This document shows, one piece after another, positions 1-64,000 of a stretch of DNA of 64,000 bases. The notes below the pieces were generated by a model. It did no database searches, was not told the origin of the DNA, and saw only the letters and a program-made list of their open reading frames with translations. The stretch spans positions 22,231 through 86,230 of the forward strand of contig JARYLV010000005.1 in the NCBI GenBank assembly GCA_029907465.1, given 5' to 3'. A program made the position numbers and the translations under genes. Source of the DNA: Methanomassiliicoccales archaeon. Lineage in GTDB: Archaea; Thermoplasmatota; Thermoplasmata; Methanomassiliicoccales; JACIVX01. Positions within the stretch are counted from its first letter, which is position 1; every line of letters begins with the position of its first letter.

Positions 1-536
1 ATCGACCTCAGAATCCTTCCTCCGTCCATCGGAAAAGCAGGGATGAGATTGAATCCTCCGAGCAACAGATTATAGAAGCCAATCGTGCCGCACATGATTC
101 TTAAAGCTTGAATAGGCACGTTTCCTCGCGGAAGATCGTTGAGAAGTAACGCAATTGCGATGAGAACAAATCCAATTGCAAAACTCGTCGCGGGACCAGC
201 AAATGCCATGGTGCCCTCAACTCTTGGATCACGCGGCGTCTCCTCGAGGTGCGCCACACCACCAAACAAGAAAAGAGTGATGCTCTTGATGCGATACCCG
301 TGCCTCAGCGCGATGAAGGAGTGACCAATCTCATGGAGGAGAATGGTGAGGAAGAAAGTGATCGCACAAATAGCACCGAGCACCAGCTTCGCGGGAAGGG
401 AGACGTCAAGAAATGAAAAGCCAAAAATAATGCCGTCAATTTTCACGCCAGTAAATGCAAAAAATGCCGCAAAGATCGGGATAATGATGAGAAAAGTGAA
501 GTGAAAGTAAATGGGAATTCCCTTGATCGATCCCAT
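1..536 (-). CDS. Peptidase M50 (site-2 protease family) zinc metalloprotease; C-terminal part lies outside the window
   Basis: Hand translation of the minus strand from the ATG (complement of 534-536): MGSIKGIPIYFHFTFLIIIPIF...FFLTILLHEIGHSFIALRHG...NLIPAFPMDGGRIL. It has HExxH in a hydrophobic helix plus the NxxPxxPxDGG motif. It is absent from the ORF track because it runs off the edge. Confidence 0.8.
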   Translation of the reverse strand, partial: MGSIKGIPIYFHFTFLIIIPIFAAFFAFTGVKIDGIIFGFSFLDVSLPAKLVLGAICAITFFLTILLHEIGHSFIALRHGYRIKSITLFLFGGVAHLEETPRDPRVEGTMAFAGPATSFAIGFVLIAIALLLNDLPRGNVPIQALRIMCGTIGFYNLLLGGFNLIPAFPMDGGRILRS

Positions 537-1237
537 GCGGAGTGATGTACGCACAGACAGTTATTCATTTATCCTGTCTATTTAATATTCGCTCAAGGTC
601 GTCCAGAACTTCCGATCTTTATCAACCAAGTGGTCAGTTACGACTATCTTTCGACTTCAAAGAATTCAAGAACATCGCTTCATGCATAACCTTTATTTCC
701 CCACAGGACCCGTCGCGAATCCAATTATCCTTATCAGTCTACCGTTGTAACGATTTTGTATGGAAACTGTTGGTCTTAGATATTGATATTAAGAACCCAC
801 AGGATTGAAGTTTCGAGTTTTTTGTTTTTTTTTCCTCGCGCTTACGTGAGCCGATCATTAAGTCCTGGCTAGACTAAATTGATGGTGACATCTTGTCTGG
901 AGTCCTCAAAATTTTCCAGACATCATTCACATTCTTTTATCTACGAGAACAAGAATATGCCGCTTTCCCCCATGTCCGAACTTCAATCTAAGAACTTTGG
1001 GATCGATCCCTTCTGCAACAGAGGGATAATCATTATTTCGAAATTCCCCACCAGGAAAAATTACGATCGCTGATACTCATAAAATTCTTTTGAATTGTTT
1101 ACAAGAAAAGTTCTAGACCATTGGGATTTTTGACCGATTCATTACGTTAATCACTAAAATTCATTATTTCTATGAACCTCTGTCATGCAGCGATGACGAA
1201 ATCGATGTTCACAAAACCAGCTTTTTGATACAAAAGA

Positions 1238-1254
1238 AATATATATAATATAAG
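1238..1254 (+). promoter_or_regulatory. TATA-like box upstream of the giant surface-protein gene; purine-rich AAGGGGG at 1277-1283 is a likely SD
   Basis: The sequence aaatatatataatataa lies about 35-50 nt upstream of ATG 1288, and aaggggg lies 5 nt before the ATG. Confidence 0.4.
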
Positions 1255-1287
1255 GAGCAATTATAACACAAAAAGCAAGGGGGTCAG

Positions 1288-4200
1288 ATGAATAAGTTTT
1301 GTGGAGCTGTGCTCTTATCTGTCCTGCTGATGATCACAGTTCCACTGGTTTCTGAGAGACCTGAAATTGGTCAACATCAGAGTATTATCTCCCAAGCACA
1401 GCATTTTCTTTTAGAGGGTGAAAATGGTCCTGCCGGGAATTTCGATTTGTTCACAACAGTACTTCGAACGAAAAATGACCCGGCATTTATTCGAGTTGGT
1501 GATTTTAATAATGATAGTCGTAAGGACATCGCGGTCGGGAGTGGAGTTAATAAAACGATCGAGTTATTCTTTCAAAGGACAGATGGGACCTTTGCCATTG
1601 AGCCCAGCAGGACAATCAATCTCGGTTCCACAATCACCGGAATGGCAATCGGCGACCTCGACGGTGACGGTACCGATGACATTATAGTGACCTCGGCAAC
1701 AATTCGACGGGCATACTTGCTTTATCAAAGATTTGACTATAGCATTAGCTACAAGGACGCAAGGCCAGATCCATATGGTGTCGTCATAAATGATTTCGAT
1801 GGGGACGGATTCAATGATTTTGCATATGTAAGTTACAATTCTTCCATAAGCCCAAATTGCACCTTCACCGTTCATTTGAAGAAGACTGGCTTCTTTCCGG
1901 AAAATTATGTGAGGTTGGATATTCCAGCTGGTCTTTTCAGGGCTACTCTCATTGAAACAGCGGATTTAGATCAAGACGGACACCCAGATCTGGCGATTGG
2001 AGATACTGATTTTAGCAGAATAGCAATTTATAAAGGAGGTATAGTCAGCGGTATTCCCACTTGGACCCAAATTCAGATCATAGACTCAAGTTCTCTGAGA
2101 AATCCGATCGAAATGCATTTTATACAAGTCGATATGCTTGGGCCAGAAGAGCTTGTTGTGCTTTCAGAAAGAGATAATAAGATTACCATTTTCAAGTATG
2201 ACAGCGCAATCCGGCAATTGATCGAATACATTACAAAAGAAAATCTTGATGATCCAATAACAACCACAATGCTGGATGCAAACGATGATTCAATTCACGA
2301 TTTGATCTCTGTCTCAAGAGATTCTTGCCTCGTAGAGATTTTTCTAACAAAACTAGCCTTGCCATATGGCGAGCCGAATTTCACTTTTCCATCAAATGCA
2401 TTTCCTCTGAAAGCAATTTCTGCGGACATTAATAACGACAGCCTCGATGATTTGATCATTTCAGCAGATGCTACTTCTTTGAATGGATCGATTACCATCT
2501 ATTATAGACTTAAATCTGGCTTCCTTAGTAATGCGAATGAAAATATTTTTCTCGATGGAGGGAGCCTGCCGACATCGATCGTCCAAGGAGATTTTGATAA
2601 AGACGGGATCGTGGAAATTGGTGCTATATGCACGAACAACACTTTGAAATTCCATAAAATTAGCCAACATGAAACAGGATCGAAAGTAACTGGAATATCA
2701 CCGTTTGAAGCTAAGACTGCGGATCTGACTAACGACACAGTCCCAGATATCGTTGTTTCGAACTCAGGGAGCAACAATATTACATTCTATTTTGGTGGAG
2801 ACGCCTTTTTTCAAAACCAAGCAGTTTCATTATCACTACAGATAAATGAATCACTTGACAGCCCAAGAGGTATATCGATCAACGACATAAATGGCGACGG
2901 GAGACCTGATGTGGTCATCGCATGCGACTTTGGGATCCAGATATTTTTCAACATAGGAGCTCCTTCATATTTCGACGAATTCCATTCTTCCACAATCTTA
3001 GCGCCGGGGAGTAGTTACACTCATCTCACAACTGGTAATTTTAATGCGGGGTATGAGACCACGATGAGATGGCCTGCGATGATAGACATCGCAGCCTTCA
3101 ATTCCAGCGCCCGTAAGCTAGAGATTTATTTCCAGCATTATCCTTCCCATTCTTTTTCGATCCTTCAACGAGCGGAATTCGTTCCAGATGCCTCGTCGGT
3201 TGCAGTCTCCCTGAACTCTGGGAAAATCAATAGCGATTCTCTGGTAGATCTTGTCGTGCCATTGAATAACGGGTTATTAGTGGTTTATATTCAGAAGACT
3301 GGCTTGCCAAATGGATTCTCAGATGGTTCAGGTTCAAAGTTTTCGACGTTTTTGCAGAACGGAATTTGGACTGGATCCATCGGTGATCTGGACGATGATG
3401 GGTTTGATGAAATTGCAGTCATGTCTAACCGCATCGGGTTAATCTCTAGTATTGAGTTCGACGGTTCCGCATTTAAACACATCCAGTCTTTTTCGTGTGG
3501 CGGTGGTTTTGGAAATCTATTGGTTGCAGATGTGAATGGTGATCTGAGACACGACTTACTGATTTCATCACCACTCTCTGCTGCAATTTCAATCAATTAC
3601 CAGAATAATCTCCCGCCCCGCGCCCTCGCCCTTTGCGCGAGCAGTCCTCCACTCCAAGAGGGCACAGGAGTTTTCTTCGATGGCCGCAACTCTTCCGATT
3701 CTTATTCGGACAGGGCTTCCCTCAACTACACATGGTTTTTTGGTGATGGCCATATATATTATGGCGATACAGCTTTTCATATTTTTATGGCTGATGGGAA
3801 TTATAATGTTTCATTGAGGGTCATTGACAGAGGGGGACTTTCGAACTACAGCAATATTACAGTAATCATCGAGGATCTATCTCCAACCGCCTCTTTTAAT
3901 ATCAACCCCAGTGAGGTCAACGAAGGTTCAGCGGTTGAGTTCGTTGATACCTCGAGATCATATCCTGACCCCATCATTTCTCGTCGGTGGGAATTTGGCG
4001 ATGGAACTATCGTCGACGGGAATAGCAGTTCAGTCACACATACTTATATGAAAGACGGCACCTATCGTGTCAATTTGACCGTCACGGATTCCGATGAGTC
4101 AGTGAGTTCAACTTCCATTGAAATTCGTGTGCGTGACAACATTCCCTCCGTTTCTTTTATTGTATCACCTGCTTCTCCGATCGAGAATTCAAAAGTCTCT

Positions 4201-6240
4201 TTCATCGATAACTCTTTCTCGTATCCAGATACCATTGTCGCTTGGAACTGGGAGTTTGGAGACGGTGGTACCAGTAATGAGAAGAACCCTGAGCACATCT
4301 ATTCTCAGAATGGAACCTTCACCGTAGTCCTCAGGGTTTGGGACGAAGACGGGAGTACTAATTCCTCTTCGCTGGTCGTTCAAGTGCGTGATTCCGTTCC
4401 TACGGTTCTATTCTCCTTCAATCCGCTGGATCCAAAAGAAGGTCAGCCAGTAATGTTTGAAGATAACTCAACAGCGTATGACGGAATTGTGTCCTGGTCA
4501 TGGGACTTTGGTGATGGGACACATTCTAGCGAGAGAAATCCAAGCCACTATTACGCTGACAATGGCACATTTAATGTGAGACTTACTGTCGTCGACGGGG
4601 ATGGGTCGGTTGCCTCTTTTGAGAGACAGCTCTCTGTCAAAGATACATCCCCCGTTATACTCAAGATGAGCGCACGATCAAATGGTGGCCAGATTATCGA
4701 GGATGCGGAGATAAGTATAGAAGTTGAAATAGGACTTGGATGGGAGAGCCCAAAGAATTTAGGATACTTCTGGGACTACAATTTTTCTGGCACCTTTGAT
4801 ATTTCTGAAATCACGCAAGTAAACAAGACAGTTCACTCCTACCCTAAGCAGGGTACATACTTAGTCGCGGTCAGAGTATGGGATTCTGATTCTTTCGTTG
4901 AGGAAAGCATCATCATAACTGTTTACAACGTAAAACCTGAGGCCAAGTTTTCCTATAGGCTCGTGCAAAGCGGGGAAATTCGATTTGATGCAAGCCTGTC
5001 AGAGGACACTATGAGCGATCTCACTACTTTGGAATACCAATGGAACTTTGATGATGGCAGAGGATGGTCAAATTGGAGCCGTAACCCGGTTGTCCTTCAC
5101 ATGTTCGAGAGTGATGGCAACTATAGTGTCTCGCTGAGAGTGAGGGACGATAACGGCGCAGTGGATGAGACGAGCGCGTGGGTAACCGTTGACAGAAGCC
5201 CGCCAAGCATAGGGAACATCATGGTTGGAGAGGCTATCGTGGGAAAAGCGATCACGGTAACCGCGAGCGTTGAAGACAATATCGCTCTGAGAAATGTGAC
5301 CTTGTTTTACGAAGTTAACAATGAGACCTTCTCAACGCCGATGCTCAAAAGCGAAGGGTCGAGCAACATCTGGGTGGGTCAGATCAAGAGTTTAAACAAG
5401 ACAGGGATTATTGTTTATTGGATTGAAGCAGTCGATGTCAGTGGGAATAAGTTCACAACGGGGAAGCTTGAAGTCCTTGTCACCGAGAAAGCGATCCAAC
5501 CCTCTTTTTGGATCTTGGGCTTGAGCATCGCTGGGCTTGTACTTGGCGGTTTGTACGTATACGTAAGGCAGTTCTCGACAGCTGTTGATGAAGTCTTTGT
5601 GATCTACGAAAATGGATGCCTTATCGCCCACGATACACGCCGGTTGAAACCTGGAATGGATAATGATGTTCTCAGCAGTATGCTCGTCGCGATCCAGGAC
5701 TTTGTAAAAACCGCATTCAAGGACGAGGACACAACAGCACTCAAACGGCTTGACTTTGGCGAAAAGAAAATCCTTGTTGAGAAGGGAGAGAAGATTTACC
5801 TGGTCGCTGTTCTCCACGGAAAGTATGACTCAAAGATCGCACAAAAGATGCCAAAAATTCTGAACGAGATCCATCGGGATTACGGCAGCATCTTTGCACA
5901 ATGGGACGGGGATCTTGAAAAGGTGAGAGGTGTACGGGATAAAGCCCATCTCCTTTTTGCAAGAGAATGGAAGATCCCAGTCGAATTTTTCAAGTCGATC
6001 AGAAAACGCCTTAGTATTGAAAGAGCTCTGACGGTCGAATGCCCGATATGCGGTGAAAAGATTTCACCAAAGAATAGTCAGTGCCCCTCATGTGGGGCCG
6101 AGTTAGACTACGCCGATATATCTGAACTTGAAGATCTGGCAAAAAAAATTGGCCAGGGAGAGGGAACCCCAAGTATCAAGAATGAAAGTGGAGATCAGAA
6201 TATAAAAGGACCAAACGATTCAAATGAAGACGGGTTGTGA
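1288..6240 (+). CDS. Giant (1650 aa) type I membrane surface protein: signal peptide, FG-GAP/VCBS repeat region, 6 PKD domains, Ig-like domain, one TM helix, cytoplasmic Roadblock/LC7-like domain and C-terminal zinc ribbon
   Basis: N-terminal signal MNKFCGAVLLSVLLMITVPLVS. Repeated Ca-binding-like motifs: DFNNDSRKDIAVG, GDLDGDGTDDIIV, DFDGDGFNDFA, DLDQDGHPDLAIGD, DINGDGRPDVVI. PKD signatures such as WEFGDGT..THTYxxxGTYxVxLTVTD occur six times. TM helix FWILGLSIAGLVLGGLYVYV. Tail VFVIYENGCLIAHD..MLVAIQDFV..ILVEKGEKIYLVAVLHG followed by CPICGEKISPKNSQCPSCGAEL. Confidence 0.9.
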   Translation: MNKFCGAVLLSVLLMITVPLVSERPEIGQHQSIISQAQHFLLEGENGPAGNFDLFTTVLRTKNDPAFIRVGDFNNDSRKDIAVGSGVNKTIELFFQRTDGTFAIEPSRTINLGSTITGMAIGDLDGDGTDDIIVTSATIRRAYLLYQRFDYSISYKDARPDPYGVVINDFDGDGFNDFAYVSYNSSISPNCTFTVHLKKTGFFPENYVRLDIPAGLFRATLIETADLDQDGHPDLAIGDTDFSRIAIYKGGIVSGIPTWTQIQIIDSSSLRNPIEMHFIQVDMLGPEELVVLSERDNKITIFKYDSAIRQLIEYITKENLDDPITTTMLDANDDSIHDLISVSRDSCLVEIFLTKLALPYGEPNFTFPSNAFPLKAISADINNDSLDDLIISADATSLNGSITIYYRLKSGFLSNANENIFLDGGSLPTSIVQGDFDKDGIVEIGAICTNNTLKFHKISQHETGSKVTGISPFEAKTADLTNDTVPDIVVSNSGSNNITFYFGGDAFFQNQAVSLSLQINESLDSPRGISINDINGDGRPDVVIACDFGIQIFFNIGAPSYFDEFHSSTILAPGSSYTHLTTGNFNAGYETTMRWPAMIDIAAFNSSARKLEIYFQHYPSHSFSILQRAEFVPDASSVAVSLNSGKINSDSLVDLVVPLNNGLLVVYIQKTGLPNGFSDGSGSKFSTFLQNGIWTGSIGDLDDDGFDEIAVMSNRIGLISSIEFDGSAFKHIQSFSCGGGFGNLLVADVNGDLRHDLLISSPLSAAISINYQNNLPPRALALCASSPPLQEGTGVFFDGRNSSDSYSDRASLNYTWFFGDGHIYYGDTAFHIFMADGNYNVSLRVIDRGGLSNYSNITVIIEDLSPTASFNINPSEVNEGSAVEFVDTSRSYPDPIISRRWEFGDGTIVDGNSSSVTHTYMKDGTYRVNLTVTDSDESVSSTSIEIRVRDNIPSVSFIVSPASPIENSKVSFIDNSFSYPDTIVAWNWEFGDGGTSNEKNPEHIYSQNGTFTVVLRVWDEDGSTNSSSLVVQVRDSVPTVLFSFNPLDPKEGQPVMFEDNSTAYDGIVSWSWDFGDGTHSSERNPSHYYADNGTFNVRLTVVDGDGSVASFERQLSVKDTSPVILKMSARSNGGQIIEDAEISIEVEIGLGWESPKNLGYFWDYNFSGTFDISEITQVNKTVHSYPKQGTYLVAVRVWDSDSFVEESIIITVYNVKPEAKFSYRLVQSGEIRFDASLSEDTMSDLTTLEYQWNFDDGRGWSNWSRNPVVLHMFESDGNYSVSLRVRDDNGAVDETSAWVTVDRSPPSIGNIMVGEAIVGKAITVTASVEDNIALRNVTLFYEVNNETFSTPMLKSEGSSNIWVGQIKSLNKTGIIVYWIEAVDVSGNKFTTGKLEVLVTEKAIQPSFWILGLSIAGLVLGGLYVYVRQFSTAVDEVFVIYENGCLIAHDTRRLKPGMDNDVLSSMLVAIQDFVKTAFKDEDTTALKRLDFGEKKILVEKGEKIYLVAVLHGKYDSKIAQKMPKILNEIHRDYGSIFAQWDGDLEKVRGVRDKAHLLFAREWKIPVEFFKSIRKRLSIERALTVECPICGEKISPKNSQCPSCGAELDYADISELEDLAKKIGQGEGTPSIKNESGDQNIKGPNDSNEDGL
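3600..5195 (+). repeat. Tandem PKD-domain coding repeats (protein-level repeats, about 80 aa each, six copies) inside the giant gene
   Basis: A recurrent (W/F)xFGDG...NPxHxYxxxGxxxVxLxVxDxxG pattern appears in the translated ORF. Confidence 0.75.
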
Positions 6241-6388
6241 AGTAAGCCACATATGTCCATCGAAAGGGAAACTTATCGATCGCCCACTCAATTGAGTGAC
6301 TTATGAAGTATTATCTAAAACAAGATTGTTTACACAGACTCCTAATTCTGAGCCATAATTTCATAACTACCTCGATGTATTTATCGCC

Positions 6389-7123
6389 GTGTCTCCAGCC
6401 GAAACCCTCGTCCTGTTGGTGGTGCTCTGCGGCCTCTTAGCGGTCCTAGCCTATAAATTCAAATTGCTCAGCGCAAGCGGTAGCATAGCGTCAATCGCTG
6501 TGGGACTCACTATTGGCTGGTTCGGATCGATCAGTTGGTTACTCATCCTCATCGTCTTCGTACTCCTCGGATTTCTTGTCACCCGATATAAAATACAGCT
6601 CAAAATGGCAGGAGGATTACAGGAAGGCAAGAGAGGGGAGAGAACATACCGTAATGTGCTCGCCAATGGGTTTGTTCCATTGGTTATCGCTTTGGTCTCG
6701 TACTCCCTGGATTTGCAAAACGAACTGATAGCTCAGATCGCTTACCTTTCCGCGATCAGTGTCGCAGCGGCCGATACTACCGCAAGCGAGCTGGGTGTAT
6801 TGAGCCCTCGAACCTATCTAATAACGAATTTCAATCGAGTGGCACCTGGCACAAATGGAGGGATATCCCTAGCAGGGACAATCTGGGCTGTCATCGCAGC
6901 AACCTTCGCATCAATAATCGGCTGGTTGGCGATTGTGCCAGGTATGTCGATTGATGTAATGGTGGTTATACCCATCTTTGCTGGCGTATCTGGATGTATG
7001 ATCGATAGCTTCATCGGCGCTACGCTCGAGAACCGTGGATTTGTCTCAAAGCTCGGTACCAATGTCATTTCAATGCTTGCCGGCACTGTAATTGCCGTGA
7101 GCATCTTTCAGATGGTCCAGTAG
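6389..7123 (+). CDS. Integral membrane protein, DUF92/TMEM19-like
   Basis: 244 aa with multiple TM helices and the motif AAADTTASELG, resembling the DUF92 AADTxASExG signature. GTG start. Confidence 0.55.
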   Translation: MSPAETLVLLVVLCGLLAVLAYKFKLLSASGSIASIAVGLTIGWFGSISWLLILIVFVLLGFLVTRYKIQLKMAGGLQEGKRGERTYRNVLANGFVPLVIALVSYSLDLQNELIAQIAYLSAISVAAADTTASELGVLSPRTYLITNFNRVAPGTNGGISLAGTIWAVIAATFASIIGWLAIVPGMSIDVMVVIPIFAGVSGCMIDSFIGATLENRGFVSKLGTNVISMLAGTVIAVSIFQMVQ

Positions 7124-7277
7124 AATTTACAATAAGCGCCAACAAGAAGGATTTGTCATTATCTAAAGCCATAGTCGCATCTGCTATGCATGTTACGTGA
7201 GATGGTTCAACCCAAAACAATTATCGACTACAATATTAATTAACATGTAGGGAATGGGTTGAGATAAGAGAATTAAA

Positions 7278-7784
7278 GTGACGCTGATGATGAAAGTAAA
7301 TCTGAAGCGAGGAAACCTTTACTTGTTGCATGGAAGGGATCCAGGCAGACTATTCAATCTTTGCAATAGCGCTAGAAATCAGGGCAGCAAGATCCTCTGT
7401 ATTACAAGGATGCATCCCGATCAATTAGGAGAGGAATACGGAATTCCGCAGGAACAAACTATTTGGATTTCACAAACGGTAGGGCCACGGAATATTAACC
7501 CGCAGAACATGGGAATCCTGACAGAGACCGTCGTTCGATTTCTTTCAGCTAATATAAAATCGATCGTTTTTCTTGAAGGACTCGAGTACCTCATAGCACA
7601 AAATGACTTCACTAAGGTATTGAAGTTCATCAATCATGCGTACGAAGCGGCTGCGATAAACAGAGGCATTATGGTTTTCTTGGTAGATCCCCGTGCTTTC
7701 TCAGCGAGGGAAATGGCGTTTCTCGAAAAATGTGCTGTCGCGATTTGCGAAGGTGATGAAGTTGTTATGAAAATGTCAGATTGA
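7278..7784 (+). CDS. DUF835 domain protein (soluble, stand-alone)
   Basis: KILCITRMHPDQL...TIWISQ...INPQNMGIL...IVFLEGLEYLIAQNDFTKVLKFIN...MVFLVDPRAFSAREMAFLEK matches my memory of the archaeal DUF835 pattern (cItR..P, W(L/I)s, l(D/E)glEYLi). GTG start; ATG alternatives lie 3-4 codons in. Confidence 0.65.
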   Translation: MTLMMKVNLKRGNLYLLHGRDPGRLFNLCNSARNQGSKILCITRMHPDQLGEEYGIPQEQTIWISQTVGPRNINPQNMGILTETVVRFLSANIKSIVFLEGLEYLIAQNDFTKVLKFINHAYEAAAINRGIMVFLVDPRAFSAREMAFLEKCAVAICEGDEVVMKMSD

Positions 7785-7852
7785 GTCTCCCGGGCATCTT
7801 ATGTTTCATCTTTAGTTTCAATTGAGACGCCTGGTCGTTTCAATCAACAAAT

Positions 7853-7860
7853 TATTTATA
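7853..7860 (+). promoter_or_regulatory. TATA box for 5S rRNA
   Basis: The sequence tatttata lies about 33 nt upstream of the predicted mature 5S 5' end. Confidence 0.4.
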
Positions 7861-7892
7861 GATGCTTCCTGTTTAAGCGACACAACGCGAAT

Positions 7893-8015
7893 GGTATGAC
7901 GGCCATAGCGGCGGGGATACACCCGGTCTCATCCGAACCCGGCAGTTAAGCCCGCCCACGTTCCCTGTTGTACTGTGGTGCGCGAGCCCACGGGAAGCAG
8001 GGATCGCTGTCAGCC
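7893..8015 (+). rRNA. 5S ribosomal RNA (stand-alone, not linked to 16S/23S in this window)
   Basis: GGCCATAGCGGCGGGGATACACCCGGTCTCATCCGAACCCGGCAGTTAAGCCCGCC...GTACTGTGGTGCGCGAGCCCACGGGAAGC...GCTGTCAGCC follows the archaeal 5S consensus (CAUAGC..CCGAAC..AGUUAAGCC..GUACUG..GCGAG..GGGAAGC). The terminal helix pairs 5' TGACGGC with 3' GCTGTCA. A T5 run follows at 8026-8030. Confidence 0.9.
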
Positions 8016-8151
8016 ATTCGCACAATTTTTCACGATCAACACAAGGCAACAATGACCCCATCAACATTTCTGCATAAGCAGACTCATTCGAAGGTTAATT
8101 TGAGCAATAAAAGATTTAAGCATCAATGATCGTAATAGGAACCTAGAGTCG

Positions 8152-8976
8152 GTGCCGCTGATGGCTATTTCGTGGGATGTAATGGTCATTGCCGTCGGCG
8201 TGACGGTATTTGCGATCGTCGTCTTCTTTGAGCTGAGATATATGAGGTCGAAAAGGAAAGACAAGATCGAGACGGTGTTAATACGAGATGAAGCGTACAA
8301 CGCATTGATTACTACCAGCGCTGTTTCAAAGGCCCTGAAAGAGAAGAACAAAGATACAACAGATGCAGATCGATTGATTTTCGAAGCGGAAAGAGCCTAT
8401 CAGAGGAGAGATTATTTAACTTGTAAGGAACTGACTGACCAAGCCAAGGAGGCGCTCAGACATGCAAAATCAAAGGATTTTGAGGTTTTCGAGGAGATCG
8501 CTTCAACACCTGCACCGCAGGAGGAGCCAGTTGTTCCATTCCAAGAAGTCAAGAAACTCCCTGTGAACTACATCGAGTCAAAATTTATGATCGAGAGTGC
8601 ACGGATAGGTATCGAGACAGCGAGCCAAAGAGGTTTGGACACAACGGCTGCGAGGGCCTATTTGGAAAGTGCTCAGAAATGTTTTGCAAGTACCGAGTAC
8701 ACGGAAGCGCTCAAATACGCGTATAAAGCGAAGAGGTGCGCGGATGGACAGACCGTCGATCGACCTGCATCGGCGGAAAAGAAAGATGAGGAGGAATTGA
8801 AGGAACGATCTGACGAGGCGGAGAAATGTTTACAATGCGGAGCATTGGTCAGATCTGAGGATAATTTCTGTGGTAAGTGCGGAGCAAAAATCAATAGGAT
8901 TCCTAAATGCCCCTCCTGCTCCGCCGAAGTCGATCCTTCCGATAAATTCTGTAGACGATGCGGGACGAAACTTTAG
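8152..8976 (+). CDS. Membrane-anchored protein with cytoplasmic helical repeats and two C-terminal zinc ribbons
   Basis: One N-terminal TM helix (VMVIAVGVTVFAIVVFF) and helical Ala/Glu/Lys-rich repeats (AERAYQRRDY, AARAYLESAQKCF, ALKYAYKAKR). The C-terminus reads CLQCGALVRSEDNFCGKCGAKI..CPSCSAEVDPSDKFCRRCGTKL. The start could be ATG 8161. Confidence 0.6.
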   Translation: MPLMAISWDVMVIAVGVTVFAIVVFFELRYMRSKRKDKIETVLIRDEAYNALITTSAVSKALKEKNKDTTDADRLIFEAERAYQRRDYLTCKELTDQAKEALRHAKSKDFEVFEEIASTPAPQEEPVVPFQEVKKLPVNYIESKFMIESARIGIETASQRGLDTTAARAYLESAQKCFASTEYTEALKYAYKAKRCADGQTVDRPASAEKKDEEELKERSDEAEKCLQCGALVRSEDNFCGKCGAKINRIPKCPSCSAEVDPSDKFCRRCGTKL

Positions 8977-9184
8977 TCTTGGCGTTCTAGAAGACATTTG
9001 CGATTCCCCGTCATTAAGGGAGACGCCATTAGGAGAATGATTTCGCAGATACGACTCAGTCTTTTGAGAAACACATGGACCCCCTCCATGTTCTGGAGCT
9101 TCGTCAAATTTATAACGACAACAATTCGACTATCAGTCTCTGAGAACCTTTTTATATACACCTTCTGATGCTTTTGCTGGTTGA

Positions 9185-9958
9185 ATGATCCTCGTGAAAT
9201 TAGGCGGTAGTGTCATCACGGAAAAGAGTCAACTGAGGAGTTTTCGCAAAGAAAACGTCGAAAGATTGGTCGATGAAATAAAAAGCGCGAGAAAGAAGAT
9301 CATTCTTGTTCATGGAGCCGGATCCTTCGGACACCTACTTGCCAATGAATACAGCCTGCAAAAGGGTTTTATCTCAAACAACCAGATACCCGGTCTTGCA
9401 AAAGTAATGGTCGATGTGAGGGAACTCAACCTGAATGTCATGAAAATTCTCGAGGAGAAAGGCATTGCTGCTGTCTCCATACCTCCGAGTACATCAACAA
9501 GATTGAACTCTGGCGAGATCGCCTATCTTGATTACGACCTGTTCGAACGATTTATCGAACTAGATACGATGCCCGTGACATTTGGCGACGTCTGCCTCGA
9601 CAAGAGACAGAAGTTCGGGATTTGTTCTGGCGACCAGCTCATGGAAAAACTTGCGAGCCATTTCAAACCGGAAAGGGCGATATTTTGCACGGACGTCGAT
9701 GGCATTTTCTCATCCGATCCAGCATCAAATCCCGATGCTAGATTGATCGAAGAAATCGATCGATCGATTCTAGAGCGCATACCAAAGAGTTCTAAGTATG
9801 TAGATGTGACTGGAGGCATGTTTGGGAAAATTGAGCGAATGGTACGTATCGCGTCGAGGAACTGCGAATGTCTCGTAATTAACGGTAATGTCCCTGGAAG
9901 GCTCAAAGCAGCACTCAAGGGAGACACCGTAAAAGGAACAAGAGTCGTTGGTGAATGA
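9185..9958 (+). CDS. ipk: Isopentenyl phosphate kinase
   Basis: MILVKLGGSVITEK...ILVHGAGSFGH... is an amino-acid-kinase fold with the IPK N-terminal signature. It lies in an operon with IDI2 and GGPPS. Confidence 0.85.
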   Translation: MILVKLGGSVITEKSQLRSFRKENVERLVDEIKSARKKIILVHGAGSFGHLLANEYSLQKGFISNNQIPGLAKVMVDVRELNLNVMKILEEKGIAAVSIPPSTSTRLNSGEIAYLDYDLFERFIELDTMPVTFGDVCLDKRQKFGICSGDQLMEKLASHFKPERAIFCTDVDGIFSSDPASNPDARLIEEIDRSILERIPKSSKYVDVTGGMFGKIERMVRIASRNCECLVINGNVPGRLKAALKGDTVKGTRVVGE

Positions 9959-9962
9959 GTCT

Positions 9963-11030
9963 ATGAGGCGTATCGAGAAAAGGAAGGCTGACCATGTCGA
10001 GGTCTCGATTGAAAAGGATGTCAGTTTTCACTATAACTATTGGGACGATGTGAAACTCGTACACAACGCTCTGCCAGAAGTCGACTTCGAGGAAATTGAT
10101 ACTTCAACAACGCTATTCGGCCGCAAACTCTCATTTCCTCTCATCGTTACCGCAATCACAGGAGGATATGGAAAAGCGGCTGAGATCAATAGGAACATTG
10201 CGAAGGCCTGCGAAGAAATGCAAATCGGAATGGGGGTTGGAAGCCAACGTGCGGCGCTCGAGAACGGTGACGAGAGTAGCTATTCTGTAATCAAAGAGTT
10301 CGATATACCGTTAAAAATCGGGAACATAGGGGCACCACAATTGGTAAAGCAACGGAACAAGAGGGCTTTCGATCTATCTTCCATCGAGAAGGCTTTTCAG
10401 ATGATCGATGCCGACCTCCTCAGCGTCCACCTCAATTTCTTGCAAGAAGTTGTACAGCCTGAAGGGGACACACGGGCAAGGGGATGCTTGGAAGCGCTTA
10501 GAGCGGTCGCCAAGGAGTTCCCAGTAATGGTAAAAGAGACGGGCGCCGGAATTTCGAGGGAAGTAGCCGAGAGACTAAAGGGGACCGGGATTAGAGGGAT
10601 TGATGTCTCTGGTGCTGGAGGGACGAGTTTCTCCGCCGTCGAAAAGTTCAGATCAGAGAAAATCGGCGATGAAAGGGGTGTAGCATTGGGAGAGACTTAC
10701 CGAGACTGGGGGATCCCCGCGCCTGCCTCCGTCATACTAGCAAACGTCGGACTTCCCTTGATCGCAAGTGGGGGGGTTATGAATGGCCTCCATATCGCTA
10801 AGGGTATCATTCTAGGTGCTCAATGCGCTGGCGTTGCGAGATCGATTCTTACCGCTGCGATGGACTCGGCAGAAGCTGTCGTCAAGAAATTGAAGATCAT
10901 GCAACTGGAATTCAGAACCGCGATGTTCCTGACAGGCTGTGCTAGAGTTTCAGATTTTCAAAAAAAGGAGTTTGTGCTCACAGGATTGACAAAGGATTGG
11001 CTTGAACAGTGCTGGAGGAGGAGGATATGA
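9963..11030 (+). CDS. fni: Isopentenyl-diphosphate delta-isomerase, type 2 (FMN-dependent)
   Basis: RKADHV..., PLIVTAITGG, GVGSQR, VKETGAGIS and IDVSGAGGTSF are typical IDI-2 motifs. The track ORF starts at TTG 9948, but ATG 9963 is more likely. Confidence 0.85.
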   Translation: MRRIEKRKADHVEVSIEKDVSFHYNYWDDVKLVHNALPEVDFEEIDTSTTLFGRKLSFPLIVTAITGGYGKAAEINRNIAKACEEMQIGMGVGSQRAALENGDESSYSVIKEFDIPLKIGNIGAPQLVKQRNKRAFDLSSIEKAFQMIDADLLSVHLNFLQEVVQPEGDTRARGCLEALRAVAKEFPVMVKETGAGISREVAERLKGTGIRGIDVSGAGGTSFSAVEKFRSEKIGDERGVALGETYRDWGIPAPASVILANVGLPLIASGGVMNGLHIAKGIILGAQCAGVARSILTAAMDSAEAVVKKLKIMQLEFRTAMFLTGCARVSDFQKKEFVLTGLTKDWLEQCWRRRI

Positions 11031-12022
11031 GCATTCTTTCAGAAATGAGAGGGATCATCGAACGAGTGGACAGGAGTTTGATGTCATACCTTGAGGAAGG
11101 GAAACCGGAGAAATTGATGAAAGCCGTACGCCATTATCCTGAGGCTGGGGGAAAGAGATTAAGGCCACTGGTAGCATACCTCGTCGCTGAGGCTGTTGGC
11201 CATGATGGTGAAGGCTCCATTCCATTCGGATGCGCCCTTGAAATCATTCATAATTTTACGCTGATCCACGATGACATTATTGACCAAGACCCTATGAGAA
11301 GGGGGAGACCATCAGTCCACGTTCTTTTCGACATTCCGACAGCGATTATCGCGGGAGACGCGATGTTCGCGCGTGGATTCGAGGTAATCGGCAAGACCAA
11401 AACGACGCCAGAACGATTGAATCGATTATACGCAATTACTTCTAGAACAGTTTGGTTGATTGCCGAAGGGCAGCAGATGGACTTCGACTTCGAGACGCGG
11501 AACGATGTGACACCGCAGGAATACTTGGAGATGGTTGAGAAAAAAACCGCGGTTCTGTTTGCTTGCGCAGCAGAGGGGGGCGCGATTATTGCGGGGGGGT
11601 CAGAAAACCAGATAAGAGAAATGAGAGAATATGGGAGGATGCTCGGCATTGCCTTCCAGATCTGGGATGATGTCCTCGGGATCACGGGAGAAGAAGAACA
11701 ACTCGGAAAGCCTGTCGGGTCAGACATCCGGAACGGTAAGCGTACACTTATCGTTCTTCATGCATTGAAGGAACTCGACGACAGAAAGGACAAGACGAGA
11801 AAAGAGCTCCTTGTATCCACGCTAGGCAACGAAAAGGCGAACGAGGAGAGGATACATGAGGTTCTCGATGTGCTTCGCGATCTTGGCAGTATTGATTACG
11901 CGAAGGAGACTGCCCTTTCTTTTGTAAAAAAGGCGAAAATGAATCTCGAATGTCTCGATGACAGCAAAGAAAAGGAGATGCTATCGGCACTCGTCGATTT
12001 CGCCGTCGGAAGAAAAAAATGA
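11027..12022 (+). CDS. idsA: Geranylgeranyl diphosphate synthase (trans-polyprenyl synthase)
   Basis: Carries the first and second Asp-rich motifs LIHDDIID and FQIWDDVLG. ATG 11027 follows GGAGGAGGAGGA and overlaps the IDI2 stop (ATGA). The track start is 11009. Confidence 0.85.
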   Translation: MSILSEMRGIIERVDRSLMSYLEEGKPEKLMKAVRHYPEAGGKRLRPLVAYLVAEAVGHDGEGSIPFGCALEIIHNFTLIHDDIIDQDPMRRGRPSVHVLFDIPTAIIAGDAMFARGFEVIGKTKTTPERLNRLYAITSRTVWLIAEGQQMDFDFETRNDVTPQEYLEMVEKKTAVLFACAAEGGAIIAGGSENQIREMREYGRMLGIAFQIWDDVLGITGEEEQLGKPVGSDIRNGKRTLIVLHALKELDDRKDKTRKELLVSTLGNEKANEERIHEVLDVLRDLGSIDYAKETALSFVKKAKMNLECLDDSKEKEMLSALVDFAVGRKK

Positions 12023-12045
12023 GTGTCATCAAGAAAGACAAAGAC

Positions 12046-12771
12046 CTAGCACGAGATTCCCCGGTCTGTGAGCACGAATTCTGCGATCCGATTTTCAGGA
12101 AGATGTCGGTGCTTAACGAGAATTGCTCTTCTTCGCCCCGGCGACAACTTCTCCAGGCGTATAATCACTTTTGCATTGTGATGGAGTGCATGGCCACCTA
12201 GCGCTTCGTATGTGCCCTTCTCAACGTCCGTGTAAACCTGAGATGTCAGCAATATCGGAATGTTCATTTTCCTTGCGACGCTGAGCAACTTGACCGTCTG
12301 ATTCGCAATCGATCTCCTTTCTGACCTTTCTTCCTGCCTGCTCGTCAGGCGGTAATACATCGTCGCGGAATCAAGTACGATCAGGCCGATGTCGGGATTG
12401 CCCTCTGCCATCTTGACTGCCCTGTCGACCATCTTCTCTTGCTCATCGAAGCTATGAACCTCGCTGAACAAGATGTTCTTCACAATTACATCGAAATCGC
12501 CACCAGCGATTTGGCGCAATCTATCCAGAGAGACACCTTCCGTATCGATGTAAGCGACTTTCCTCCCATGCTTGACGATATTGCATGAAAGGAGAAGGCA
12601 AAGGCTGGTTTTGCCGGTGCCAGCCTCTCCGTAGATGAGAGTCAGACAGCCAGTCTCGATACCACCATCGAGCATTGAGTCCAGCGTAGCGCAACCGAAC
12701 GGGATCCTATCCACAATCAGAAAAGGTAGTTGAAAACAATAATCTTTGTTGTTGGTTTCATGAGCGTGCAA
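12046..12771 (-). CDS. radB: RadB recombinase paralogue (RecA-superfamily ATPase)
   Basis: LDSMLDGGIETGCLTLIYGEAGTGKTSLCL (Walker A) and LIVLDS (Walker B). The roughly 240 aa size matches RadB rather than RadA. Confidence 0.8.
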   Translation of the reverse strand: MHAHETNNKDYCFQLPFLIVDRIPFGCATLDSMLDGGIETGCLTLIYGEAGTGKTSLCLLLSCNIVKHGRKVAYIDTEGVSLDRLRQIAGGDFDVIVKNILFSEVHSFDEQEKMVDRAVKMAEGNPDIGLIVLDSATMYYRLTSRQEERSERRSIANQTVKLLSVARKMNIPILLTSQVYTDVEKGTYEALGGHALHHNAKVIIRLEKLSPGRRRAILVKHRHLPENRIAEFVLTDRGISC

Positions 12772-12969
12772 CAGTCACGGCCGATAGAATCATTGTACCT
12801 CTTGCAGAATCTCATCCAGAGCATCGGATCGAACGCCAGTGTTCAGAGTTTAGAGGCCCACGAGAGAACAATATAGAAATCTGTTGCATTTAGAAACTGA
12901 AATCTAAATGATTTAGATGTCTAACGATCCATTATGTATCGTCATTCAATTGGTACTTCCCCAAATCAA

Positions 12970-14232
12970 TTATATTGATTTTTCACGAGTCTTTCTGAGG
13001 AACAAGACGAGGAGAAGGGCACCAATGACCTGGAAAATCGCCATGATAATGAGACCGATGTCATAGGAAGAAGTGAATGCGACTGCCATGCCGAGGAGAA
13101 CGGGTCCGAACACCGCCCCACCGTTTGCTATACCATTCATAATCCCTGTTGCGCTCCCAATCAGTCGCGCCGGAGTAATACTTTGCAATAGCGTGAACGA
13201 TGTAGGCGCCATCACGCCAAGGAAGAAGAAAATAGCGCTAGCGACAAGAACGACATGGTCATGAGGAAATACTACGATTAGTAGGAGAAGAAAAATCGCG
13301 TCGATTACAGCGAAGATGAACGCCGTCTCGACACGCCTCCCTGTCCGATCGCTTATCCACGATCCAGTATACATGCCACAGAGCCCGCCAATATACGGAA
13401 GTGAAGCTCCCCAAACTAACTCCTCAACAGAAAATCCCTTGGCAACGAGGAAATAAGTGGGTAGCCAGAGAGAGAGCCCCCACCACGCCAAATTAATGGA
13501 TAGAAACGAAAAAGTGATGATGAAAAGACCTTTGATTCTTACCGATTCACTCAAGTTCTGTCTTGTCAGCTCGATAAGGGAACGCATGGATATACGCGAT
13601 TCCGGCCGAGATCGTGCTTCATGCGGATGATCGCACAGACACCTCCAGAGAGGAATCAAGAGAATGAAGCCAGCCGCTCCAACTGCATAGAACATGAACT
13701 GCCAGCTTGTTGCAACGATCAGCGGGAGAAGCAGAAGCGGCACGAGGAGATTCGATAAAAATCCTGAACTAAGGTATAACGCATTGACTCGTGCCCGACC
13801 CGAGGGTGGGAACCATGTGCCGACGACCTTACTTGCACTGGGAAAGAGCGGACCTTGTGAAAGACCAAGAAAGAATCTTGCCAAAATGAAGATCATAACG
13901 AAGGTGCCAAAAAAGCCCGTGAGAACGGTTAGGGCCGACCATGCCAGGACAGCAAAAATGAGACTTTTTTTGGGCCCGAAATAATCGATAAGCGGGCTGA
14001 TAAAGATATTTGAGATTCCGTATCCGACAAGAAAGATGCCAAGTAAAACCCCACCCAGTTCACCGAGCTGCTCAGACCCCCATCCATATTCATCGGCCAC
14101 GAATGGAAGTGCGACAGAAACATTTGCCCTGGCAATGTAGCCGACGAGTGTTGCAAGAAAAAGGGTCAACGCAATTGTTGCCGCACGTCGCGACGATAAT
14201 CGTATTATATCATCGTTCTCCACAGATATCAT
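12970..14232 (-). CDS. MFS transporter
   Basis: 420 aa with about 12 TM segments and the loop motif GxxSDRTGRR (WISDRTGRRV). Confidence 0.8.
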   Translation of the reverse strand: MISVENDDIIRLSSRRAATIALTLFLATLVGYIARANVSVALPFVADEYGWGSEQLGELGGVLLGIFLVGYGISNIFISPLIDYFGPKKSLIFAVLAWSALTVLTGFFGTFVMIFILARFFLGLSQGPLFPSASKVVGTWFPPSGRARVNALYLSSGFLSNLLVPLLLLPLIVATSWQFMFYAVGAAGFILLIPLWRCLCDHPHEARSRPESRISMRSLIELTRQNLSESVRIKGLFIITFSFLSINLAWWGLSLWLPTYFLVAKGFSVEELVWGASLPYIGGLCGMYTGSWISDRTGRRVETAFIFAVIDAIFLLLLIVVFPHDHVVLVASAIFFFLGVMAPTSFTLLQSITPARLIGSATGIMNGIANGGAVFGPVLLGMAVAFTSSYDIGLIIMAIFQVIGALLLVLFLRKTREKSI

Positions 14233-14351
14233 CAGGAGATTTCATGCCGGTCTTATCATCTTTTTTAATAATGTTTTAAATCGTTGAGAAACAGAATTAG
14301 TATACTCTTAACAGAAACTTCTTCGTTGGACGAGACGAGACTGAGGCAGTA

Positions 14352-16163
14352 ATGGGAATATCATCTATTGACTGCCGTAGGAATGTCCCGAAGGATCTTT
14401 TTCCTTTCCCGGATGCAAGAAAGGGTCAGGACTTGTTTCTTAAACATGCTAGGGAATGTGTCAAGCACGGGATTCATCTTTTTGCACACGCCCCCACGGG
14501 ACTCGGTAAAACAGCAGTGAGTATGGCAGCAGCGCTGGAATACGTCTTACAGAACGAAGGGATTCTTTTCTTCCTGACTGCGAGACAATCCCAACACGCC
14601 GTTGCAGTCGAGACGGCCAAGCGAATCCACGAAAAGGAAGAGATCAGGGCGATAGATATCATCGCTCAAGAAGATATGTGCCTTGCAACGAGAGAAAGAC
14701 GTATCCAGTGCATAAACGACAACGCCTGTTTTTTCTCGAGAGAGATCACAAATGAAATGATTGAAAGGATACTTGCGCAGCCCTTGCATGTACAGGAGCT
14801 GATGAGAGTCTGCCTCAAGGAGGGTGTTTGCCCGTATTTCGCAGCGATGTGCGCAATGCCCCGATCAGATCTCGTCGTCTGCGACTACAATCACTTCTTC
14901 GCGTTCAATACACGGCCGATCCTCGATAGGTTCAAAAAAAAGATTTCCGAAACGGTCATTATTGTCGATGAAGGCCACAACCTACCGAGAAGAATCATCG
15001 AGAATCACACTGGAATTCTAACTTTGCATTCGATCCAACGGGCGGTGAATTCAAAATCGTTTAAGAAATTTCGCGAAGATATTGGTGCCATCAGGAGCGC
15101 TTTTCTCAAGATATTATCAACACACCAAGGTGATGAACTACTTAGCACGAGAGAGCTGGATGACATGCTCATCGCCAATGCCTGCATAGATACTGAGGGG
15201 CTTGCGCGTGAATTCTCAAAACACCTCGAGCCATTAGATTTGATGAAACATCGTGAGATCATCACTTTTCTTTCAATGTGGCACCGGTTCGGTGAGTCAA
15301 GTGTTAGGTATGTCGACAGGAGCTCGAAATCAATCGTCGTGCACTTGATCGATCCGGCCCTGATATCTAAACCCGTATTTGACGCAACACGTTGTGTGAT
15401 CGTGATGAGCGGCACGCTTCACCCCCCAGAAATGTTTGCCGATCTTCTCGGTGTGAAAGGGAGATGCGCGTGCCGGCGATATCCATCGCCATTTCCTGTT
15501 GAAAATCGGTTAATTCTAGCCGTACCCCAGGTTTCGTCAAGGTACAGGACGCGTTCGGAAACCACCTATTCAACTATGGCGAAGATCATCACAGACATTT
15601 CTGCTGTCGTCCGGGGCAACGTGCTCTGTTTCTTCACCTCTTACGATTTCCTGGACGCAGTTAGATCGAAATTGGATCCAATGAAGTTTGCAAGAAGCGT
15701 TTTGATAGAAAAGAGGGGGTGCAGGAAGAGTGAGAAGGAAGCGATAATCACGGAATTAACGCGCAATCAACACTGCTTGGTACTCGCGCCGATTGGTGGG
15801 TCATTTTCAGAGGGTGTTGATTTCAAGAACAATATCATATCCTGTGTGATCATCGCAGGTTTTCCGATGAACCCTCCATCAATCGAGAATATTGCAATAA
15901 AAGATCGATTTAAAGATAAGATAGGGGAAAGGATGGCGGAACTCTACTTCGATATTTATCCCGCAATTTCTAAGGTTCTACAAGCGGCAGGACGTGCCAT
16001 TAGGAGTGAAAGCGATCGCGCTGTAATCGCATTGCTCGATGAAAGATACTCTGATCCTACCATCAAGGGTGTTTTTCCCAATGATTTTCAGATCAAGACC
16101 TTTGAAGACCCGATAAGTATGATCCATGACTTCTTTACGGCAAAAAATATCAATTCTGATTGA
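14352..16163 (+). CDS. xpd: XPD/Rad3-type (DinG family) ATP-dependent DNA helicase
   Basis: FPFPDARKGQ...AHAPTGLGKT (motif I) and IIVDEGHNL (DEAH-like). A Cys cluster (CLATRERRIQC..NACFF...CPYF) fits the FeS domain. The C-terminal motif is QAAGRAIRSESD. Confidence 0.8.
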   Translation: MGISSIDCRRNVPKDLFPFPDARKGQDLFLKHARECVKHGIHLFAHAPTGLGKTAVSMAAALEYVLQNEGILFFLTARQSQHAVAVETAKRIHEKEEIRAIDIIAQEDMCLATRERRIQCINDNACFFSREITNEMIERILAQPLHVQELMRVCLKEGVCPYFAAMCAMPRSDLVVCDYNHFFAFNTRPILDRFKKKISETVIIVDEGHNLPRRIIENHTGILTLHSIQRAVNSKSFKKFREDIGAIRSAFLKILSTHQGDELLSTRELDDMLIANACIDTEGLAREFSKHLEPLDLMKHREIITFLSMWHRFGESSVRYVDRSSKSIVVHLIDPALISKPVFDATRCVIVMSGTLHPPEMFADLLGVKGRCACRRYPSPFPVENRLILAVPQVSSRYRTRSETTYSTMAKIITDISAVVRGNVLCFFTSYDFLDAVRSKLDPMKFARSVLIEKRGCRKSEKEAIITELTRNQHCLVLAPIGGSFSEGVDFKNNIISCVIIAGFPMNPPSIENIAIKDRFKDKIGERMAELYFDIYPAISKVLQAAGRAIRSESDRAVIALLDERYSDPTIKGVFPNDFQIKTFEDPISMIHDFFTAKNINSD

Positions 16164-16352
16164 GTCCAGTAAGACCTTTCAATGTTGACTGGAAAAGCTC
16201 TCCTATCGCTTTAAAAGAAAATGATTCCAGAACCCCTTTCACTACGAATAAATGTTCTTTCTCAATCAATATCAAAAGTAGGCATAAGATTAATTATCGT
16301 TAAACTAGAATTACAACACATCACAAATCAATTCAGAATAATGCAGTGAAAA

Positions 16353-17441
16353 ATGATGATCGCTAGACCTTTTCGTATCGAAGATAAAGAGGGAGTCATT
16401 AGATTACTGTGCAGCAATAGTATATGGCCTTCCGCGGAAATAGATATCGAGCCTTCGAAGTATTGGGACTGGAAATTCCTTCGGAATCCAGCAGGCTCTG
16501 GCATTATCTGTGTAGTCGAAGAAAAAGGCGAGGTCATTTCCCACGCAGCTGCAGTCCCTATATTCATTTGGGTGAGAGGTGAGGTTGTATTGGGATCGCA
16601 AGGCGTTGATGTCCTTACCCACCCCGAATATCGTCACAAGAATGCTGCTATGCTCGCAATAAAATGTAGAAACGAACAAAGGGAAAAAAAGAATGTCCAG
16701 ATCGATCTCGCATTTACGAGCGATCGTTTTCATGCTGATTTTGCGAAGAAGAGCGGGCACAAAGAAATCGGCGTCGACATGGTCCGGTATGAACTCATTA
16801 CAAGACCCTCCTTGTTCTTCAAGGGTGGTTTTTTAGAGAAATCAAAGAAACTCATGTACGAGCAATACATCCGCCTCAGAAGATTCATTACATTGAATGG
16901 AATCCTTGGGGCCGACGATCTTAAAATCATACCGGGAAACAGGTTTGACGAAAACATCGATGATTTGGTGTCATCCGCATTGATCCAATTTGATCTCGCT
17001 GTTTTCAAAGATCAAGAATATCTCAATTGGAGATACGCTGACAAGGACGCGGGGGAATTTAACATACTCCTCGCGTACGAGAATGGAACGGTAATCGGCT
17101 ATATTGTATTCAAATTCATAGGGAATAAGCCCGTGAAATATGGCGAGATTGTTGATATCCTTGTGAGGCCTGGTTCTAATTACGCCGCCACCATTCTTCT
17201 AGCCGAAGCGATTGAACGTCTTCTTGAAAAAGGAGCGGTTAGTGTTTATTGTTGGCTTCCGAGTAGGCACCCCTACACCTCGTCCTTGAGGAAAATTGGC
17301 TTCCTGCGACCGAGAAAACAAAATGATCAATCGATGATCATTCTCTACAAGGACCGGAGTGATAAGAGAATAATGCAAGGAATCGTCGAGGAAAGAAGAA
17401 AAAAGGTGCACTTCGTTTTTGGCGACTCTGATTGGATCTGA
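16353..17441 (+). CDS. GNAT-family N-acetyltransferase (two GNAT-like halves)
   Basis: GVDVLTHPEYRHKNAAMLA and IVDILVRPGSNYAATILLAEAIERL resemble the acetyl-CoA binding motif A. Confidence 0.5.
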   Translation: MMIARPFRIEDKEGVIRLLCSNSIWPSAEIDIEPSKYWDWKFLRNPAGSGIICVVEEKGEVISHAAAVPIFIWVRGEVVLGSQGVDVLTHPEYRHKNAAMLAIKCRNEQREKKNVQIDLAFTSDRFHADFAKKSGHKEIGVDMVRYELITRPSLFFKGGFLEKSKKLMYEQYIRLRRFITLNGILGADDLKIIPGNRFDENIDDLVSSALIQFDLAVFKDQEYLNWRYADKDAGEFNILLAYENGTVIGYIVFKFIGNKPVKYGEIVDILVRPGSNYAATILLAEAIERLLEKGAVSVYCWLPSRHPYTSSLRKIGFLRPRKQNDQSMIILYKDRSDKRIMQGIVEERRKKVHFVFGDSDWI

Positions 17442-17578
17442 ACGGTTTCAAGAACATCAGTGAACTGAATATTGCAACTTAGAGCAGTTCAAATCGAATT
17501 TAGCTCCAAACATCTCGAAGATTTTAGATTTAGCAGAAGAAAAAAAAAGATTATTAATCGTGTAGCATTTTTCGATGC

Positions 17579-18193
17579 GTGGAGATTATCAGAAGAGGCG
17601 CTGAAGCAGAAATTAGGGTAGATAGGTGGATGGGTCGAACGGTTATCGTCAAGAGCAGAGTGCCGAAGAATTATAGGCACCCAGAGCTTGACCGTCAATT
17701 GCGGGCCCAGCGCACGAAAAACGAGGCAAGACTTATACGTGAGGCCAGACAGCTCGGCGTCCCAACGCCAATTATTTACGATATCGATCTTCATAAAGCA
17801 GAACTGGTAATGGAAAAGATTGAGGGCGAAAGGGTTAAAGATGCGCTTTCAAAAGCGGATAGTAAAGATCTCGAAAGGATTTGTTTGGAGATCGGTCGAT
17901 TAACCGCGATGCTTCACAGAAATGGGATCGCTCATGGAGATCTTACGACATCGAACATGATCCTCCGTGACGATAAGATCTGGCTCATCGACTTCTCGTT
18001 AGGCGAAAAAAATGCCAAGATCGAAGAACTCGGGGTGGATTTTCATCTGTTAAAGGAAGCGTTTCTCTCAGCGCATTCGGAGATATTTGACAAATTCCAG
18101 ATCGTGATCGACTCCTACAGAGAACATTTCGAAAATGCTGACGCCGTCATCAAACGGATGAAGGAGATTGAGAGCAGGGGGCGGTATACTTAG
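17579..18193 (+). CDS. bud32: Bud32 / Kae1-associated kinase (KEOPS subunit)
   Basis: IIRRGAEAEI..., a catalytic-loop-like HGDLTTSNMIL and LIDFSLG. About 200 aa with a GTG start. Confidence 0.8.
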   Translation: MEIIRRGAEAEIRVDRWMGRTVIVKSRVPKNYRHPELDRQLRAQRTKNEARLIREARQLGVPTPIIYDIDLHKAELVMEKIEGERVKDALSKADSKDLERICLEIGRLTAMLHRNGIAHGDLTTSNMILRDDKIWLIDFSLGEKNAKIEELGVDFHLLKEAFLSAHSEIFDKFQIVIDSYREHFENADAVIKRMKEIESRGRYT

Positions 18194-18772
18194 ATGAGGC
18201 TCTCCATCGTCACATCGAACCGATGGAAAATCGAAGAACTCGGCGCTGCACTTACTCCGCTCGGTATCGAGGTTGAAATGAGCGATGTTGATTGCGAGGA
18301 AATCCAGGCGGATTCACTTGAAGAGGTTGTGCATCACTGCCTCGATGAGCTCAAAATGAAAGGCATGACGAATTTCATTCTCGATGATTCCGGCCTCTTT
18401 ATTAGGCATTTGAAAGGGTTTCCAGGCGTATATTCCTCTTACGTTTTCAAGACGCTCGGATGTTCTGGCATTCTTAAATTGATGAATGGTGTCGAGGATC
18501 GTGAAGCCTATTTTCAATGCTGCATTGGTTGCATAATTGATGACAAGGAAATTATTGTTAGTGAGAGAACGTATGGAGTGATCAGCACAGAAGAGCGAGG
18601 GGATGGAGGGTTTGGATTTGATCCGATCTTTATCCCAAAGGGCGGAACGCGGACATTTGCAGAAATGTCCATAGAGGAGAAGAATCGTATTTCTCACCGT
18701 GGGAAAGCGATTTCCGCGTTAGTGAGCGCGCTGGAGGAGCGATTTTTCGCCCCAGACAGGAGAGGACAATGA
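18194..18772 (+). CDS. Non-canonical purine NTP pyrophosphatase (HAM1/RdgB/ITPase family)
   Basis: IVTSNRWKIEE..., DDSGLFI..LKGFPGVYS, GFGFDPIF and ISHRGKA. Confidence 0.85.
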   Translation: MRLSIVTSNRWKIEELGAALTPLGIEVEMSDVDCEEIQADSLEEVVHHCLDELKMKGMTNFILDDSGLFIRHLKGFPGVYSSYVFKTLGCSGILKLMNGVEDREAYFQCCIGCIIDDKEIIVSERTYGVISTEERGDGGFGFDPIFIPKGGTRTFAEMSIEEKNRISHRGKAISALVSALEERFFAPDRRGQ

Positions 18773-19743
18773 AACTGCAAGACAGGAGAATCATCGTCAC
18801 TGGTTGTGCGGGATTTATCGGCAGCCATCTGACCGAGCGCCTCGTTAATGCCAAGAATGAGGTCATCGGTATCGATAATTTCAGCGCTGGAAAACGAGAA
18901 TTCCTCGCATCGATAGAGGGGAATAGGAATTTCGAGTTGCTCAACGGCGATCTACTTTCCCTTAATTTGGACGAGATTTTCTGTGGTTCCGAAATCATTT
19001 TTCATTTTGCAGCAAATCCTGAAGTTAGAGTCGGCACCAGCGACACACGCATACACCTTGATCAAAATGTATTTGTCACATACCGCGTTTTGGAAGCGGC
19101 TAGGAAACAATGCATCAAGAGTATCGTCTTTCCATCTACCTCAACAGTTTATGGTGAGCCTGAAATCATTCCGACGCCGGAGAATTACGGCCCCCTTCTA
19201 CCAATATCGCTTTACGGCGCTTCGAAGCTAGCATGCGAAGCGCTCATAAGCGCTTACTGTCACACTTTTGACATGAGTTCTGTAATTTTCAGATTTGCAA
19301 ATGTCGTGGGCCCGAGAAGCACGCATAATGTTCTTCACGACTTCTTGAAAAAGTTGGAGAGGGATCCGAAGAACCTCGAAATCCTTGGTTCACCCCCTGG
19401 GACGAGAAAGTCGTACATCCATGTTTCAGAGTGCATCGATGCGATGATCCTTGGCACTGAAAAAGCGGGATCATCGGTGGAGATCTTCAACATCGGTTCG
19501 GAGGACAGCATTACCGTCAAGCAAATTGCTGACATTGTCGTAGAAGAGCTGGGCCTTGCTGATGTTGCTTATCTGTGGACAGGGGGAGTCAAGGGAGGCA
19601 GAGGCTGGGTTGGTGATGTCAAAGAGATGCTTCTTTCTATCCAAAAAATTGAACGACTTGGATGGAGACCGAAATTGAGCAGTGCCGACGCAGTGCGAAA
19701 AGCCGTAAGAGAAATGATTGGAGAGCGTCGGGTAGAACGATGA
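18769..19743 (+). CDS. NAD-dependent sugar epimerase/dehydratase (SDR family)
   Basis: Rossmann motif VTGCAGFIGSHL and catalytic YGASK. Its start overlaps the upstream stop by 4 nt. Confidence 0.8.
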   Translation: MKLQDRRIIVTGCAGFIGSHLTERLVNAKNEVIGIDNFSAGKREFLASIEGNRNFELLNGDLLSLNLDEIFCGSEIIFHFAANPEVRVGTSDTRIHLDQNVFVTYRVLEAARKQCIKSIVFPSTSTVYGEPEIIPTPENYGPLLPISLYGASKLACEALISAYCHTFDMSSVIFRFANVVGPRSTHNVLHDFLKKLERDPKNLEILGSPPGTRKSYIHVSECIDAMILGTEKAGSSVEIFNIGSEDSITVKQIADIVVEELGLADVAYLWTGGVKGGRGWVGDVKEMLLSIQKIERLGWRPKLSSADAVRKAVREMIGERRVER

Positions 19744-19785
19744 TGCTGGCGCATTCATCGGAATTATCTCAATAGCGGAGCCCTG

Positions 19786-20910
19786 CTAATGTGCCTTTCC
19801 CGTCACATCAATCTGAATTAACCAGTCAGTGAACGCGAACGTCCAATTACTGAATGAGGTACTAGATGTCGGTGAAGCGTTCGCCGGCAAGCCCCCCGCA
19901 TACATCGATCCAGTTGTGTCTATAACGAGCCAGTGCCCTAGATCATCAGAGAGGACATGCATAGTGACGTTCGTCCCATAGAAAGTGCGTAATGATTGCT
20001 GGATACGGGGAAGTTGATATCCATCAGATGCGATAAAAACACTCGCAAATGCATGTCCTTCGATGATGTTGATGCGTGCATTACCGCCTAAGGCTGTGAT
20101 GATCGATGCAAGGAGAATCGCTTGATCCTCGCAATCACCACTCCCCCTTTGCAAGGTCTCGTAGGCACTCTGCCAGTAATCACCAGTTTCATCTGATTTG
20201 TAAGTGATATGCGATCTAACCCAATCAAAAGCTTCTGCGATCTGAAGAGTAGAATAGTTCCCAGGATAAGACGCACGAATTTCTTCGACAACGTCTCCAA
20301 CAGAAGAAACGTTGACAAGTGAGTTCACTTTATTATAATAATTCTTGACGTTTTTCTGCACCGAGTAATTCCGTGGTTCTTCAAGGGGTTTTATTTCTGC
20401 GAACCTGTCACCGCTGTCAACGGTGCCGTAGTCGTGCCATTTATTGAAGGATGAGTCTGAGACACATAACTTCAACATGATAGTATACATCTTATATTGT
20501 GGATCAGGAGGTGCGCGGAAAGCGAGGACGCCGAGCGGCTTTGTTTCTCCTGGATAAACATATATACTCGAGGATCTGAAATATTCTACAGTATAGTTGA
20601 TCCATTTAAGTCCATAACCGTAAATGAAGAGTGCTGTATTGCCCTTGTTTTCTATTTCCAGGGATAATACACCACCGTAGCTGGCATATACGCTACTCAT
20701 TGCCCATCTGAGAGTATATGAATAAGTCGGTTTCGATGCGGAAAGCGGCGACGGAAGAGAGATTGGCAGATTCGAAATAAAAAGGATTTTAGGTGCCCTG
20801 AGGTCGTCATGCGTAAAGCCTTCCTCGGATGATTCGAATAAACAGCCAGAGAAAAAGGAAGATGAGAGGAGTATCAGAACCACAAGGAATACCACGGGCC
20901 TTCTCATCAT
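19786..20910 (-). CDS. Membrane-anchored transglutaminase-like (cysteine protease fold) protein
   Basis: RGSGDCEDQAILLASIITALG is a transglutaminase-core Cys motif, followed by later His/Asp (EGHAFASV, WLVIDTT). It has an N-terminal TM/signal (VVFLVVLILLSSSFFSGC). The probable start is MMRRP at 20910; the track start is 20985. Confidence 0.7.
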   Translation of the reverse strand: MMRRPVVFLVVLILLSSSFFSGCLFESSEEGFTHDDLRAPKILFISNLPISLPSPLSASKPTYSYTLRWAMSSVYASYGGVLSLEIENKGNTALFIYGYGLKWINYTVEYFRSSSIYVYPGETKPLGVLAFRAPPDPQYKMYTIMLKLCVSDSSFNKWHDYGTVDSGDRFAEIKPLEEPRNYSVQKNVKNYYNKVNSLVNVSSVGDVVEEIRASYPGNYSTLQIAEAFDWVRSHITYKSDETGDYWQSAYETLQRGSGDCEDQAILLASIITALGGNARINIIEGHAFASVFIASDGYQLPRIQQSLRTFYGTNVTMHVLSDDLGHWLVIDTTGSMYAGGLPANASPTSSTSFSNWTFAFTDWLIQIDVTGKAH

Positions 20911-21073
20911 ACCACCAACGATGAACGAGCGATAAAAATTCTTCCCGGAGAAGTAGAAAACTGTATTATGCAATTGTGGAAGCATTGTTCTATTTTCCGA
21001 AATTTCGCGACGCGCTCAAAAAAACGAGATATAGGAAATATTTAATTCGAATTGCCCTATTCCGAGGAAGAGC

Positions 21074-21148
21074 GGGGCCGTGGGGTAGCTTGGTCCATCC
21101 TTCGGGCTTTGGGAGCCTGAGACCCCGATTCAAATTCGGGCGGCCCCA
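21074..21148 (+). tRNA. tRNA-Pro (anticodon UGG)
   Basis: Hand-folded cloverleaf. Acceptor GGGGCCG/CGGCCCC. Anticodon stem CGGGC/GCCUG with loop UUUGGGA. T arm CCCGA-TTCAAAT-TCGGG. Discriminator A, no encoded CCA. Confidence 0.9.
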
Positions 21149-21245
21149 TTAATGAATTTTTCCGTTAACCAGTTGAGGTGTATAAGTTTAATTCTATTCG
21201 CCCAGTTCTGAATTGATCTGATCGCTCTGCGCGCTATCATTTCAC

Positions 21246-21253
21246 AAAAAAAA
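21246..21253 (-). terminator. Oligo-T terminator after mscL
   Basis: A T8 run on the minus strand lies 10 nt downstream of the mscL stop. Confidence 0.5.
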
Positions 21254-21262
21254 GGAAAGGGA

Positions 21263-21643
21263 TTACTGGAGTTTCCATTTCGCCGTCATCTTGACGATGA
21301 GGAAAATCACCAACGCCACGATAATGAAAGTGATCAATGCAACCAAGAAGTCCCCGATGCCGAAATATTGGCTGCCAACCTGGACTGTGAAGGTCGAAAG
21401 ATTCTCTAGTCCAGGGAGTGCCAGGCCGATGAGAGGCATTAGGAGATCCTTGACGAGCGCTTGAACTAGAACCCCAAGATAAACGCCCATAATGAAGGCG
21501 ACGGCGAGTCCTATGACCTTATACTTCGAAAGAAAATCGATGAACTCAGCGCGAAAACCCTTGGGCGGAGGAGGTGCTGGCTTAGGTTCCAAAATCTCTC
21601 TGATTCGTCGTAATTCTTCCAGTAACTTATCCTCTCGTTCCAT
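21263..21643 (-). CDS. mscL: Large-conductance mechanosensitive channel
   Basis: FRAEFIDFLSKYKVIGLAVAFIMGVYLGVLVQALVKDLLMPLIG matches the MscL TM1 pattern, and a second TM lies near the C-terminus. It has a roughly 30-aa N-terminal extension. Confidence 0.8.
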   Translation of the reverse strand: MEREDKLLEELRRIREILEPKPAPPPPKGFRAEFIDFLSKYKVIGLAVAFIMGVYLGVLVQALVKDLLMPLIGLALPGLENLSTFTVQVGSQYFGIGDFLVALITFIIVALVIFLIVKMTAKWKLQ

Positions 21644-21982
21644 ATGTTATAACACCTATTTTGCCGTATTAATATATTGCCAAAACCATTGTTAATATGT
21701 CTTTTAATAGCTACAGACTGAATTCCCTGTGCGAGACTGGACGTTAATTGCTTAATTTTTGTGAGTTTTTCTGGAATACTTAATGGTCAATAACTGGCTT
21801 TGACAATAAACTTCTTTCTAGGAGAATTTCATCTTGCAACTGATCTATCACTTGTGAACTACGTCAAACCGCAAGAGATTTCCTGAAAAAGACTATTATC
21901 CATATCGAGAAACAAGGTGAAGAAAAGACTGGGGGAGGTGCCCCAATCAATTTTTTGACAATACCTTGACATTTCTATTCGA

Positions 21983-23179
21983 CTATTGACCGCTCATTAT
22001 TTTTTTACTGAGATCTTCTGCGAGATGTATGATTTTCTCATGGTCTGCTGCAGTCGGAGGCCCGTTGATTTCAATGGCTCCTACAATCTCGATTTTTGTT
22101 GGTTCGAGGATTTCCGCAGCCTGTTTTACCGCTCCTCCACCCCATCCATAGGAGCTGAGAACAGCTGCGTACTTCGCAGGTGGCCTTAGCGCCTTAGCCA
22201 GCATTGCAATATAGAGTGCGATCGGATGCAATCCGCCGAGAACCGTTGGGGCACCAAGTACGATTGCACTGGAATCCACGAGGTCCTCTGCAATGTTCCC
22301 GACATCAGAATTCGCGATGTTGTAAAGTCTCACATCAACACCGTTCGCCTGTAGAGTCTCCACCATTGTATCCACCATAGCAGCAGTTGAGTTCCACATC
22401 GTCGTGTAAATCACGAGCGCTTTCTTTTCAGTTTGCCCAGTTGTCCATTTCCTATAGTATTCAATCATCCTTTGAGGGTGCCGGTGTACGGGGCCGTGAC
22501 TCGGAGCGATCAGATCAATTTCCATCTTTTCGATTCTTTCGATCGCTTTTTGCCCCATTTTCCTGAAAGGCATCATGATTTCGCCGAAGTATCTCTTCGC
22601 TAGAGAGGGTAGCTGTTCAACCTCATCGTCCCAGAAACCAAAAGCTGTGTGCATTCCAAGAAAATCGCAAGGGAATAAAACCTTGTTCTCGATGAGATAA
22701 GTGAACATGGTCTCGGGCCAGTGCAACCAGGGCGCATCGATGAACTTTAAAGTTTTCCCGCCGAGGTCGATCGTATCGCCTTCTCTGACTATCATGATTC
22801 TTTCTGATGGCACACCGTAATAAACCTGAGCGACCTTCGCGCCCTTCTCCGTTGCGACGAGCATTGCCTTCTTTGCATATCGCATGACGTAAGGTATCCC
22901 TCCTGCGTGGTCAGGCTCAGCATGGTTCATAACGACATAACCAATCGAGTCGAAGTCAGCAATACTGTTAATTTTTGCCGCTAGATGATCTTCAAAACCT
23001 GGGTTAACCGTATCGATAAGGGCGTTGTTCTTATCTCCAATAACCAGATAGGCGTTATATGAGGTGCCATAGGGCAAAGGGATAAGGGCATCGAATAGTC
23101 GCCTCCACCAATCTTTGACGCCAACCCAGTACACACCTTTCGAAATTTCCCTTACATCGAGTTTCATTTCAATCACCAC
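21983..23179 (-). CDS. fprA: Flavodiiron protein (FprA type: metallo-beta-lactamase plus flavodoxin domains)
   Basis: VMNHAEPDHAG is the di-iron site, and the C-terminal flavodoxin-like half contains ALVIYTTMWNSTAAM. About 400 aa. Confidence 0.8.
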   Translation of the reverse strand: MVIEMKLDVREISKGVYWVGVKDWWRRLFDALIPLPYGTSYNAYLVIGDKNNALIDTVNPGFEDHLAAKINSIADFDSIGYVVMNHAEPDHAGGIPYVMRYAKKAMLVATEKGAKVAQVYYGVPSERIMIVREGDTIDLGGKTLKFIDAPWLHWPETMFTYLIENKVLFPCDFLGMHTAFGFWDDEVEQLPSLAKRYFGEIMMPFRKMGQKAIERIEKMEIDLIAPSHGPVHRHPQRMIEYYRKWTTGQTEKKALVIYTTMWNSTAAMVDTMVETLQANGVDVRLYNIANSDVGNIAEDLVDSSAIVLGAPTVLGGLHPIALYIAMLAKALRPPAKYAAVLSSYGWGGGAVKQAAEILEPTKIEIVGAIEINGPPTAADHEKIIHLAEDLSKKIMSGQ

Positions 23180-23341
23180 CGAACTTCCAATGATCAGCTT
23201 TGCTAGCCCTTCGCTGATAGAGAATAAGATGCAAGCATCCTCAATATCAATTCATCGCCAAAACAATTCGTAAATCACGGACGCTAAACACAAAGGGCGA
23301 AACTGATTTTAAGGGGAAGGAGGATAGAGCGCGCTTGAACT

Positions 23342-23827
23342 ATGGCTGATAGTTTACTAAAAATCGGAATGGAAGCACCTGATTTCGAGCTACCTTCAAC
23401 TCTTGGTGAGAAAATCAGTCTCAGAGGTATCCTTGGTTCTGGGCCCGTCATCATCGTTTTTTATGTTTCGGATTGGGGGATGATGTGCAATGTGGTGATG
23501 CGGGCGTTCAAGGAAATGTATGAGGAATTTCGCAAATACAATGCGAGAATTCTTGCGATCAGCACAAATAGCATCTTTTCTCACCGGGCCTGGGCTGAAC
23601 ACATGAAGTTTCCATTCCCCCTGTTGAGTGATTTTGATGGAAAAGTTTCAAAAAAGTATGGGGTCCTTTACGGCCAAGAGGGATATCTAAAAGGATATTC
23701 AAATCGGGCCGTTTTTGTCCTGGACTCCAATGGTGTTATTAGATACATCTGGATCGCAGATGATCCCTCCTTTGAACCAAATTACGAGGAGATCCGCGCT
23801 GAAGTGAAAAAGGCTCACGGAAAGTGA
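23342..23827 (+). CDS. Peroxiredoxin/thioredoxin-fold protein (AhpC/TSA-Bcp like)
   Basis: PDFELPS..., VIIVFYVSDWGMMCNVVM (Cys at the peroxidatic position) and ILAISTNSIFSHRAW. It is divergent from fprA. Confidence 0.65.
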   Translation: MADSLLKIGMEAPDFELPSTLGEKISLRGILGSGPVIIVFYVSDWGMMCNVVMRAFKEMYEEFRKYNARILAISTNSIFSHRAWAEHMKFPFPLLSDFDGKVSKKYGVLYGQEGYLKGYSNRAVFVLDSNGVIRYIWIADDPSFEPNYEEIRAEVKKAHGK

Positions 23828-24387
23828 TCACTCTTGAGAAACTCGAGCTGATAAAACTCGTCGAAACTGTACTTTTTAAGAAGAAATAAGTCATGGAAAA
23901 ATGCGATCATTTCTTCTTCGGACAATCGCTCGTGAAGAGGTGGTCCGAATGATGTTGTTTTTTTGTGGAAATCGACGACGCTTAGGCGCCCACCCTTCCT
24001 CAGTACCCTCGAGATTTCCGATGAGAGGCGTTCCTTTTCCTCTATTTCGTGGATCACGTTGATCGCGAGGACATGATCGATTGTTTCCGATTTTATGGGT
24101 AAATCGGGCAGTTCCGCAATCAGGGGGAGGACCCTATCTCCTACATTCCCTGTGACTCTCTTTATTAAAGATTCAAGCATTTCGCGTTCAGCGTCGAGTG
24201 CGATGATGTATGCAGCACGAACTGCGGCTGGAATCGCGACATACCCTACCCCGCTCCCAATATCGAGGCAGACCTCATGATCACGGATCTCCGCCCGCTC
24301 TACAATTTCTTCGGCGGGTTGTATTCTCATTCGACGATCATCAACAAGACTCGCTTTGTTATCAGGACTGAAACGATGTGGCGGCAT
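23815..24387 (-). CDS. Class I SAM-dependent methyltransferase
   Basis: Motif I VCLDIGSGVGYVAI and the post-I segment ALDAE. Confidence 0.7.
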   Translation of the reverse strand: MPPHRFSPDNKASLVDDRRMRIQPAEEIVERAEIRDHEVCLDIGSGVGYVAIPAAVRAAYIIALDAEREMLESLIKRVTGNVGDRVLPLIAELPDLPIKSETIDHVLAINVIHEIEEKERLSSEISRVLRKGGRLSVVDFHKKTTSFGPPLHERLSEEEMIAFFHDLFLLKKYSFDEFYQLEFLKSDHFP

Positions 24388-25060
24388 TTCGACATCTCTC
24401 CAAAACAGCTTTTTTAATAGTCAATCGACTGCGGTCACGATGAATTTCAGTGGCAACATCGAGCAATTTAATAGATGCTCGGTGAAGCGGTGAGTCGATC
24501 ACAAAGGTTTCATATTCCCCCCCTTCACCACTTACATTAACCCGATAGCGGCTATGAAGTGAAAGCAGTGAAGTTAGGATGTCATCGTTAATTTCTTTTC
24601 CCAAGTATGAAGGTCCAAGCCCTTCAGCCGAGACGCTCACGATGATCGATTTAATTCCCGCACCGATTTCTTCTCTCAGCACTGTCAATTCGTTCTTGCG
24701 CCATAGAGGGGAGAAAACGCGTATGCCAAGATCTTCACAAACACTGTTGACCCTATCCCATTGATAATCCGAAGCAATCGCGCCAGTGATGATGCCATCG
24801 ACTTCAAGATCAGAGAGGATCTCTCTCAATGCAAAGAGATCACTTTCCTCCGTCCCATCACTTTCAATCGATATGAGAGTTTTTTCCATTGCTCTGGCAT
24901 GAAGTGGTAATAGATGAAGGTTGGGTGTGTGAAAAAGCCACGAATCGGGATTGGATGGAATGACGCTAACGAGATAATCGACCGTGTGTCCCTGTTGCTC
25001 CATGAGATATATCGCGAAAGTTGAGTCTTTCCCGCCTGAGAAAAGCGATGCTAAATTCAC
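24362..25060 (-). CDS. dph6: Diphthine-ammonia ligase-like PP-loop ATPase (MJ0570 family)
   Basis: The PP-loop LFSGGKDS at the N-terminus and the C-terminal GEGGEYETFV motif. Confidence 0.75.
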   Translation of the reverse strand: MNLASLFSGGKDSTFAIYLMEQQGHTVDYLVSVIPSNPDSWLFHTPNLHLLPLHARAMEKTLISIESDGTEESDLFALREILSDLEVDGIITGAIASDYQWDRVNSVCEDLGIRVFSPLWRKNELTVLREEIGAGIKSIIVSVSAEGLGPSYLGKEINDDILTSLLSLHSRYRVNVSGEGGEYETFVIDSPLHRASIKLLDVATEIHRDRSRLTIKKAVLERCRNAATSFQS

Positions 25061-25174
25061 GGCAGAGTATCAGAGTTAGGGAAATTTCAATATTTTCACG
25101 AGGTGCAATCCCGAGAAATCAACTTTATCTTCCAAAAAAAGGGAGATCGAGAATCTTAATTATGCGCGATTGGA

Positions 25175-25375
25175 ATGTCCGGTCTAATGTATTATTGTCC
25201 TCGTTGTGAAAAAGGGATAAGGAAGGAGAGAATCGATGAGATCGATAAGAAGCTAAAGGAGATGTTCAACCTCGATTCCCTATCAAGGAAGATCTGTCCA
25301 GTCTGTGGATGCTCGTTGATCGAGTTGACTCCAGAAAAGGGTGAGTGTCTTGCGTCTCGACGATCTCACAAGTGA
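25175..25375 (+). CDS. Small zinc-ribbon protein (hypothetical)
   Basis: 66 aa with YYCPRCEKG...CPVCGCSL (a CxxC pair). It overlaps the downstream start by 35 nt. Coding status is uncertain. Confidence 0.35.
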   Translation: MSGLMYYCPRCEKGIRKERIDEIDKKLKEMFNLDSLSRKICPVCGCSLIELTPEKGECLASRRSHK

Positions 25376-26090
25376 GGAGTTTAAGAAAATTATGCAGCTT
25401 GATCCCGTCATATTTGTACCAATTGGTGCAACTGAAGCACACGGTGACCATCTTCCCCTTTCGACCGATTCACTCCAGCCCGAAGCCATCGCAATGCAGC
25501 TTGCTGAAAAGATCGGAGGGCTTGTAGCTCCTCCAATTAGATATGGATGCCACAGTTCAACAAAGAACATGCCAGGAACGATTTCAATCAGATTTGAAAC
25601 ACTGAGAAGCATAGTTTATGAAATCCTGGCTTCCCTAGCGAAAAATGGTGCGCGGAAAATCGTAATTCTGAGTGGACATGCGGGCGCTGTCCATATGGCA
25701 GCGTTGAAGCTTGCATGCCAAGACGCGGTCGAGCAATTCGATTTGAAATTGATGCTCCTGACGGATTACGAAATTGCAAAAGAACTTGGGGAGATAATCA
25801 AATTTGATTCGACTGATGGCCACGGCGGACTCATCGAAACGGCGCGGCTTCTAGCAATCGCCCCAGACCTCGTCAAAAGCCGTCGCCGGAAAGGGAAATT
25901 CCTTGACAAAAAATTCATGATTGTAAAAAATCCAGAAACTTGCTATCCAGATGGCATAGTTGGTGACCCGACGAACGCGACTCGGGAAATCGGCGAACGC
26001 ATAAACAACTATATCATTGAGAGAATTGAACAATTGATCAATGAGAATTTTGGGAGAGAAAATCATGATCAAGAAGGAGATCGCCGCTGA
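25341..26090 (+). CDS. Creatininase-family amidohydrolase (ArfB-like)
   Basis: LTSEEF...VPIGATEAHGDHLPLSTD...LSGHAG...DGHGGLIET is the creatininase metal-ligand pattern. GTG start. Confidence 0.7.
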   Translation: MSVLRLDDLTSEEFKKIMQLDPVIFVPIGATEAHGDHLPLSTDSLQPEAIAMQLAEKIGGLVAPPIRYGCHSSTKNMPGTISIRFETLRSIVYEILASLAKNGARKIVILSGHAGAVHMAALKLACQDAVEQFDLKLMLLTDYEIAKELGEIIKFDSTDGHGGLIETARLLAIAPDLVKSRRRKGKFLDKKFMIVKNPETCYPDGIVGDPTNATREIGERINNYIIERIEQLINENFGRENHDQEGDRR

Positions 26091-26739
26091 GAAAGCAGTC
26101 GAACGAATAAAGGACGGAATGATCGTCGGCCTCGGGACAGGGACAACTGTCTATTATGCTTTACGGAAAATCGGTGAATTGTGCAAGAAAGGATTGAACG
26201 TCATCGGTGTGCCCACCTCGATCGAGACTGAACGGCTCGCAAAGGAATTTGGCATTCCGATCACATCGATCGATGATGTCGAAGTGATCGACCTTACAAT
26301 CGACGGAGCGGACGAAGTTGATCCCGATATGCGGCTCATTAAGGGGTTAGGGGGCGCATTGCTCAGAGAAAAGATCGTGGCGTACGCTTCGCGAGAGGAA
26401 ATCATCATCGTCGACGATTCTAAGGTCGTTAACGTCCTCGGGACACGTTCGCCATTGCCCGTTGAAGTCGTGCCTTTCGGACACAAGATGACGAGGGAAA
26501 GACTTGAAAGACTCGGTTGTACCGCAAAACTCAGGGGGAATAATGCGCCGTTTGTAACGGACAATGGCCTCTACATTTATGACTGCTATTTCGGAAGAAT
26601 CTACGACCCCGAGGAAATAGAAAAACGAATAAATTCGATTCCTGGCGTTGTTGAGAACGGTCTCTTCATCGGTCTTGCCACTGAGATCGTCGTGGGCACC
26701 GACCATGGGGTAACTGTGAAAAAACGCGATCGGGTTTAG
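26065..26739 (+). CDS. rpiA: Ribose-5-phosphate isomerase A
   Basis: VGLGTGTTV, TIDGADEVD and KGLGGALLREK. The internal ATG 26065 is preferred over the track start 26041. Confidence 0.85.
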   Translation: MIKKEIAAEKAVERIKDGMIVGLGTGTTVYYALRKIGELCKKGLNVIGVPTSIETERLAKEFGIPITSIDDVEVIDLTIDGADEVDPDMRLIKGLGGALLREKIVAYASREEIIIVDDSKVVNVLGTRSPLPVEVVPFGHKMTRERLERLGCTAKLRGNNAPFVTDNGLYIYDCYFGRIYDPEEIEKRINSIPGVVENGLFIGLATEIVVGTDHGVTVKKRDRV

Positions 26740-27167
26740 TTTATCTGGCCCTGCTGCTGTGCCACCCTGGCATCTTCAGTTTCAGGGACACCTTCTGAGC
26801 TCAACGACGCGAACTGCTTCAATTGATTGACATTCTGCTCGATCTTCTCGATGCGCTTCCGTTCTTCCTTTTCGATCGTTTCAATAATCTTCTCAAATGG
26901 TATGGCTAGGCGATATGCATGAATCGGACGCCCTTTCCCTTCCTTTTTGATGTCTCTTTTCGTCACCCATTTTCGCCGGCGCAACTCCTGCATCGCGATT
27001 GAGACTTCTGGCTGACGCAATGCCGTCGAAACCTCGATTTCCACCGATGTGGTCTCCGGCTTCTTTCTCAGAAAAGCGAGTGTTTTGGCGACATTTCTCG
27101 GCATTCCCGTGCTCATCAAAAGCTCTACCAGCGCCTCATCCCTCTTGTTGAAGCCCCTTTCAGTCAT
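26736..27167 (-). CDS. Winged-helix (ArsR/TrmB-like) transcriptional regulator with C-terminal coiled coil
   Basis: MPRNVAKTLAFLRKKPETTSVEIEVSTALRQPEVSIAMQELRRRKWV..GRPIHAYRL is a wHTH pattern. Confidence 0.6.
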   Translation of the reverse strand: MTERGFNKRDEALVELLMSTGMPRNVAKTLAFLRKKPETTSVEIEVSTALRQPEVSIAMQELRRRKWVTKRDIKKEGKGRPIHAYRLAIPFEKIIETIEKEERKRIEKIEQNVNQLKQFASLSSEGVPETEDARVAQQQGQIN

Positions 27168-27407
27168 GTCTTTCGATTTTTATTTAATTATTAAGAAGAT
27201 ATATATTCTTTTCTATTTGAAAAATAAATTCAAATCTTCTGGCCATGTGCCAGAATGCCATCGCTAATGATGTAATTGCAAATAGAGAACCATCCTCAGC
27301 TATCAAAAATATGAATTTTGTCCAGACGATCAGGATTCTCAAGAAATCTGATAAGAATTTATATATTAAATGAGTATTAGGGCAACTTGCGCCCAAGGTG
27401 AAAGTTC

Positions 27408-27686
27408 ATGAAAATGCCTAGAATCATTAGGACTTACTGCCCTCACTGCAAGACTCATACAGAACACGAAGTCGAAAGGGTCAAGAAAAAGAAAGCGAGT
27501 GAGCTCAAATGGGGGCAAAGGAGATTCAGGAGGGCAACCGCTGGTTACGGTGGTTTCCCGCGTCCGAAACCAGAAGGCCGTGAAAAGCCCACTAAACGGA
27601 TCGCTCTAAGATATCGATGCAAAGCATGTAAAAAGGCTCATCAAAAACCGTGCTTTAGAGCTAAGAAATTCGAACTAGTGGAGTGA
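27408..27686 (+). CDS. rpl44e: 50S ribosomal protein L44e
   Basis: [14 protein letters not shown]...[11 protein letters not shown] is a zinc-ribbon L44e. It is the first gene of the conserved L44e-S27e-aIF2alpha-Nop10 operon. Confidence 0.95.
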
Positions 27687-27871
27687 TTCCGATGGCCGAT
27701 GTCAGGACTGGTAAGTTTATAAAGATCAAATGCCCCGATTGTGGTAACGAGCAGATCGCTTTCAAAAAGCCATCTACACCTGTCGTGTGCCATGTCTGCG
27801 GTTCGACTCTCATCAAACCGACTGGTGGAAAGGGCGAAATTAAGGGCGAGCTGCTCGGGGTGGTCGACTAA
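27683..27871 (+). CDS. rps27e: 30S ribosomal protein S27e
   Basis: [16 protein letters not shown]...[10 protein letters not shown]. Confidence 0.95.
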
Positions 27872-28653
27872 TGGTCAGAATAAGCGAATTCCCTGAAGAG
27901 GGCGAGCTCGTTGTATGCACTGTTCAAAACGTTAAGAATTTCGGGGCTTTTGTGACCCTTGACGAATATGACAATAAGGAGGGCTTCATCCACATTAGGG
28001 ACGTTGCCACTGGATGGATAAAATACATTAGGGATTATGTGCGTGAGGGCCAGAAAATCGTTTGTAAGGTTCTCGGTGTTGATCCTTCAAAGGGACATAT
28101 CGATCTCTCATTAAAGTCAGTTAATGAACACCAGCGAAGGGAAAAGATCCAACAATGGAAGAATGAGAAGAAAGCAGAAAAGCTTATGGAGATTGTCGCT
28201 CAACGTCTCAATAAGAGCGTCCAGGAGTGCTACGAAGAGTTCGGCTATAAACTTATCGAAAAGTATGGCACACTCTATGGTGCTTTTGAGCAATGTGCTG
28301 GCAATCCGAATTCGCTGATCGAGAATGATCTAGAGGGGCCATGGACGCAGGTTTTCATCGAAGTGGCAAAAGAGAATGTCATCCCACCATTTGTCCAAAT
28401 CGATGGGCAAATCGAATTAACTTGCGCGCTTCCAGACGGCGTGGAAAGAATAAGGAAGGCACTCATAGAAGGTTTGGAATCTGCAAAGGAAAAGGTCAAA
28501 ATTCAGTATGTCGGCGCGCCGCGGTACCGGATAGTGGTAACAGCTCCAGATTACAAGACCGCTGAAGATGAAATGAAAAGAGTCAGCGATAAGATACTTG
28601 CCACAATTAAACAGATGGGGGGACAGGGTATCTTCTCCCGTGAAACGAAATAA
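27871..28653 (+). CDS. eif2a: Translation initiation factor 2 subunit alpha
   Basis: An S1 domain (PEEGELVVCTVQNVKNFGAFVTLDEY..EGFIHIRDVATGWI) and a roughly 260 aa size. Confidence 0.9.
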   Translation: MVRISEFPEEGELVVCTVQNVKNFGAFVTLDEYDNKEGFIHIRDVATGWIKYIRDYVREGQKIVCKVLGVDPSKGHIDLSLKSVNEHQRREKIQQWKNEKKAEKLMEIVAQRLNKSVQECYEEFGYKLIEKYGTLYGAFEQCAGNPNSLIENDLEGPWTQVFIEVAKENVIPPFVQIDGQIELTCALPDGVERIRKALIEGLESAKEKVKIQYVGAPRYRIVVTAPDYKTAEDEMKRVSDKILATIKQMGGQGIFSRETK

Positions 28654-28705
28654 AAGAGTGGTTACCTGAGAGATTGTATGATATTTAAAAGGGGAAAAGT
28701 TAATA

Positions 28706-28900
28706 ATGAGAACTTCGCTTAGAAAATGCCCAAAGTGCCAGGAATATACGTTGGGGGAAACTTGCCCGAGATGCGGAAGGAGAAGTGTCGTGGCAACTCC
28801 GCCAAAATTTTCCCCTGAGGATAGATATGGAACATATAGAAGAAGATTGAGGAAGGAGAGAGGTGATGATTACGGAGTATATCAAAACGATATTCTATGA
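28706..28900 (+). CDS. nop10: H/ACA RNP protein Nop10
   Basis: LRKCPKCQEYTLGETCPRCG...PPKFSPEDRYGTYRR. Confidence 0.9.
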   Translation: MRTSLRKCPKCQEYTLGETCPRCGRRSVVATPPKFSPEDRYGTYRRRLRKERGDDYGVYQNDIL

Positions 28901-29630
28901 AGATCCAAAATTGGAAAATCCTATACTAGTTGAGGGGTTACCGGGTGTCGGAAACGTTGGCAAACTTGCTGCTGAGCATCTGCTCGAACAAATAGAAGCG
29001 GTCAAATTTGCGGAGATCTATTCGAAGTACTTTCCCCCACAAGTGCTGGTCGACGACGAGGGGCTGATCAAACTTGTGAACAACGAGCTCTATTACTCCA
29101 AAGGTGACGGGAAACGGCCAGATCTAATCATTCTCGTCGGCGATTATCAGGGACTCACACCAGACGGACAATACGAACTTTCAGACCATGTCTTACAAAT
29201 AGCGAAGAAATATGGTGTCAAGATGATCTTTACCCTGGGCGGATATGGTGTAGGGAAGATCGTTGAAAAACCTCGCGTTTTAGGGGCGGCTACCGATAAA
29301 GAGCTCGTTGAGGAAATGAAGAAGCATGGCGTCGTCTTTTCAAAGGGAGAGCCAGGAAGCGGCATCGTTGGAGCGAGCGGCCTTCTGCTTGGCCTCGGCA
29401 AGATCTATGGGATGCGAGCGGTATGTCTTATGGGCGAGACATCTGGCTATTTCGTTGACCCCAAAGGCGCCGAGGTCGTACTAAGAGTTCTCGCCGAGGT
29501 CCTGAGCGTCGATATCGATTTCAGCGCGCTCGAAGACAAAGCTGAACAGATCGATCTCATCACATCAAAGATCCGGGAGATTGAAACACCACCTGAGCCG
29601 AAGAGAGAAGACCTAGGCTATATCGGATGA
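28863..29630 (+). CDS. Proteasome assembly chaperone (PAC2) family protein
   Basis: ENPILVEGLPGVGNVGKLAAEHL... matches the PAC2 pattern, and the gene holds the conserved position after nop10. Confidence 0.75.
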   Translation: MMITEYIKTIFYEDPKLENPILVEGLPGVGNVGKLAAEHLLEQIEAVKFAEIYSKYFPPQVLVDDEGLIKLVNNELYYSKGDGKRPDLIILVGDYQGLTPDGQYELSDHVLQIAKKYGVKMIFTLGGYGVGKIVEKPRVLGAATDKELVEEMKKHGVVFSKGEPGSGIVGASGLLLGLGKIYGMRAVCLMGETSGYFVDPKGAEVVLRVLAEVLSVDIDFSALEDKAEQIDLITSKIREIETPPEPKREDLGYIG

Positions 29631-29831
29631 GGAGTCAGTTTTCTGGAATAAAGAAGCGAGATCGCTTCCAATTTTTTTAATTCTTTCATTTTTGATATTC
29701 TGTGCAAAACTTACATCCTGGTAAAATAAATCATCTACTTCATGCGATCATTCCACTATCAAAAAAAATAAAGGGGGGAGGTAATCGTGACCTCTCATCG
29801 GAGAATGTGCATCCCATCCCATTCTCACAAG

Positions 29832-30071
29832 CTACTTTTTCAGGTATCGTTCCTCGAAGATCTCCATCGATGCGAGCGTCTTTTCTGCTTCCTCCATTTT
29901 TCTAATCTTATCCATGACTAGGTCAAGTCGTGCATAAATGAAATCTCTGATCGCGGCCCTGATTGCCTCAGACCTTGACGGAAAGTCATCGACTTTGACG
30001 AGGAAGTCAAGTGCCCTGATATACCTGCTAGGCAAGCGTATCGTTATTTTTTCTAGCTCTTCCTCGGCCAT
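29832..30071 (-). CDS. Ribbon-helix-helix (CopG-like) DNA-binding protein
   Basis: KITIRLPSRYIRALDFLVKVDDFPSRSEAIRAAIRDFI is an RHH pattern. ATG 30071 is preferred over the track start 30164. Confidence 0.6.
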   Translation of the reverse strand: MAEEELEKITIRLPSRYIRALDFLVKVDDFPSRSEAIRAAIRDFIYARLDLVMDKIRKMEEAEKTLASMEIFEERYLKK

Positions 30072-30244
30072 TATTGCACCTGGAGATCTAAGAGGTACAA
30101 ACGACCTCTTTTGTCTGACAAGAAAGATATTATCGCGTCTATATTTAAATATTGTTGTCCTCAAAACAAAATCTCCCAGCCATAAATTTTAAGGAAGGAA
30201 AGAACAAAATTCTAAATACGACCCCGATAATAGGGTTGAGGGTT

Positions 30245-30357
30245 CCCGACTTAGCTCAGTCTGGCTAGAGCGGCTGACTGTAGTGGGTTACCGGATTGCC
30301 GGTCAAACAGCCGCCGAGATCAGCAGGCCCCCGGTTCAAATCCGGGAGTCGGGACCA
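30245..30357 (+). tRNA. tRNA-Tyr (anticodon GUA) with a 35-nt intron at 37/38 (30284-30318); CCA encoded
   Basis: Hand fold. Acceptor CCCGACT/AGTCGGG, giving the C1:G72 pair typical of archaeal tRNA-Tyr. D arm GCTC..GAGC. Anticodon stem GCTGA/TCAGC with loop CUGUAG|intron|A. T arm CCCGG-TTCAAAT-CCGGG. Ends in ACCA. Confidence 0.85.
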
Positions 30358-30363
30358 TTCTTG

Positions 30364-31656
30364 CTAATCATTCGGAAATAATTTCTTCGCTGCCTCACTT
30401 GCGCGATTCAACACTGCCATCTCGTCAATGCCCTTGATCTCCCAATTCTTCATCAAAACCTTTCCATCGCATATGACTGTCTTGACATTTGCTTGCGACG
30501 ATGAGTAGACTACATTTGAGACGAGCGTGCCACGTCTGATAGGCGATAGATTTGGTGCCGTGCCGTCAAGAATCACGATGTCTGCTTTCTTGCCGGGCTC
30601 AATCGATCCTATCAATCGGTCCAACCCAATTGCTGTAGCACCGCCGATTGTCGCAAAATCAAGAATTTCCTGAGCACTAAGAACAGTAGGATCCCATCGA
30701 CTCGATTTCTGAATAAGCGAGAGTGTCTTCATCTCTCCAAACATGTCAAGACTGTTGTTCGTCGTCGAACTATCAGTACCGATCGAAACAACAACCCCTT
30801 CTTTCCTCATCTCAGGAATCGGCGCAACGCCACCGGTGGCCAGTTTCATGTTCGAAACAGGGCAGGTCGAAACACTTGTGTTGTTCTTTGCAAGTATCCG
30901 CACCTCGTTGAGTGTCAGCCAGCATGCGTGGGAAGCAAGGCAATTTCTTCCAAGAAATCCGATTTTCTCAAGATATTCAGCTGGCCGCATCCCCGTTTTT
31001 TTCCGATGATCGTTAACTTCTTTCCTCGTCTCAGACAAATGAAAATGTAGGAGGAGATTCCTCTCATCGGCATATTCTTTTGCTTCGAGGAATGTTTCCC
31101 TCGAGCAAACGTAAACGCCCTGGAGACCAACGCCAGGTGTGATCCTGCTTCCTTTGTTAGCAATCGACTGGCAGAAGCGCTTGCAATTGTCAAGGGGTCG
31201 ACCCTTTTGCGTTGTGAATTCCTCGTCAAGCACAGCCCAACATAAGACTGCCCTTAAACCCATTTCGTCAACAGCCTTTGCGATAATGTCTTCAGCATAG
31301 TATAAATCTACAAATGTTGTCGTCCCACTGCGAATCATTTCCAAACATCCAAGCTGCGTACCAGCGTAGATATCCTCAGGTGTTCTTTGGGCATCAATCG
31401 AAAAGACTCTTGAAAGAAAATCTGGAAATGAAACGTCATCGGCAACTCCCTTCATGATTGCCATTGAGATATGGGTGTGGGTGTTGATCAAGCCCGGCAG
31501 AACTATATCCCCGTGTGAGTCGATTTCTTCGTCAACGTCCGAGGAGACTTTTCCGATATCCTTGATGATGCCATCTTCGATGAGGAGGTCGCCGCGGAGG
31601 ATCTCTCGATTTTTATTTTGAGTAATGATCCACGCGTCCCTTATTGCAATTTTCAT
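30364..31656 (-). CDS. mtaD: Amidohydrolase: 5'-methylthioadenosine/S-adenosylhomocysteine (5'-deoxyadenosine) deaminase family
   Basis: LPGLINTHTHISMA, HLSET, a C-terminal SIGTDS... region and ADIVILD. About 430 aa. Confidence 0.8.
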   Translation of the reverse strand: MKIAIRDAWIITQNKNREILRGDLLIEDGIIKDIGKVSSDVDEEIDSHGDIVLPGLINTHTHISMAIMKGVADDVSFPDFLSRVFSIDAQRTPEDIYAGTQLGCLEMIRSGTTTFVDLYYAEDIIAKAVDEMGLRAVLCWAVLDEEFTTQKGRPLDNCKRFCQSIANKGSRITPGVGLQGVYVCSRETFLEAKEYADERNLLLHFHLSETRKEVNDHRKKTGMRPAEYLEKIGFLGRNCLASHACWLTLNEVRILAKNNTSVSTCPVSNMKLATGGVAPIPEMRKEGVVVSIGTDSSTTNNSLDMFGEMKTLSLIQKSSRWDPTVLSAQEILDFATIGGATAIGLDRLIGSIEPGKKADIVILDGTAPNLSPIRRGTLVSNVVYSSSQANVKTVICDGKVLMKNWEIKGIDEMAVLNRASEAAKKLFPND

Positions 31657-31804
31657 TCACTCGATGATCGAGGCCTAGAATATTAAAATTTAGCAAGACC
31701 TATGGTATCGGATAGGGAACTCCTCCGGTTCAAAAAAAAGTTTCAGAAAAGAATATTTCAGATCGCATCATTACTTCGATAAATCAGCTATTGAAGGCGT
31801 CAAC

Positions 31805-32605
31805 TTGACAACGATCACATTTCTAGGCACCAGCGGCGGAAGATTCGCCACGATATACCAAGCGAGAAGCACCGGTGGCATTTACATTAGCGATAGTGCC
31901 AGAATTCATCTCGACCCAGGGCCAGGTGCACTCGTTGCAATGAAAAAAATGTCAATCGACCCTGCGAGAACGGATGCCATACTCATTTCACACTGCCACC
32001 CAGACCACTATACTGATGCAGAGATACTGATTGAAGGGATGACGTGCGGTGGTTTTGGGCGCAGAGGAATCGTCATCGGAAGTAAGAGTGTAATTGACGG
32101 GAAGGATGCTTTTGGACCGGCAATTTCAAGATATCACCGTTCGCTGCCTGAAAATGTTTTGTCCCTTAAGCCAGGAGATAAGACTTCAGTTGACGGGATT
32201 CTGATCGAGGCGACGCCAACAATTCACAGCGATCCTACTGGCATTGGATTTCGTTTTCACACTTCTAACGGCATAATTTCGTATGTGGGCGATTCAGAAG
32301 TTGGCGAAGAGGTCATAAAGGCACATCGTAGTAGCCGTGTGATAATCTTGTGCGTGACAAGGCCTCTCGGCTCGAGAATATCCTACCATATGAACACAGA
32401 CGACGCGGCTGAATTTGCAAGATCAGTTTGTCCGGAAATTGTTCTCTTGACGCACTTCGGCATGAAGTTGCTCAGCGAGGGAGCAGAGAAGCAGGCCAAG
32501 TACATTGAAAAGGAATCAGGTATTGAGACAATCGCGATGACCGATTTTGCCAGCGTTCATATTGGAGACGAAATACACATCAACAGAAAGCGCCGCCGAA
32601 ATTGA
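31805..32605 (+). CDS. MBL-fold metallo-hydrolase
   Basis: ILISHCHPDHYTD (HxHxDH motif). TTG start. Confidence 0.65.
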   Translation: MTTITFLGTSGGRFATIYQARSTGGIYISDSARIHLDPGPGALVAMKKMSIDPARTDAILISHCHPDHYTDAEILIEGMTCGGFGRRGIVIGSKSVIDGKDAFGPAISRYHRSLPENVLSLKPGDKTSVDGILIEATPTIHSDPTGIGFRFHTSNGIISYVGDSEVGEEVIKAHRSSRVIILCVTRPLGSRISYHMNTDDAAEFARSVCPEIVLLTHFGMKLLSEGAEKQAKYIEKESGIETIAMTDFASVHIGDEIHINRKRRRN

Positions 32606-32734
32606 ACAAAGTCGATTGCCCGTTGCAAGTATATAAGCGCTTGAATTGCGCCCGATGAAAATGCATCGGACAATGTCGAAGCTCGAACATGTTAGTAGAT
32701 AGTTTTTTATAGTAGTGCATATTATGCCGAATTA

Positions 32735-32830
32735 GGCGCTCGGGGCCGGTGGCTCAACTTTCCTCCTAAGCTTTTTTTGTTATCCCCACCACGCCGGCCT
32801 CGGGCGCCGAACCCCCCTTTAGTTTTTTTT
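32735..32830 (+). ncRNA. Candidate small structured RNA: GC-rich 15+ bp hairpin with a C/U-rich loop, TATA box upstream and T8 downstream
   Basis: GGCGCTCGGGGCCGG (32735-32749) pairs with CCGGCCTCGGGCGCC (32794-32808), with two G-U pairs. The loop contains UUUCCUCCUAAG. TTTTTTATA at 32703-32711 lies about 26 nt upstream of G32735, and TTT-AG-TTTTTTTT lies at 32818-32830. The caveat is an internal T7 run at 32772-32778. Confidence 0.35.
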
Positions 32831-32920
32831 AACTGTTAAATTTGGCCACAGTATTCGCAAGGGATTGGAACCGAAGCACGCAGAAGTATTATTCTTATTC
32901 AAATTCAATAAGGTCAATGC

Positions 32921-34246
32921 ATGATGCTCGAGGAAGAAATCCTAAAGAGGATCACACCTGACACAGAACACAGAAGATTCGTCGATCGAGTCGTGTCAGA
33001 TCTCATGAAGAAAGTTGAAAAGGAAATATCCAGATTCAATTTTCCACTGGAAGCCCGACTCGTCGGATCAGTTGCGAAGGACACATACCTTCCCAGACCT
33101 GATATCGATATCTTTGTCATGTTTCCGCCATCTGTTGATCGAGACGAGTTAGAGACGATCGGGCTAGACATCGGAAGGAGAGTTCTCGGAGGTGAGGAGC
33201 GCTACGCAGAACACCCGTACATTCACGGGAAATACAGGGGACTCGACGTCGATCTCGTGCCATGCTACAGAATTGAAAATCCTTCGAAAATAAAAAGTGC
33301 CGTCGACCGAACCCCGTTCCACACTGAGTTCATCAAGAAAAAAATTACAGAACACCAGAAGCCAGAGGTTCGTCTTTTGAAACAGTTTATGAAAGGCATT
33401 GGGGTGTATGGAGCTGAGGCGAAGATACAGGGGTTCTCGGGTTATTTGGTCGAGCTACTCGTCCTCAGGTACGGAGATTTTCTTTCGGTAGTAAAATCAG
33501 CGTCCCAGTGGAAATACGGCGAGAGACTATGGCTCGAGCGCCCCGGCGACACTAAGTTCGACGATCCACTGATTTTCTATGATCCAGTTGATCTCTCACG
33601 GAATGTCGCCTCTCCTGTCTCAATTAATTCATTTTCTCGATTTATTTACGCATGTGCATCTTATTTAAAAGAAAAGAATGAACGCTTTTTCTTTCCGAAA
33701 AAGAGGGAAGACTGGAAAATCAAAAGAATTAGAGAATGTTTCAAAAAAAGAGAGACGGCTCCAGTCATCGTTCGCTTCGATCGGCCGGATATTATCGATG
33801 ATGACCTATACCCTCAGATTAGGAAGACAGAAGAGAGCATATCCAACCTCCTCAAAAACCACGACTTCACGGTCGTCGACAGGGTGTCACGCGCCGATCG
33901 TTACGTACTGATTGCATTTGAGATTGAATCCTTGAAACTGCCGACTGCAAAGAGACACGAAGGGCCGCCGATGTGGATAGAGCATTCAAAACGATTCCTC
34001 GAGAAATGGAAAGGAAAGACAGGACTCAGCGAGCCATTCATCGACCAAGGGAAGCTCGTTGTTATCGCGAGGAGGGAGTACACAGATGCGGCTCAGCTAC
34101 TACGTGATAGGATCAAAACGACTTCACTCGGAAAGGATCTCAAGCAGGTAAAATTCGACGTGATATCAGGGAAAGCGGTTTTCAGAAAGGAGTATAGAAA
34201 GATCATGACCGATATACTTGATAAGAGAATGCCGTGGGAAATCTAG
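32921..34246 (+). CDS. cca: CCA-adding enzyme (archaeal class I tRNA nucleotidyltransferase)
   Basis: LVGSVAKDTYLPRPDIDIFV (nucleotidyltransferase G[S]x...DxD), VDLVPCY and RTPFHTEF. About 440 aa. Confidence 0.85.
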   Translation: MMLEEEILKRITPDTEHRRFVDRVVSDLMKKVEKEISRFNFPLEARLVGSVAKDTYLPRPDIDIFVMFPPSVDRDELETIGLDIGRRVLGGEERYAEHPYIHGKYRGLDVDLVPCYRIENPSKIKSAVDRTPFHTEFIKKKITEHQKPEVRLLKQFMKGIGVYGAEAKIQGFSGYLVELLVLRYGDFLSVVKSASQWKYGERLWLERPGDTKFDDPLIFYDPVDLSRNVASPVSINSFSRFIYACASYLKEKNERFFFPKKREDWKIKRIRECFKKRETAPVIVRFDRPDIIDDDLYPQIRKTEESISNLLKNHDFTVVDRVSRADRYVLIAFEIESLKLPTAKRHEGPPMWIEHSKRFLEKWKGKTGLSEPFIDQGKLVVIARREYTDAAQLLRDRIKTTSLGKDLKQVKFDVISGKAVFRKEYRKIMTDILDKRMPWEI

Positions 34247-34257
34247 CAGTGTCATCG

Positions 34258-34953
34258 TCAGCCGGTCACCTGGATCGTATATATGTCCGATATCGCCTGA
34301 TTTCCCGACGAGTCGGAGGCAACGATATAGAAGGCATATGGCCCAGGACCAGAAAAGTCCGAAAGATCCTTCAAGATCTCATAGATATGATCTGAAGCAA
34401 GGGTCATATTATCGAGGGGCAAGGCTGAAAATCCTATCTGAACGGAACTCAACCTGCCATTATCAGCAACCTTTGCCGTTATATTGATTATCGCATCGCG
34501 TGGAATATTTGAAAACGCATAGGCTGAGGGTTTCTGAGAAACCCAGTTGCCACTCCCGTCCTGGTACCAGATCGTCACTTCCGAGATTTGCGGCGGCGTG
34601 TGGTCGCTAAATGGAGGATTCATCATGAGTATCCATATGCCAAGGAAGAGAAGGAAGAAAAGCGCGAGATTACCAAAAAGGGTTTTCTTTTCAATCTCAT
34701 TGGGCTTGATTTTTACTAGAATGTATATATATCTCAATGCAAACATGCCGATGAAAAGAACGACCAGCCCCAGTAATACGTTAATTTCGCCAACAAGGAA
34801 CGCTACGATGCCACAGAGAATGGCAAAAAGCGCTGTCAACAGAAGAGTCTTTGTTCCCCTGATGTCATTTTCAAGGAAAGCCTTTTCGTCGAATTCTGGT
34901 GGGATGAACTCGTACTCCTCTTCAACGACTTCTTTCTTCTTTTTTCGGGCCAT
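34258..34953 (-). CDS. Membrane protein with three TM helices and an extracellular Ig-like domain (hypothetical)
   Basis: A Lys/Glu-rich N-terminus and TM helices. The C-terminal domain DHTPPQISEV...INITAKVADNGRLSSVQIGF...YIVASDSSGNQ resembles the membrane-proximal domain of the giant protein. Confidence 0.6.
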   Translation of the reverse strand: MARKKKKEVVEEEYEFIPPEFDEKAFLENDIRGTKTLLLTALFAILCGIVAFLVGEINVLLGLVVLFIGMFALRYIYILVKIKPNEIEKKTLFGNLALFFLLFLGIWILMMNPPFSDHTPPQISEVTIWYQDGSGNWVSQKPSAYAFSNIPRDAIINITAKVADNGRLSSVQIGFSALPLDNMTLASDHIYEILKDLSDFSGPGPYAFYIVASDSSGNQAISDIYTIQVTG

Positions 34954-35232
34954 GTCGACACCCTAACGCCGAGAGGATTAAAAACCCTTTGGATTATCTA
35001 TTGATTGAGAATATTGCTCGAGACATCAGAAACGGGAAAGCATTAGGAAACGATTTTCGAACCAGCAGGGGATGATTATTTCAAAAATATAGTGTTAGAT
35101 GGTGTAATTTCATTGCAAAGGGCTTTTACTTAAAATAGGATGACTTCCATGCTCTATTTAACCCCACTTTCGATGAACTCGGGGGGTATATATTATAAAT
35201 GTTCGTAGGATTAGATATGAAGAGGTGCTTTA

Positions 35233-36696
35233 ATGCCCGAGAAAAAACTTGAAGAGTTGCCGGGTGTTGGCCCTGCAACTGCTGAGAAACTTCGTGACGC
35301 CGGTTATACGGATCTAATGAGTATCGCGGTCGAATCACCGAAGACCCTGGCTGAAATAGCGGAAATCGGAGAGAGCACAGCCGCAAAGATCATCGCCGCA
35401 GCGAAACAGGCGGCGGATGTAGGAGGATTTGAAACGGGAGATCAAGTCCTCGAAAGGAGAAAGAATATCCACAAACTGACCTCCTGTTCTAAGGCCCTCG
35501 ACGAGTTGATGGGGGGAGGATTTGAAACCCAATCAATTGTCGAATTTTATGGCGAATTCGGGAGCGGGAAGTGTGTTTCTGCCGGAACACCCGTCATCTT
35601 TGAGTACGGTAGGTCACCATTAGTATCCACTATAGAAGATGTTTTTGACATTTACAAAGAAGAAAACGGAAAGGAGACTTTCGATAACGGCGAAATTGTT
35701 TCAACTCATGGTACGAGAGTCCTAGGCTTCATCAATGGAGTGGTCAAACCAGTATATGCATCACATATCTATAGAGAGAGGGTCAAGGAGCTTGTTGAAA
35801 TTGAGACCGTAAAGGGACGCACGATTGCACTCAGTATGGCTCACAGACTCCCAGTTGTCGTTGACGGGGGGGTTCAATGGCTTCGAGCGAGTCATATCAA
35901 AAGGGATCAAAAAATTGCGGTCGTAAATGCCGTCTATGATGAACTTCTTCGATCATTCGATAAGGGTCAAAAAGTCTTCTCAGATAGGGTCAAATCTATA
36001 CGAATAAACCAGTACAATGATTACATCTACGATTTCGTGGTTCCTGAGGGTCATTCATTTGTCGGCGGGTCCTTGCCAACAATTCTCCACAACACTCAAC
36101 TGTGTTTTCAGCTCGCGGTTAATACGACGATGCCCGTTGAAAGGGGTGGATTGGAGGGCGAAGTCGTAGTCATTGATACGGAAAACACATTCAGGCCAGA
36201 GAGGATCGTTCAAATGGCGACAGCCCTTGATCTTGACCCTATCGAGACTCTGCGAAAAATTCACGTCGCAAGGGCTTACAATTCGCATCATCAGATGCTT
36301 CTCGTCGAAAAGGCAGCAGACCTTGCGAAAGAGCGACCGATCAGGTTGATGGTCGTCGACTCGCTCACAGCCCATTTCAGAGCGGAATACATCGGGAGGG
36401 GAGCGCTCGCAGAGAGGCAGCAGACTCTCAATAAACACATGCATGATCTCATGAAGTTCGCGGATGTCAATAACGCCGTCATCGCTGTGACAAATCAGGT
36501 CGCAGCGAAGCCAGACGCATTTTTCGGAGATCCCACGCGTCCCATCGGAGGACATATCGTCGGACACACAGCGACTTTCAGGATTTATCTCAGGAAAAGC
36601 AAAGGGGGAAAGCGTATCGCAAGATTGATCGATTCGCCGAACCTCCCCGAAGCAGAGGTCGTCATCACGATCTCAGAGGAAGGAATTCGTGACTGA
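35233..36696 (+). CDS. radA: DNA repair and recombination protein RadA, interrupted by a mini-intein in the P-loop
   Basis: The N-terminal HhH is [17 protein letters not shown]. Walker A GEFGSGK is split from TQLCFQLAV by a 174-aa insert. Downstream are [14 protein letters not shown] and LMVVDSL. The mature size would be 313 aa. Confidence 0.95.
35572..36093 (+). mobile_element. RadA mini-intein (174 aa, no homing-endonuclease domain) inserted between GSGK and TQ of Walker A
   Basis: It begins with Cys (CVSAGTPV, block A). Block B is [11 protein letters not shown]. Blocks F/G are [19 protein letters not shown], followed by the +1 Thr (ACT at 36094). Confidence 0.9.
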
Positions 36697-37696
36697 GGAC
36701 TCTTTCCTATTCGAGCTCTCGGGTGAACATCCCACACTCCCGAAGGCTGAAGCGCTCGCATGTGTATACGCTGAATGCGAGCAGTACTCAATCATCGCAT
36801 CCGGTCCAGGATATCTTGTTTGCCGTTTCTCGCCAGAGAAACTCGATCGAATCGCGTATCGTCTCGCGCTCTCGCACCGCATCGGACGATATCTTGGGTC
36901 TTGCAGGATACAAGAGCTCAGCGAATTTGTCGACGGCCTAGACCTCCCAGGTGGAACCTTTTGCGTTCGCGTGAAAAGATATCAACAGTACATGCAGGAA
37001 GTTGATTCACTAAGTGTTGCGAAAAAAGTCGGGGAGATCATTGGTAAGGAAAGAACCGTGAACCTCAAGTCCCCAGATCTCGAAATCCGAGTCCTCCTTT
37101 CTGATGCGCTACACTTTTTTATAAATGATCGCGCCATTGACAGAAAGCAATATGATCGCCGAAAGGTAGCACTACGACCGTTCTTTTCACCAATTTCGCT
37201 ACACCCGCGGTACGCAAGAGCACTCGTTAATTTATCTAGGGTAAGAGCTAATGAAACCCTGTTGGACCCGTTTTGCGGTACTGGTGGTATTCTCATAGAA
37301 GCGAGCTTAATTGGCGCAAGAGTGTTCGGATCTGATGTGTCAGAGGAGATGATCGAGGGGTGCAAGAAAAACATGCAACATTTCGGAGCGAAGTGGGAAG
37401 ATATGAAGGCCATCGATGTTGGCTCGATTGCCGAGGAGTTCGATCAAATTGATGCTGTCGTAACGGATCCGCCCTATGGCCGTTCGGCGACGACAAAAAA
37501 GGAGCTGCCGAAACAATTATACGAGAGGGCAATGGGAGCGATTGCTGATACCCTGAAGACCAATGGACACCTGAGTATCGTGTTCCCCTCACCCTGCCAT
37601 TCAACACATGACAAACTCAAGCTACAGGAAATCCATACACAGAAAGTTCATAGATCACTGACAAGGCACTATTGTGTATTCACCCGTTTACCGTAA
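36689..37696 (+). CDS. THUMP-domain tRNA (guanine-N2) methyltransferase (archaeal Trm-G10/Trm11 family)
   Basis: N-terminal [15 protein letters not shown]. Motif [14 protein letters not shown] and motif [15 protein letters not shown] start overlaps the radA stop. Confidence 0.75.
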
Positions 37697-39134
37697 TTTG
37701 AAAATTGATCGTCCGTGATTCACTCTGTGACGAGGTATCGAGCACGATTGTGCGCAGCCCTTCCTCTGCGTTCTCAGGAACGGTAATCTCCACGGTCACA
37801 TTCGCCGATCTCTTATATGGAATCTCGAATTCGAGCGCGTTCGTCGCGTTTTCTCGCGACTGGTTACTCAAATAAATGATAGCACTCCAGTTCTGAGGGA
37901 CTTGTTTCATAACGAAGTTGAGATGCAAGTACGTGTTACCAGTGTTGTTCACAACCATGTAGAATACCACGTTCTGACCTGGAGTGACATTCACAGAGGA
38001 CGATTGTGGCTCTATCAAAACGATCTCGTATGAGTGATCTGGGGGTATTTCGACCACTGGGATTGGAACAAATGTCAATAGGAGTATAACCAGAGCTGCG
38101 GCGCCAATCGCTTTCCTCTTATTATCCACTTTGGAGATATCGTTAAGCGGGGCAGGGTGTCTTAGACCGAGAAGGAATATCAATAACGCGAAGAAAAGCC
38201 AGCCGATGTAAAAGAAGGACATGATGAAAAGGAGAGCGATTGTCGCATAACTCAGGTATCTCGACTTGTCTCCAAGAAGCCCCCTTGCGATGTGTCCACC
38301 ATCAAGCTGTCCTGCTGGCAATAGATTAATCGCCGTTACGAGTAGACCGACCCAGGCCGCAAATGCCGTGGGGTGAAGGGCAACGCCTTCAGGAACAGGT
38401 ACAAAAAGCATAAAGAACTGGTAAAGTGGTTGGACGACGATCGCGATGGCACCACCTGTACCAAGCTCACCAGACTGGACTTCACCATGTGCTGTGAGAT
38501 AAAGACCAATAATGACGAGTGGAATTGCAACAATAAGACCTCCGATTGGCCCAGCTACTCCTATGTCCACTAGAGCCTTTCTGTCGGGCATCGGCTCACG
38601 CATTGAGATAAACGCTCCGAATGTCCCGAGAGGGGGAACTGAGGGAATGAAATATGGAAGGGAGGCTTCGACGCCATGTTTCTTTGAAGCGAGGTAATGG
38701 CACAGTTCATGCATCCCGAGCATCGTCATCAGTGGGATGGCAAAGAAAACTGCGCCCCAGAGGAAATTGTCGACAGTGAGAACTGAAGACACGCCCTTGT
38801 AACTCGCCCAGAGGTATGCGCCAGCAAACGTAGTTGAGAAGAAAGTAACGATAAGAAGGAGTTGGTTAATCCACGTCCCCCTCCGTTTGATCTCGGGCTT
38901 CCTAGCGATCGCGATAATATATTCTCCACCCTGGTGGTGAAGAAAGGGGATGTAACCCCTAGCGCCGAGTTCCCGACGAAGCGATTCAAAATTCTGATCG
39001 AGGGTACGTGGGTCAGGGGTGATGAAAATTGATAGAGAATCGTGGGTCAATCTAACATCATAGATTGGAAAATACTTTCCAATGATCGACTTAATCGCTT
39101 CGATCTCAGCAGCCACATCAACATTGGCCATCAC
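37680..39134 (-). CDS. Peptidase M50 (site-2 protease) with an extra C-terminal extracellular beta-sandwich (CARDB/NPCBM-associated-like) domain
   Basis: HELCHYLASKKHG (HExxH), NLLPAGQLDGGHI and multiple TM helices. The C-terminal roughly 130 aa contains VVNNTGNTYLHL...VTVEITVPENAEEG. Confidence 0.8.
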   Translation of the reverse strand: MMANVDVAAEIEAIKSIIGKYFPIYDVRLTHDSLSIFITPDPRTLDQNFESLRRELGARGYIPFLHHQGGEYIIAIARKPEIKRRGTWINQLLLIVTFFSTTFAGAYLWASYKGVSSVLTVDNFLWGAVFFAIPLMTMLGMHELCHYLASKKHGVEASLPYFIPSVPPLGTFGAFISMREPMPDRKALVDIGVAGPIGGLIVAIPLVIIGLYLTAHGEVQSGELGTGGAIAIVVQPLYQFFMLFVPVPEGVALHPTAFAAWVGLLVTAINLLPAGQLDGGHIARGLLGDKSRYLSYATIALLFIMSFFYIGWLFFALLIFLLGLRHPAPLNDISKVDNKRKAIGAAALVILLLTFVPIPVVEIPPDHSYEIVLIEPQSSSVNVTPGQNVVFYMVVNNTGNTYLHLNFVMKQVPQNWSAIIYLSNQSRENATNALEFEIPYKRSANVTVEITVPENAEEGLRTIVLDTSSQSESRTINFQITVNG

Positions 39135-39196
39135 GCACGCTATCTTAATCTAATTATTAACCTTTTGCCCAATACTATTTCGTAATACAATCTTAA

Positions 39197-40063
39197 ATGG
39201 TTACTTCCCGGGGAAAAAAAGTAATTATAACAAAGAAATTCCCAACGGTGAATCGGTTCATTCAGCTTTTCCGCATCGGCAATTGTATTATGGGCGTTGT
39301 TGGGGTCATATTGGCTGCGCTGGTCGGCGCGGGAACTTCAATAGTGGATTATACCATGGAAATTCTTGTCGCTTCCGCAGTCGTCTTCACATTCATCGCC
39401 GCGGGAAACTCGCTCAATGATTATATGGATCGAGAGGTCGACAAGAAAGCTCATCCCGAAAGACCGATCCCCTCAGGGAAGATTAGTCCTTCAACAGTCT
39501 TGAGAGTCTCAGCAGTCCTCTTCTCCATCTCGCTCCTTCTGTCCTTGCTCCTCGACCCGATTTCCATCGGTATCGTAGTAGTCGCTGTTCTCTTCATGAT
39601 TTCCTACGAACTAAAATTCAAAAAAGAGGGTTTCAGTGGCAACTTTCTCATCGCCCTATTGACTGGTTTCCTATTCTTTTTCGGTGGTGCCGTCGTGAGA
39701 CACATTGAACAGACACTTGCGCTCGCAGCGATGGCATTTCTTGCAACCCTAGGTAGGGAAATCATCAAAGACGTAGAGGACATGGAGGCGGACTTTGACC
39801 GGATGACTTTGCCTAAACGGATCGGGAAGAGAAAGGCTGGTGCAACTGCAACATCATTCATTTTGGTCGCAGTCATCCTGAGCTTCGAGCCTTACATTGT
39901 CGGCTTCTTCCATATTGAATATCTTCTAATCGTTCTCGTTGCTGATGCAATCTTTATATACTCCTCATATCTTCAATTTCAAAATCCGAAGCGAGGTCAG
40001 AGATTGATAAAAATAGGAATGTTTGTCGCACTCATCGCTTTCCTCGTAGGTGGTCTTCTATGA
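39197..40063 (+). CDS. UbiA-family prenyltransferase, digeranylgeranylglyceryl phosphate synthase-like
   Basis: AAGNSLNDYMDREVDKKAHPERPIPSG (first Asp-rich motif) and KDVEDMEADF (second). About 8 TM helices. It is adjacent to GGGPS. Confidence 0.8.
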   Translation: MVTSRGKKVIITKKFPTVNRFIQLFRIGNCIMGVVGVILAALVGAGTSIVDYTMEILVASAVVFTFIAAGNSLNDYMDREVDKKAHPERPIPSGKISPSTVLRVSAVLFSISLLLSLLLDPISIGIVVVAVLFMISYELKFKKEGFSGNFLIALLTGFLFFFGGAVVRHIEQTLALAAMAFLATLGREIIKDVEDMEADFDRMTLPKRIGKRKAGATATSFILVAVILSFEPYIVGFFHIEYLLIVLVADAIFIYSSYLQFQNPKRGQRLIKIGMFVALIAFLVGGLL

Positions 40064-40794
40064 AGATAAAAGAATACCTGATAAAACGCATGCGTGAAGG
40101 AACTGTCCATATGACACTCATCGATCCGGCGAAGCAGGATTCGGTCGTCGCCGCCAGAATTGCTGAGACGGCTGAACGGATTGGCACGGATGCGATCATG
40201 GTGGGGGGATCGACTGGTGTCACGCAAGAAAACCTCGATCTCACTGTTCTTGAAATTAAGAAACTCTGTAAGCTCCCTGTTATTTACTTTCCGTCCGGAG
40301 CACACGCAATTTCGAGACACTGCGACGCAATATACTTCATGAGTGTGTTGAATAGCCAGAACGTAAGACATGTCATCGGGGAACAAGTGAGAGGTGCGCC
40401 AATCATTGAGAAACTGGGCCTTGAAACAATCCCAATGGGATATGTCATAGTGGAACCAGGAATGAAAGTAGGTGAAGTGAGTAACGCCGATCTGATCCCC
40501 CGAAACAACCCTCAACTTGCCGTCGCTTATGCTCTTGCCGCGCAATACATGGGTATGGAATTTTTTTACTTAGAGGCAGGTAGTGGGTCGCCTCAACCAG
40601 TGCCAGAAACAATGATCCGCGAAGTAAAGAGGCATGTCTCGATTCCCCTTATCGTTGGTGGCGGGATTAGGGAGCCTGAAGACGCACTGGCGATTAAGGA
40701 AGCCGGCGCCAATGCGATAGTCACCGGCACAATTGTTGAGAACGGAGACTTTTCGACGAGACTGGAAAAAATCATATCGGCTATAAAAAAATAG
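40060..40794 (+). CDS. Geranylgeranylglyceryl phosphate synthase (PcrB/GGGPS family)
   Basis: HMTLIDPAK..., IMVGGSTGV, YLEAGSG, LIVGGGIR and VTGT. Confidence 0.85.
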   Translation: MKIKEYLIKRMREGTVHMTLIDPAKQDSVVAARIAETAERIGTDAIMVGGSTGVTQENLDLTVLEIKKLCKLPVIYFPSGAHAISRHCDAIYFMSVLNSQNVRHVIGEQVRGAPIIEKLGLETIPMGYVIVEPGMKVGEVSNADLIPRNNPQLAVAYALAAQYMGMEFFYLEAGSGSPQPVPETMIREVKRHVSIPLIVGGGIREPEDALAIKEAGANAIVTGTIVENGDFSTRLEKIISAIKK

Positions 40795-40955
40795 AGAAAT
40801 TATAAATCAATCTAGAGATATAAATCAATTAGAAGACAATCAACGAGTACATTTTGTTGTTTTCGATCCTATTTTTTTCTAAAGCCGGGGCATTGCAAGA
40901 TAATTAGAATTGACATCTTATGTCTGCATTGGTTTTCGATATGACAATCACAAAA

Positions 40956-41546
40956 TCATACCATCTCGATCAACATCTCGTGGATTCTCGTATCACTTGA
41001 GAGTTCTGGATGGAATGCAAGACCTAATAAATTGTCCTGTTTAGCCATCACAATATTTCCCTCAAGGGTCGCCATAACTTCGCATTGCCCCCATACTCTT
41101 TTGATTGCAGGAGCCCTAATAAAAACTGCGTGGAAGAGGCTGTCCAATCCCTTTACCATGATGTCGGCTTCGAATGATTCGCGTTGCCTTCCGAAAGCGT
41201 TTCGATCCACTTCCATGTCCATCAAACCGAGGAGCTCTGTGCCAGTTTTGATAACCTCTTCGTCCCCGACCTTCGCCAAAAGTATGCATCCTGCACACGT
41301 GCCCATAATTGGCATGCCCTTTTTGCCCCTTTCGACGATTGTGTCAAAGAGATTGAACCGCCTCAACAATCTCGAGATCGTCGTGCTCTCGCCACCAGGG
41401 ATGATCAGGCAATCAATCCCTTCCATATCCTTCTCCCTTCTGACAGGAACGGCACGACCATTGACCCCTAATCGTTCGAAGGCCGAATTAGTCATTTCAA
41501 TGTGTTCCTGCACAGCTCCTTGTACAGCAATGACACCTACTTTCAT
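40956..41546 (-). CDS. pdxT: Pyridoxal 5'-phosphate synthase glutaminase subunit PdxT
   Basis: MKVGVIAVQGAVQEH..., LIIPGGESTT, GTCAGCILLA and AFHPE. Confidence 0.9.
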   Translation of the reverse strand: MKVGVIAVQGAVQEHIEMTNSAFERLGVNGRAVPVRREKDMEGIDCLIIPGGESTTISRLLRRFNLFDTIVERGKKGMPIMGTCAGCILLAKVGDEEVIKTGTELLGLMDMEVDRNAFGRQRESFEADIMVKGLDSLFHAVFIRAPAIKRVWGQCEVMATLEGNIVMAKQDNLLGLAFHPELSSDTRIHEMLIEMV

Positions 41547-41600
41547 AACTATCGCCCTAGAACGACCGCGCGGTCAAGAATCTTTCGCATTAGCGTGGAA

Positions 41601-43112
41601 TCAACTGTATTGGTTTCTCAGATCGACGATCGACATCGTCTTCGGCACAAATTCGAGAGATCCGTTAGGAACCATTTCGATTATTGGCTCTTCAAGAAGA
41701 TCGTTTTCGATGCTTGTCTTGATCTCAGGAATACCCATAATTGCTTTCAGTATTTTCATTCGACCCTCTTCCTGATCGCCGATGAACTCGACCTTAAAGC
41801 GCAACCGGTCCCTAAATTCAGATTTCTCAATGAACACGACATAATTTACGACGCCAGAAACGCCAAGTATCGCCTCATCAAAAAGCATAGGGAAAACCTT
41901 TTCTCCCATCCCAATTTTCCTCATCATATCGAGGCGTCCTCGAATTTTCCCGACTTTTCCGATCGTCTTCAGACCACAAGCGCATGGTGGTTCGATGAGG
42001 CATGAAAGGTCATATGTTCTGTACCTCAGTAACGGCGTTGCCTGGTAATTGAGACTCGTGATGACCAGTTCACCGGGTTCACGTAGCCCTACGTGCTCGA
42101 GCGTTTCTGGGTCTATTGCCTCAACCAAAAAATCCGCATCATTAACATGGAGTCCATCTTGTGCTATGCACTCGACGGTCGTCGCTAAGCCCATCTCAGT
42201 GAGTCCATACTGGCTGAGAGCTTTGCAGCCCCATGCATCTTCGATCTCCCGTCGCATCGCTTCCGATAGCGGTTCAGCTGAAAGAATGATCGCCTTAATG
42301 CCAAGGGATCGGAGATCGTATTTGTCCTTCGCGAGCATAGTGACCCTATAAATAAACGATGTCAATCCTATCATCATCGTTGTACCTGATTCTCTCATGA
42401 TGCGTATTTGTTCGTCAATATCCAGCATGTCTGCGATTACTGAATGAAGACCCGCGATTTTACATGCACCGTCGAGCATGTATCCAGGGTCCCAACTCGC
42501 GATCGTGGGAAACATAATCTGCAAAACATCATTTTCGGTCATGCCGACGGTCTTTAGAGCGGCAGAGATTGAGTCTATAATTCTTAAAATATCATCTCTA
42601 GTGAAGAAAATTCTTTTCGTTAGGCCTGAGGTGCCAGAGGTGGTGAAAGCACGCATTACTTTGCCTTGGGAAACGCATAGGAAATGAAAAGGTTCTTTTG
42701 CAACCTCCGCAGGCTCAGTCAACGGGATTTTCGTCAGATCTTCGAAGTTCTTAATTTTCTTCGGATCGATATCCGCTTTGTTGAGGAGTGTTCTATAATA
42801 AATGCTATTGGCTCGAACGTACTCAAGCTGCTTCCTGAAGCGATAAATTTGGTACCCACGAATATCCTCCCGCGTCACCTCATCCAGGCGCCTTTTCCCA
42901 AGGATCTCTCTTAATTCCGAACTCGACTTGAAATTCTTTTTGACCTGATTGTGAATCCATTCTTCGAGCGGATATTTCGCTTCATCAGAAATATCTCTAG
43001 ATGACAGTCGCCTCCTGGCGATTGCGATTTTCAGCTTGGTTAAAACATCCACGGGGAGAGATAATATAAATTTCAATAATAAACCTTTTGACCAGGAAAT
43101 TTTGGAATTCAA
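41601..43112 (-). CDS. Adenylate-forming enzyme of the phenylacetate-CoA ligase / coenzyme F390 synthetase family
   Basis: TTSGTSGLTKRIF is an AMP-binding P-loop-like motif, with YGLTE and RYRTYD nearby. It has a roughly 90-aa N-terminal extension. Confidence 0.65.
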   Translation of the reverse strand: MNSKISWSKGLLLKFILSLPVDVLTKLKIAIARRRLSSRDISDEAKYPLEEWIHNQVKKNFKSSSELREILGKRRLDEVTREDIRGYQIYRFRKQLEYVRANSIYYRTLLNKADIDPKKIKNFEDLTKIPLTEPAEVAKEPFHFLCVSQGKVMRAFTTSGTSGLTKRIFFTRDDILRIIDSISAALKTVGMTENDVLQIMFPTIASWDPGYMLDGACKIAGLHSVIADMLDIDEQIRIMRESGTTMMIGLTSFIYRVTMLAKDKYDLRSLGIKAIILSAEPLSEAMRREIEDAWGCKALSQYGLTEMGLATTVECIAQDGLHVNDADFLVEAIDPETLEHVGLREPGELVITSLNYQATPLLRYRTYDLSCLIEPPCACGLKTIGKVGKIRGRLDMMRKIGMGEKVFPMLFDEAILGVSGVVNYVVFIEKSEFRDRLRFKVEFIGDQEEGRMKILKAIMGIPEIKTSIENDLLEEPIIEMVPNGSLEFVPKTMSIVDLRNQYS

Positions 43113-43200
43113 ACTAATTTATCGTCTCAAGAGAGATCCGAGTTGCAATTCGTTCAATTGAACGACAACACTAATAGCCAACACACACTTTGCTTCCTTC

Positions 43201-43974
43201 ATGATCAATGATATGTGGAAAGGCGCCTTCTCTTCGTTGAAAAGAATGCTTAATCTCGCGAATTCTCCTGTTGGCATCAAGATGCTCGCTGAAGCAAAGG
43301 AATTAATTAAATTCGACAATGTGAAACTTCTAACCAAGACAGCGCCCTGCCACATGGCCGCTATTGCCAGATACTATAGGGAGCAGGGGATTGTTGGTGC
43401 TTCCTCAGAAGGTGTAAGATGCGTTCTTGGTTCTTCGTGTACTGGTCTCATAAAGACACCTGACCGCGTTCTTAACGGGACTCTAAATTTGCCATTTGTT
43501 AGAGATATAAATGCGGCTGAAAATCTGCAAAAGGCTATCAAAATGATCGGAGTGCACGAGAAAAAATATAGCGCAGTTCTGATGGCACCACTGGATTTAA
43601 TGCCAACCGATCCTGATCTCATTGTCATTTATGCAACTCCTGCACAGGTTTTGAGAATGATCATCGGTTATGCGTACTGGAGGGGAGATGCAATCTCAAC
43701 GACCATGACAGGTCAAGGTAGTCTCTGTGCGGCAATCGCGAAGATTCTCGATGGCCAGAAGGTTGTCATCGACATCCCTTGTATGGGAGATAGAGCGTAC
43801 GGACTCGTGAGAGAAGAAGAAATGCTATTTGCTTTTTCAGCTGATATAACGGCGGAATTCCTTGAAGGGCTCAGAATGACAGAATCAACCGCGTCACATC
43901 CATTCAAACCTTTTCTCAGCTGGCCTGTTGTATTGCCGCCAGATTTTGATGTCCGCGCGAACGAAGTCGAATAA
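43201..43974 (+). CDS. Hypothetical protein, possibly DUF169 (COG2043) family
   Basis: 257 aa with a weakly recognised DUF169-like layout (conserved Cys/His: APCHMAA, SSCTG, IPCMGDR). It is divergent from the F390-synthetase-like gene. Confidence 0.4.
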   Translation: MINDMWKGAFSSLKRMLNLANSPVGIKMLAEAKELIKFDNVKLLTKTAPCHMAAIARYYREQGIVGASSEGVRCVLGSSCTGLIKTPDRVLNGTLNLPFVRDINAAENLQKAIKMIGVHEKKYSAVLMAPLDLMPTDPDLIVIYATPAQVLRMIIGYAYWRGDAISTTMTGQGSLCAAIAKILDGQKVVIDIPCMGDRAYGLVREEEMLFAFSADITAEFLEGLRMTESTASHPFKPFLSWPVVLPPDFDVRANEVE

Positions 43975-44126
43975 TATCGTTCATTGAGAGATCCTGAACA
44001 TAGTGTTGAGACAAGGGGATCATTCAGAGAAGCCGTATGAGAACGATCAAATTGTACTATTGTCGTCACATATTGCCAAGGATTTAAATATCAGGGTTAT
44101 CCTCAGGAGACGAGGAGGAGGACAGA

Positions 44127-44432
44127 ATGGTACTGACGCCGCACATGAAACAACTCGGCATAACTCCAGATCTTCTTAAGACAACGAAACGGGTAACATG
44201 TCCCCGTTGCGGCAAGACTTTTAGCTTGTTCCAGTCGAGGGCGATCGCATGTAGAGGATGCAGAAGGTCCGCTACGACCTGTGAGCTAGCAAGGTGTCCC
44301 TTCTGCGACTTTGAGTTCCCACTCCAGCAGCTCATCGTGTCCAGTGAACAAAGACAGAGAGAGATCTCAAGATACATGAACAAGATCGTCGGTGATTATC
44401 ACAGGAGCGTTGGCAAGAAAACCTCCCGTTAA
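44127..44432 (+). CDS. Small Cys-rich (8 Cys) putative zinc-binding protein
   Basis: CPRCGKTF..ACRGCRRSATTCELARCPFCDFEF. It is convergent with the radical SAM gene and overlaps it by 4 nt. Confidence 0.4.
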   Translation: MVLTPHMKQLGITPDLLKTTKRVTCPRCGKTFSLFQSRAIACRGCRRSATTCELARCPFCDFEFPLQQLIVSSEQRQREISRYMNKIVGDYHRSVGKKTSR

Positions 44433-45796
44433 CCTTTCTTATATTTGGAAAATATCTCGTGCCTGTACAAAGTCTTTCCGTGAACGCTGTTTATGTTGAA
44501 GAGGCAGAACGGGATCAAGCGACCATCTGGGGTTACCGTGTGGATACAACAATTTTTAAGCCTCTCTGTCTCCACATTCCAGACATCCTGGAAGGGCATC
44601 GTCGAAACGGTAAGGTAGTGCGTCTTCGCTCTCTGAATAAATCCGAGCCATGTTCCGTCAAGGTCTCCCTCATTACTGCTACTGATCGAGTCTTCGATGT
44701 ACCGCCAGAGATCGCATATCTCCTGCCTTGTCTTCTTCGCAATCTGGCTTGTTTCACGCGGTGGACCGAGTGCTCTTTGGGTCAGTGGAAACAGCGTGCC
44801 ATCTTCCATTAGAATCGACATCGATTTCGCATCGCAGTGCACGTTTGCGCAGGAAGTGGGGATAAAATTATCAGCCCTTAGTTCTCCCTTTGTCTGCTCC
44901 TCGATCGCTTTGAGAAGGTCTGGGAGGAGTACGCGATCCTCATCTCTTGGTACCGATGGGTATCTACCAAAATAACTCAGCGGTTGGAAATGGACCCCTT
45001 TGACGGTCGGTATCCATTTCTTGGCAAACTGGATGATATCTCCGATCTGGTGAAAATTCACATTTCTCGAAACGACGACCACTAGGGTGACACCCATACC
45101 CACCTTCTGACAGTTTTCGAGGGCTTTGAGTTTCGTGTCAAGAAGGTCTCTCCCGCAGGTCTTCACAAAGACATCGCCGGTGATGCCGTCAAACGAGAAA
45201 TAGAGAGAGTCTACGCCAGCCTCCTTAATTTTCCTCAAGTAGTCCAGATCCTCTGCGAGCCGAACGCCATTGGTATTGACTTCGATATAATCAACGCCCA
45301 TGCCCTTTCCCATTTTCACTATATCAGGGAGATCATCCCTGATTGTGGGCTCTCCGCCACTGATCTGCACGGCGATTGGATGCTTAACATAATCAACAAC
45401 CGTCTGAAACATCTCTCGGATTTCTTCAATCGACGGATGGAACCTGTATCGCTCGTTCGCACTGGCAAAGCAGATCGGACACTTGAGGTTACAGCCGTTG
45501 GTGACCTCAAGGACAACGAGACAGGTGTGCTGGATATGATCTGGACACAGACCGCAGACTTCTGGACATGTGCCACTATTCTTAACTGCAATCCTCTCAG
45601 GCTTCGATTTTACACACGAATAGCGTTCAAGGTCCTTGTAGTCCATAACGCCACGCCAGATAAGAACTTTGAAAGTTCCGTGATCTGGGCATGTCTTGAC
45701 TAGATAAACTTTGTCATCCTCAGCAATTTTCTCTGCGGGTATCGTCCTCAGACATTCTGGGCAGAGGCTCTCTGTTTTCCCAATTAGTTCGCTCAT
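44429..45796 (-). CDS. Radical SAM protein of the MJ0619-like family (candidate tetraether lipid synthase Tes/GDGT-MAS relative)
   Basis: The N-terminal Cys4 segment is SLCPECLRTIPAE..KTCPDHGTF. A second Cys cluster reads CPEVCGLCPDHIQHTC. The radical SAM motif is NGCNLKCPICF, with a GGEPT SAM-binding motif. The family assignment is from memory of the MJ0619 N-terminus. Confidence 0.8.
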   Translation of the reverse strand: MSELIGKTESLCPECLRTIPAEKIAEDDKVYLVKTCPDHGTFKVLIWRGVMDYKDLERYSCVKSKPERIAVKNSGTCPEVCGLCPDHIQHTCLVVLEVTNGCNLKCPICFASANERYRFHPSIEEIREMFQTVVDYVKHPIAVQISGGEPTIRDDLPDIVKMGKGMGVDYIEVNTNGVRLAEDLDYLRKIKEAGVDSLYFSFDGITGDVFVKTCGRDLLDTKLKALENCQKVGMGVTLVVVVSRNVNFHQIGDIIQFAKKWIPTVKGVHFQPLSYFGRYPSVPRDEDRVLLPDLLKAIEEQTKGELRADNFIPTSCANVHCDAKSMSILMEDGTLFPLTQRALGPPRETSQIAKKTRQEICDLWRYIEDSISSSNEGDLDGTWLGFIQRAKTHYLTVSTMPFQDVWNVETERLKNCCIHTVTPDGRLIPFCLFNINSVHGKTLYRHEIFSKYKKG

Positions 45797-45991
45797 TTGA
45801 ACACCAGAAGTAAGCTTCGTTATGGATTCAAGAGATTTTTAATTTTCTGAAGATGCATCCCGCAAAAAGGCTCCCACCGAAATTCCACTTCTCGTGATTG
45901 TGATTCTGAATCGACCAGAACGAGCCAAATATAGTTATCGAAAGCCAGAAAATTCCGATATCATCCGATGAAGATGAAAGTAAAAGGGTAG

Positions 45992-46007
45992 AGGCCGCAT
46001 TTGCGGC
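45992..46007 (-). terminator. Short GC hairpin (GGCCGC-ATTT-GCGGCC) directly after the 152-aa gene; possible terminator
   Basis: A perfect 6-bp GC stem lies 12 nt downstream of the stop at 46019, followed on the minus strand by CCCTTTTACTTTC. Confidence 0.35.
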
Positions 46008-46018
46008 CCTGAAAGAGT

Positions 46019-46477
46019 TTAAGCGCGTTTCTTCTCGAACAGACCTTCGACTGCAGCCAATGTCTTCGTTGCAAGGTATTCCTCAACCCAAGAGTCCCTG
46101 CATTTCGGACAGACGACAGCTGGTCCGTTTCTCGTGACCTGCATGTATGTCATCGCGACGTGTCCATACATCGCGGGCTCATTGCAGTGAGCGCAAACCC
46201 AATCACTCTTATCAGTTGCGTTGACTATGTCTCCCAGCATCAGTCTATGAGAATATGCGGACTTCACTGTCGCATGCTTTCTCACGAGGCCCTTTTCAAG
46301 CTCGTAGTCGACATAAACGGTGGCCTGGCCAATCAATTTCTTTGCGATGTTCCTGTTGCCCATTACAATCTTCTTGTTCGACGACTCCGCCGTCTCGATG
46401 ACGTCCTTGACATCGGCTTCCTTGATGCCCCTCTTGCCGATCAATTCCATGACTTCATTTGGGATCTTGATTTCCAT
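46019..46477 (-). CDS. Hypothetical 152-aa protein with a C-terminal Cys4 (CxxC...CxxC) motif
   Basis: WVCAHCNEPAMYGH...VVCPKCRDSW. It lies 12 nt downstream of the UroD-like methyltransferase on the same strand, so the two are a likely operon. Confidence 0.55.
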   Translation of the reverse strand: MEIKIPNEVMELIGKRGIKEADVKDVIETAESSNKKIVMGNRNIAKKLIGQATVYVDYELEKGLVRKHATVKSAYSHRLMLGDIVNATDKSDWVCAHCNEPAMYGHVAMTYMQVTRNGPAVVCPKCRDSWVEEYLATKTLAAVEGLFEKKRA

Positions 46478-46488
46478 TCTTCCTCACC

Positions 46489-47607
46489 TCACCATGTTCC
46501 ATATGTTCCGTAGTCCCTGGCCGCTTTGACCAGCGCTAGGAGGTTGCCTGGAATCGTGTACGGCGGCGTCTCGCATGAAGTACCAAGAATGTATCCCTTC
46601 GGGCTGTCACGTCCAGCCAATATCTGCGCCTTCGCCTGCTCATATGCAATCTTGGGGTTCGGGTTGATCATCAGCTTTGTGTCAACCGATCCCATGATGG
46701 TCGAACGGTTTCCGAATTCTTCCTTTAGAAGCTTAGACGGGAATGGATCCCTACCGTAATACCCGATGTGAATCACATTGAACGGAGACCAGAATAGCGT
46801 GTCCTTGAACACTTTGTAGTCGGTCTGGTGGTTGCCGCAGAGGTGATAGAACAGCTGGGGTCCTGCCCCGCCTCTAAAGGCCTTGTCAACATAATATTTC
46901 ATGTAGTTCGCTGAGTACTCTTTCACGGCTTCGTCTGAAAAGATATCATTGTTAGCAAGGACGGAGCCGACGATCAACATCGCCATGCCAAACCTGTTCG
47001 CCAATCCAATTGCCCCGTTGACCGATGTATCCGTGTATTTCTTAACGAGTTTGTGTGCTGCTTCGGGTTCAGTGAATGTCCACATGATGAAATTCTCAAC
47101 GCCACAGAGCTCGGCTGCCGCACCAACAAGGTCGAAACCGTAGGAGATCGGGACGAGCGTCATCGGAAGGTTCTTTTGCACATACTCGTAGATCCTGATG
47201 AATTCGGGCAGGGTATACCCCTTCATTAATTCATCAACATCTGGTACGTGGATGTTGTCGACCTGTCCCGGCTCAGATATGATCGGTCCAGTAGATATCG
47301 GAGGCAAAGTGTCCTTGTACTGCAGTGTCAATCCCAACTCCCTTACCCACGGAAGCGAGTAGAACCAGTGCGTCACAGGTAGTAGGTCGTACAGTTGCGA
47401 GATATATCCGACGCAGTGGATTCCCAACTCAGGCTTCTCGTAGAAGTCTCGAATCGTGAACCCGCAGGCTACCGCAGCGTGCGATAGAATAATCGGATCC
47501 ACGTCGATCCTGTCGTGCGCTACATCGACGAACGGGGAGGCGAATCGCTTATTAGCATTTGCATGCCACTTCATATCCATTCCTGGAAATAGTTCTTCGT
47601 AGCCCAT
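46489..47607 (-). CDS. Uroporphyrinogen-decarboxylase-fold methyltransferase (MtaA/CmuA-like, putative Zn-dependent methyl-corrinoid methyltransferase)
   Basis: FYHLCGNH (an HxC zinc-ligand context) plus a later GTSCETPP Cys. The length and layout resemble MtaA/MtbA. ATG 47607 (MGYEELF), preceded by a TATA-like ccttaaatat, is preferred over the track start 47682. Confidence 0.6.
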   Translation of the reverse strand: MGYEELFPGMDMKWHANANKRFASPFVDVAHDRIDVDPIILSHAAVACGFTIRDFYEKPELGIHCVGYISQLYDLLPVTHWFYSLPWVRELGLTLQYKDTLPPISTGPIISEPGQVDNIHVPDVDELMKGYTLPEFIRIYEYVQKNLPMTLVPISYGFDLVGAAAELCGVENFIMWTFTEPEAAHKLVKKYTDTSVNGAIGLANRFGMAMLIVGSVLANNDIFSDEAVKEYSANYMKYYVDKAFRGGAGPQLFYHLCGNHQTDYKVFKDTLFWSPFNVIHIGYYGRDPFPSKLLKEEFGNRSTIMGSVDTKLMINPNPKIAYEQAKAQILAGRDSPKGYILGTSCETPPYTIPGNLLALVKAARDYGTYGTW

Positions 47608-47970
47608 TATGTACCCCCAAAAAAGATTACCGCCTTTACGATATTTAAGGATTACTTTATTACTTTTGAAACAATTTTTCAAAAAAGATTGTTAAGTTGT
47701 GTTAATATGCAACATTATTCGATTTCATTTCAATAATAAGCAACAATGTTTCATTCTAGAAGATATGTCTCATCCAGCCCATTCTCCGCATTTTTAGAAA
47801 TGGAATGATAGATACTTAAAGAATAGTTTAAAAGAAAATGGAGGCGAAATGATCGATTCGTTACAAATTAATTGCCACCTTTTCGATTTGACTAGATCCA
47901 GCTGCTTAAAAATAACTCCCTCTATTGGAATTGATGGTCCCAGCACTGATCAATAAGTCTCTTTCTATAC

Positions 47971-49521
47971 TTAACCGCTCAATTCAATGGGACTTCCTTC
48001 GATGGGAACCAAGACCTCGCGATCAATCAATTCTGAAAATCTTTCTGGCTTCACGGTATGAACGGGAATGACGACTTCCGGATCTATCATGTCAATGATT
48101 TTGACTAGATCTTCAGCAGGCGCATGTCCGGAGGCATGATATCCTGGGTCGAATTTCGGTCGAGGACCTTGCGAATCTTCAACGATCTCAAACCCCCTTA
48201 TCTTCATCCCGAAGAGCGAGAGCCAATTTCTTAACCGATAAAAATCGATAGCCTGCTCTTCTGTGTAAGCCTCACTGCTTGAGTAGATATAAGTGCCACC
48301 TCTTGGCTTAATATCAAGTAATCTATTCATATCCCAGAAAGAAAAACAAACAATAAATTTCCTGGGATCCAGGGCGATGTCCATTGGGTCAATAAGAGCT
48401 TCCTCATGCCTTGTTTCAACTTCTGTTTCATAACTCTCCATTTTTTCCTTGATATCGCGATAAACCCGCACATTCTCCATGTGATCTCTACCGTCAACAC
48501 ACGAGATAGCGTCGAGGCAATAGGCGTCTTTCATGAGAACGACGAGTTCTCGTCCCAATTCTTTAGCGATCCTTTTGAATGTATCAAGTCGCTCGAAATT
48601 CCGTGGCGAGAAGTCTGCGACGATCAGTCCTTTTTCATCTGAAGAAGCGCCCAAGCACGTTTCGTAAACGGTTTTCTCGGTAATGCCCTCTTGTGTCGCA
48701 TCGATCCTCGTGCCCTCGATGATGAGGGCGCGTGGGCAGAGCGCTCTTGCTTCATTGACGAAGGTCTTTGTCTTATCGGCAAAACGACCATGCATTCTCA
48801 GATCTCCAGTATACACAATCCAACCGCAAGACGTGTTCACGCCAAACGCCGAAGAACCGTAAATAGAATGATCAGTATCGAATTGTCTAAATTCTATGTC
48901 GACATCCTCCTGCTTCAAGAGTTCGCCGCTATCGAACCTTTTTCGCAACGGACAAAAGGTCATGAAATTCTCAAATCTGTTCGTCATCGGTCCTGCAATA
49001 ACCAATTTCCTCCCCTTAAGGGGATCACTTCTTGCAACCGCAAGATATCTGTCGTTTTTTCCAGGCGTTCTCCGATTAGCATATACTACCTCATGCTCAA
49101 TGTGATGGCTATCGCAATCCCTTAAACATTTAAGCAAAGCAAATGTCATGGGCGATGCAACGAACGGTATTTTGAAATCAAGCATTGACGCCCTCCCAAC
49201 GTGATCGAGGTGTGCGTGCGAGAGGAAAACGGCATCGACCCTCATTTTCTGAAATTTTGATAAATCAACGTCAGTTGGTACGAGATCATCTCTATAAATA
49301 TTTAGATGGGGTAACTGGCCGATATGCAGATAATCATGAATTCCTCTTCCAGGCCTCGGTGCGAGGAACTCCTCGCAAAACCTGCCTAATTTCTCATAAT
49401 TAATACCGAAATCGAAAAAGACGCCATGCCCGTCAAATTCCAAATAGATCTTGTTGCCACCAATCGACTGACATCCGTCATAAACAGTAATTTCGGCAGT
49501 CAATAATTTCCCCCACCTCAA
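47971..49521 (-). CDS. MBL/beta-CASP-like hydrolase, RNase J-like
   Basis: FLSHAHLDHVG, TDHS, the beta-CASP motif C-like GYHASGHA and IPVHT. Confidence 0.6.
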   Translation of the reverse strand: MRWGKLLTAEITVYDGCQSIGGNKIYLEFDGHGVFFDFGINYEKLGRFCEEFLAPRPGRGIHDYLHIGQLPHLNIYRDDLVPTDVDLSKFQKMRVDAVFLSHAHLDHVGRASMLDFKIPFVASPMTFALLKCLRDCDSHHIEHEVVYANRRTPGKNDRYLAVARSDPLKGRKLVIAGPMTNRFENFMTFCPLRKRFDSGELLKQEDVDIEFRQFDTDHSIYGSSAFGVNTSCGWIVYTGDLRMHGRFADKTKTFVNEARALCPRALIIEGTRIDATQEGITEKTVYETCLGASSDEKGLIVADFSPRNFERLDTFKRIAKELGRELVVLMKDAYCLDAISCVDGRDHMENVRVYRDIKEKMESYETEVETRHEEALIDPMDIALDPRKFIVCFSFWDMNRLLDIKPRGGTYIYSSSEAYTEEQAIDFYRLRNWLSLFGMKIRGFEIVEDSQGPRPKFDPGYHASGHAPAEDLVKIIDMIDPEVVIPVHTVKPERFSELIDREVLVPIEGSPIELSG

Positions 49522-49707
49522 TGTTATGTCTTAGCCAACTATCAAAGTTTTCCGGTCATTTCACTCAGTAGGTTCCAAAATGACCTCGCTTCAATACACA
49601 CAAACGAAAATAGTGAATGGACAATCCATTTTATCTTGATCAGGATGAAAGCTGTTAGCCAGTAACCGGCAACAAATACTCCCCAAATCTCGAAATCGGA
49701 GGAGCCA

Positions 49708-50778
49708 TCATCGCTCAACGACTTTGCCGATGATGGGGACCACCTTGCCACATCTCATGCAGCGATGATCCCGCGAAAGCTCTCCTTTTATAACACGATA
49801 ATACGACCTTTTGATGAGAACTGCGCCACACTCCGGGCATACCGTGTTTTCATATGTACTCTCCGAAATATTCCCTAAATAGACGTATTCGATTCCCGCG
49901 TCTCTCGCAATTTCATAGGCGTTGTACATAACACTAAGATCCGTCGGTGGTTCTTTATACTTATATGCTGGGAAATACCTAGTGAAATGCAAGGGCGTCT
50001 CAGGACCAGCATTCTTGATATGCTCTTCAATCAACGATCGTATCGAGAATTCGTCGTCATTGACCCCCGTCACGAGAAGATTGACGATCTCAACGTGCAC
50101 TCCCAATTCTATGGCGAGACGGACATTTCTCCATACCTTATTTATATCGACGTTGCCGCAGAATTTCCGATAGACCTCTTTGTCACCCTTCACATCGATT
50201 TTTGCGCCAGTAAGACCGGCTTCTCTCAGAAGCATAAGAGCTTCAGGAGTCAAATAGCCATTCGTTACAAAGCATGAATACAATCCGCGTGCCCTCCCTT
50301 TCCTGAAAGCATCTAGAGCCCAATCGGTAAGAAGTGTCGGCTCCTGAAAACTTGCGCAAAGCCCATGATCCCCTCTTAATATGGCGAGGTTGACAATATC
50401 ATCCGGACTGGTGTAATCATCGACTTCTGGATCGGGAATTCTCCTTGAGAGATGATAATTCTGGCACCAAGGACAATTGAAATTGCAAGACCATGTGGAG
50501 AAGGTGAGAGCGGTTGAACCTGGCCAATAATGATACAACGGCTTGATTTCGATGGGGCGGCTTTCAATCGCGCTCAAATTGCCATAGACGAGGATGAAGA
50601 GTCGCCCTTCGATGTTTATCCTCGTCTTGCAGAATCCTCTCGCACCAGAAGCAATTACGCACCTTCTTTCGCAGAGTCCACAACGCACTTTAGAATCCCC
50701 GACCCGTTCATAGAGAATTGCTTCCCTCACCACCTGCTGTTTAAGAATCCGATCCAGATCTTTCTTATTATTCGTCAT
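49708..50778 (-). CDS. AmmeMemoRadiSam-system radical SAM enzyme (PflA-like activase fold)
   Basis: VRCGLCERRCVIASGARGFCKTR, SCNFNCPWCQN and a C-terminal CPECG...CMRCG zinc ribbon. Confidence 0.8.
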   Translation of the reverse strand: MTNNKKDLDRILKQQVVREAILYERVGDSKVRCGLCERRCVIASGARGFCKTRINIEGRLFILVYGNLSAIESRPIEIKPLYHYWPGSTALTFSTWSCNFNCPWCQNYHLSRRIPDPEVDDYTSPDDIVNLAILRGDHGLCASFQEPTLLTDWALDAFRKGRARGLYSCFVTNGYLTPEALMLLREAGLTGAKIDVKGDKEVYRKFCGNVDINKVWRNVRLAIELGVHVEIVNLLVTGVNDDEFSIRSLIEEHIKNAGPETPLHFTRYFPAYKYKEPPTDLSVMYNAYEIARDAGIEYVYLGNISESTYENTVCPECGAVLIKRSYYRVIKGELSRDHRCMRCGKVVPIIGKVVER

Positions 50779-51279
50779 CGATGAATATTCTCGTCATGTT
50801 CTTGAGCTAAATAAATTTGTCAATACTTGTCGATTGGTTTCGCTAGATTCCTGCGGCTCGATGAGCCTATCGATGTTAGGGAGACTAGAGACCTGGCAAG
50901 ATCCAAACTCCCATCAAATGAAGGGCCCTCATGAACGACACTAAATCGCAACGCTGAGATTTCGAACACAATGCCCTGGCAAATATCCCGTACTTTTTGA
51001 TTGTTAGTACACAGCAAGCGCCACAAAATATTAACTGGCATACAAGCATTTAGGCATCGAAGGATATCTATCGAAATAACCTTGTGCCGCATTTCAATAC
51101 AATCTATCTTCAACCATCGGTTAAGAGTGAGGTATACCGATTTCAGCAAAGAAAAAACCGGCTTCGCAGGAATTTTCTCCTGCATGAAGAACAAGTTCAT
51201 CCCGAAATATAATTTCCATTGCGGTGGAATTTATTCACAAAATTGTTTTTAGATTTAATGCTGCTTATGGAAAGATAGC

Positions 51280-51897
51280 ATGAGATCTTTGATTATTAAT
51301 TGCTATATGAACCCAAAAGAAATCAATGAGCTCTATAATGCAATTAAACCATTGAGTGATTGCCATATCTTACATTACGAAGAAATGGAAAACAAAGATC
51401 AATTGAAAGATTTTTTTGACGCAGTTATCATCAGCGGCTCTGAAGCGAGAATAGTTAATGAAAACCATAGAAAGAGGTTTGGTGCGATAATGGATTTAAT
51501 AAGGAATCTCGATATTCCGACATTTGCAATCTGTTTTGGACACCAATTACTCTGCTGGACGTTCGGTGCTGGCGTCTCATCCTTGTGCAAGCCTGTCAAA
51601 GATCAATTTGAAAGGATCAGGATCATTGAATTTGATGAGATATTTGATGGCTTCGAGAACAGACATATTGTGTTGGCTGAATGGCACAACGATTATGTGA
51701 TTAAAGAAGGGCTGAACGATTCGGGTTTTATTCTGCTTGCAGACTCCGAATCATGCGAAGTAGAGGCGGTCAAACACATCAGGAAACCATTTTATGGCGT
51801 TCAGTTCCACCCGGAACGAATCAGGATTAAGAATGAGGTTCATGGAGAAGGACATTTGCTTATCAAGAATTTCTATGACAAGGTAGTCAGGAAATAG
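51280..51897 (+). CDS. Class I glutamine amidotransferase
   Basis: AICFGHQLL (nucleophile elbow) and VQFHPE (His-Glu). Confidence 0.75.
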   Translation: MRSLIINCYMNPKEINELYNAIKPLSDCHILHYEEMENKDQLKDFFDAVIISGSEARIVNENHRKRFGAIMDLIRNLDIPTFAICFGHQLLCWTFGAGVSSLCKPVKDQFERIRIIEFDEIFDGFENRHIVLAEWHNDYVIKEGLNDSGFILLADSESCEVEAVKHIRKPFYGVQFHPERIRIKNEVHGEGHLLIKNFYDKVVRK

Positions 51898-52139
51898 GTA
51901 GACCCCATTTGACACAAATGGTCCTCAATCTTGTCTTCTCCAGCACTTATTCAAATTCAAGACGCACGTGTTTTCAAAAAAATGTATTCGTAGGTCTTTT
52001 CATAGCCCTCATTTTCACATATTTCAGTTTCTCCGTATGCTGCTCCGCATATGGGCGCGTCTCTTCTTTGTAAGCACTTCTTCTAAGCCTCAAAAACCAG
52101 ATAATCCAGGTCATTAACACTGTGGTATTTTCATTCTAG

Positions 52140-52252
52140 TGCGGGGGGAGGGATTTGAACCCTCGGACCCCTTCGGGACAGAATGCCTTACGGAAAGGCG
52201 CATGGCTTCCGTCTTAAGTCCTGCGCTTTTGGCCAAGCTTAGCTACCCCCGC
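52140..52252 (-). tRNA. tRNA-Leu (anticodon UAA), class II long variable arm, with a 28-nt intron at 37/38 (52185-52212)
   Basis: Hand fold of the reverse complement. Acceptor GCGGGGG/CCCCCGC. 3-bp D stem GCT/AGC. Anticodon stem CAGGA/UUCUG with loop CUUAAG|intron|A. Variable arm UCCCGAAGGGGU. T arm GAGGG-TTCAAAT-CCCTC. Discriminator A. Confidence 0.85.
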
Positions 52253-52390
52253 TCATACAAATTGAAACCTGGGATTCACTTGATGCGGCGATTGGCAGTT
52301 GAGTATTTCATCCTTTTGTGTTAACTTTTCTTATTAAAAAAACATTAATGAAAAAAAGAAAAAAATCACTTCCGCAAAGAACAATAGAAA

Positions 52391-53725
52391 CTAGAGGCCC
52401 TTTATTTTCCCCTTTAATTTCTCTGTAAGCAGTTCTTCTATCGTAGGATGACCAATCTCGCACAATTCATACCTCACCCTGACAACTGGTTTATTGACTT
52501 TGATGATCCTCCTTAGATCGACTGGTGTGCCAGAGACAACGACATCGCATTCAGCCCTGTTGATCGTCTCTTCGAGTTCTGAAATTTGGTCATTGCCGTA
52601 ACCCATTGCCGGTAACAACTTCCCAATGTGTGGGTATTCCTTGAATGTCTCAAGGATCGATCCGACTGCAAAGGGTCGCGGATCAATGATCTCACTGGCC
52701 CCATAGTCTTCTGCTGCAATCATACCCGCGCCATATCCCATGCCACCATGTGTCACTGTTGGCCCATCCTCAACAACCAATACTTTCTTTCCTCGAATCA
52801 TACTCGGATCTTCAACAGAGATCGGCGATGCCGCTTCAATTATGATCGCGTGGGGATTGATCGATTTGACATTTTCTCGCACCTTCAGTATATCATGTCG
52901 ATCCGCCGTCTGGATCTTGTTAATTATGATGACATCTGCGAGTCGCACGTTCGTTTCACCAGGGTGATAAGTGATTTCGTGTCCTGCCCTATGCGGGTCC
53001 GCAACAACAATATGGAGATCCGATTGGAAAAATGGGAGATCGTTATTGCCACCATCCCAGACGATGACATCAGCTTCCCTATCCGCCTGCTCAAGAATTT
53101 GCTTATAATCCACCCCTGCGTAGACGAGGATCCCTTTATCGATCAACGGCTCGTATTCTTCCCTCTCCTCGATCGTGCATTCGTTCAGATCCAAGTCCTC
53201 GTAACTCGCGAATCTTTGAACAACCTGTTTCCTCAGATCACCGTAGGGCATTGGATGCCTGACAGCAACAACCCTTAACCCCTTATTCCTCAGAATCGTG
53301 CATATCTTTCGCGTCGTCTGGCTCTTTCCTGACCCCGTTCTAACGGCGCAAACGCTGATGACTGGAACTTTGGATTTTAGAGTGATACAAGGATTCCCCA
53401 TTAACCTGAAATCCGCCCCTGCCGCCAAAACAATCGATGCTTTATGCATCACGTCAACGTGTGAGATATCGCTATACGCGAAAACAACTTGTTCGACGCC
53501 AAATTCTTTGATCAAATGAGGTAGTTCTTCCTCGGAGTAGATGGGGATCCCATCTGGATACAATTTCCCTGCGAGCTCTGGTGGATATCTCCGACCCTCA
53601 ATATTCGGTATCTGTGTTGCCGTGAAAGCAACAACTTCGTACGAGTCATTGTCCCGAAAGTACGTATTGAAGTTGTGAAAATCCCGACCAGCTGCGCCCA
53701 TGATGATGATCTTGCTGCGACTCAT
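52391..53725 (-). CDS. COG2403-type P-loop protein / cyclic 2,3-diphosphoglycerate synthetase-like
   Basis: IIIMGAAGRDFHNFNTYFRDN..YEVVAFTATQIP and VRTGSGKSQT (P-loop). About 440 aa. The assignment comes from memory of this family's N-terminus. Confidence 0.55.
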   Translation of the reverse strand: MSRSKIIIMGAAGRDFHNFNTYFRDNDSYEVVAFTATQIPNIEGRRYPPELAGKLYPDGIPIYSEEELPHLIKEFGVEQVVFAYSDISHVDVMHKASIVLAAGADFRLMGNPCITLKSKVPVISVCAVRTGSGKSQTTRKICTILRNKGLRVVAVRHPMPYGDLRKQVVQRFASYEDLDLNECTIEEREEYEPLIDKGILVYAGVDYKQILEQADREADVIVWDGGNNDLPFFQSDLHIVVADPHRAGHEITYHPGETNVRLADVIIINKIQTADRHDILKVRENVKSINPHAIIIEAASPISVEDPSMIRGKKVLVVEDGPTVTHGGMGYGAGMIAAEDYGASEIIDPRPFAVGSILETFKEYPHIGKLLPAMGYGNDQISELEETINRAECDVVVSGTPVDLRRIIKVNKPVVRVRYELCEIGHPTIEELLTEKLKGKIKGL

Positions 53726-53955
53726 GCTTGTCCCCCTCCCCCCTCCATCCTCGACTTCATGTACGCGAAAACCATTGTATCAAGATGAATAACGAATCTG
53801 ACCATATTTGACACTTCTGTGAGACCAGTTATCATAGCATCAGTGAAAAGTCGCTCACTTAATCAATCTCACTTGATCATTCTTCTTTGATTTGTGTGCG
53901 ACGAGAGCCCTTGATCGGGAAAGATATCTGTACTCTTAAGACGATCTGGTAAAGG

Positions 53956-54381
53956 ATGAGTTATCGGATCCCATCGGCAGAGATCCTGTCCGAGGCGATA
54001 AAAGAAGCACTGAGCAGTCGCTCAATGATACCGTCGCAGAAGGCACTCTCAAGTCTCGTCAATCAAAGATTGAAGGTCGTGGATTCTGCTTACACGGCGA
54101 CAGAAGAAAGAATCAGAAGGATCCTTATAGATAAAGGCCTTGGCAAAATCGAGATTCATGCAAGAGAAGGTGAGGAGAGGAGTAAAGCTGGTCGTTGTCC
54201 CGTCTGCAGCGGGAGGATGAAAAGAATCAGAAACCAGACGATTTTCGGAGGAACGGTCACACTCGGTTATAAATGCATGAAATGTCCGTACTGGACTGGG
54301 TTAAAGAGACGAATACCAATCCGTTATGTTTTTTATGGCGATGAACGCAGGGCTGGAAAAGCATTAGAAGCAGAAAGGTAG
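53956..54381 (+). CDS. Hypothetical protein with a C-terminal zinc ribbon
   Basis: 141 aa with CPVCSGRMKRIRNQ...YKCMKCPYW. Confidence 0.5.
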   Translation: MSYRIPSAEILSEAIKEALSSRSMIPSQKALSSLVNQRLKVVDSAYTATEERIRRILIDKGLGKIEIHAREGEERSKAGRCPVCSGRMKRIRNQTIFGGTVTLGYKCMKCPYWTGLKRRIPIRYVFYGDERRAGKALEAER

Positions 54382-54430
54382 GAAGTTCCGATCCAACCGT
54401 TTTCCCTTTGAGAGATCCAGTTAGACACTA

Positions 54431-54466
54431 CCTTTCGTCATGTCTGTTCCTTTCGTCATGTCTGTT
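54431..54466. repeat. Perfect 18-nt tandem direct repeat (CCTTTCGTCATGTCTGTT x2) upstream of cooT
   Basis: Read directly: 54431-54448 is identical to 54449-54466. It lies about 105 nt upstream of the cooT ATG and 50 nt downstream of the preceding gene. Confidence 0.95.
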
Positions 54467-54570
54467 TTATGGACTTTACATGGAGACTTTCAAAAGCTGG
54501 CGGAATGTTATTGATTCTCCATTTTTGGCGCTCAGAGAGGTTATATACGAATTCCATCAATTCCAAACAC

Positions 54571-54762
54571 ATGTGTGAATCATCGGTTTTTCTTGAAGAA
54601 AAGGATGAGGTCCGCGAAGTAATGAAGGATGTCACAAGGATCATCATGGACGGTCACAATGCGATCTGTGTCAATATCATAGGGGAAAGGATGATTTTGG
54701 AAAACGTGGTATTGAAAGAGGCTAATCTCCTCAGCCATGGTATCGTTTTCAAGAGGATGTGA
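54571..54762 (+). CDS. cooT: CooT-family nickel-binding protein
   Basis: 63 aa starting MCESSVFLEEKDEVREVM...; the N-terminal Met-Cys and beta-rich pattern match CooT. It abuts cooC directly. A TATA-like ggttatatac lies at 54537-54546. The track ORF starts further upstream at 54469. Confidence 0.7.
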   Translation: MCESSVFLEEKDEVREVMKDVTRIIMDGHNAICVNIIGERMILENVVLKEANLLSHGIVFKRM

Positions 54763-55572
54763 ATGGCGCTGAAAATCGCTGTCTCGGGTAAAGGAGGTGT
54801 CGGTAAGACGACCGTAGCTGGGATTCTGGCCCGACTCTTTGGAAGAGATGGAAAAGAAGTTCTCGTTCTTGATGCAGATCCAGCATCAAATCTTGCGAGC
54901 GCGATCGGCGTTCCAAAAGAGGTGGCGGAGAAAATTGTCCCCCTCTCGAGAATGCTCGATCTCATCGAGGAAAGAACGGGCGTCAGGCCAGGTTCTAGCT
55001 ACGGTGGCGTTTTCACAATCAATCCGAAGGTCGATGACATCTCGGCGAAGTACGCTGTAGAAGGAAAGGATGGTGTTAAACTCCTCGTACTTGGAACAAT
55101 TAGCACCGGTGGGGGAGGCTGTTTCTGCCCTGAAAGTGCGCTCCTCAAGAACCTCATACGTCACCTTGTTCTCCAGAAGAATCAGTATCTCATCATGGAT
55201 ATGGAAGCGGGACTCGAGCATCTCGGGCGCGCCAGTTCAAGGAATATGGATGTGATGCTTGTTGTTGTCGAACCAGGCATGCGATCGCTCGAAACGGCTG
55301 CCAAGATCAAGGAACTGGCAAATCAAATCGGAATCAAAAGAGTCGTGGCAGTTCTAAACAAGGCGTCATCACAAAATGATAAAAAAGTTGTTGAAGAGAC
55401 GCTAAATAAATCAGGATTGCCGCTTGCTACGACAATCCCATTCAATAGAATGCTGATAGAGGCTGACCTCAAAGGCGTCTCGCCTCTTGACGTAGAAGGG
55501 ACCGAGGACGTTGTTTTGGCCATTCGAAAATTGAAGGAGGAGTTGGAGAAAGAGGTAGCTATTTCCCAGTAA
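54763..55572 (+). CDS. cooC: CO dehydrogenase nickel-insertion ATPase CooC (AcsF-like)
   Basis: A deviant Walker A (IAVSGKGGVGKTT), a CxC nickel motif (GGGCFCPE) and IMDMEAGLEH. Confidence 0.85.
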   Translation: MALKIAVSGKGGVGKTTVAGILARLFGRDGKEVLVLDADPASNLASAIGVPKEVAEKIVPLSRMLDLIEERTGVRPGSSYGGVFTINPKVDDISAKYAVEGKDGVKLLVLGTISTGGGGCFCPESALLKNLIRHLVLQKNQYLIMDMEAGLEHLGRASSRNMDVMLVVVEPGMRSLETAAKIKELANQIGIKRVVAVLNKASSQNDKKVVEETLNKSGLPLATTIPFNRMLIEADLKGVSPLDVEGTEDVVLAIRKLKEELEKEVAISQ

Positions 55573-56341
55573 ATTTTGCATCCCTTTTCTCCAAAAAAGC
55601 TCTCATCCCTTCCTTTTGATCCTCCGTGGAGAAACAAATCGCGAAGCCTTTTGCTTCGAGAGCAAGCCCTGTCTCAAGATCAACATCAATTCCTTCATTG
55701 ATGAGCTGTTTAGCCATTCTTACTGCGATCTGCCCCCTTGAAGCGATCGTCTTTGCCAGATTCCTTGCTTCTTCCATCAGTTTCTCAGGGGGGACAACCC
55801 GATTGACGAGACCAATTCTCAACGCCTCCTGCGCGTCGATCATGTCGCCCGTGAAAATCAATTCCTTGGCTTTCATCTTCCCGAGAAGTCTCGGCATCCT
55901 CTGTGTGCCTCCAAACCCCGGGGGGATTCCAAGCTTCACTTCTGGTTGACCTATTTTTGCCTTTTCTGAAGCAATGACGATATCGCAGGCCATGAGCAAC
56001 TCACAACCGCCACCGAGCGCGTAGCCGTTAATCGCAGCGATCACTGGCTTTGACATCTTCTCGATGTAGAGGAAGACGCTATTTCCGAATTCTGAGAAGG
56101 CTTTGGCCTTTACTGGATCGAGTTCACTCATTTCCCCAATGTCCGCACCAGCGACGAACGCACGATCACCAGCTCCAGTAATGATGACCACGCTCACAGC
56201 GCTATCATTCTCGCATTCCATAAGCGCTTCTTTTAGGTCCCGGAGCACGTCGGTCCTCAACGCATTCAAAACCTTTGGTCGATTAATCGTAATGATCGCA
56301 ATCCCTTCGTCCTTTTCGAGAATTACATGTTCGTATGGCAT
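55559..56341 (-). CDS. Enoyl-CoA hydratase (crotonase family)
   Basis: ITINRPKVLNAL, FVAGADI, AAINGYALGGGCELLMACD and EVKLGIPPGFGGTQR. Confidence 0.85.
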   Translation of the reverse strand: MPYEHVILEKDEGIAIITINRPKVLNALRTDVLRDLKEALMECENDSAVSVVIITGAGDRAFVAGADIGEMSELDPVKAKAFSEFGNSVFLYIEKMSKPVIAAINGYALGGGCELLMACDIVIASEKAKIGQPEVKLGIPPGFGGTQRMPRLLGKMKAKELIFTGDMIDAQEALRIGLVNRVVPPEKLMEEARNLAKTIASRGQIAVRMAKQLINEGIDVDLETGLALEAKGFAICFSTEDQKEGMRAFLEKRDAKFTGK

Positions 56342-56809
56342 TTTTCTTTCCTCCGAGCAAAAATATTCTTGCCGGCATAAAGTCTTTCTTGATCTCCCTA
56401 TACGAGAATTTTCTCAAAACATGATGCTAACAAACCGATTAAAATGAGGAGCGAACCGCTTGAATGATGCATATGTCAATTGATAATAAGTTTCGAAGTT
56501 GAAATATCAAAATCAATTAAGGAGCTTTCATCAAAATTGAAACGAACTCAGTGGCAACTGAATCAAAGGGATGGCTGACAAACCAGCCCATGGGTTTCTA
56601 TAAATTTGGACGTCATTAGTCCATACTGTCCATAACAATTTTATGATATTTTTGGGGAACCCCCAATAAGTTGAGAATCATTAAATAGGTCTTTTAGCAT
56701 AGTAGCGCGCAATTCAGTTTCGCAATACCTAATAAGCTACAAAACTCATAAGGCCGCATCGGGAGGCTGAGAAATCAAAAGACCGATTCAAATGAGAGGA
56801 GAGAACTAG

Positions 56810-57346
56810 ATGATCGGTAAGGGATACTGCTACAAGGATAAAAGGATCAGCCCACTTCAATTCACAATGATGATCATGCTTCGCGAAAAACCGATGTATG
56901 GTTACGAATTACTGAAAAAATTGAGGGAGGAATTCAAGGGACTCTGGACTCCTCAAACTGGTTCAATTTATCCATCTCTCAAGAAACTTGAAAGCCACGG
57001 ACTCGTAAAATCTGAAACGAGACACGGTACCGATTATTACTACCTTTCAGACGAGGGAAATACCTTCGTTAGTGAGAGCCTCGCCAAGATTCCAGGCGAT
57101 ATCGAATTCATGATTCGATACCTGAACATACTGGCTCGTGCCGCTTCTAGTGTTCGCGATGAAAATCCAGAAAAGCATATTCGTGCTTTCCTCAACGATT
57201 TTGAACAGGACGTCTGCGATCCCAAGGAAAGACTAGAGGCTCTTAGAAGCATGAGGGAAATCCTCGTCTCGAAGCTTGCATCAGTACAAGCCAAGATCGA
57301 AGAAATCGAGAAAATGATGAAACCGAAAAGGGGTGAATCACCTTGA
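56810..57346 (+). CDS. PadR-family transcriptional regulator
   Basis: PMYGYELLKKL......GSIYPSLKKLESHGLV. It lies upstream of the ABC-2 exporter genes. Confidence 0.85.
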   Translation: MIGKGYCYKDKRISPLQFTMMIMLREKPMYGYELLKKLREEFKGLWTPQTGSIYPSLKKLESHGLVKSETRHGTDYYYLSDEGNTFVSESLAKIPGDIEFMIRYLNILARAASSVRDENPEKHIRAFLNDFEQDVCDPKERLEALRSMREILVSKLASVQAKIEEIEKMMKPKRGESP

Positions 57347-58350
57347 ACGCGGTTATTGAAGTCGAAAATCTCGTCAAGGTATACAATGGAACGATTCGTG
57401 CAGTCGACGGTGTGACATTTTGTGTTGAGAAAGGCGAAATCTTCGGATTCCTCGGTCCCAACGGGGCAGGCAAAACGACGACGATTTCGATTCTCACGAC
57501 TTTACTTAAACCGACGAGTGGTGTTGCAAAAATCCTAGGCCACGATGTCACAAAAGAACCTTACAAAGTAAGGAAACTCATTGGCCTTGTCCCACAAGAA
57601 CTGACTGTGGACGATGATCTAACAGGTCGAGAAAATATGCTACTTCAAGCGGACCTATACGGTGTCCCAAGGCGTGAAGCGATTGAAAGAATAGATGAGT
57701 TGCTCTCACTTGTCAACCTCGAAGATGCTGCAGATAGACTCGTCAAGACCTACTCCGGTGGAATGAGAAAGCGCCTTGAACTGGCAGAAGGACTCATTCA
57801 TCAACCATCCGTTCTATTCCTCGATGAGCCGACACTGGGCCTTGATGTGCAAACGAGAGCGGCTATATGGAATCATATCCGTGATCTGAAAAAGAAACAC
57901 AATATGACGATATTTATGACGACACACTATCTCGAAGAAGCCGACTCTCTTTGCGATCGCATCGCGATCATCGATCACGGACGAATCATGGCGCTGGACA
58001 CACCTGAAACACTTAAACGGTCGATCGGCGGGGATGTTGTTCAGATCAAGGTGAACAGTGATTCAGATCTAACAGACCTGATTCAAAATGTCGCAGGTGT
58101 CGTGAATGTAAAGAAAGAGGGGGACGAGTACAGGATTAAGGCCGTTAACGGTGAGAAAATCATACCTGCGCTACTCAAAGTGATCGTTGATCACGGCGTG
58201 AGTGTTGAAAGTGTGCACCTGGAGCGACCAAATCTTGATCAGGTATTTCTCGAGTACACGGGTAGATCGCTTCGGGATGCCGAACAAACTGGATCGATGG
58301 ACAAGTTTCAGCGAAGAGCTGCAGCACTTCAAGCAAGGAGGAGGAGGTAA
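57343..58350 (+). CDS. ABC transporter ATP-binding protein (ABC-2/DrrA type)
   Basis: GPNGAGKTTT, YSGGMRKRLELA and LFLDEPTLGLD. Confidence 0.9.
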   Translation: MNAVIEVENLVKVYNGTIRAVDGVTFCVEKGEIFGFLGPNGAGKTTTISILTTLLKPTSGVAKILGHDVTKEPYKVRKLIGLVPQELTVDDDLTGRENMLLQADLYGVPRREAIERIDELLSLVNLEDAADRLVKTYSGGMRKRLELAEGLIHQPSVLFLDEPTLGLDVQTRAAIWNHIRDLKKKHNMTIFMTTHYLEEADSLCDRIAIIDHGRIMALDTPETLKRSIGGDVVQIKVNSDSDLTDLIQNVAGVVNVKKEGDEYRIKAVNGEKIIPALLKVIVDHGVSVESVHLERPNLDQVFLEYTGRSLRDAEQTGSMDKFQRRAAALQARRRR

Positions 58351-59214
58351 ATGGAAAGCGGGAATGTTTTAAGGCAGACATGGACGCTCATGATTCGCGA
58401 GCTGAAACACTGGTATCGCGTCAAAATTCAGATTTTCATGGCCCTCATACAACCTATAGTTTGGCTCGGACTTTTTGGACAGGCGTTCCAGCTTAACAAA
58501 TTAATTCCGGCGGGCGACCAGATTCCGGGATCATTGCCGCCTTTTAATTTTTCCTTAATGTTTGCCGGAGCTCCAGATTATTTCTCCTACATGGCCGCAG
58601 GCATGCTCGCTGTGATCGTCTTATTCACTTGCATGTTCGGCGGGATGTCGATCGTCTGGGATAGAAGGTTTGGATTCCTCGACAAGCTACGCGCATCGCC
58701 GATTCCGAGAGGAGTAATTCCAGTTTCAAGGATTGGAGCAACGGTCATTCGTGCTATGATTCAGATGCTGATCGTCTTCGTTATTGCACTCCTCTTCACG
58801 TACGTACCAGGACTCACTGGGCTAACCCTCAACCCCGGATTCAATGCACTGGACTTCGTCGGACTATTCCTCGCTATGCTGCTACTTGCAATAGCGTTTG
58901 CGTCGTTATTCACAACAATCGCGCTCGCTGTTGAAAACCAGGAAACTCTTTTCGGCGTGATCAATCTACTGAACCTCCCGATCATGTTCGCATCTGCGGC
59001 CCTATTCCCAACGACCCTCATGCCAGACTGGCTAAAGGCGGTAGCAAACTACAACCCGTTGACGCTTGCCGTCGATGCAGCAAGGATATTCATATTCCAC
59101 AATCCGAATCCAATCTACAACCTCTGGATCGACCTCGGTGGACTTGCACTCTTTGCATTCACGCTACTGGCAATCAGCGTTATACTCTCGAGAAAGCTAA
59201 TGGGCGCAAAGTGA
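58351..59214 (+). CDS. ABC-2 type transporter permease
   Basis: Six TM helices. It follows the ATPase directly, and T-runs follow at 59225-59241. Confidence 0.8.
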   Translation: MESGNVLRQTWTLMIRELKHWYRVKIQIFMALIQPIVWLGLFGQAFQLNKLIPAGDQIPGSLPPFNFSLMFAGAPDYFSYMAAGMLAVIVLFTCMFGGMSIVWDRRFGFLDKLRASPIPRGVIPVSRIGATVIRAMIQMLIVFVIALLFTYVPGLTGLTLNPGFNALDFVGLFLAMLLLAIAFASLFTTIALAVENQETLFGVINLLNLPIMFASAALFPTTLMPDWLKAVANYNPLTLAVDAARIFIFHNPNPIYNLWIDLGGLALFAFTLLAISVILSRKLMGAK

Positions 59215-59224
59215 AGGACGCTGG

Positions 59225-59241
59225 TTTTTTTCTTCTTTTTT
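59225..59241 (+). terminator. Oligo-T terminator after the PadR-ABC operon
   Basis: A T7 run, then CTTC, then a T6 run, starting 11 nt after the stop. Confidence 0.5.
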
Positions 59242-59452
59242 ATTCCTTTAATTGCAATCTTATTGCAACCAATGATAGATGAAACAATTATTCCCTCGAT
59301 TTGGCTGATGACACGATTTGAAGTCAATCATTCCATAGCCATCTATCTTGGTCTATTGTCATTGATTTTCCAAATTTCGATCAAATAATCCATCAGAAAC
59401 TGATAACAACTTTTATCAGGGGAGATCATATTGAGGGCATTCGGGCGCGGGA

Positions 59453-60388
59453 ATGAGACTTTGGGACTTTGCAAGACTCAAGGGATCAAAGATAAAAATA
59501 AGTGAGAAAATCGGAAAACCACTTGGACTTGTTGACGGGAGCCAGGTCTTTAGTTCGATGTTCCGCTATGACTACAACGGCAGGACGAGTTACGAGATCG
59601 TCCTTTCAACATTCGGGCCTGAAAACTACAGAGAAATATGTGACGCAACTTTCTATATGCTGGATGTTCCCGGAGCATGTGCACAGATTGCAAAATTCCT
59701 TGGCGATAGGAATATCGACATTCTTAACTCCGTATCCCTCAGCGTCATTTCAAACGTTTGCATGATGTGGAAAATGCTTGTCGACTTGAGTTACTACGGC
59801 GATTATGAAACTCTCCAAGAAGAATTCGCAAAGCTGAAACAAGAGCGGTCTTCACTCATAGACAAGGTTGAAGCAATGGAGATCAGACCTTCACACATCA
59901 GCGATCGGTATACAAAAGGTGTTGTCCCGCCAGGAACCTCAATAAGGACAAAAACGACGAGGAAAATTCACAGGACCCCATCGATCATCAAGAATGGAGA
60001 GTTCGAAATCCCATCTGAATACCTAGAAACGATAGAGGGAATCGCCGAGGGGCAGATCGTCATGATGGTAGGCGATACAGACGCTTGGATTCTCTCATTG
60101 ACCTTCCTTGACCCGCGTACTGAACTCCTTGAAATCGATTTCATCATCCCCGATAAACCTGGTGCGATATATGAAATTACCAAAATACTCGCAAATTTCA
60201 ATATTAACCTCGTGTCAGTATATACAAAAGTACTCGTCTATTACGATACGATGACGCTTGAACTGGTTGGCGACATCACAAACTCGAATTTAAAGGTTGA
60301 AGATCTGAAGGAAGAGATCAAGGAAAGAGTTATGAAACTAAAGGGTAGATATGAACTGATCAGAATTGAAAAAATCGAAATCCCATAA
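59453..60388 (+). CDS. Hypothetical protein with two ACT-like domains, each preceded by an AbrB/SpoVT-like segment
   Basis: ACT-like segments: YMLDVPGACAQIAKFLGDRNIDILN and IIPDKPGAIYEITKILANFNINLVS. AbrB-like segments: KIKISEKIGKPLGLVDGSQV and EFEIPSEYLETIEGIAEGQIV. Domain calls are pattern-based only. Confidence 0.5.
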   Translation: MRLWDFARLKGSKIKISEKIGKPLGLVDGSQVFSSMFRYDYNGRTSYEIVLSTFGPENYREICDATFYMLDVPGACAQIAKFLGDRNIDILNSVSLSVISNVCMMWKMLVDLSYYGDYETLQEEFAKLKQERSSLIDKVEAMEIRPSHISDRYTKGVVPPGTSIRTKTTRKIHRTPSIIKNGEFEIPSEYLETIEGIAEGQIVMMVGDTDAWILSLTFLDPRTELLEIDFIIPDKPGAIYEITKILANFNINLVSVYTKVLVYYDTMTLELVGDITNSNLKVEDLKEEIKERVMKLKGRYELIRIEKIEIP

Positions 60389-61159
60389 GTAGGAAGTTGA
60401 TCCCTCTTGCAGTTGATTTGATACAGATCTGGGTAGCCTATAACTAAAATGAGCATTTTTGCGAGAATATTGAAAAAACGTATCACGCCTTTCAAGAAAT
60501 AATGGAGATAACGATAGAGATTTTGAATTATGAGAAGCCCATTGGGACGATGAACGAATAATGACTTCGTTTATCATCGATTCGGTTAACGATGATATAA
60601 AACTAAATATGCGTAAGTAATTTCGCTTCTGAAACGGCACTTGCGAAACAAGTCGCAAGAACAAACCAGCGATGAAGGATCGAGAAGAAAAACGAGACAA
60701 AAAGAGGTCTCGGCTGCCCCCGAAGATCAGTAAAAAGGGAAGAAATCGATGCGTTTGAATGCACGCGTATCAAGAGGTCGATTTCGACATACGTCGAGAA
60801 ATCCAGAAAGTCGAAAGAGCGCCACCTAATAATTAGAGAGGCATCGCGGTAATAAAAAGTGAATGGGATGATGATAGCAATAACCGATGATGAGTGTCCT
60901 CACTTGAGCTGCCGGAACGAGCTTTGCGGAAAAGAAGTAGTTGAGGCCATCTTGGTTATGTCATCTCCACCGAAATTCCCGAATCGATCAACTCATCGGT
61001 GGAAAAAAAGAAGTTCAAACGATCAGAACCTATTTTTCGATCTATTTACTAAGTCAGTTGGCCACAGCCCTTACTTTTCTGGCCATATTAAATGTAACTA
61101 TCTCAATAATTTGAATTTTATCTTTAATAAAGAAAAAAGGAGGACAGGAGGATATAAGA

Positions 61160-64000
61160 ATGGAAGCTAACGAGAAGATTTGTGCAACCAGGACTTGCGA
61201 CATAGGCGCCCAGCCTATAATAATATCCGCTTCAGAGAAGAACATTGAGACGACATGGGATCGTTATGAAACACAGCTACCACAATGTGGATTCGGTGAA
61301 CTGGGTATCTGCTGCAGGAACTGTCTGCAGGGCCCCTGCAGAATAGATCCTTTTGGTGGAGAACCTAAGAAAGGGATCTGCGGAGCGAGAGACTATACGA
61401 TCGTTGCGAGAAACATCATTAGGAACATCGCGGGCGGTGCTGCCGCACACTCAGGCCATGGCAGACATATCGCTGAGACGATGCTGAAGGCGATCGAAGG
61501 CAAAACTACGGCTTATAAGATTAAAGACGTGGGCAAACTCAAGAGAGTTGCCAAGCGTATTGGCATCGAGACCGAAAAAATCGACACTAACGAACTTGCG
61601 AAAGAGGTTGTGATGCAGGCCCTCGAAGATTACTCGCGATACGAGCGCAAACCGCTGACGTTCACAACGACGACAATCACGAAAGCCCGCACTAAGTTAT
61701 TCGAGGAAAAGGGTGTAATGCCAGACAATATTGACCATGCAATTTCCGATGTGATGCACCGCACAACACTCGGTTGTGATGCTGATCCTGTCCCTATTCT
61801 TTTTGGCGGCATCAAATGCGCGATTGCCGACTACAATGGTATGCAGATTTCGACTGACTTATCCGATATTCTTTTTGGGACACCGCGTCTCGTTAGAACC
61901 TATGCCAATCTCGGCGCGCTGAAACCAGATGCGGTTAACATCGCAGTTCATGGCCACAATCCAGTCCTCAGCGACATAATCGTTGATGTTGCGAGGGAAA
62001 TGGAGGAGGAGGCAAGAGCTGCCGGTGCATCGGGCATCAACATCGTCGGTATCTGCTGCACCGGGAACGAGACGTTGATGAGGAAAGGCGTCGCGATGGT
62101 TTCGAACTTCGCTTCACAGGAGCTTGTGCTCGCGACGGGCGTTGTTGACCTAGTGGTTGTGGATTACCAATGTGTCATGCCCTCTGTCGCAGAAATCTGT
62201 TCATGCCTTCACACCGAGATGATCACTACAATGCCAAATGTCCACATCCCTTACGCAACGCATGTTCAATTCAGAGAGGAGGATGCTGAGAAGAGCGCCA
62301 GATCAATCATCCAGATGGCTATCGAGGCGTTCAAGAAGAGGGATAAGAGCAAGGCGAATGTACCAGATGTCAAGTACGAGGTCATTGCGGGATTCAGTCT
62401 TGAACAAATTGAGGAACTTTGCTCGAAATTCAACCAAGACGATCCAATCATGCACGTTGTTGATAATATCCGCAACGGAACGATCAGGGGAATCGCTCTG
62501 ATGGCTGGATGCAACAACCAGAAAGCCGTGCAGGATTTCAACCATATCACCATTGCAAAAGCACTCATAAAGAACGATGTTCTCGTGCTCGCTACAGGAT
62601 GTTCCGCAGGCGCGTTTGCGAAACAAGGTTTGCTTTCCGCCGAAGCGACGGAGAAATACGCGGGGGAGGGCCTCAAGAAATTCTTGAAGGAGCTCGGAGA
62701 GAAAAATGGCATTAATCTACCCCCGATATGGCACATGGGCTCTTGCGTAGATAACACGCGTGCTGCGAATTTTGCAACGGCGATCGCCAATAGATTTGGC
62801 GTCGATGTTCACCAGATTCCTTTTGTCGCCAGCGCACCTGAAGCGAATCATGAGAAAGCGGTTTCGATCGGTACATGGGCCGTTGCTCTTGGATTACCTG
62901 TTCATGTGGGGACGATCAACTACATTTTCGGGTCATCACTCGTCACTGAAGTACTCGAGAACACGGCGAGAGACGTCTACGGCGGATACTTCATCTTTGA
63001 GAGGGATCCGTTCAAAGCCGCAAAGAAGCTCCTCAACACTGTCGAGTATAGACGTTGGGTTCTCGGCCTTGATAACAAGTATGTTGTGGAAAGTGGTGAG
63101 CCGATCAGCCAGAAGAGATTGTTCGAGATGGCGATCGAGGGTGCAATCATAGCGGTGGGGTACGCTGATCAGCTTCTAAGCGTCGCAATTGAGAAGTATG
63201 GATATGATCAGAAGATAGAATATCCAGATACTGGTTTCGAACTTCCATCGATTTATGCATGGGATGGGAGGGAGGTCAAGAAGCTTGGTGATCTGCCACC
63301 AATACTCGGTAAAGTCAGAGGGAAGATCAGAGAGGAGCCCACATATGAAAATGCACTAATCGCAGGCGAGGCGACAATGATTGCGGCGGAAATTGTTGAG
63401 GCGTTGAAATACATCGAGACGGATAAGCCCTACGAAGGGACACCGTACTGCGGGTTCGTGCCCGACAGGACACTGAGAGAACTGGGTATTGCGTTCGTTG
63501 ACGACACGATACCAGGCTGTGCTGTGCTCGTCGGCTGTGCCAAGAACCCGAAGGACCTTGCCAAGATCGTGAGGGACTGCCAGAGCAAGGGGATGCTCAT
63601 TATCGCGACGTTCGACACCATCAGGCAGCTACGTGATGAAAACATCAAGATGGGTCTCGATCGGATGCTGTATCCGGTTGGTGAATTCACTCAGGCGATA
63701 CATGGTCTGAACTTCGCGATTAGGGCTGCGCTTGCGTTCGGCGGTATCAAGAGAGGTGACCGCGAGAATCTCTACAAGTATCTTTCAAAGAGGCCAAAAG
63801 TCTTTGTGCTCCAGATGGGCCCCATTGACCATATTAAGGCTGCTGCAGAGTTCGCCGTCCTCTTTAACGGTTCCCCGACGATCACCGATCAGGACGTCGA
63901 GGCGATTCCTGACAAGTATGTTGTGCAGAAAGATTACGACAAAATGATCCAGACGGCAATCGAAGTCAGGAACATCAAAGTCAAGCTCGCGCCCGTTAAC
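61160..64000 (+). CDS. Ni-CO dehydrogenase (CooS/AcsA type) fused in frame to bacterial-type acetyl-CoA synthase (AcsB N-terminal domain visible); 3' end outside the window
   Basis: Hand translation from ATG 61160, preceded by aaaGGAGGacaGGAGGatataaga, gives 947 codons with no stop. CODH motifs: CGFGELGICCRNCLQGPCRI..GICGA, AVHGHNP, GICCTGNE, VDYQCVMP, MAGCNN, ATGCSAG, HMGSCVDN. From about nt 63110 the AcsB-like sequence is YPDTGFELPSIYAWDGREVKKLGDLPPILGK, GEATMIAAEIVEALKY, YPVGEFTQAIHGLNFAIRAALAFGG. Confidence 0.9.
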   Translation, partial: MEANEKICATRTCDIGAQPIIISASEKNIETTWDRYETQLPQCGFGELGICCRNCLQGPCRIDPFGGEPKKGICGARDYTIVARNIIRNIAGGAAAHSGHGRHIAETMLKAIEGKTTAYKIKDVGKLKRVAKRIGIETEKIDTNELAKEVVMQALEDYSRYERKPLTFTTTTITKARTKLFEEKGVMPDNIDHAISDVMHRTTLGCDADPVPILFGGIKCAIADYNGMQISTDLSDILFGTPRLVRTYANLGALKPDAVNIAVHGHNPVLSDIIVDVAREMEEEARAAGASGINIVGICCTGNETLMRKGVAMVSNFASQELVLATGVVDLVVVDYQCVMPSVAEICSCLHTEMITTMPNVHIPYATHVQFREEDAEKSARSIIQMAIEAFKKRDKSKANVPDVKYEVIAGFSLEQIEELCSKFNQDDPIMHVVDNIRNGTIRGIALMAGCNNQKAVQDFNHITIAKALIKNDVLVLATGCSAGAFAKQGLLSAEATEKYAGEGLKKFLKELGEKNGINLPPIWHMGSCVDNTRAANFATAIANRFGVDVHQIPFVASAPEANHEKAVSIGTWAVALGLPVHVGTINYIFGSSLVTEVLENTARDVYGGYFIFERDPFKAAKKLLNTVEYRRWVLGLDNKYVVESGEPISQKRLFEMAIEGAIIAVGYADQLLSVAIEKYGYDQKIEYPDTGFELPSIYAWDGREVKKLGDLPPILGKVRGKIREEPTYENALIAGEATMIAAEIVEALKYIETDKPYEGTPYCGFVPDRTLRELGIAFVDDTIPGCAVLVGCAKNPKDLAKIVRDCQSKGMLIIATFDTIRQLRDENIKMGLDRMLYPVGEFTQAIHGLNFAIRAALAFGGIKRGDRENLYKYLSKRPKVFVLQMGPIDHIKAAAEFAVLFNGSPTITDQDVEAIPDKYVVQKDYDKMIQTAIEVRNIKVKLAPVN

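Follow-up and report, generated by a model that had tools for sequence, protein, structure and literature searches.

A giant archaeal surface protein with a predicted cytoplasmic longin/Roadblock-like domain, a candidate platform for small GTPases and DUF835 proteins

The gene, its product and its surroundings

The window—the whole 64-kb stretch of Methanomassiliicoccales DNA that was analysed—encodes a surface protein of 1650 aa, read from the first ATG past the upstream stop (Table 1). Hydropathy reveals two hydrophobic segments only, residues 3–22, which are signal-like, and residues 1407–1426, the TM helix. The FG-GAP region, presumed to form one or more beta-propellers, matches FG-GAP_3 (1.8e-32) and FG-GAP (4.7e-22) in six stretches each, and a motif scan places its six DxDxDG-type loops at residues 123, 169, 226, 435, 533 and 700. 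PKD_4 (1.8e-84) and PKD (1.6e-61) likewise match in six stretches each. The Ig-type matches just ahead of the TM helix, to Big_13 and DUF4625, are weak; homologs have a precomputed PF19077 match where this domain sits. Past the helix come 224 aa. All of this agrees with the first-pass annotation, which had described a signal peptide, an ectodomain of FG-GAP repeats with DxDxDG calcium-loop motifs and six PKD domains, a single TM helix, and a tail of about 220 aa closed by a CPxCG-x9-CPxCG zinc ribbon and an acidic end.

Table 1. Features of the 1650-aa protein gene and of its downstream neighbours (window coordinates)
Feature	Position	Strand	Basis
Whole gene, predicted type I membrane protein, 1650 aa	1288..6240	+	ORF list and translation
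N-terminal hydrophobic signal-like segment, aa 1–23	1288..1356	+	Kyte-Doolittle peak 2.37, residues 4–22
FG-GAP repeat region, about aa 60–760, six DxDxDG-type Ca loops, boundaries approximate	1465..3567	+	Pfam and motif scan
Array of six PKD domains, about aa 775–1305, boundaries approximate	3610..5202	+	Pfam
Membrane-proximal Ig-like domain, about aa 1306–1400	5203..5487	+	Weak Big_13 and DUF4625 matches
Single TM helix FWILGLSIAGLVLGGLYVYV, aa 1407–1426	5506..5565	+	Hydropathy
Predicted cytoplasmic longin/Roadblock-like domain, aa 1432–1562, no Pfam model	5581..5973	+	Alignment, AF2, Foldseek
Cys4 zinc ribbon CPxCG-x9-CPxCG, aa 1582–1606	6031..6105	+	Motif; Zn_ribbon_3
Conserved acidic helix ISELEDLAKKIG, then disordered acidic end	6112..6237	+	AF2 helix, tail residues 185–196
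DUF92 integral membrane protein, immediate downstream neighbour	6389..7123	+	Pfam DUF92 4.8e-54
DUF835 ('inactivated KaiC') protein, a candidate partner for the tail in the cytoplasm	7278..7784	+	Pfam DUF835 4.7e-33
TM helix, helical-hairpin repeats and three zinc ribbons	8152..8976	+	Pfam zinc ribbons

The ribbon, C1585-P-I-C-G-x9-C1599-P-S-C-G, scores 25.5 bits against Zn_ribbon_3, just below the 27-bit cut-off, and in the AlphaFold (AF2) model it forms short strands with a pLDDT of 91–94. The acidic helix that follows has a D-D-L-E-x-x-A-x-D-L pattern common to ribbon-bearing homologs, and the C-terminal 44 residues hold 11 D/E versus 4 K/R. The ribbon is a lineage-specific add-on, kept in a subset of orthologs and in 15 of the 101 long top members of the tail-domain family; together with the acidic helix it may supply extra interaction modules peculiar to this lineage.

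Several observations argue that the protein has type I topology, with the ectodomain outside and the tail inside. The N-terminus is signal-like and there is one TM helix; N-x-S/T sequons number 30 in the ectodomain versus 2 at the tail end; and the tail includes a zinc ribbon of the Cys4 type. The tail domain also occurs in soluble proteins that have no TM helix, fused to DUF835 or TPR, and bacterial OmpA-domain proteins carry it on the cytoplasmic side of the membrane. The cytoplasmic placement of the tail, proposed earlier, is supported by this evidence.

The gene is a syntenic ortholog across the Methanomassiliicoccales and the Thermoplasmata (68 of 80 Thermoplasmata loci), and a DUF92 gene lies directly downstream of it in 68 of the 80. 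The position of this neighbour is conserved; its functional tie to the 1650-aa gene is a candidate one, and vertical descent of an unchanged gene order could by itself account for the place beside DUF92 and isoprenoid genes. The gene at 8152..8976 is present in 53 of the 80 loci, and whether it belongs to the same system is uncertain. Its product has weak repeat similarity to cytoplasmic giants that bear the tail domain (E 4e-4 and 5e-3). Pfam scans of 20 further window ORFs find housekeeping genes only, and no GTPase or Roadblock gene among them, and a domain-profile search of the six-frame translation finds only one copy of the tail domain in the 64-kb window. A reading as a defence system was dropped, for want of PADLOC matches and because the gene is an ortholog in a syntenic place on the chromosome.

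Fold and family of the tail domain

The tail domain begins about five residues past the end of the TM helix (residue 1432 after residue 1426), and by sequence its core resembles nothing catalogued: there is no Pfam, NCBIfam or PDB sequence match, even at E≤1–10. Robl_LC7 (PF03259) does not match the tail in the Pfam scan even at E≤1, neither phmmer nor the family profile picks up a PDB Roadblock sequence at E≤10, and longin family profiles do not match it, either. Pfam scans of the tail find zinc ribbons only, as do NCBIfam and PADLOC.

The AF2 model of the tail (pLDDT 83.5) has the element order b-b-a-b-b-b-a, with no N-terminal helix. Searched against the PDB with Foldseek, it has 99 matches at E≤1e-3, and the 50 best of these are mostly GTPase-platform domains: Mon1-Ccz1, MglB, Asgard Roadblock2/3, LAMTOR, TRAPP and AP sigma. 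The top match is the Mon1-Ccz1 longin heterodimer 5ldd_B (4.8e-5, 156 columns), and the model superposes on further longin structures, too (Mon1-Ccz1 5ldd_E and 9l0d, AP sigma subunits, TRAPP 3cue). Superposition on the Roadblock fold, a five-stranded antiparallel sheet in an alpha-beta sandwich, comes with a Foldseek probability of 1.00, the query being the predicted model. MglB structures align with TM 0.65–0.70 and rmsd 2.3–2.6 Å over about 105 columns (for 6hjm, TM 0.70, 2.4 Å and 106 columns), and other Roadblock-type matches include 3kye, 9jue, 9jq8, 5x6u and 3l9k. The order of elements, however, is not that of Roadblock, a-b-b-a-b-b-b with an N-terminal helix, since the model opens with b1 five residues past the TM; it is that of longin, b-b-a-b-b-b-a(-a). 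Given this longin-type order and the lack of any sequence-level Roadblock match, the tail core, as modeled, is a separate family inside the Roadblock/longin superfamily. The first-pass annotation had called the tail Roadblock/LC7-like; this stands for the alpha-beta sandwich, but not for membership of PF03259 or for the order of its elements.

The family is large, at least 4698 clusters at 50% identity in a search of representatives, and the domain is mostly C-terminal in large, TM-anchored surface proteins. Among 101 long top members, 64 combine a surface protein, a TM helix directly ahead of the domain, and the domain itself. The architecture is not, then, the unusual one it was first taken for. 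Literature searches turned up no account of the archaeal combination of surface protein and tail domain. Across the 80 Thermoplasmata loci the tail core is 48–92% identical versus 22–63% for the ectodomain, as would fit a conserved intracellular partner, and the alignment identifies two invariant surface-loop motifs in the domain, TRRLKPGMD and WDGD.

Candidate partners and competing explanations

Several relatives have a gene of the Ras family (Pfam Ras, 1e-34 to 1e-39) no more than 1.5 kb from the one that encodes the domain-bearing protein. Four DHVE2 orthologs (L074, L078, L079 and L080), which share the FG-GAP/PKD/TM/domain architecture, have a convergent GTPase gene 1–3 nt away, and the gene for a 2750-aa FG-GAP protein (L088) is followed, after about 20 nt, by one in the same orientation. 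A Ras-family gene is adjacent in 13 of 80 metagenome loci, of which only 16 have both flanks present, and the GTPase-adjacent loci, DHVE2 orthologs and bacterial Group 1 Rup operons among them, fall into nine clades with less than 60% domain identity between them. The background of such genes is low, as the flanks of genome-derived loci, 1.14 Mb in all, contain only the four adjacent matches. Bacterial members sit in operons of the form coiled-coil protein/[domain-TM-OmpA]/GTPase/cyclase. In a database of 5.8 billion proteins their matches to the family profile reach E 1e-11 to 1e-12, with about 79% coverage. For P0224–P0226 the values are 6e-12 to 1e-11 there, and 4e-18 over profile positions 2–117 in a local search; the DHVE2 and bacterial GTPases are themselves 38% identical (3e-30). 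The first-pass reading of the tail is partly supported. Ras-family neighbours in nine clades of relatives speak for the proposed GTPase coupling; against it, neither P-loop and NKxD motif scans nor a GTPase profile HMM find a small GTPase in the window, and the 70 most closely related loci outside DHVE2 (L001–L070) have none within 10 kb. The Methanomassiliicoccales have no entry in the supplement of PMC4316618. Surkont and Pereira-Leal report single Rab-like GTPases in Aciduliprofundum and in a Thermoplasmatales archaeon, and found no membrane-association signal in them (PMC4915359).

A second candidate partner is closer at hand. The DUF835 gene lies two genes downstream of the 1650-aa gene, and in the same spot in 24 Methanomassiliicoccales loci. 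Fusions of the tail domain to DUF835 have arisen at least three times independently (P0154, L149 and L154), in both domain orders. DUF835 adjoins a GTPase of the same family in three loci elsewhere (L089, L090 and L093), and therefore GTPase and DUF835 are probably not alternatives but members of a single system.

We think it somewhat better than an even bet, at a probability of roughly 0.55, that the protein is a surface receptor, and that its tail serves as a platform on which a small GTPase, DUF835, or both are docked or regulated. It would be an integrin-like type I receptor or adhesin, with PKD and Ig domains forming the stalk for its Ca-binding FG-GAP propeller(s), and the juxtamembrane longin/Roadblock-family domain would be a membrane-fixed platform, be it GAP, GEF or scaffold, whose likely partners are a small GTPase of the Ras/Rab type and the 'inactivated KaiC' protein DUF835. 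Ligand binding outside might in that case be linked to a switch in the cytoplasm, or the switch might control the ectodomain. The platform role is suggested by the parallel with MglB, Ragulator and Mon1-Ccz1, and by the gene neighbourhoods of relatives; a fold on which eukaryotes and bacteria dock Ras-like GTPases, with a GTPase gene adjacent in many other lineages, points to an integrin-style receptor wired to a switch, rather than to a passive coat. What the analysis shows is the anatomy, the evidence on topology, the fold, how large the family is, and the associations by gene neighbourhood and fusion. That this organism has the GTPase, that GTPase or DUF835 binds physically, and which way signals pass is inferred; adjacency and fusion fall short of binding, and do not tell GAP, GEF and scaffold apart. 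More tentatively, and at odds that we put somewhat below even, the tail domain might be the regulator, anchored in the membrane, of Rab/Rup-like GTPases in Thermoplasmatota and other prokaryotes, whether as GEF, GAP or recruitment platform. Integrin-like surface proteins would then be wired directly to a switch of the Ras superfamily and to an adaptor of the inactivated-KaiC kind.

Other explanations account for parts of this evidence. The tail in this lineage might work without a GTPase, docking DUF835 instead and tied to signalling of the two-component type. The position of the DUF835 gene and the fusions in both orders would fit, as would the finding of no GTPase near any Methanomassiliicoccales locus among those searched, and in archaeal response regulators DUF835 serves as the output domain, with REC-DUF835 proteins known in Thermoplasmata (PMC5847659). 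We nevertheless consider this unlikely, for the tail is conserved even where DUF835 is missing from the downstream spot, as it is in roughly half the Methanomassiliicoccales loci and most other Thermoplasmata loci, and DUF835 itself adjoins the GTPase family elsewhere.

If the tail were purely structural, on the other hand, its longin/Roadblock-type dimer might join two copies of a coat protein or adhesin, or tie them to a submembrane scaffold, with no switching involved. Roadblock and longin domains are dimers as a rule, the domain starts almost at the membrane, and the gene is a conserved, syntenic, housekeeping-looking gene of the Thermoplasmata, many of which have no rigid wall. The adjacency of Ras-like GTPases in nine clades would then go unexplained, as would the DUF835 and TPR fusions in soluble proteins and the invariant loops, conserved far above the ectodomain, and we regard the structural role as distinctly doubtful. 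Highly improbable, to our minds, is a small-molecule sensor of the profilin-like (PAS/GAF-like) fold class that conveys the state of the cytoplasm to the ectodomain, inside-out. Longin and Roadblock domains do have a profilin-like fold, as do GAF and PAS sensors (PMC4917890), and neighbouring DUF835 proteins contain V4R ligand-binding domains, but no PAS or GAF sensor occurs among the 50 best Foldseek matches, and no ligand pocket or cofactor motif was identified in the tail.

Significance and comparison with known systems

Eukaryotic membrane identity, mTOR signalling and bacterial cell polarity all depend centrally on small GTPases and their longin or Roadblock platforms; in archaea other than Asgard these are, to our knowledge, almost unstudied. 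The platform reading would provide a fold and a likely role for a family that runs to thousands of proteins and lacks a Pfam model, and a likely role for DUF835, through its link to the tail-domain system. A TM-anchored longin-like domain encoded beside a Rab-like GTPase gene would be a concrete, testable answer to the missing membrane-association signal (PMC4915359). If the tail is indeed a regulator of such GTPases, this would be a widespread and undescribed form of prokaryotic outside-in or inside-out signalling through large, fast-evolving, integrin-like surface proteins, and a non-Asgard case of the longin and small-GTPase membrane module that underlies eukaryotic trafficking.

The nearest known counterpart is bacterial. 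[quoted passage not shown] That domain is homologous to the tail by the profile match given above, and may thereby acquire a fold and a likely role. Both proteins have a cytoplasmic juxtamembrane domain and, across the membrane, an extracytoplasmic one, but in the Rup protein the domain precedes the TM helix and a peptidoglycan-binding OmpA domain lies outside, whereas here the domain follows the helix and an FG-GAP/PKD ectodomain of about 1400 aa lies outside. An adjacent Ras-superfamily GTPase gene, as in the Rup operons, occurs in nine clades of the family other than this one, but not in this window or in L001–L070, and neither it nor the coiled-coil protein and cyclase genes lie beside the 1650-aa gene.

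With MglB and the Roadblock-LC7 proteins (PF03259; LAMTOR/Ragulator, Asgard Roadblocks) the predicted tail has the alpha-beta sandwich in common, and genes of its relatives adjoin small GTPase genes; Ragulator, like the tail, is held at the membrane. Roadblock-LC7 proteins, however, are small soluble dimers with an N-terminal helix and no detectable sequence similarity to the tail, which has no such helix and is a covalent part of a giant membrane protein. Longin domains (Mon1-Ccz1, TRAPP Bet5/Trs23, AP sigma, SRX of SR-alpha) share its b-b-a-b-b-b-a order plus further helices but do not match it in sequence, and the tail is fused to a surface receptor in a non-Asgard archaeon.

Integrin alpha subunits, finally, are built along similar lines, from FG-GAP repeats containing DxDxDG Ca loops to a stalk of Ig-like type, one TM helix and a tail in the cytoplasm. 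In integrins this tail is short and has no fixed structure, whereas the archaeal tail is a folded 130-aa domain with a zinc ribbon, and integrins are alpha-beta heterodimers, whereas Pfam scans of the neighbour genes make no beta subunit evident here. The resemblance is one of architecture, by analogy, and no orthology is claimed. The integrin-alpha tail couples to intracellular regulators, and a like role for the archaeal tail is putative; if the coupling is real, the design of receptors in these archaea would be functionally analogous to that of integrins.

The surface protein and its gene neighbourhood

The giant gene encodes a protein of 1650 aa (ORF list, translation), the anatomy of which is as the first-pass annotation described it. 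Hydropathy finds two hydrophobic segments only, a signal-like N-terminus (residues 3–22) and a single TM helix (residues 1407–1426), exactly where it had been placed, and the tail is therefore 224 aa long. The ectodomain comprises six FG-GAP-type stretches (Pfam FG-GAP_3, 1.8e-32), with six DxDxDG-type loops, all within this region, and a further six of PKD type (PKD_4, 1.8e-84); Pfam also gives weak Ig-type matches immediately ahead of the TM helix. A zinc ribbon near the end of the tail, C-P-I-C-G-x9-C-P-S-C-G (Zn_ribbon_3, 25.5 bits against a cut-off of 27), is followed by an acidic end, with 11 D/E versus 4 K/R. Thirty N-x-S/T sequons fall in the ectodomain versus two in the tail, both in its disordered end. 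Taken with the signal-like N-terminus, the one TM helix, the Cys4 ribbon and soluble proteins that carry the tail domain, this split supports an N-outside, C-inside topology. The acidic amphipathic helix beyond the ribbon, ISELEDLAKKIG, has a pattern, D-D-L-E-x-x-A-x-D-L, that is kept in all ribbon-bearing homologs; it is possibly a short docking motif.

With each species represented by one genome, a scan found 80 loci, every one of them in Methanomassiliicoccales, in other Thermoplasmata or in the DHVE2 group; at the closest, L001, the tail is 92% identical. The conserved order from the giant gene is DUF92 (68/80 loci), sometimes DUF835 (in this position at 24 related loci plus the window), a TM/zinc-ribbon protein (53/80), an amino-acid-kinase-family protein that is likely isopentenyl phosphate kinase, an FMN-dependent dehydrogenase that is likely type-2 IPP isomerase, polyprenyl synthase and, on the strand opposite to the rest (minus in the window), RadB. 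Across the 80 loci, identity is 48–92% in the tail core versus 22–63% in the ectodomain: the intracellular part of the protein is far more constrained than the extracellular part.

Features of the window and of related loci
Feature	Source	Positions	Strand	Remark
Giant gene	window	1288–6240	+	
TM helix	window	5506–5565	+	hydropathy
Tail-domain core	window	5581–5973		
Acidic amphipathic helix	window	6112–6159	+	3' of zinc ribbon
Conserved block	window	6389–12771		Thermoplasmata-wide; directly 3' of giant gene
DUF835 gene	window	7278–7784		two genes downstream of giant gene
5S rRNA gene	window	7895–8015	+	stand-alone, 95.5 bits; between DUF835 and TM/zinc-ribbon genes
TM/triple-zinc-ribbon gene	window	8152–8976	+	two helical hairpins
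tRNA-Pro	window	21074–21148		only ARAGORN tRNA in window
tRNA match	window	30245–30354	+	110 nt; Rfam, not ARAGORN
tRNA match	window	52140–52252	-	113 nt; Rfam, not ARAGORN
Gene for 1006-aa DHVE2 protein	L080	123–3143	-	divergent from giant gene, ~2.5 kb upstream
Gene for 211-aa soluble family member	L081	6001–6636		
Two-GTPase operon	L090	8001–10392		
Two-GTPase operon	L093	8001–10336		

The hairpins of the TM/triple-zinc-ribbon neighbour, G-x-D-x-x-x-A-x-x-L-L-x-x-A-x-x-x-x-x-x-x-x-Y, bear a weak resemblance to the repeats in the cytoplasmic giants that carry the domain (BLASTP E 4e-4 to P0023, 5e-3 to P0163). The 5S rRNA gene lies inside the syntenic block, and the two tRNA matches are probably intron-containing archaeal tRNAs.

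A large family with a predicted longin/Roadblock-like fold

Against Pfam and NCBIfam the tail matched zinc ribbons and no other family, even at E ≤ 1, and no PDB sequence matched either the tail or a profile of its core. That core, strongly conserved among the homologs, spans 130 aa (residues 1432–1562) and has the motifs VDEVFVIY..TRRLKPGMD..MLVAIQDFVKDSFKD..RLDFGEKKILVEKG..YLAVVLHG..WDGDLEKVRGV; only some homologs have the ribbon. Among 1.84 billion proteins its profile matches at least 4698 cluster representatives (50% identity) at E ≤ 1e-3, of which 2747 still match at E ≤ 1e-10, and the region has no precomputed Pfam match in family members. Because of these thousands of clusters and the lack of Pfam and PDB sequence matches, the tail domain is, as judged from sequence, a large family that none of the searched libraries models.

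An AlphaFold2 model of tail residues 1–200, from an alignment of 79 sequences (mean pLDDT 83.5), has the element order b1-b2-a1-b3-b4-b5-a2, then short helices, the ribbon (pLDDT 91–94) and a C-terminal helix. Foldseek returned 99 PDB matches at E ≤ 1e-3. The Mon1–Ccz1 longin heterodimer (4.8e-5), Asgard archaeon Roadblock2/3, a Streptomyces Roadblock protein, dynein LC7, LAMTOR, AP sigma subunits and TRAPP are among the top ones, as is MglB, which aligns over ~105 columns with a TM score of 0.65–0.70 (target-normalised) and an rmsd of 2.3–2.6 Å. The MglB-like Roadblock tail suggested earlier is thus borne out as a predicted fold class, but not as membership of the Roadblock family.

Nor is the architecture unusual for an archaeal adhesin, as had been supposed: it is common, and orthologs of the gene are conserved, with DUF92 next to them at 68 of the 80 loci. 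In 64 of the 101 top family members that reach 600 aa, the domain sits at or near the C-terminus with a TM helix just ahead of it; only 15 have a zinc ribbon C-terminal to it, and 22 are giants that lack a TM helix and carry the domain two or three times. These giants (P0023, P0033, P0036, P0074 and similar; 1100–2400 aa) repeat a unit of helical-hairpin repeats, CARDB and tail domain two or three times over, and end in DUF5915, the isoleucyl-tRNA-synthetase C-terminal domain. The 1006-aa DHVE2 protein at L080 combines a tRNA-ligase anticodon-binding domain, DUF5915, HhH, a zinc ribbon and DUF835; the IleRS-like C-terminus, ribbon and DUF835 are unusual partners that recur around the family. 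At L081, tail domain and FG-GAP ectodomain are split between polypeptides: the 211-aa protein, a cysteine-rich N-terminus plus the domain, is encoded between a ~1970-aa protein and an opposite-strand 1368-aa FG-GAP protein.

Candidate GTPase and DUF835 partners

DHVE2 orthologs share the FG-GAP/PKD/TM/domain architecture, and at four loci (L074, L078, L079, L080) a convergent 264-aa Ras-family gene (Pfam Ras, 1.3e-39) ends 1–3 nt from the giant gene; these four are the only GTPase matches in 1.14 Mb of genome-derived loci. This GTPase has a C-terminal extension of ~100 aa and belongs to a widespread family, some members of which are labelled ‘Rab family GTPase [Thermoplasmata archaeon]’. At L088 another member follows, after ~20 nt and in the same orientation, the gene of a 2750-aa FG-GAP protein, the C-terminus of which has the tail domain (2.4e-27). 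When metagenome contigs were scanned with a profile of diverse members of the tail-domain family, a Ras-family gene occurred no more than 1.5 kb from the ORF with the domain at 13/80 loci, only 16 loci having 1.5 kb on both sides. Two Pfam-confirmed arrangements recur: a GTPase, then a ~1400-aa protein ending in the domain (eight loci), and four tandem domain-terminated surface proteins, then a GTPase (L151, L169). GTPase-adjacent cases form nine clades, with <60% domain identity between them. Bacterial members of the tail-domain family, P0224–P0226 (1e-11 to 1e-12), lie in operons encoding a coiled-coil protein, an N-terminal region–domain–TM–OmpA protein, a 167-aa Arf/Ras/Roc GTPase and a cyclase: the Group 1 Rup GTPase neighbourhood of Wuichet and Sogaard-Andersen (PMC4316618). 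The DHVE2 and bacterial GTPases are 38% identical (3e-30). Surkont and Pereira-Leal (PMC4915359) described Rab-like GTPases that occur singly in Aciduliprofundum and in a Thermoplasmatales archaeon; they found no membrane-association signal for these.

DUF835, which Galperin and colleagues (PMC5847659) list, as an inactivated KaiC, among the output domains of response regulators in archaea, Thermoplasmata included, is fused to the tail domain in three proteins: P0154 (TM, domain, DUF835), L149 (DUF835, linker of ~8 residues, domain) and L154 (DUF835, domain, TPR). Elsewhere it adjoins the GTPase family, as in L089 (DUF835, 135-aa protein, GTPase). A conserved operon at L090, L093 and L094 (273-aa GTPase, 181-aa GTPase, V4R-DUF835) suggests that one branch of this system senses ligands. 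Domain–GTPase adjacency, domain–DUF835 fusion and neighbourhood, and DUF835–GTPase neighbourhood thus tie the three elements together pairwise, in a triangle of genomic links.

A proposed docking platform beneath the membrane

The best reading is that the giant protein would be an integrin-like receptor or adhesin, with a juxtamembrane longin/Roadblock-type domain as a fixed platform on which a Ras/Rab-like GTPase, DUF835 or both would dock or be regulated. What the data show is the anatomy, the model-based fold assignment, the size of the family, the synteny, the gene adjacency and the fusions; physical binding, a GAP, GEF or scaffold role, the direction of signalling and a GTPase in this organism are inferred. 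A serious rival is a GTPase-free, DUF835-only version of tail function in this lineage: DUF835 is close by, whereas the window has no small GTPase by P-loop and NKxD scan, GTPase-family HMM or Pfam scans of 20 further ORFs, and L001–L070 have none within 10 kb by the HMM. The GTPase coupling proposed in the first-pass annotation is accordingly favoured as a direction of function by the relatives' neighbours, but not by a local gene; its interpretation stands in part. That the tail is a purely structural, dimerising anchor, as its fold might allow, is less likely, because GTPase and DUF835 associations recur and the domain's loop motifs are invariant.

The literature searched describes no such archaeal surface-protein architecture and assigns no fold to the tail domain; the family apparently lacks a model in the libraries searched and, in archaea, a description in that literature. 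On the reading given here, giant surface proteins would have a longin/Roadblock–GTPase module built in.

Follow-up and report, generated by a model that had tools for sequence, protein, structure and literature searches.

The fused reading frame and its surroundings

The window analysed here is a stretch of 64,000 nucleotides from a Methanomassiliicoccales archaeon, and it ends inside a reading frame which runs on the forward strand from ATG 61160 to the last base (61160–64000), giving 947 codons with zero stops upon translation. As a sequence-only reading of the window had remarked, this frame is missing from the list of open reading frames, since frames running off the window are not listed. 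Along it lie, in order, a complete CooS/AcsA-type Ni-CO dehydrogenase (CODH, residues 1–638), a linker of 12 residues and the A1 domain of a bacterial-type acetyl-CoA synthase (ACS). All the motif strings quoted in that reading were found in the translation, and the end of the CODH block, which it had placed near 63073, coincides with D638 at base 63073. Its central claim, that an archaeal genome encodes CODH and ACS as a true in-frame fusion, is upheld; the frame is open and both halves match their respective families.

Further upstream, a cooT-like nickel chaperone gene of 63 codons (54571–54762, forward strand) lies inside the open reading frame 54469–54762, with a Pfam CooT match (E 9e-10) over residues 35–93 of the latter; a 63-aa cooT gene is called likewise in two related loci, L001 and L083. 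In the window as in L001 and L083, cooT is immediately followed, still upstream of the fusion, by a gene for a cooC-like P-loop ATPase of 269 aa (54763–55572, forward strand), which matches the Pfam P-loop families CbiA, ParA and ArsA_ATPase. Judging from its family membership and position, it is probably the maturase inserting nickel into the C-cluster. The order cooT-cooC, further on the fusion, then acsD-acsC-cooC-RACo was found in L001, L082 and L083, and acsE is also present in the operons of two relatives.

The CODH module

The CODH module occupies 61160–63073 of the forward strand. It matches Pfam Prismane over residues 50–617 (E 9e-168) and the NCBIfam model of the anaerobic CODH catalytic subunit, TIGR01702, with 719 bits against a cutoff of 478, residues 21–637 covering profile positions 10–621 of 621. 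CODH-II of Carboxydothermus hydrogenoformans (1su6) aligns with residues 12–637 (E 6e-221) and Moorella AcsA with residues 10–643. By alignment to CODH-II, the ligands of the D and B clusters are C43, C51, C52, C55, C60 and C74, those of the C cluster are H266, C300, C338, C451, C481 and C529, and the acid-base pair is H97 and K566; all are invariant or nearly so in an alignment of 69 homologues. Their CODH-II counterparts, numbered as established in the literature, are C39, C47, C48, C51, C56 and C70 for the D and B clusters, H261, C295, C333, C446, C476 and C526 for the C cluster, and H93 and K563 for the acid-base pair. When the AlphaFold2 (AF2) model was compared with the PDB by Foldseek, a TM score of 0.96 normalised to CODH-II was obtained, and the matches were to single chains only. 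A complete CooS/AcsA-type CODH with all cluster ligands had been proposed from the letters alone, and both the TIGR01702 score and the alignment to CODH-II bear this out. By homology, this half is thus a Ni,Fe-CODH of clade F, for which CO oxidation and CO2 reduction activity is predicted.

The ACS module

The second module (residues 651–947; 63110–64000, forward strand) is the N-terminal A1 domain of ACS, with its helical CODH-binding part and its Rossmann part, cut by the window end. Pfam CODH_A_N (PF18537) matches residues 671–752 with 96 bits against a cutoff of 32. The NCBIfam model NF040764 (CODH_ACS_al_bet) matches residues 659–945 at profile positions 1–294 of 705, and it reaches only 270 of the required 800 bits because the remaining 411 positions lie beyond the window end. 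Residues 14–314 of the Moorella AcsB chain align with residues 644–942 of the query (E 1e-77), and residues 16–313 of the C. hydrogenoformans ACS (7zkj_B) align at E 1e-80. The sequence following the linker is, as the sequence-only reading had recognised, the N-terminal domain of the bacterial-type enzyme.

Domains A2 and A3, which hold the A-cluster, lie past base 64000, outside the window, so the completeness of the ACS half rests on an orthologue, P0001, which is 97% identical. P0001 is 1358 aa long; its CdhC and ACS_CODH_B_C domains are present, as are the A-cluster motifs CTLCQSFAPDHVCVITPERLGLCG and SCGCFEC, with both ligand patterns, C-x2-C-x8-C-x9-C and Cys-Gly-Cys; these motifs are nearly invariant in the alignment of homologues. 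The expectation that the frame would continue through the A-cluster domain to about 1350–1400 aa is in line with this orthologue.

Conservation of the junction and the linker

The linker, NKYVVESGEPIS (residues 639–650; 63074–63109, forward strand), is free of stops both in the window and in 22 fused loci. These loci come from different assemblies and species, and a locus scan found both conserved blocks in one frame in each of them. In L001, an independent assembly with 86% nucleotide identity to the window ORF, the frame is kept and no stop occurs; the protein there is 1358 aa long and has the A-cluster motifs. The window and L001 differ at 253 codons synonymously and at 31 non-synonymously, and over junction codons 626–665 there are 9 synonymous and 2 non-synonymous differences. 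Comparison of these genomes confirms the CODH-ACS fusion as real and conserved, not an assembly artefact, and the fusion ORF is by the same comparison under selection. A hidden indel at 63050–63130, against which the sequence-only reading had advised a check, is ruled out, because many independent assemblies, though diverged, conserve the frame.

The linker sits where the split-gene relatives have a stop codon, an intergenic gap and a start codon. Across the family, the spacing from the YRRW motif to the LFxMAIEG motif falls into classes of 20, 26 and 29–31 residues, and the Methanomassiliicoccales-type subclade, which includes the window protein, has the shortest linker. The AF2 model of the 947 residues has a pLDDT of 88 and a pTM of 0.90; the linker itself, with a pLDDT of 89–94, is placed confidently, and the model is consistent with docking of the A1 domain on the CODH of its own chain, the pTM bearing on domain packing indirectly.

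Distribution and evolution

Among the best 120 database matches, almost all are 1300–1434 aa long, with a few truncated ones, and nearly all carry Prismane, CODH_A_N, CdhC and ACS_CODH_B_C. The named hosts among these 120 are Methanomassiliicoccales, Thermoplasmata, Bathyarchaeia and other archaeal MAGs; members of the fusion family all come from uncultured organisms and are known from sequence. At 50% identity, one library entry (P0081) represents the full-length fusions.

In the closest bacterial relatives found and in some archaeal relatives, acsA and acsB are separate and adjacent. Natroniella and other Firmicutes have acsA (644–671 aa) immediately followed by acsB (710–742 aa). Apparent bacterial fusions in Natroniella, Firmicutes UBA3576 and a Bacillota MAG came from joined tblastn matches and were rejected, as the ORF listing has separate adjacent genes there. 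In the archaeal split relatives (loci L022–L028 and L033–L035, from Thermoplasmata and Methanomassiliicoccales MAGs), a stop is followed by ATG after 0–6 nt, or the two overlap as ATGA. These relatives fall into one archaeal clade with the window protein and share with its relatives an acsD-like ORF downstream, and their conserved blocks flanking the junction are 53–67% identical to the window protein. The C-terminal tail of their CODH, about 35 aa long, is the counterpart of the linker in fused proteins and has a YWxGxT motif, the same as in the linker of the sister fused group. In a neighbour-joining tree of 38 sequences with few bacterial outgroups, one clade of split archaeal genes lies within the fused clade, and monophyly of the fused forms alone was recovered in 0 of 100 bootstraps. 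Because of this nesting the architecture is evolutionarily labile, and the comparison suggests that fused and split forms are equivalent and interconvert in evolution.

Acquisition of the bacterial-type enzyme by horizontal transfer had been taken as implied by its presence in an archaeon. This is plausible rather than implied. The related archaea and the bacteria form separate clades at about 50% identity, and in a 2026 preprint archaeal AcsB is considered a possible ancestral form. The occurrence of a bacterial-type enzyme in these archaea is relevant to the debate over the ancestral form of the enzyme.

Comparison with characterised enzymes

The bacterial CODH/ACS of Moorella thermoacetica (AcsA/AcsB; PDB 1MJG, 1OAO) and C. 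hydrogenoformans (CODH-III/ACS; 7ZKJ) have a CooS-type CODH of the same clade F, with cluster ligands identical to those of the window protein, and an ACS of the same three-domain type, seen in full in P0001; the bacterial A1 domain binds CODH and carries the tunnel. Their accessory set (AcsC, AcsD, CooC, RACo and AcsE) is also that of the fusion loci. However, the characterised bacterial enzymes are two polypeptides from two genes, whereas the window encodes one chain in an archaeal host.

The archaeal ACDS (CdhABCDE, e.g. of Methanosarcina; PDB 3CF4, 9C0Q) likewise comes from archaea and performs the same overall chemistry, in which CO2/CO interconversion is coupled to acetyl-CoA synthesis or cleavage. 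Identity of the window protein with ACDS CdhA/CdhC was nevertheless rejected: the CdhA model TIGR00314 gives 64.9 bits, below its cutoff of 781, and PDB CdhA chains match only short stretches at E 1e-5 to 1e-10. CdhC is without the A1 domain and binds CODH only transiently (PMC13370988), whereas the window protein has this domain. In addition, the corrinoid subunits of the fusion loci are of the AcsC/AcsD type, unlike those of archaeal ACDS.

Proposed function and alternative explanations

The gene very probably encodes a natural single-chain bifunctional CODH/ACS derived from adjacent acsA and acsB and acting as a (CODH-ACS)2 homodimer. The ancestral bacterial-type acsA-acsB pair, still separate in related bacteria and archaea, is here a single reading frame. 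The CODH modules of two chains would dimerise via a shared D-cluster, and the resulting homodimer would most likely be the counterpart of the alpha2beta2 enzyme known from Moorella and Carboxydothermus. CO2 would be reduced to CO at the C-cluster, and CO would then pass through a tunnel across the CODH/A1 interface to the Ni-Ni-[4Fe-4S] A-cluster, where it may be joined with CoA and with a methyl group from the co-encoded AcsC/AcsD corrinoid protein to form acetyl-CoA, a reaction which may also run backwards. Since the tether replaces an already stable non-covalent interface, it probably guarantees 1:1 stoichiometry and co-assembly without new chemistry. As the sequence-only reading had supposed, covalent fusion may fix the CO channel along with the stoichiometry.

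It is improbable that the chain is cleaved at the linker, or that an internal start is also used, so that the mature enzyme would be an ordinary two-subunit CODH/ACS. The evolutionary interconversion of split and fused forms would fit this, as it suggests that the tether is not essential, and the linker, short and hydrophilic, is conserved less well than the flanking domains. Nonetheless, Pfam and NCBIfam detected no motif for a protease or for autoprocessing in it, and neither Met nor Val occurs in the translation of residues 639–651 as a candidate internal start. The confident placing of the linker in the AF2 model is unlike a disordered loop, and linker motifs are conserved within subclades.

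Even less probable is a specific adaptive role of the tether beyond stoichiometry, in which it would alter CO channelling or the direction of the reaction, acetyl-CoA cleavage versus synthesis, for example by locking one of the alternative CODH/ACS interfaces or by docking in trans across the dimer. The fused form does dominate a large archaeal clade, where it is kept by purifying selection, and in this subclade about 12 linker residues stand in place of about 29 unaligned tail residues in total at the subunit termini of the C. hydrogenoformans enzyme (7ZKJ, by alignment), so the linker must restrict geometry. Yet a nested clade has split genes, hence at least some lineages can do without the tether, and the spacing between the flanking motifs varies from 20 to 31.

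Finally, an indel near 63050–63130 that merged separate acsA and acsB into an apparent single frame has next to no chance of being the explanation: a single indel could indeed mimic a fusion where close archaeal relatives have just 0–6 nt from stop to start, and the nanopore-derived MAG L038 has several frame changes along the gene that resemble assembly errors, but such an artefact is effectively refuted by the 22 stop-free loci, the full length of nearly all of the best 120 matches, the frame kept over 14% of differing bases in L001 with mostly synonymous junction changes, and the discrete, conserved classes of linker length.

Significance and earlier records of the architecture

The Wood-Ljungdahl pathway has CODH/ACS as its central enzyme, which is also a target for the bioconversion of CO2 and CO. 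A natural single-chain enzyme of the proposed kind indicates that the two activities can share one chain, and a fused gene could simplify heterologous expression, with the 1:1 ratio fixed and the core enzyme reduced to one gene. The fusion also marks uncultured archaea (Methanomassiliicoccales relatives, other Thermoplasmata and Bathyarchaeia) with a bacterial-type enzyme in the place expected for an archaeal ACDS. Conceptually little is gained, because public databases already contain the architecture and nothing else about the chemistry or the components departs from the standard. It is rather doubtful, though conceivable, that this widespread archaeal single-chain family, studied only as a flag in a supplementary table, provides with its natural reversal to split genes a ready-made fused-versus-split comparison. 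If so, such a comparison could gauge the share of the covalent tether in CO channelling and complex assembly, and the gene would be a compact one-gene template for engineering; in a stronger version, the linker of about 12 residues would force an interface or a dimer topology unlike that of Moorella.

The idea that the architecture might be new falls, because it is common in public data and was listed in 2019. A full-text literature search turned up no study of the biochemistry or structure of the fused enzyme, and the only descriptions of the fusion it returned were the table flags of Inoue et al. 2019, prior discussion elsewhere being possible; other candidate papers used the word "fused" in unrelated senses. 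The window protein thus has a catalogued but uncharacterised architecture and is not a discovery. Supplementary Table 1 of Inoue et al. 2019 flags the fused architecture under clade F "others", with no discussion or characterisation of the entries, which are OGS41472.1 (Euryarchaeota archaeon RBG_16_62_10) and OGS44063.1 (RBG_13_57_23). Both have the architecture and family of the window protein, which differs from them as a member of the Methanomassiliicoccales-type subclade, where the linker is shortest. The RBG_13_57_23 contig is our locus L020; it carries an in-frame fusion with 61% identity to P0001.

A single reading frame joins CODH and ACS

The frame that opens at ATG 61160 (+ strand) runs through 947 codons in translation, without a stop, to base 64000, as the sequence-only reading had stated; it is missing from the ORF list only since ORFs that overrun the window go unlisted. 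By profile and alignment, residues 1–638 are a complete CooS/AcsA-type Ni,Fe-CO dehydrogenase (CODH). Pfam Prismane matches aa 50–617 (E 9e-168), the whole of NCBIfam TIGR01702 is covered at 719 bits against a cutoff of 478, and CODH-II of C. hydrogenoformans (1su6) aligns end to end (E 6e-221), with Moorella AcsA at E 2e-204. When aligned to CODH-II, all cofactor ligands are in place (fusion numbering): C43, C51, C52, C55, C60 and C74 for the D and B clusters, H266, C300, C338, C451, C481 and C529 for the C cluster, and the acid-base pair H97 and K566, all of them invariant or nearly so across 69 homologues. The fusion is assigned on its sequence to the clade F CooS-type CODHs.

The CODH ends at D638 (base 63073) and is followed, in an unchanged frame, by the twelve residues NKYVVESGEPIS. 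Beyond this linker, its matches place the frame in the A1 domain of an acetyl-CoA synthase (ACS) of the bacterial type: Pfam CODH_A_N lies at aa 671–752, positions 1–294 of the 705 of NF040764 are matched within the window, and residues 16–313 of C. hydrogenoformans ACS (E 1e-80) and 14–314 of Moorella AcsB (E 1e-77) align. The C. hydrogenoformans enzyme reads YPDTAYFLPVIRAFSGEEV... and GEATWYAAEIIEALRY in this alignment, close to the Moorella sequence given in the sequence-only reading. As far as the window shows it, the ACS half belongs to the three-domain AcsB type. The fusion is not an archaeal CdhA/CdhC-type complex (ACDS): the A1 domain is present, and TIGR00314 reaches 65 bits against a cutoff of 781.

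The top database match, P0001, has 1358 aa and 97% identity; its domains are Prismane, CODH_A_N, CdhC and ACS_CODH_B_C, and it contains the A-cluster motifs CTLCQSFAPDHVCVITPERLGLCG and SCGCFEC, in agreement with the predicted length of about 1350–1400 aa and a Cys-Gly-Cys motif. Its contig, L001, is an independent Logan assembly, syntenic with the window at only ~86% DNA identity. Over the 947 codons the two differ at 253 synonymous and 31 non-synonymous sites with no stop, including 9 synonymous and 2 non-synonymous differences at junction codons 626–665; such a synonymous excess marks purifying selection on a frame that runs through both halves. In 22 fused loci, taken from a set fetched as one genome per GTDB species, plus L001, no stop separates the last CODH block from the first ACS block, and both lie in one frame. 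Almost all of the best 120 protein matches are four-domain proteins of 1300–1434 aa, a few being truncated. On these comparisons the fusion is real and not an artefact, and the single-polypeptide CODH-ACS in an archaeal genome was correctly recognised, in what was observed and in how its structure was interpreted.

Distribution and origin of the fused form

Named sources of fused proteins include Methanomassiliicoccales, Thermoplasmata, "Methanobacteriota", Bathyarchaeia and Halobacteriota MAGs, with no cultured organism seen among the best 120 protein matches and the fetched loci. In the best 150 matches of a 50%-identity library, P0081 alone was a full-length protein with a match over both modules; the matches to P0121 and P0175, which may be incomplete genes, also span the junction. 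The fused family is therefore a single clade of rather little depth, with identity of at least 55% throughout. The nearest bacterial relatives found (Natroniella acetigena, N. sulfidigena, Firmicutes UBA3576 and a Bacillota MAG) are ~50% identical, and all carry separate, adjacent acsA (644–671 aa) and acsB (710–742 aa).

Split genes are also found in archaea. The acsB ATG lies a few bases past the stop in L022, L024, L025 and L035, stop and start overlap as ATGA in L023, L026 and L028, and L033 and L034 are likewise split; the CODHs of these loci (L022–L026, L028, L033–L035) end in a C-terminal tail of ~35 aa. When the two halves were concatenated for neighbour-joining (38 sequences, 1356 columns, 100 bootstraps), archaeal sequences formed one clade with 100% support, L033 and L034 branching first. 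The split group L022–L028 was nested within fused sequences as sister to a "YWDGTT-linker" subclade (86% support), and monophyly of the fused sequences alone was recovered in 0 of 100 replicates. Hence, either one fusion was followed by fission, or at least two fusions took place. The distance from YRRW at the CODH end to LFxMAIEG at the ACS start falls into three classes (20, 26 and 29–31 residues), the window's subclade belonging to the 20-residue class. A YWxGxT motif is common to the split-CODH tail (e.g. YWTGHTAEEIF...) and the linker of the sister fused group; tail and linker are therefore homologous, and the two architectures interconvert by small junction changes.

The fused architecture had been catalogued before. 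Inoue et al. 2019 (PMC6344411) classified fused Ni-CODHs by hand, and their Supplementary Table 1 includes OGS41472.1 (Euryarchaeota archaeon RBG_16_62_10) and OGS44063.1 (RBG_13_57_23). The RBG_13_57_23 contig (L020) carries a fused member of the same family, and JGI annotation uses a combined CODH/ACS name for many fused members. The claimed novelty does not hold, because public archaeal MAGs often contain the architecture and it had already been flagged in 2019. A 2026 preprint (PMC13370988) reports AcsB-type ACS in the archaeal groups with fused proteins, its consulted portions making no mention of a single-chain form, and we found no biochemical or structural work on the fused form in the literature searched, a search outside which Adam et al. 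2018 fell. The remaining interest is modest: a natural, uncharacterised single-chain CODH/ACS for which evolution itself supplies fused and split forms to compare.

Three further observations concern related loci. In L038 (OY968769.1, a long-read MAG chromosome) the CODH-ACS frame shifts several times (1 to 3 to 1) with unbroken similarity, which looks like assembly indel errors and not a real split. In L018:6001–11688 (Methanomassiliicoccales archaeon SMAG_U14898, DATJOX010000053.1) the fusion gene is a 1896-aa ORF bearing an intein (Pfam Intein_splicing, aa 1145–1675) with a LAGLIDADG homing endonuclease within the C-terminal, A-cluster part of ACS. P0123, P0125, P0126 and P0132 of the representative library are CODH proteins of other architectures (844–1122 aa), with large N-terminal additions, the CODH domain beginning only at residue 219–486.

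Host and gene neighbourhood

By its gene content, the window is archaeal DNA. It encodes an archaeal-type CCA-adding enzyme (TIGR03671, above cutoff) and an intein-interrupted radA (35233–36696, +; NF003301 above cutoff in two stretches, intein N-terminal splicing region at aa 114–207). ARAGORN called only a tRNA-Pro (21074–21148) and missed two Rfam matches to a 71-position model, of 110 nt (30245–30354, +) and 113 nt (52140–52252, −), which are probably intron-containing archaeal tRNAs. The Methanomassiliicoccales MAG LCB019-061 holds near-identical gene fragments (L021, L027).

Some 6 kb before the start of the fusion, cooT (54571–54762) and cooC (54763–55572) are followed at 55559–60388 by an enoyl-CoA hydratase (minus strand), a PadR regulator, an ABC-2 transporter pair and an ACT-domain protein, an order also kept in L001; in the fused relative L083, cooT-cooC is directly upstream of the fusion. 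On L001 the fusion is followed 3′ by acsD (CdhD family, 318 aa), acsC (FeS plus CdhD, 450 aa), a second cooC-like ATPase, the corrinoid activator RACo and a ferredoxin. The same order, with an AcsE-like pterin-binding methyltransferase, surrounds fused genes in two other subclades, whose contigs, one of them a 1.7 Mb chromosome, also bear a tRNA-intron endonuclease and V-ATPase subunit I of archaea. These archaeal genomes thus contain the complete CODH/ACS-CoFeSP module of bacterial type.

Elsewhere in the window, a radical SAM protein (44429–45796, −) scores above the TrsS cutoff (537 vs 490 bits) and resembles tetraether lipid synthase Tes, and one small ORF past it lies a weak MtaA/CmuA-family methyltransferase homologue (46489–47682, −). 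A stand-alone 5S rRNA gene sits at 7895–8015. A 1650-aa ORF (1288–6240, +) gives a partial match, far under the cutoff, to a polycystin-type repeat region (TIGR00864, E 5e-26), and we read the ORF as a large surface protein rich in repeats.

Proposed enzyme

At the level of sequence, the catalytic signatures of both modules are complete, those of the A-cluster as read in P0001; selection acts on the frame, and partner genes are present. By analogy with solved bacterial complexes, two chains would dimerise via their CODH modules with a shared D-cluster, and each A1 domain would pack on CODH. CO made at the C-cluster would pass through an interface tunnel to the A-cluster, to be condensed there with CoA and a methyl group from AcsC/AcsD; such a (CODH-ACS)2 homodimer would be the counterpart of the alpha2beta2 enzyme.

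With a 69-sequence alignment as input, AlphaFold2 modelled the 947-residue fragment at a mean pLDDT of 88 and a pTM of 0.90, with a pLDDT of 89–94 in 10-residue blocks over the linker; such scores are compatible with the two modules being packed in a fixed arrangement. The CODH part of the model superposes on CODH-II with a target-normalised TM of 0.96. Aligned to 7ZKJ, the fusion has about 10–12 residues where the separate subunits have 14 + 15 unaligned ones at their termini; a tether this short must restrict the geometry. Since the genes are split in a nested clade, the most likely role of the tether is to secure stoichiometry and co-assembly, with no new function added.
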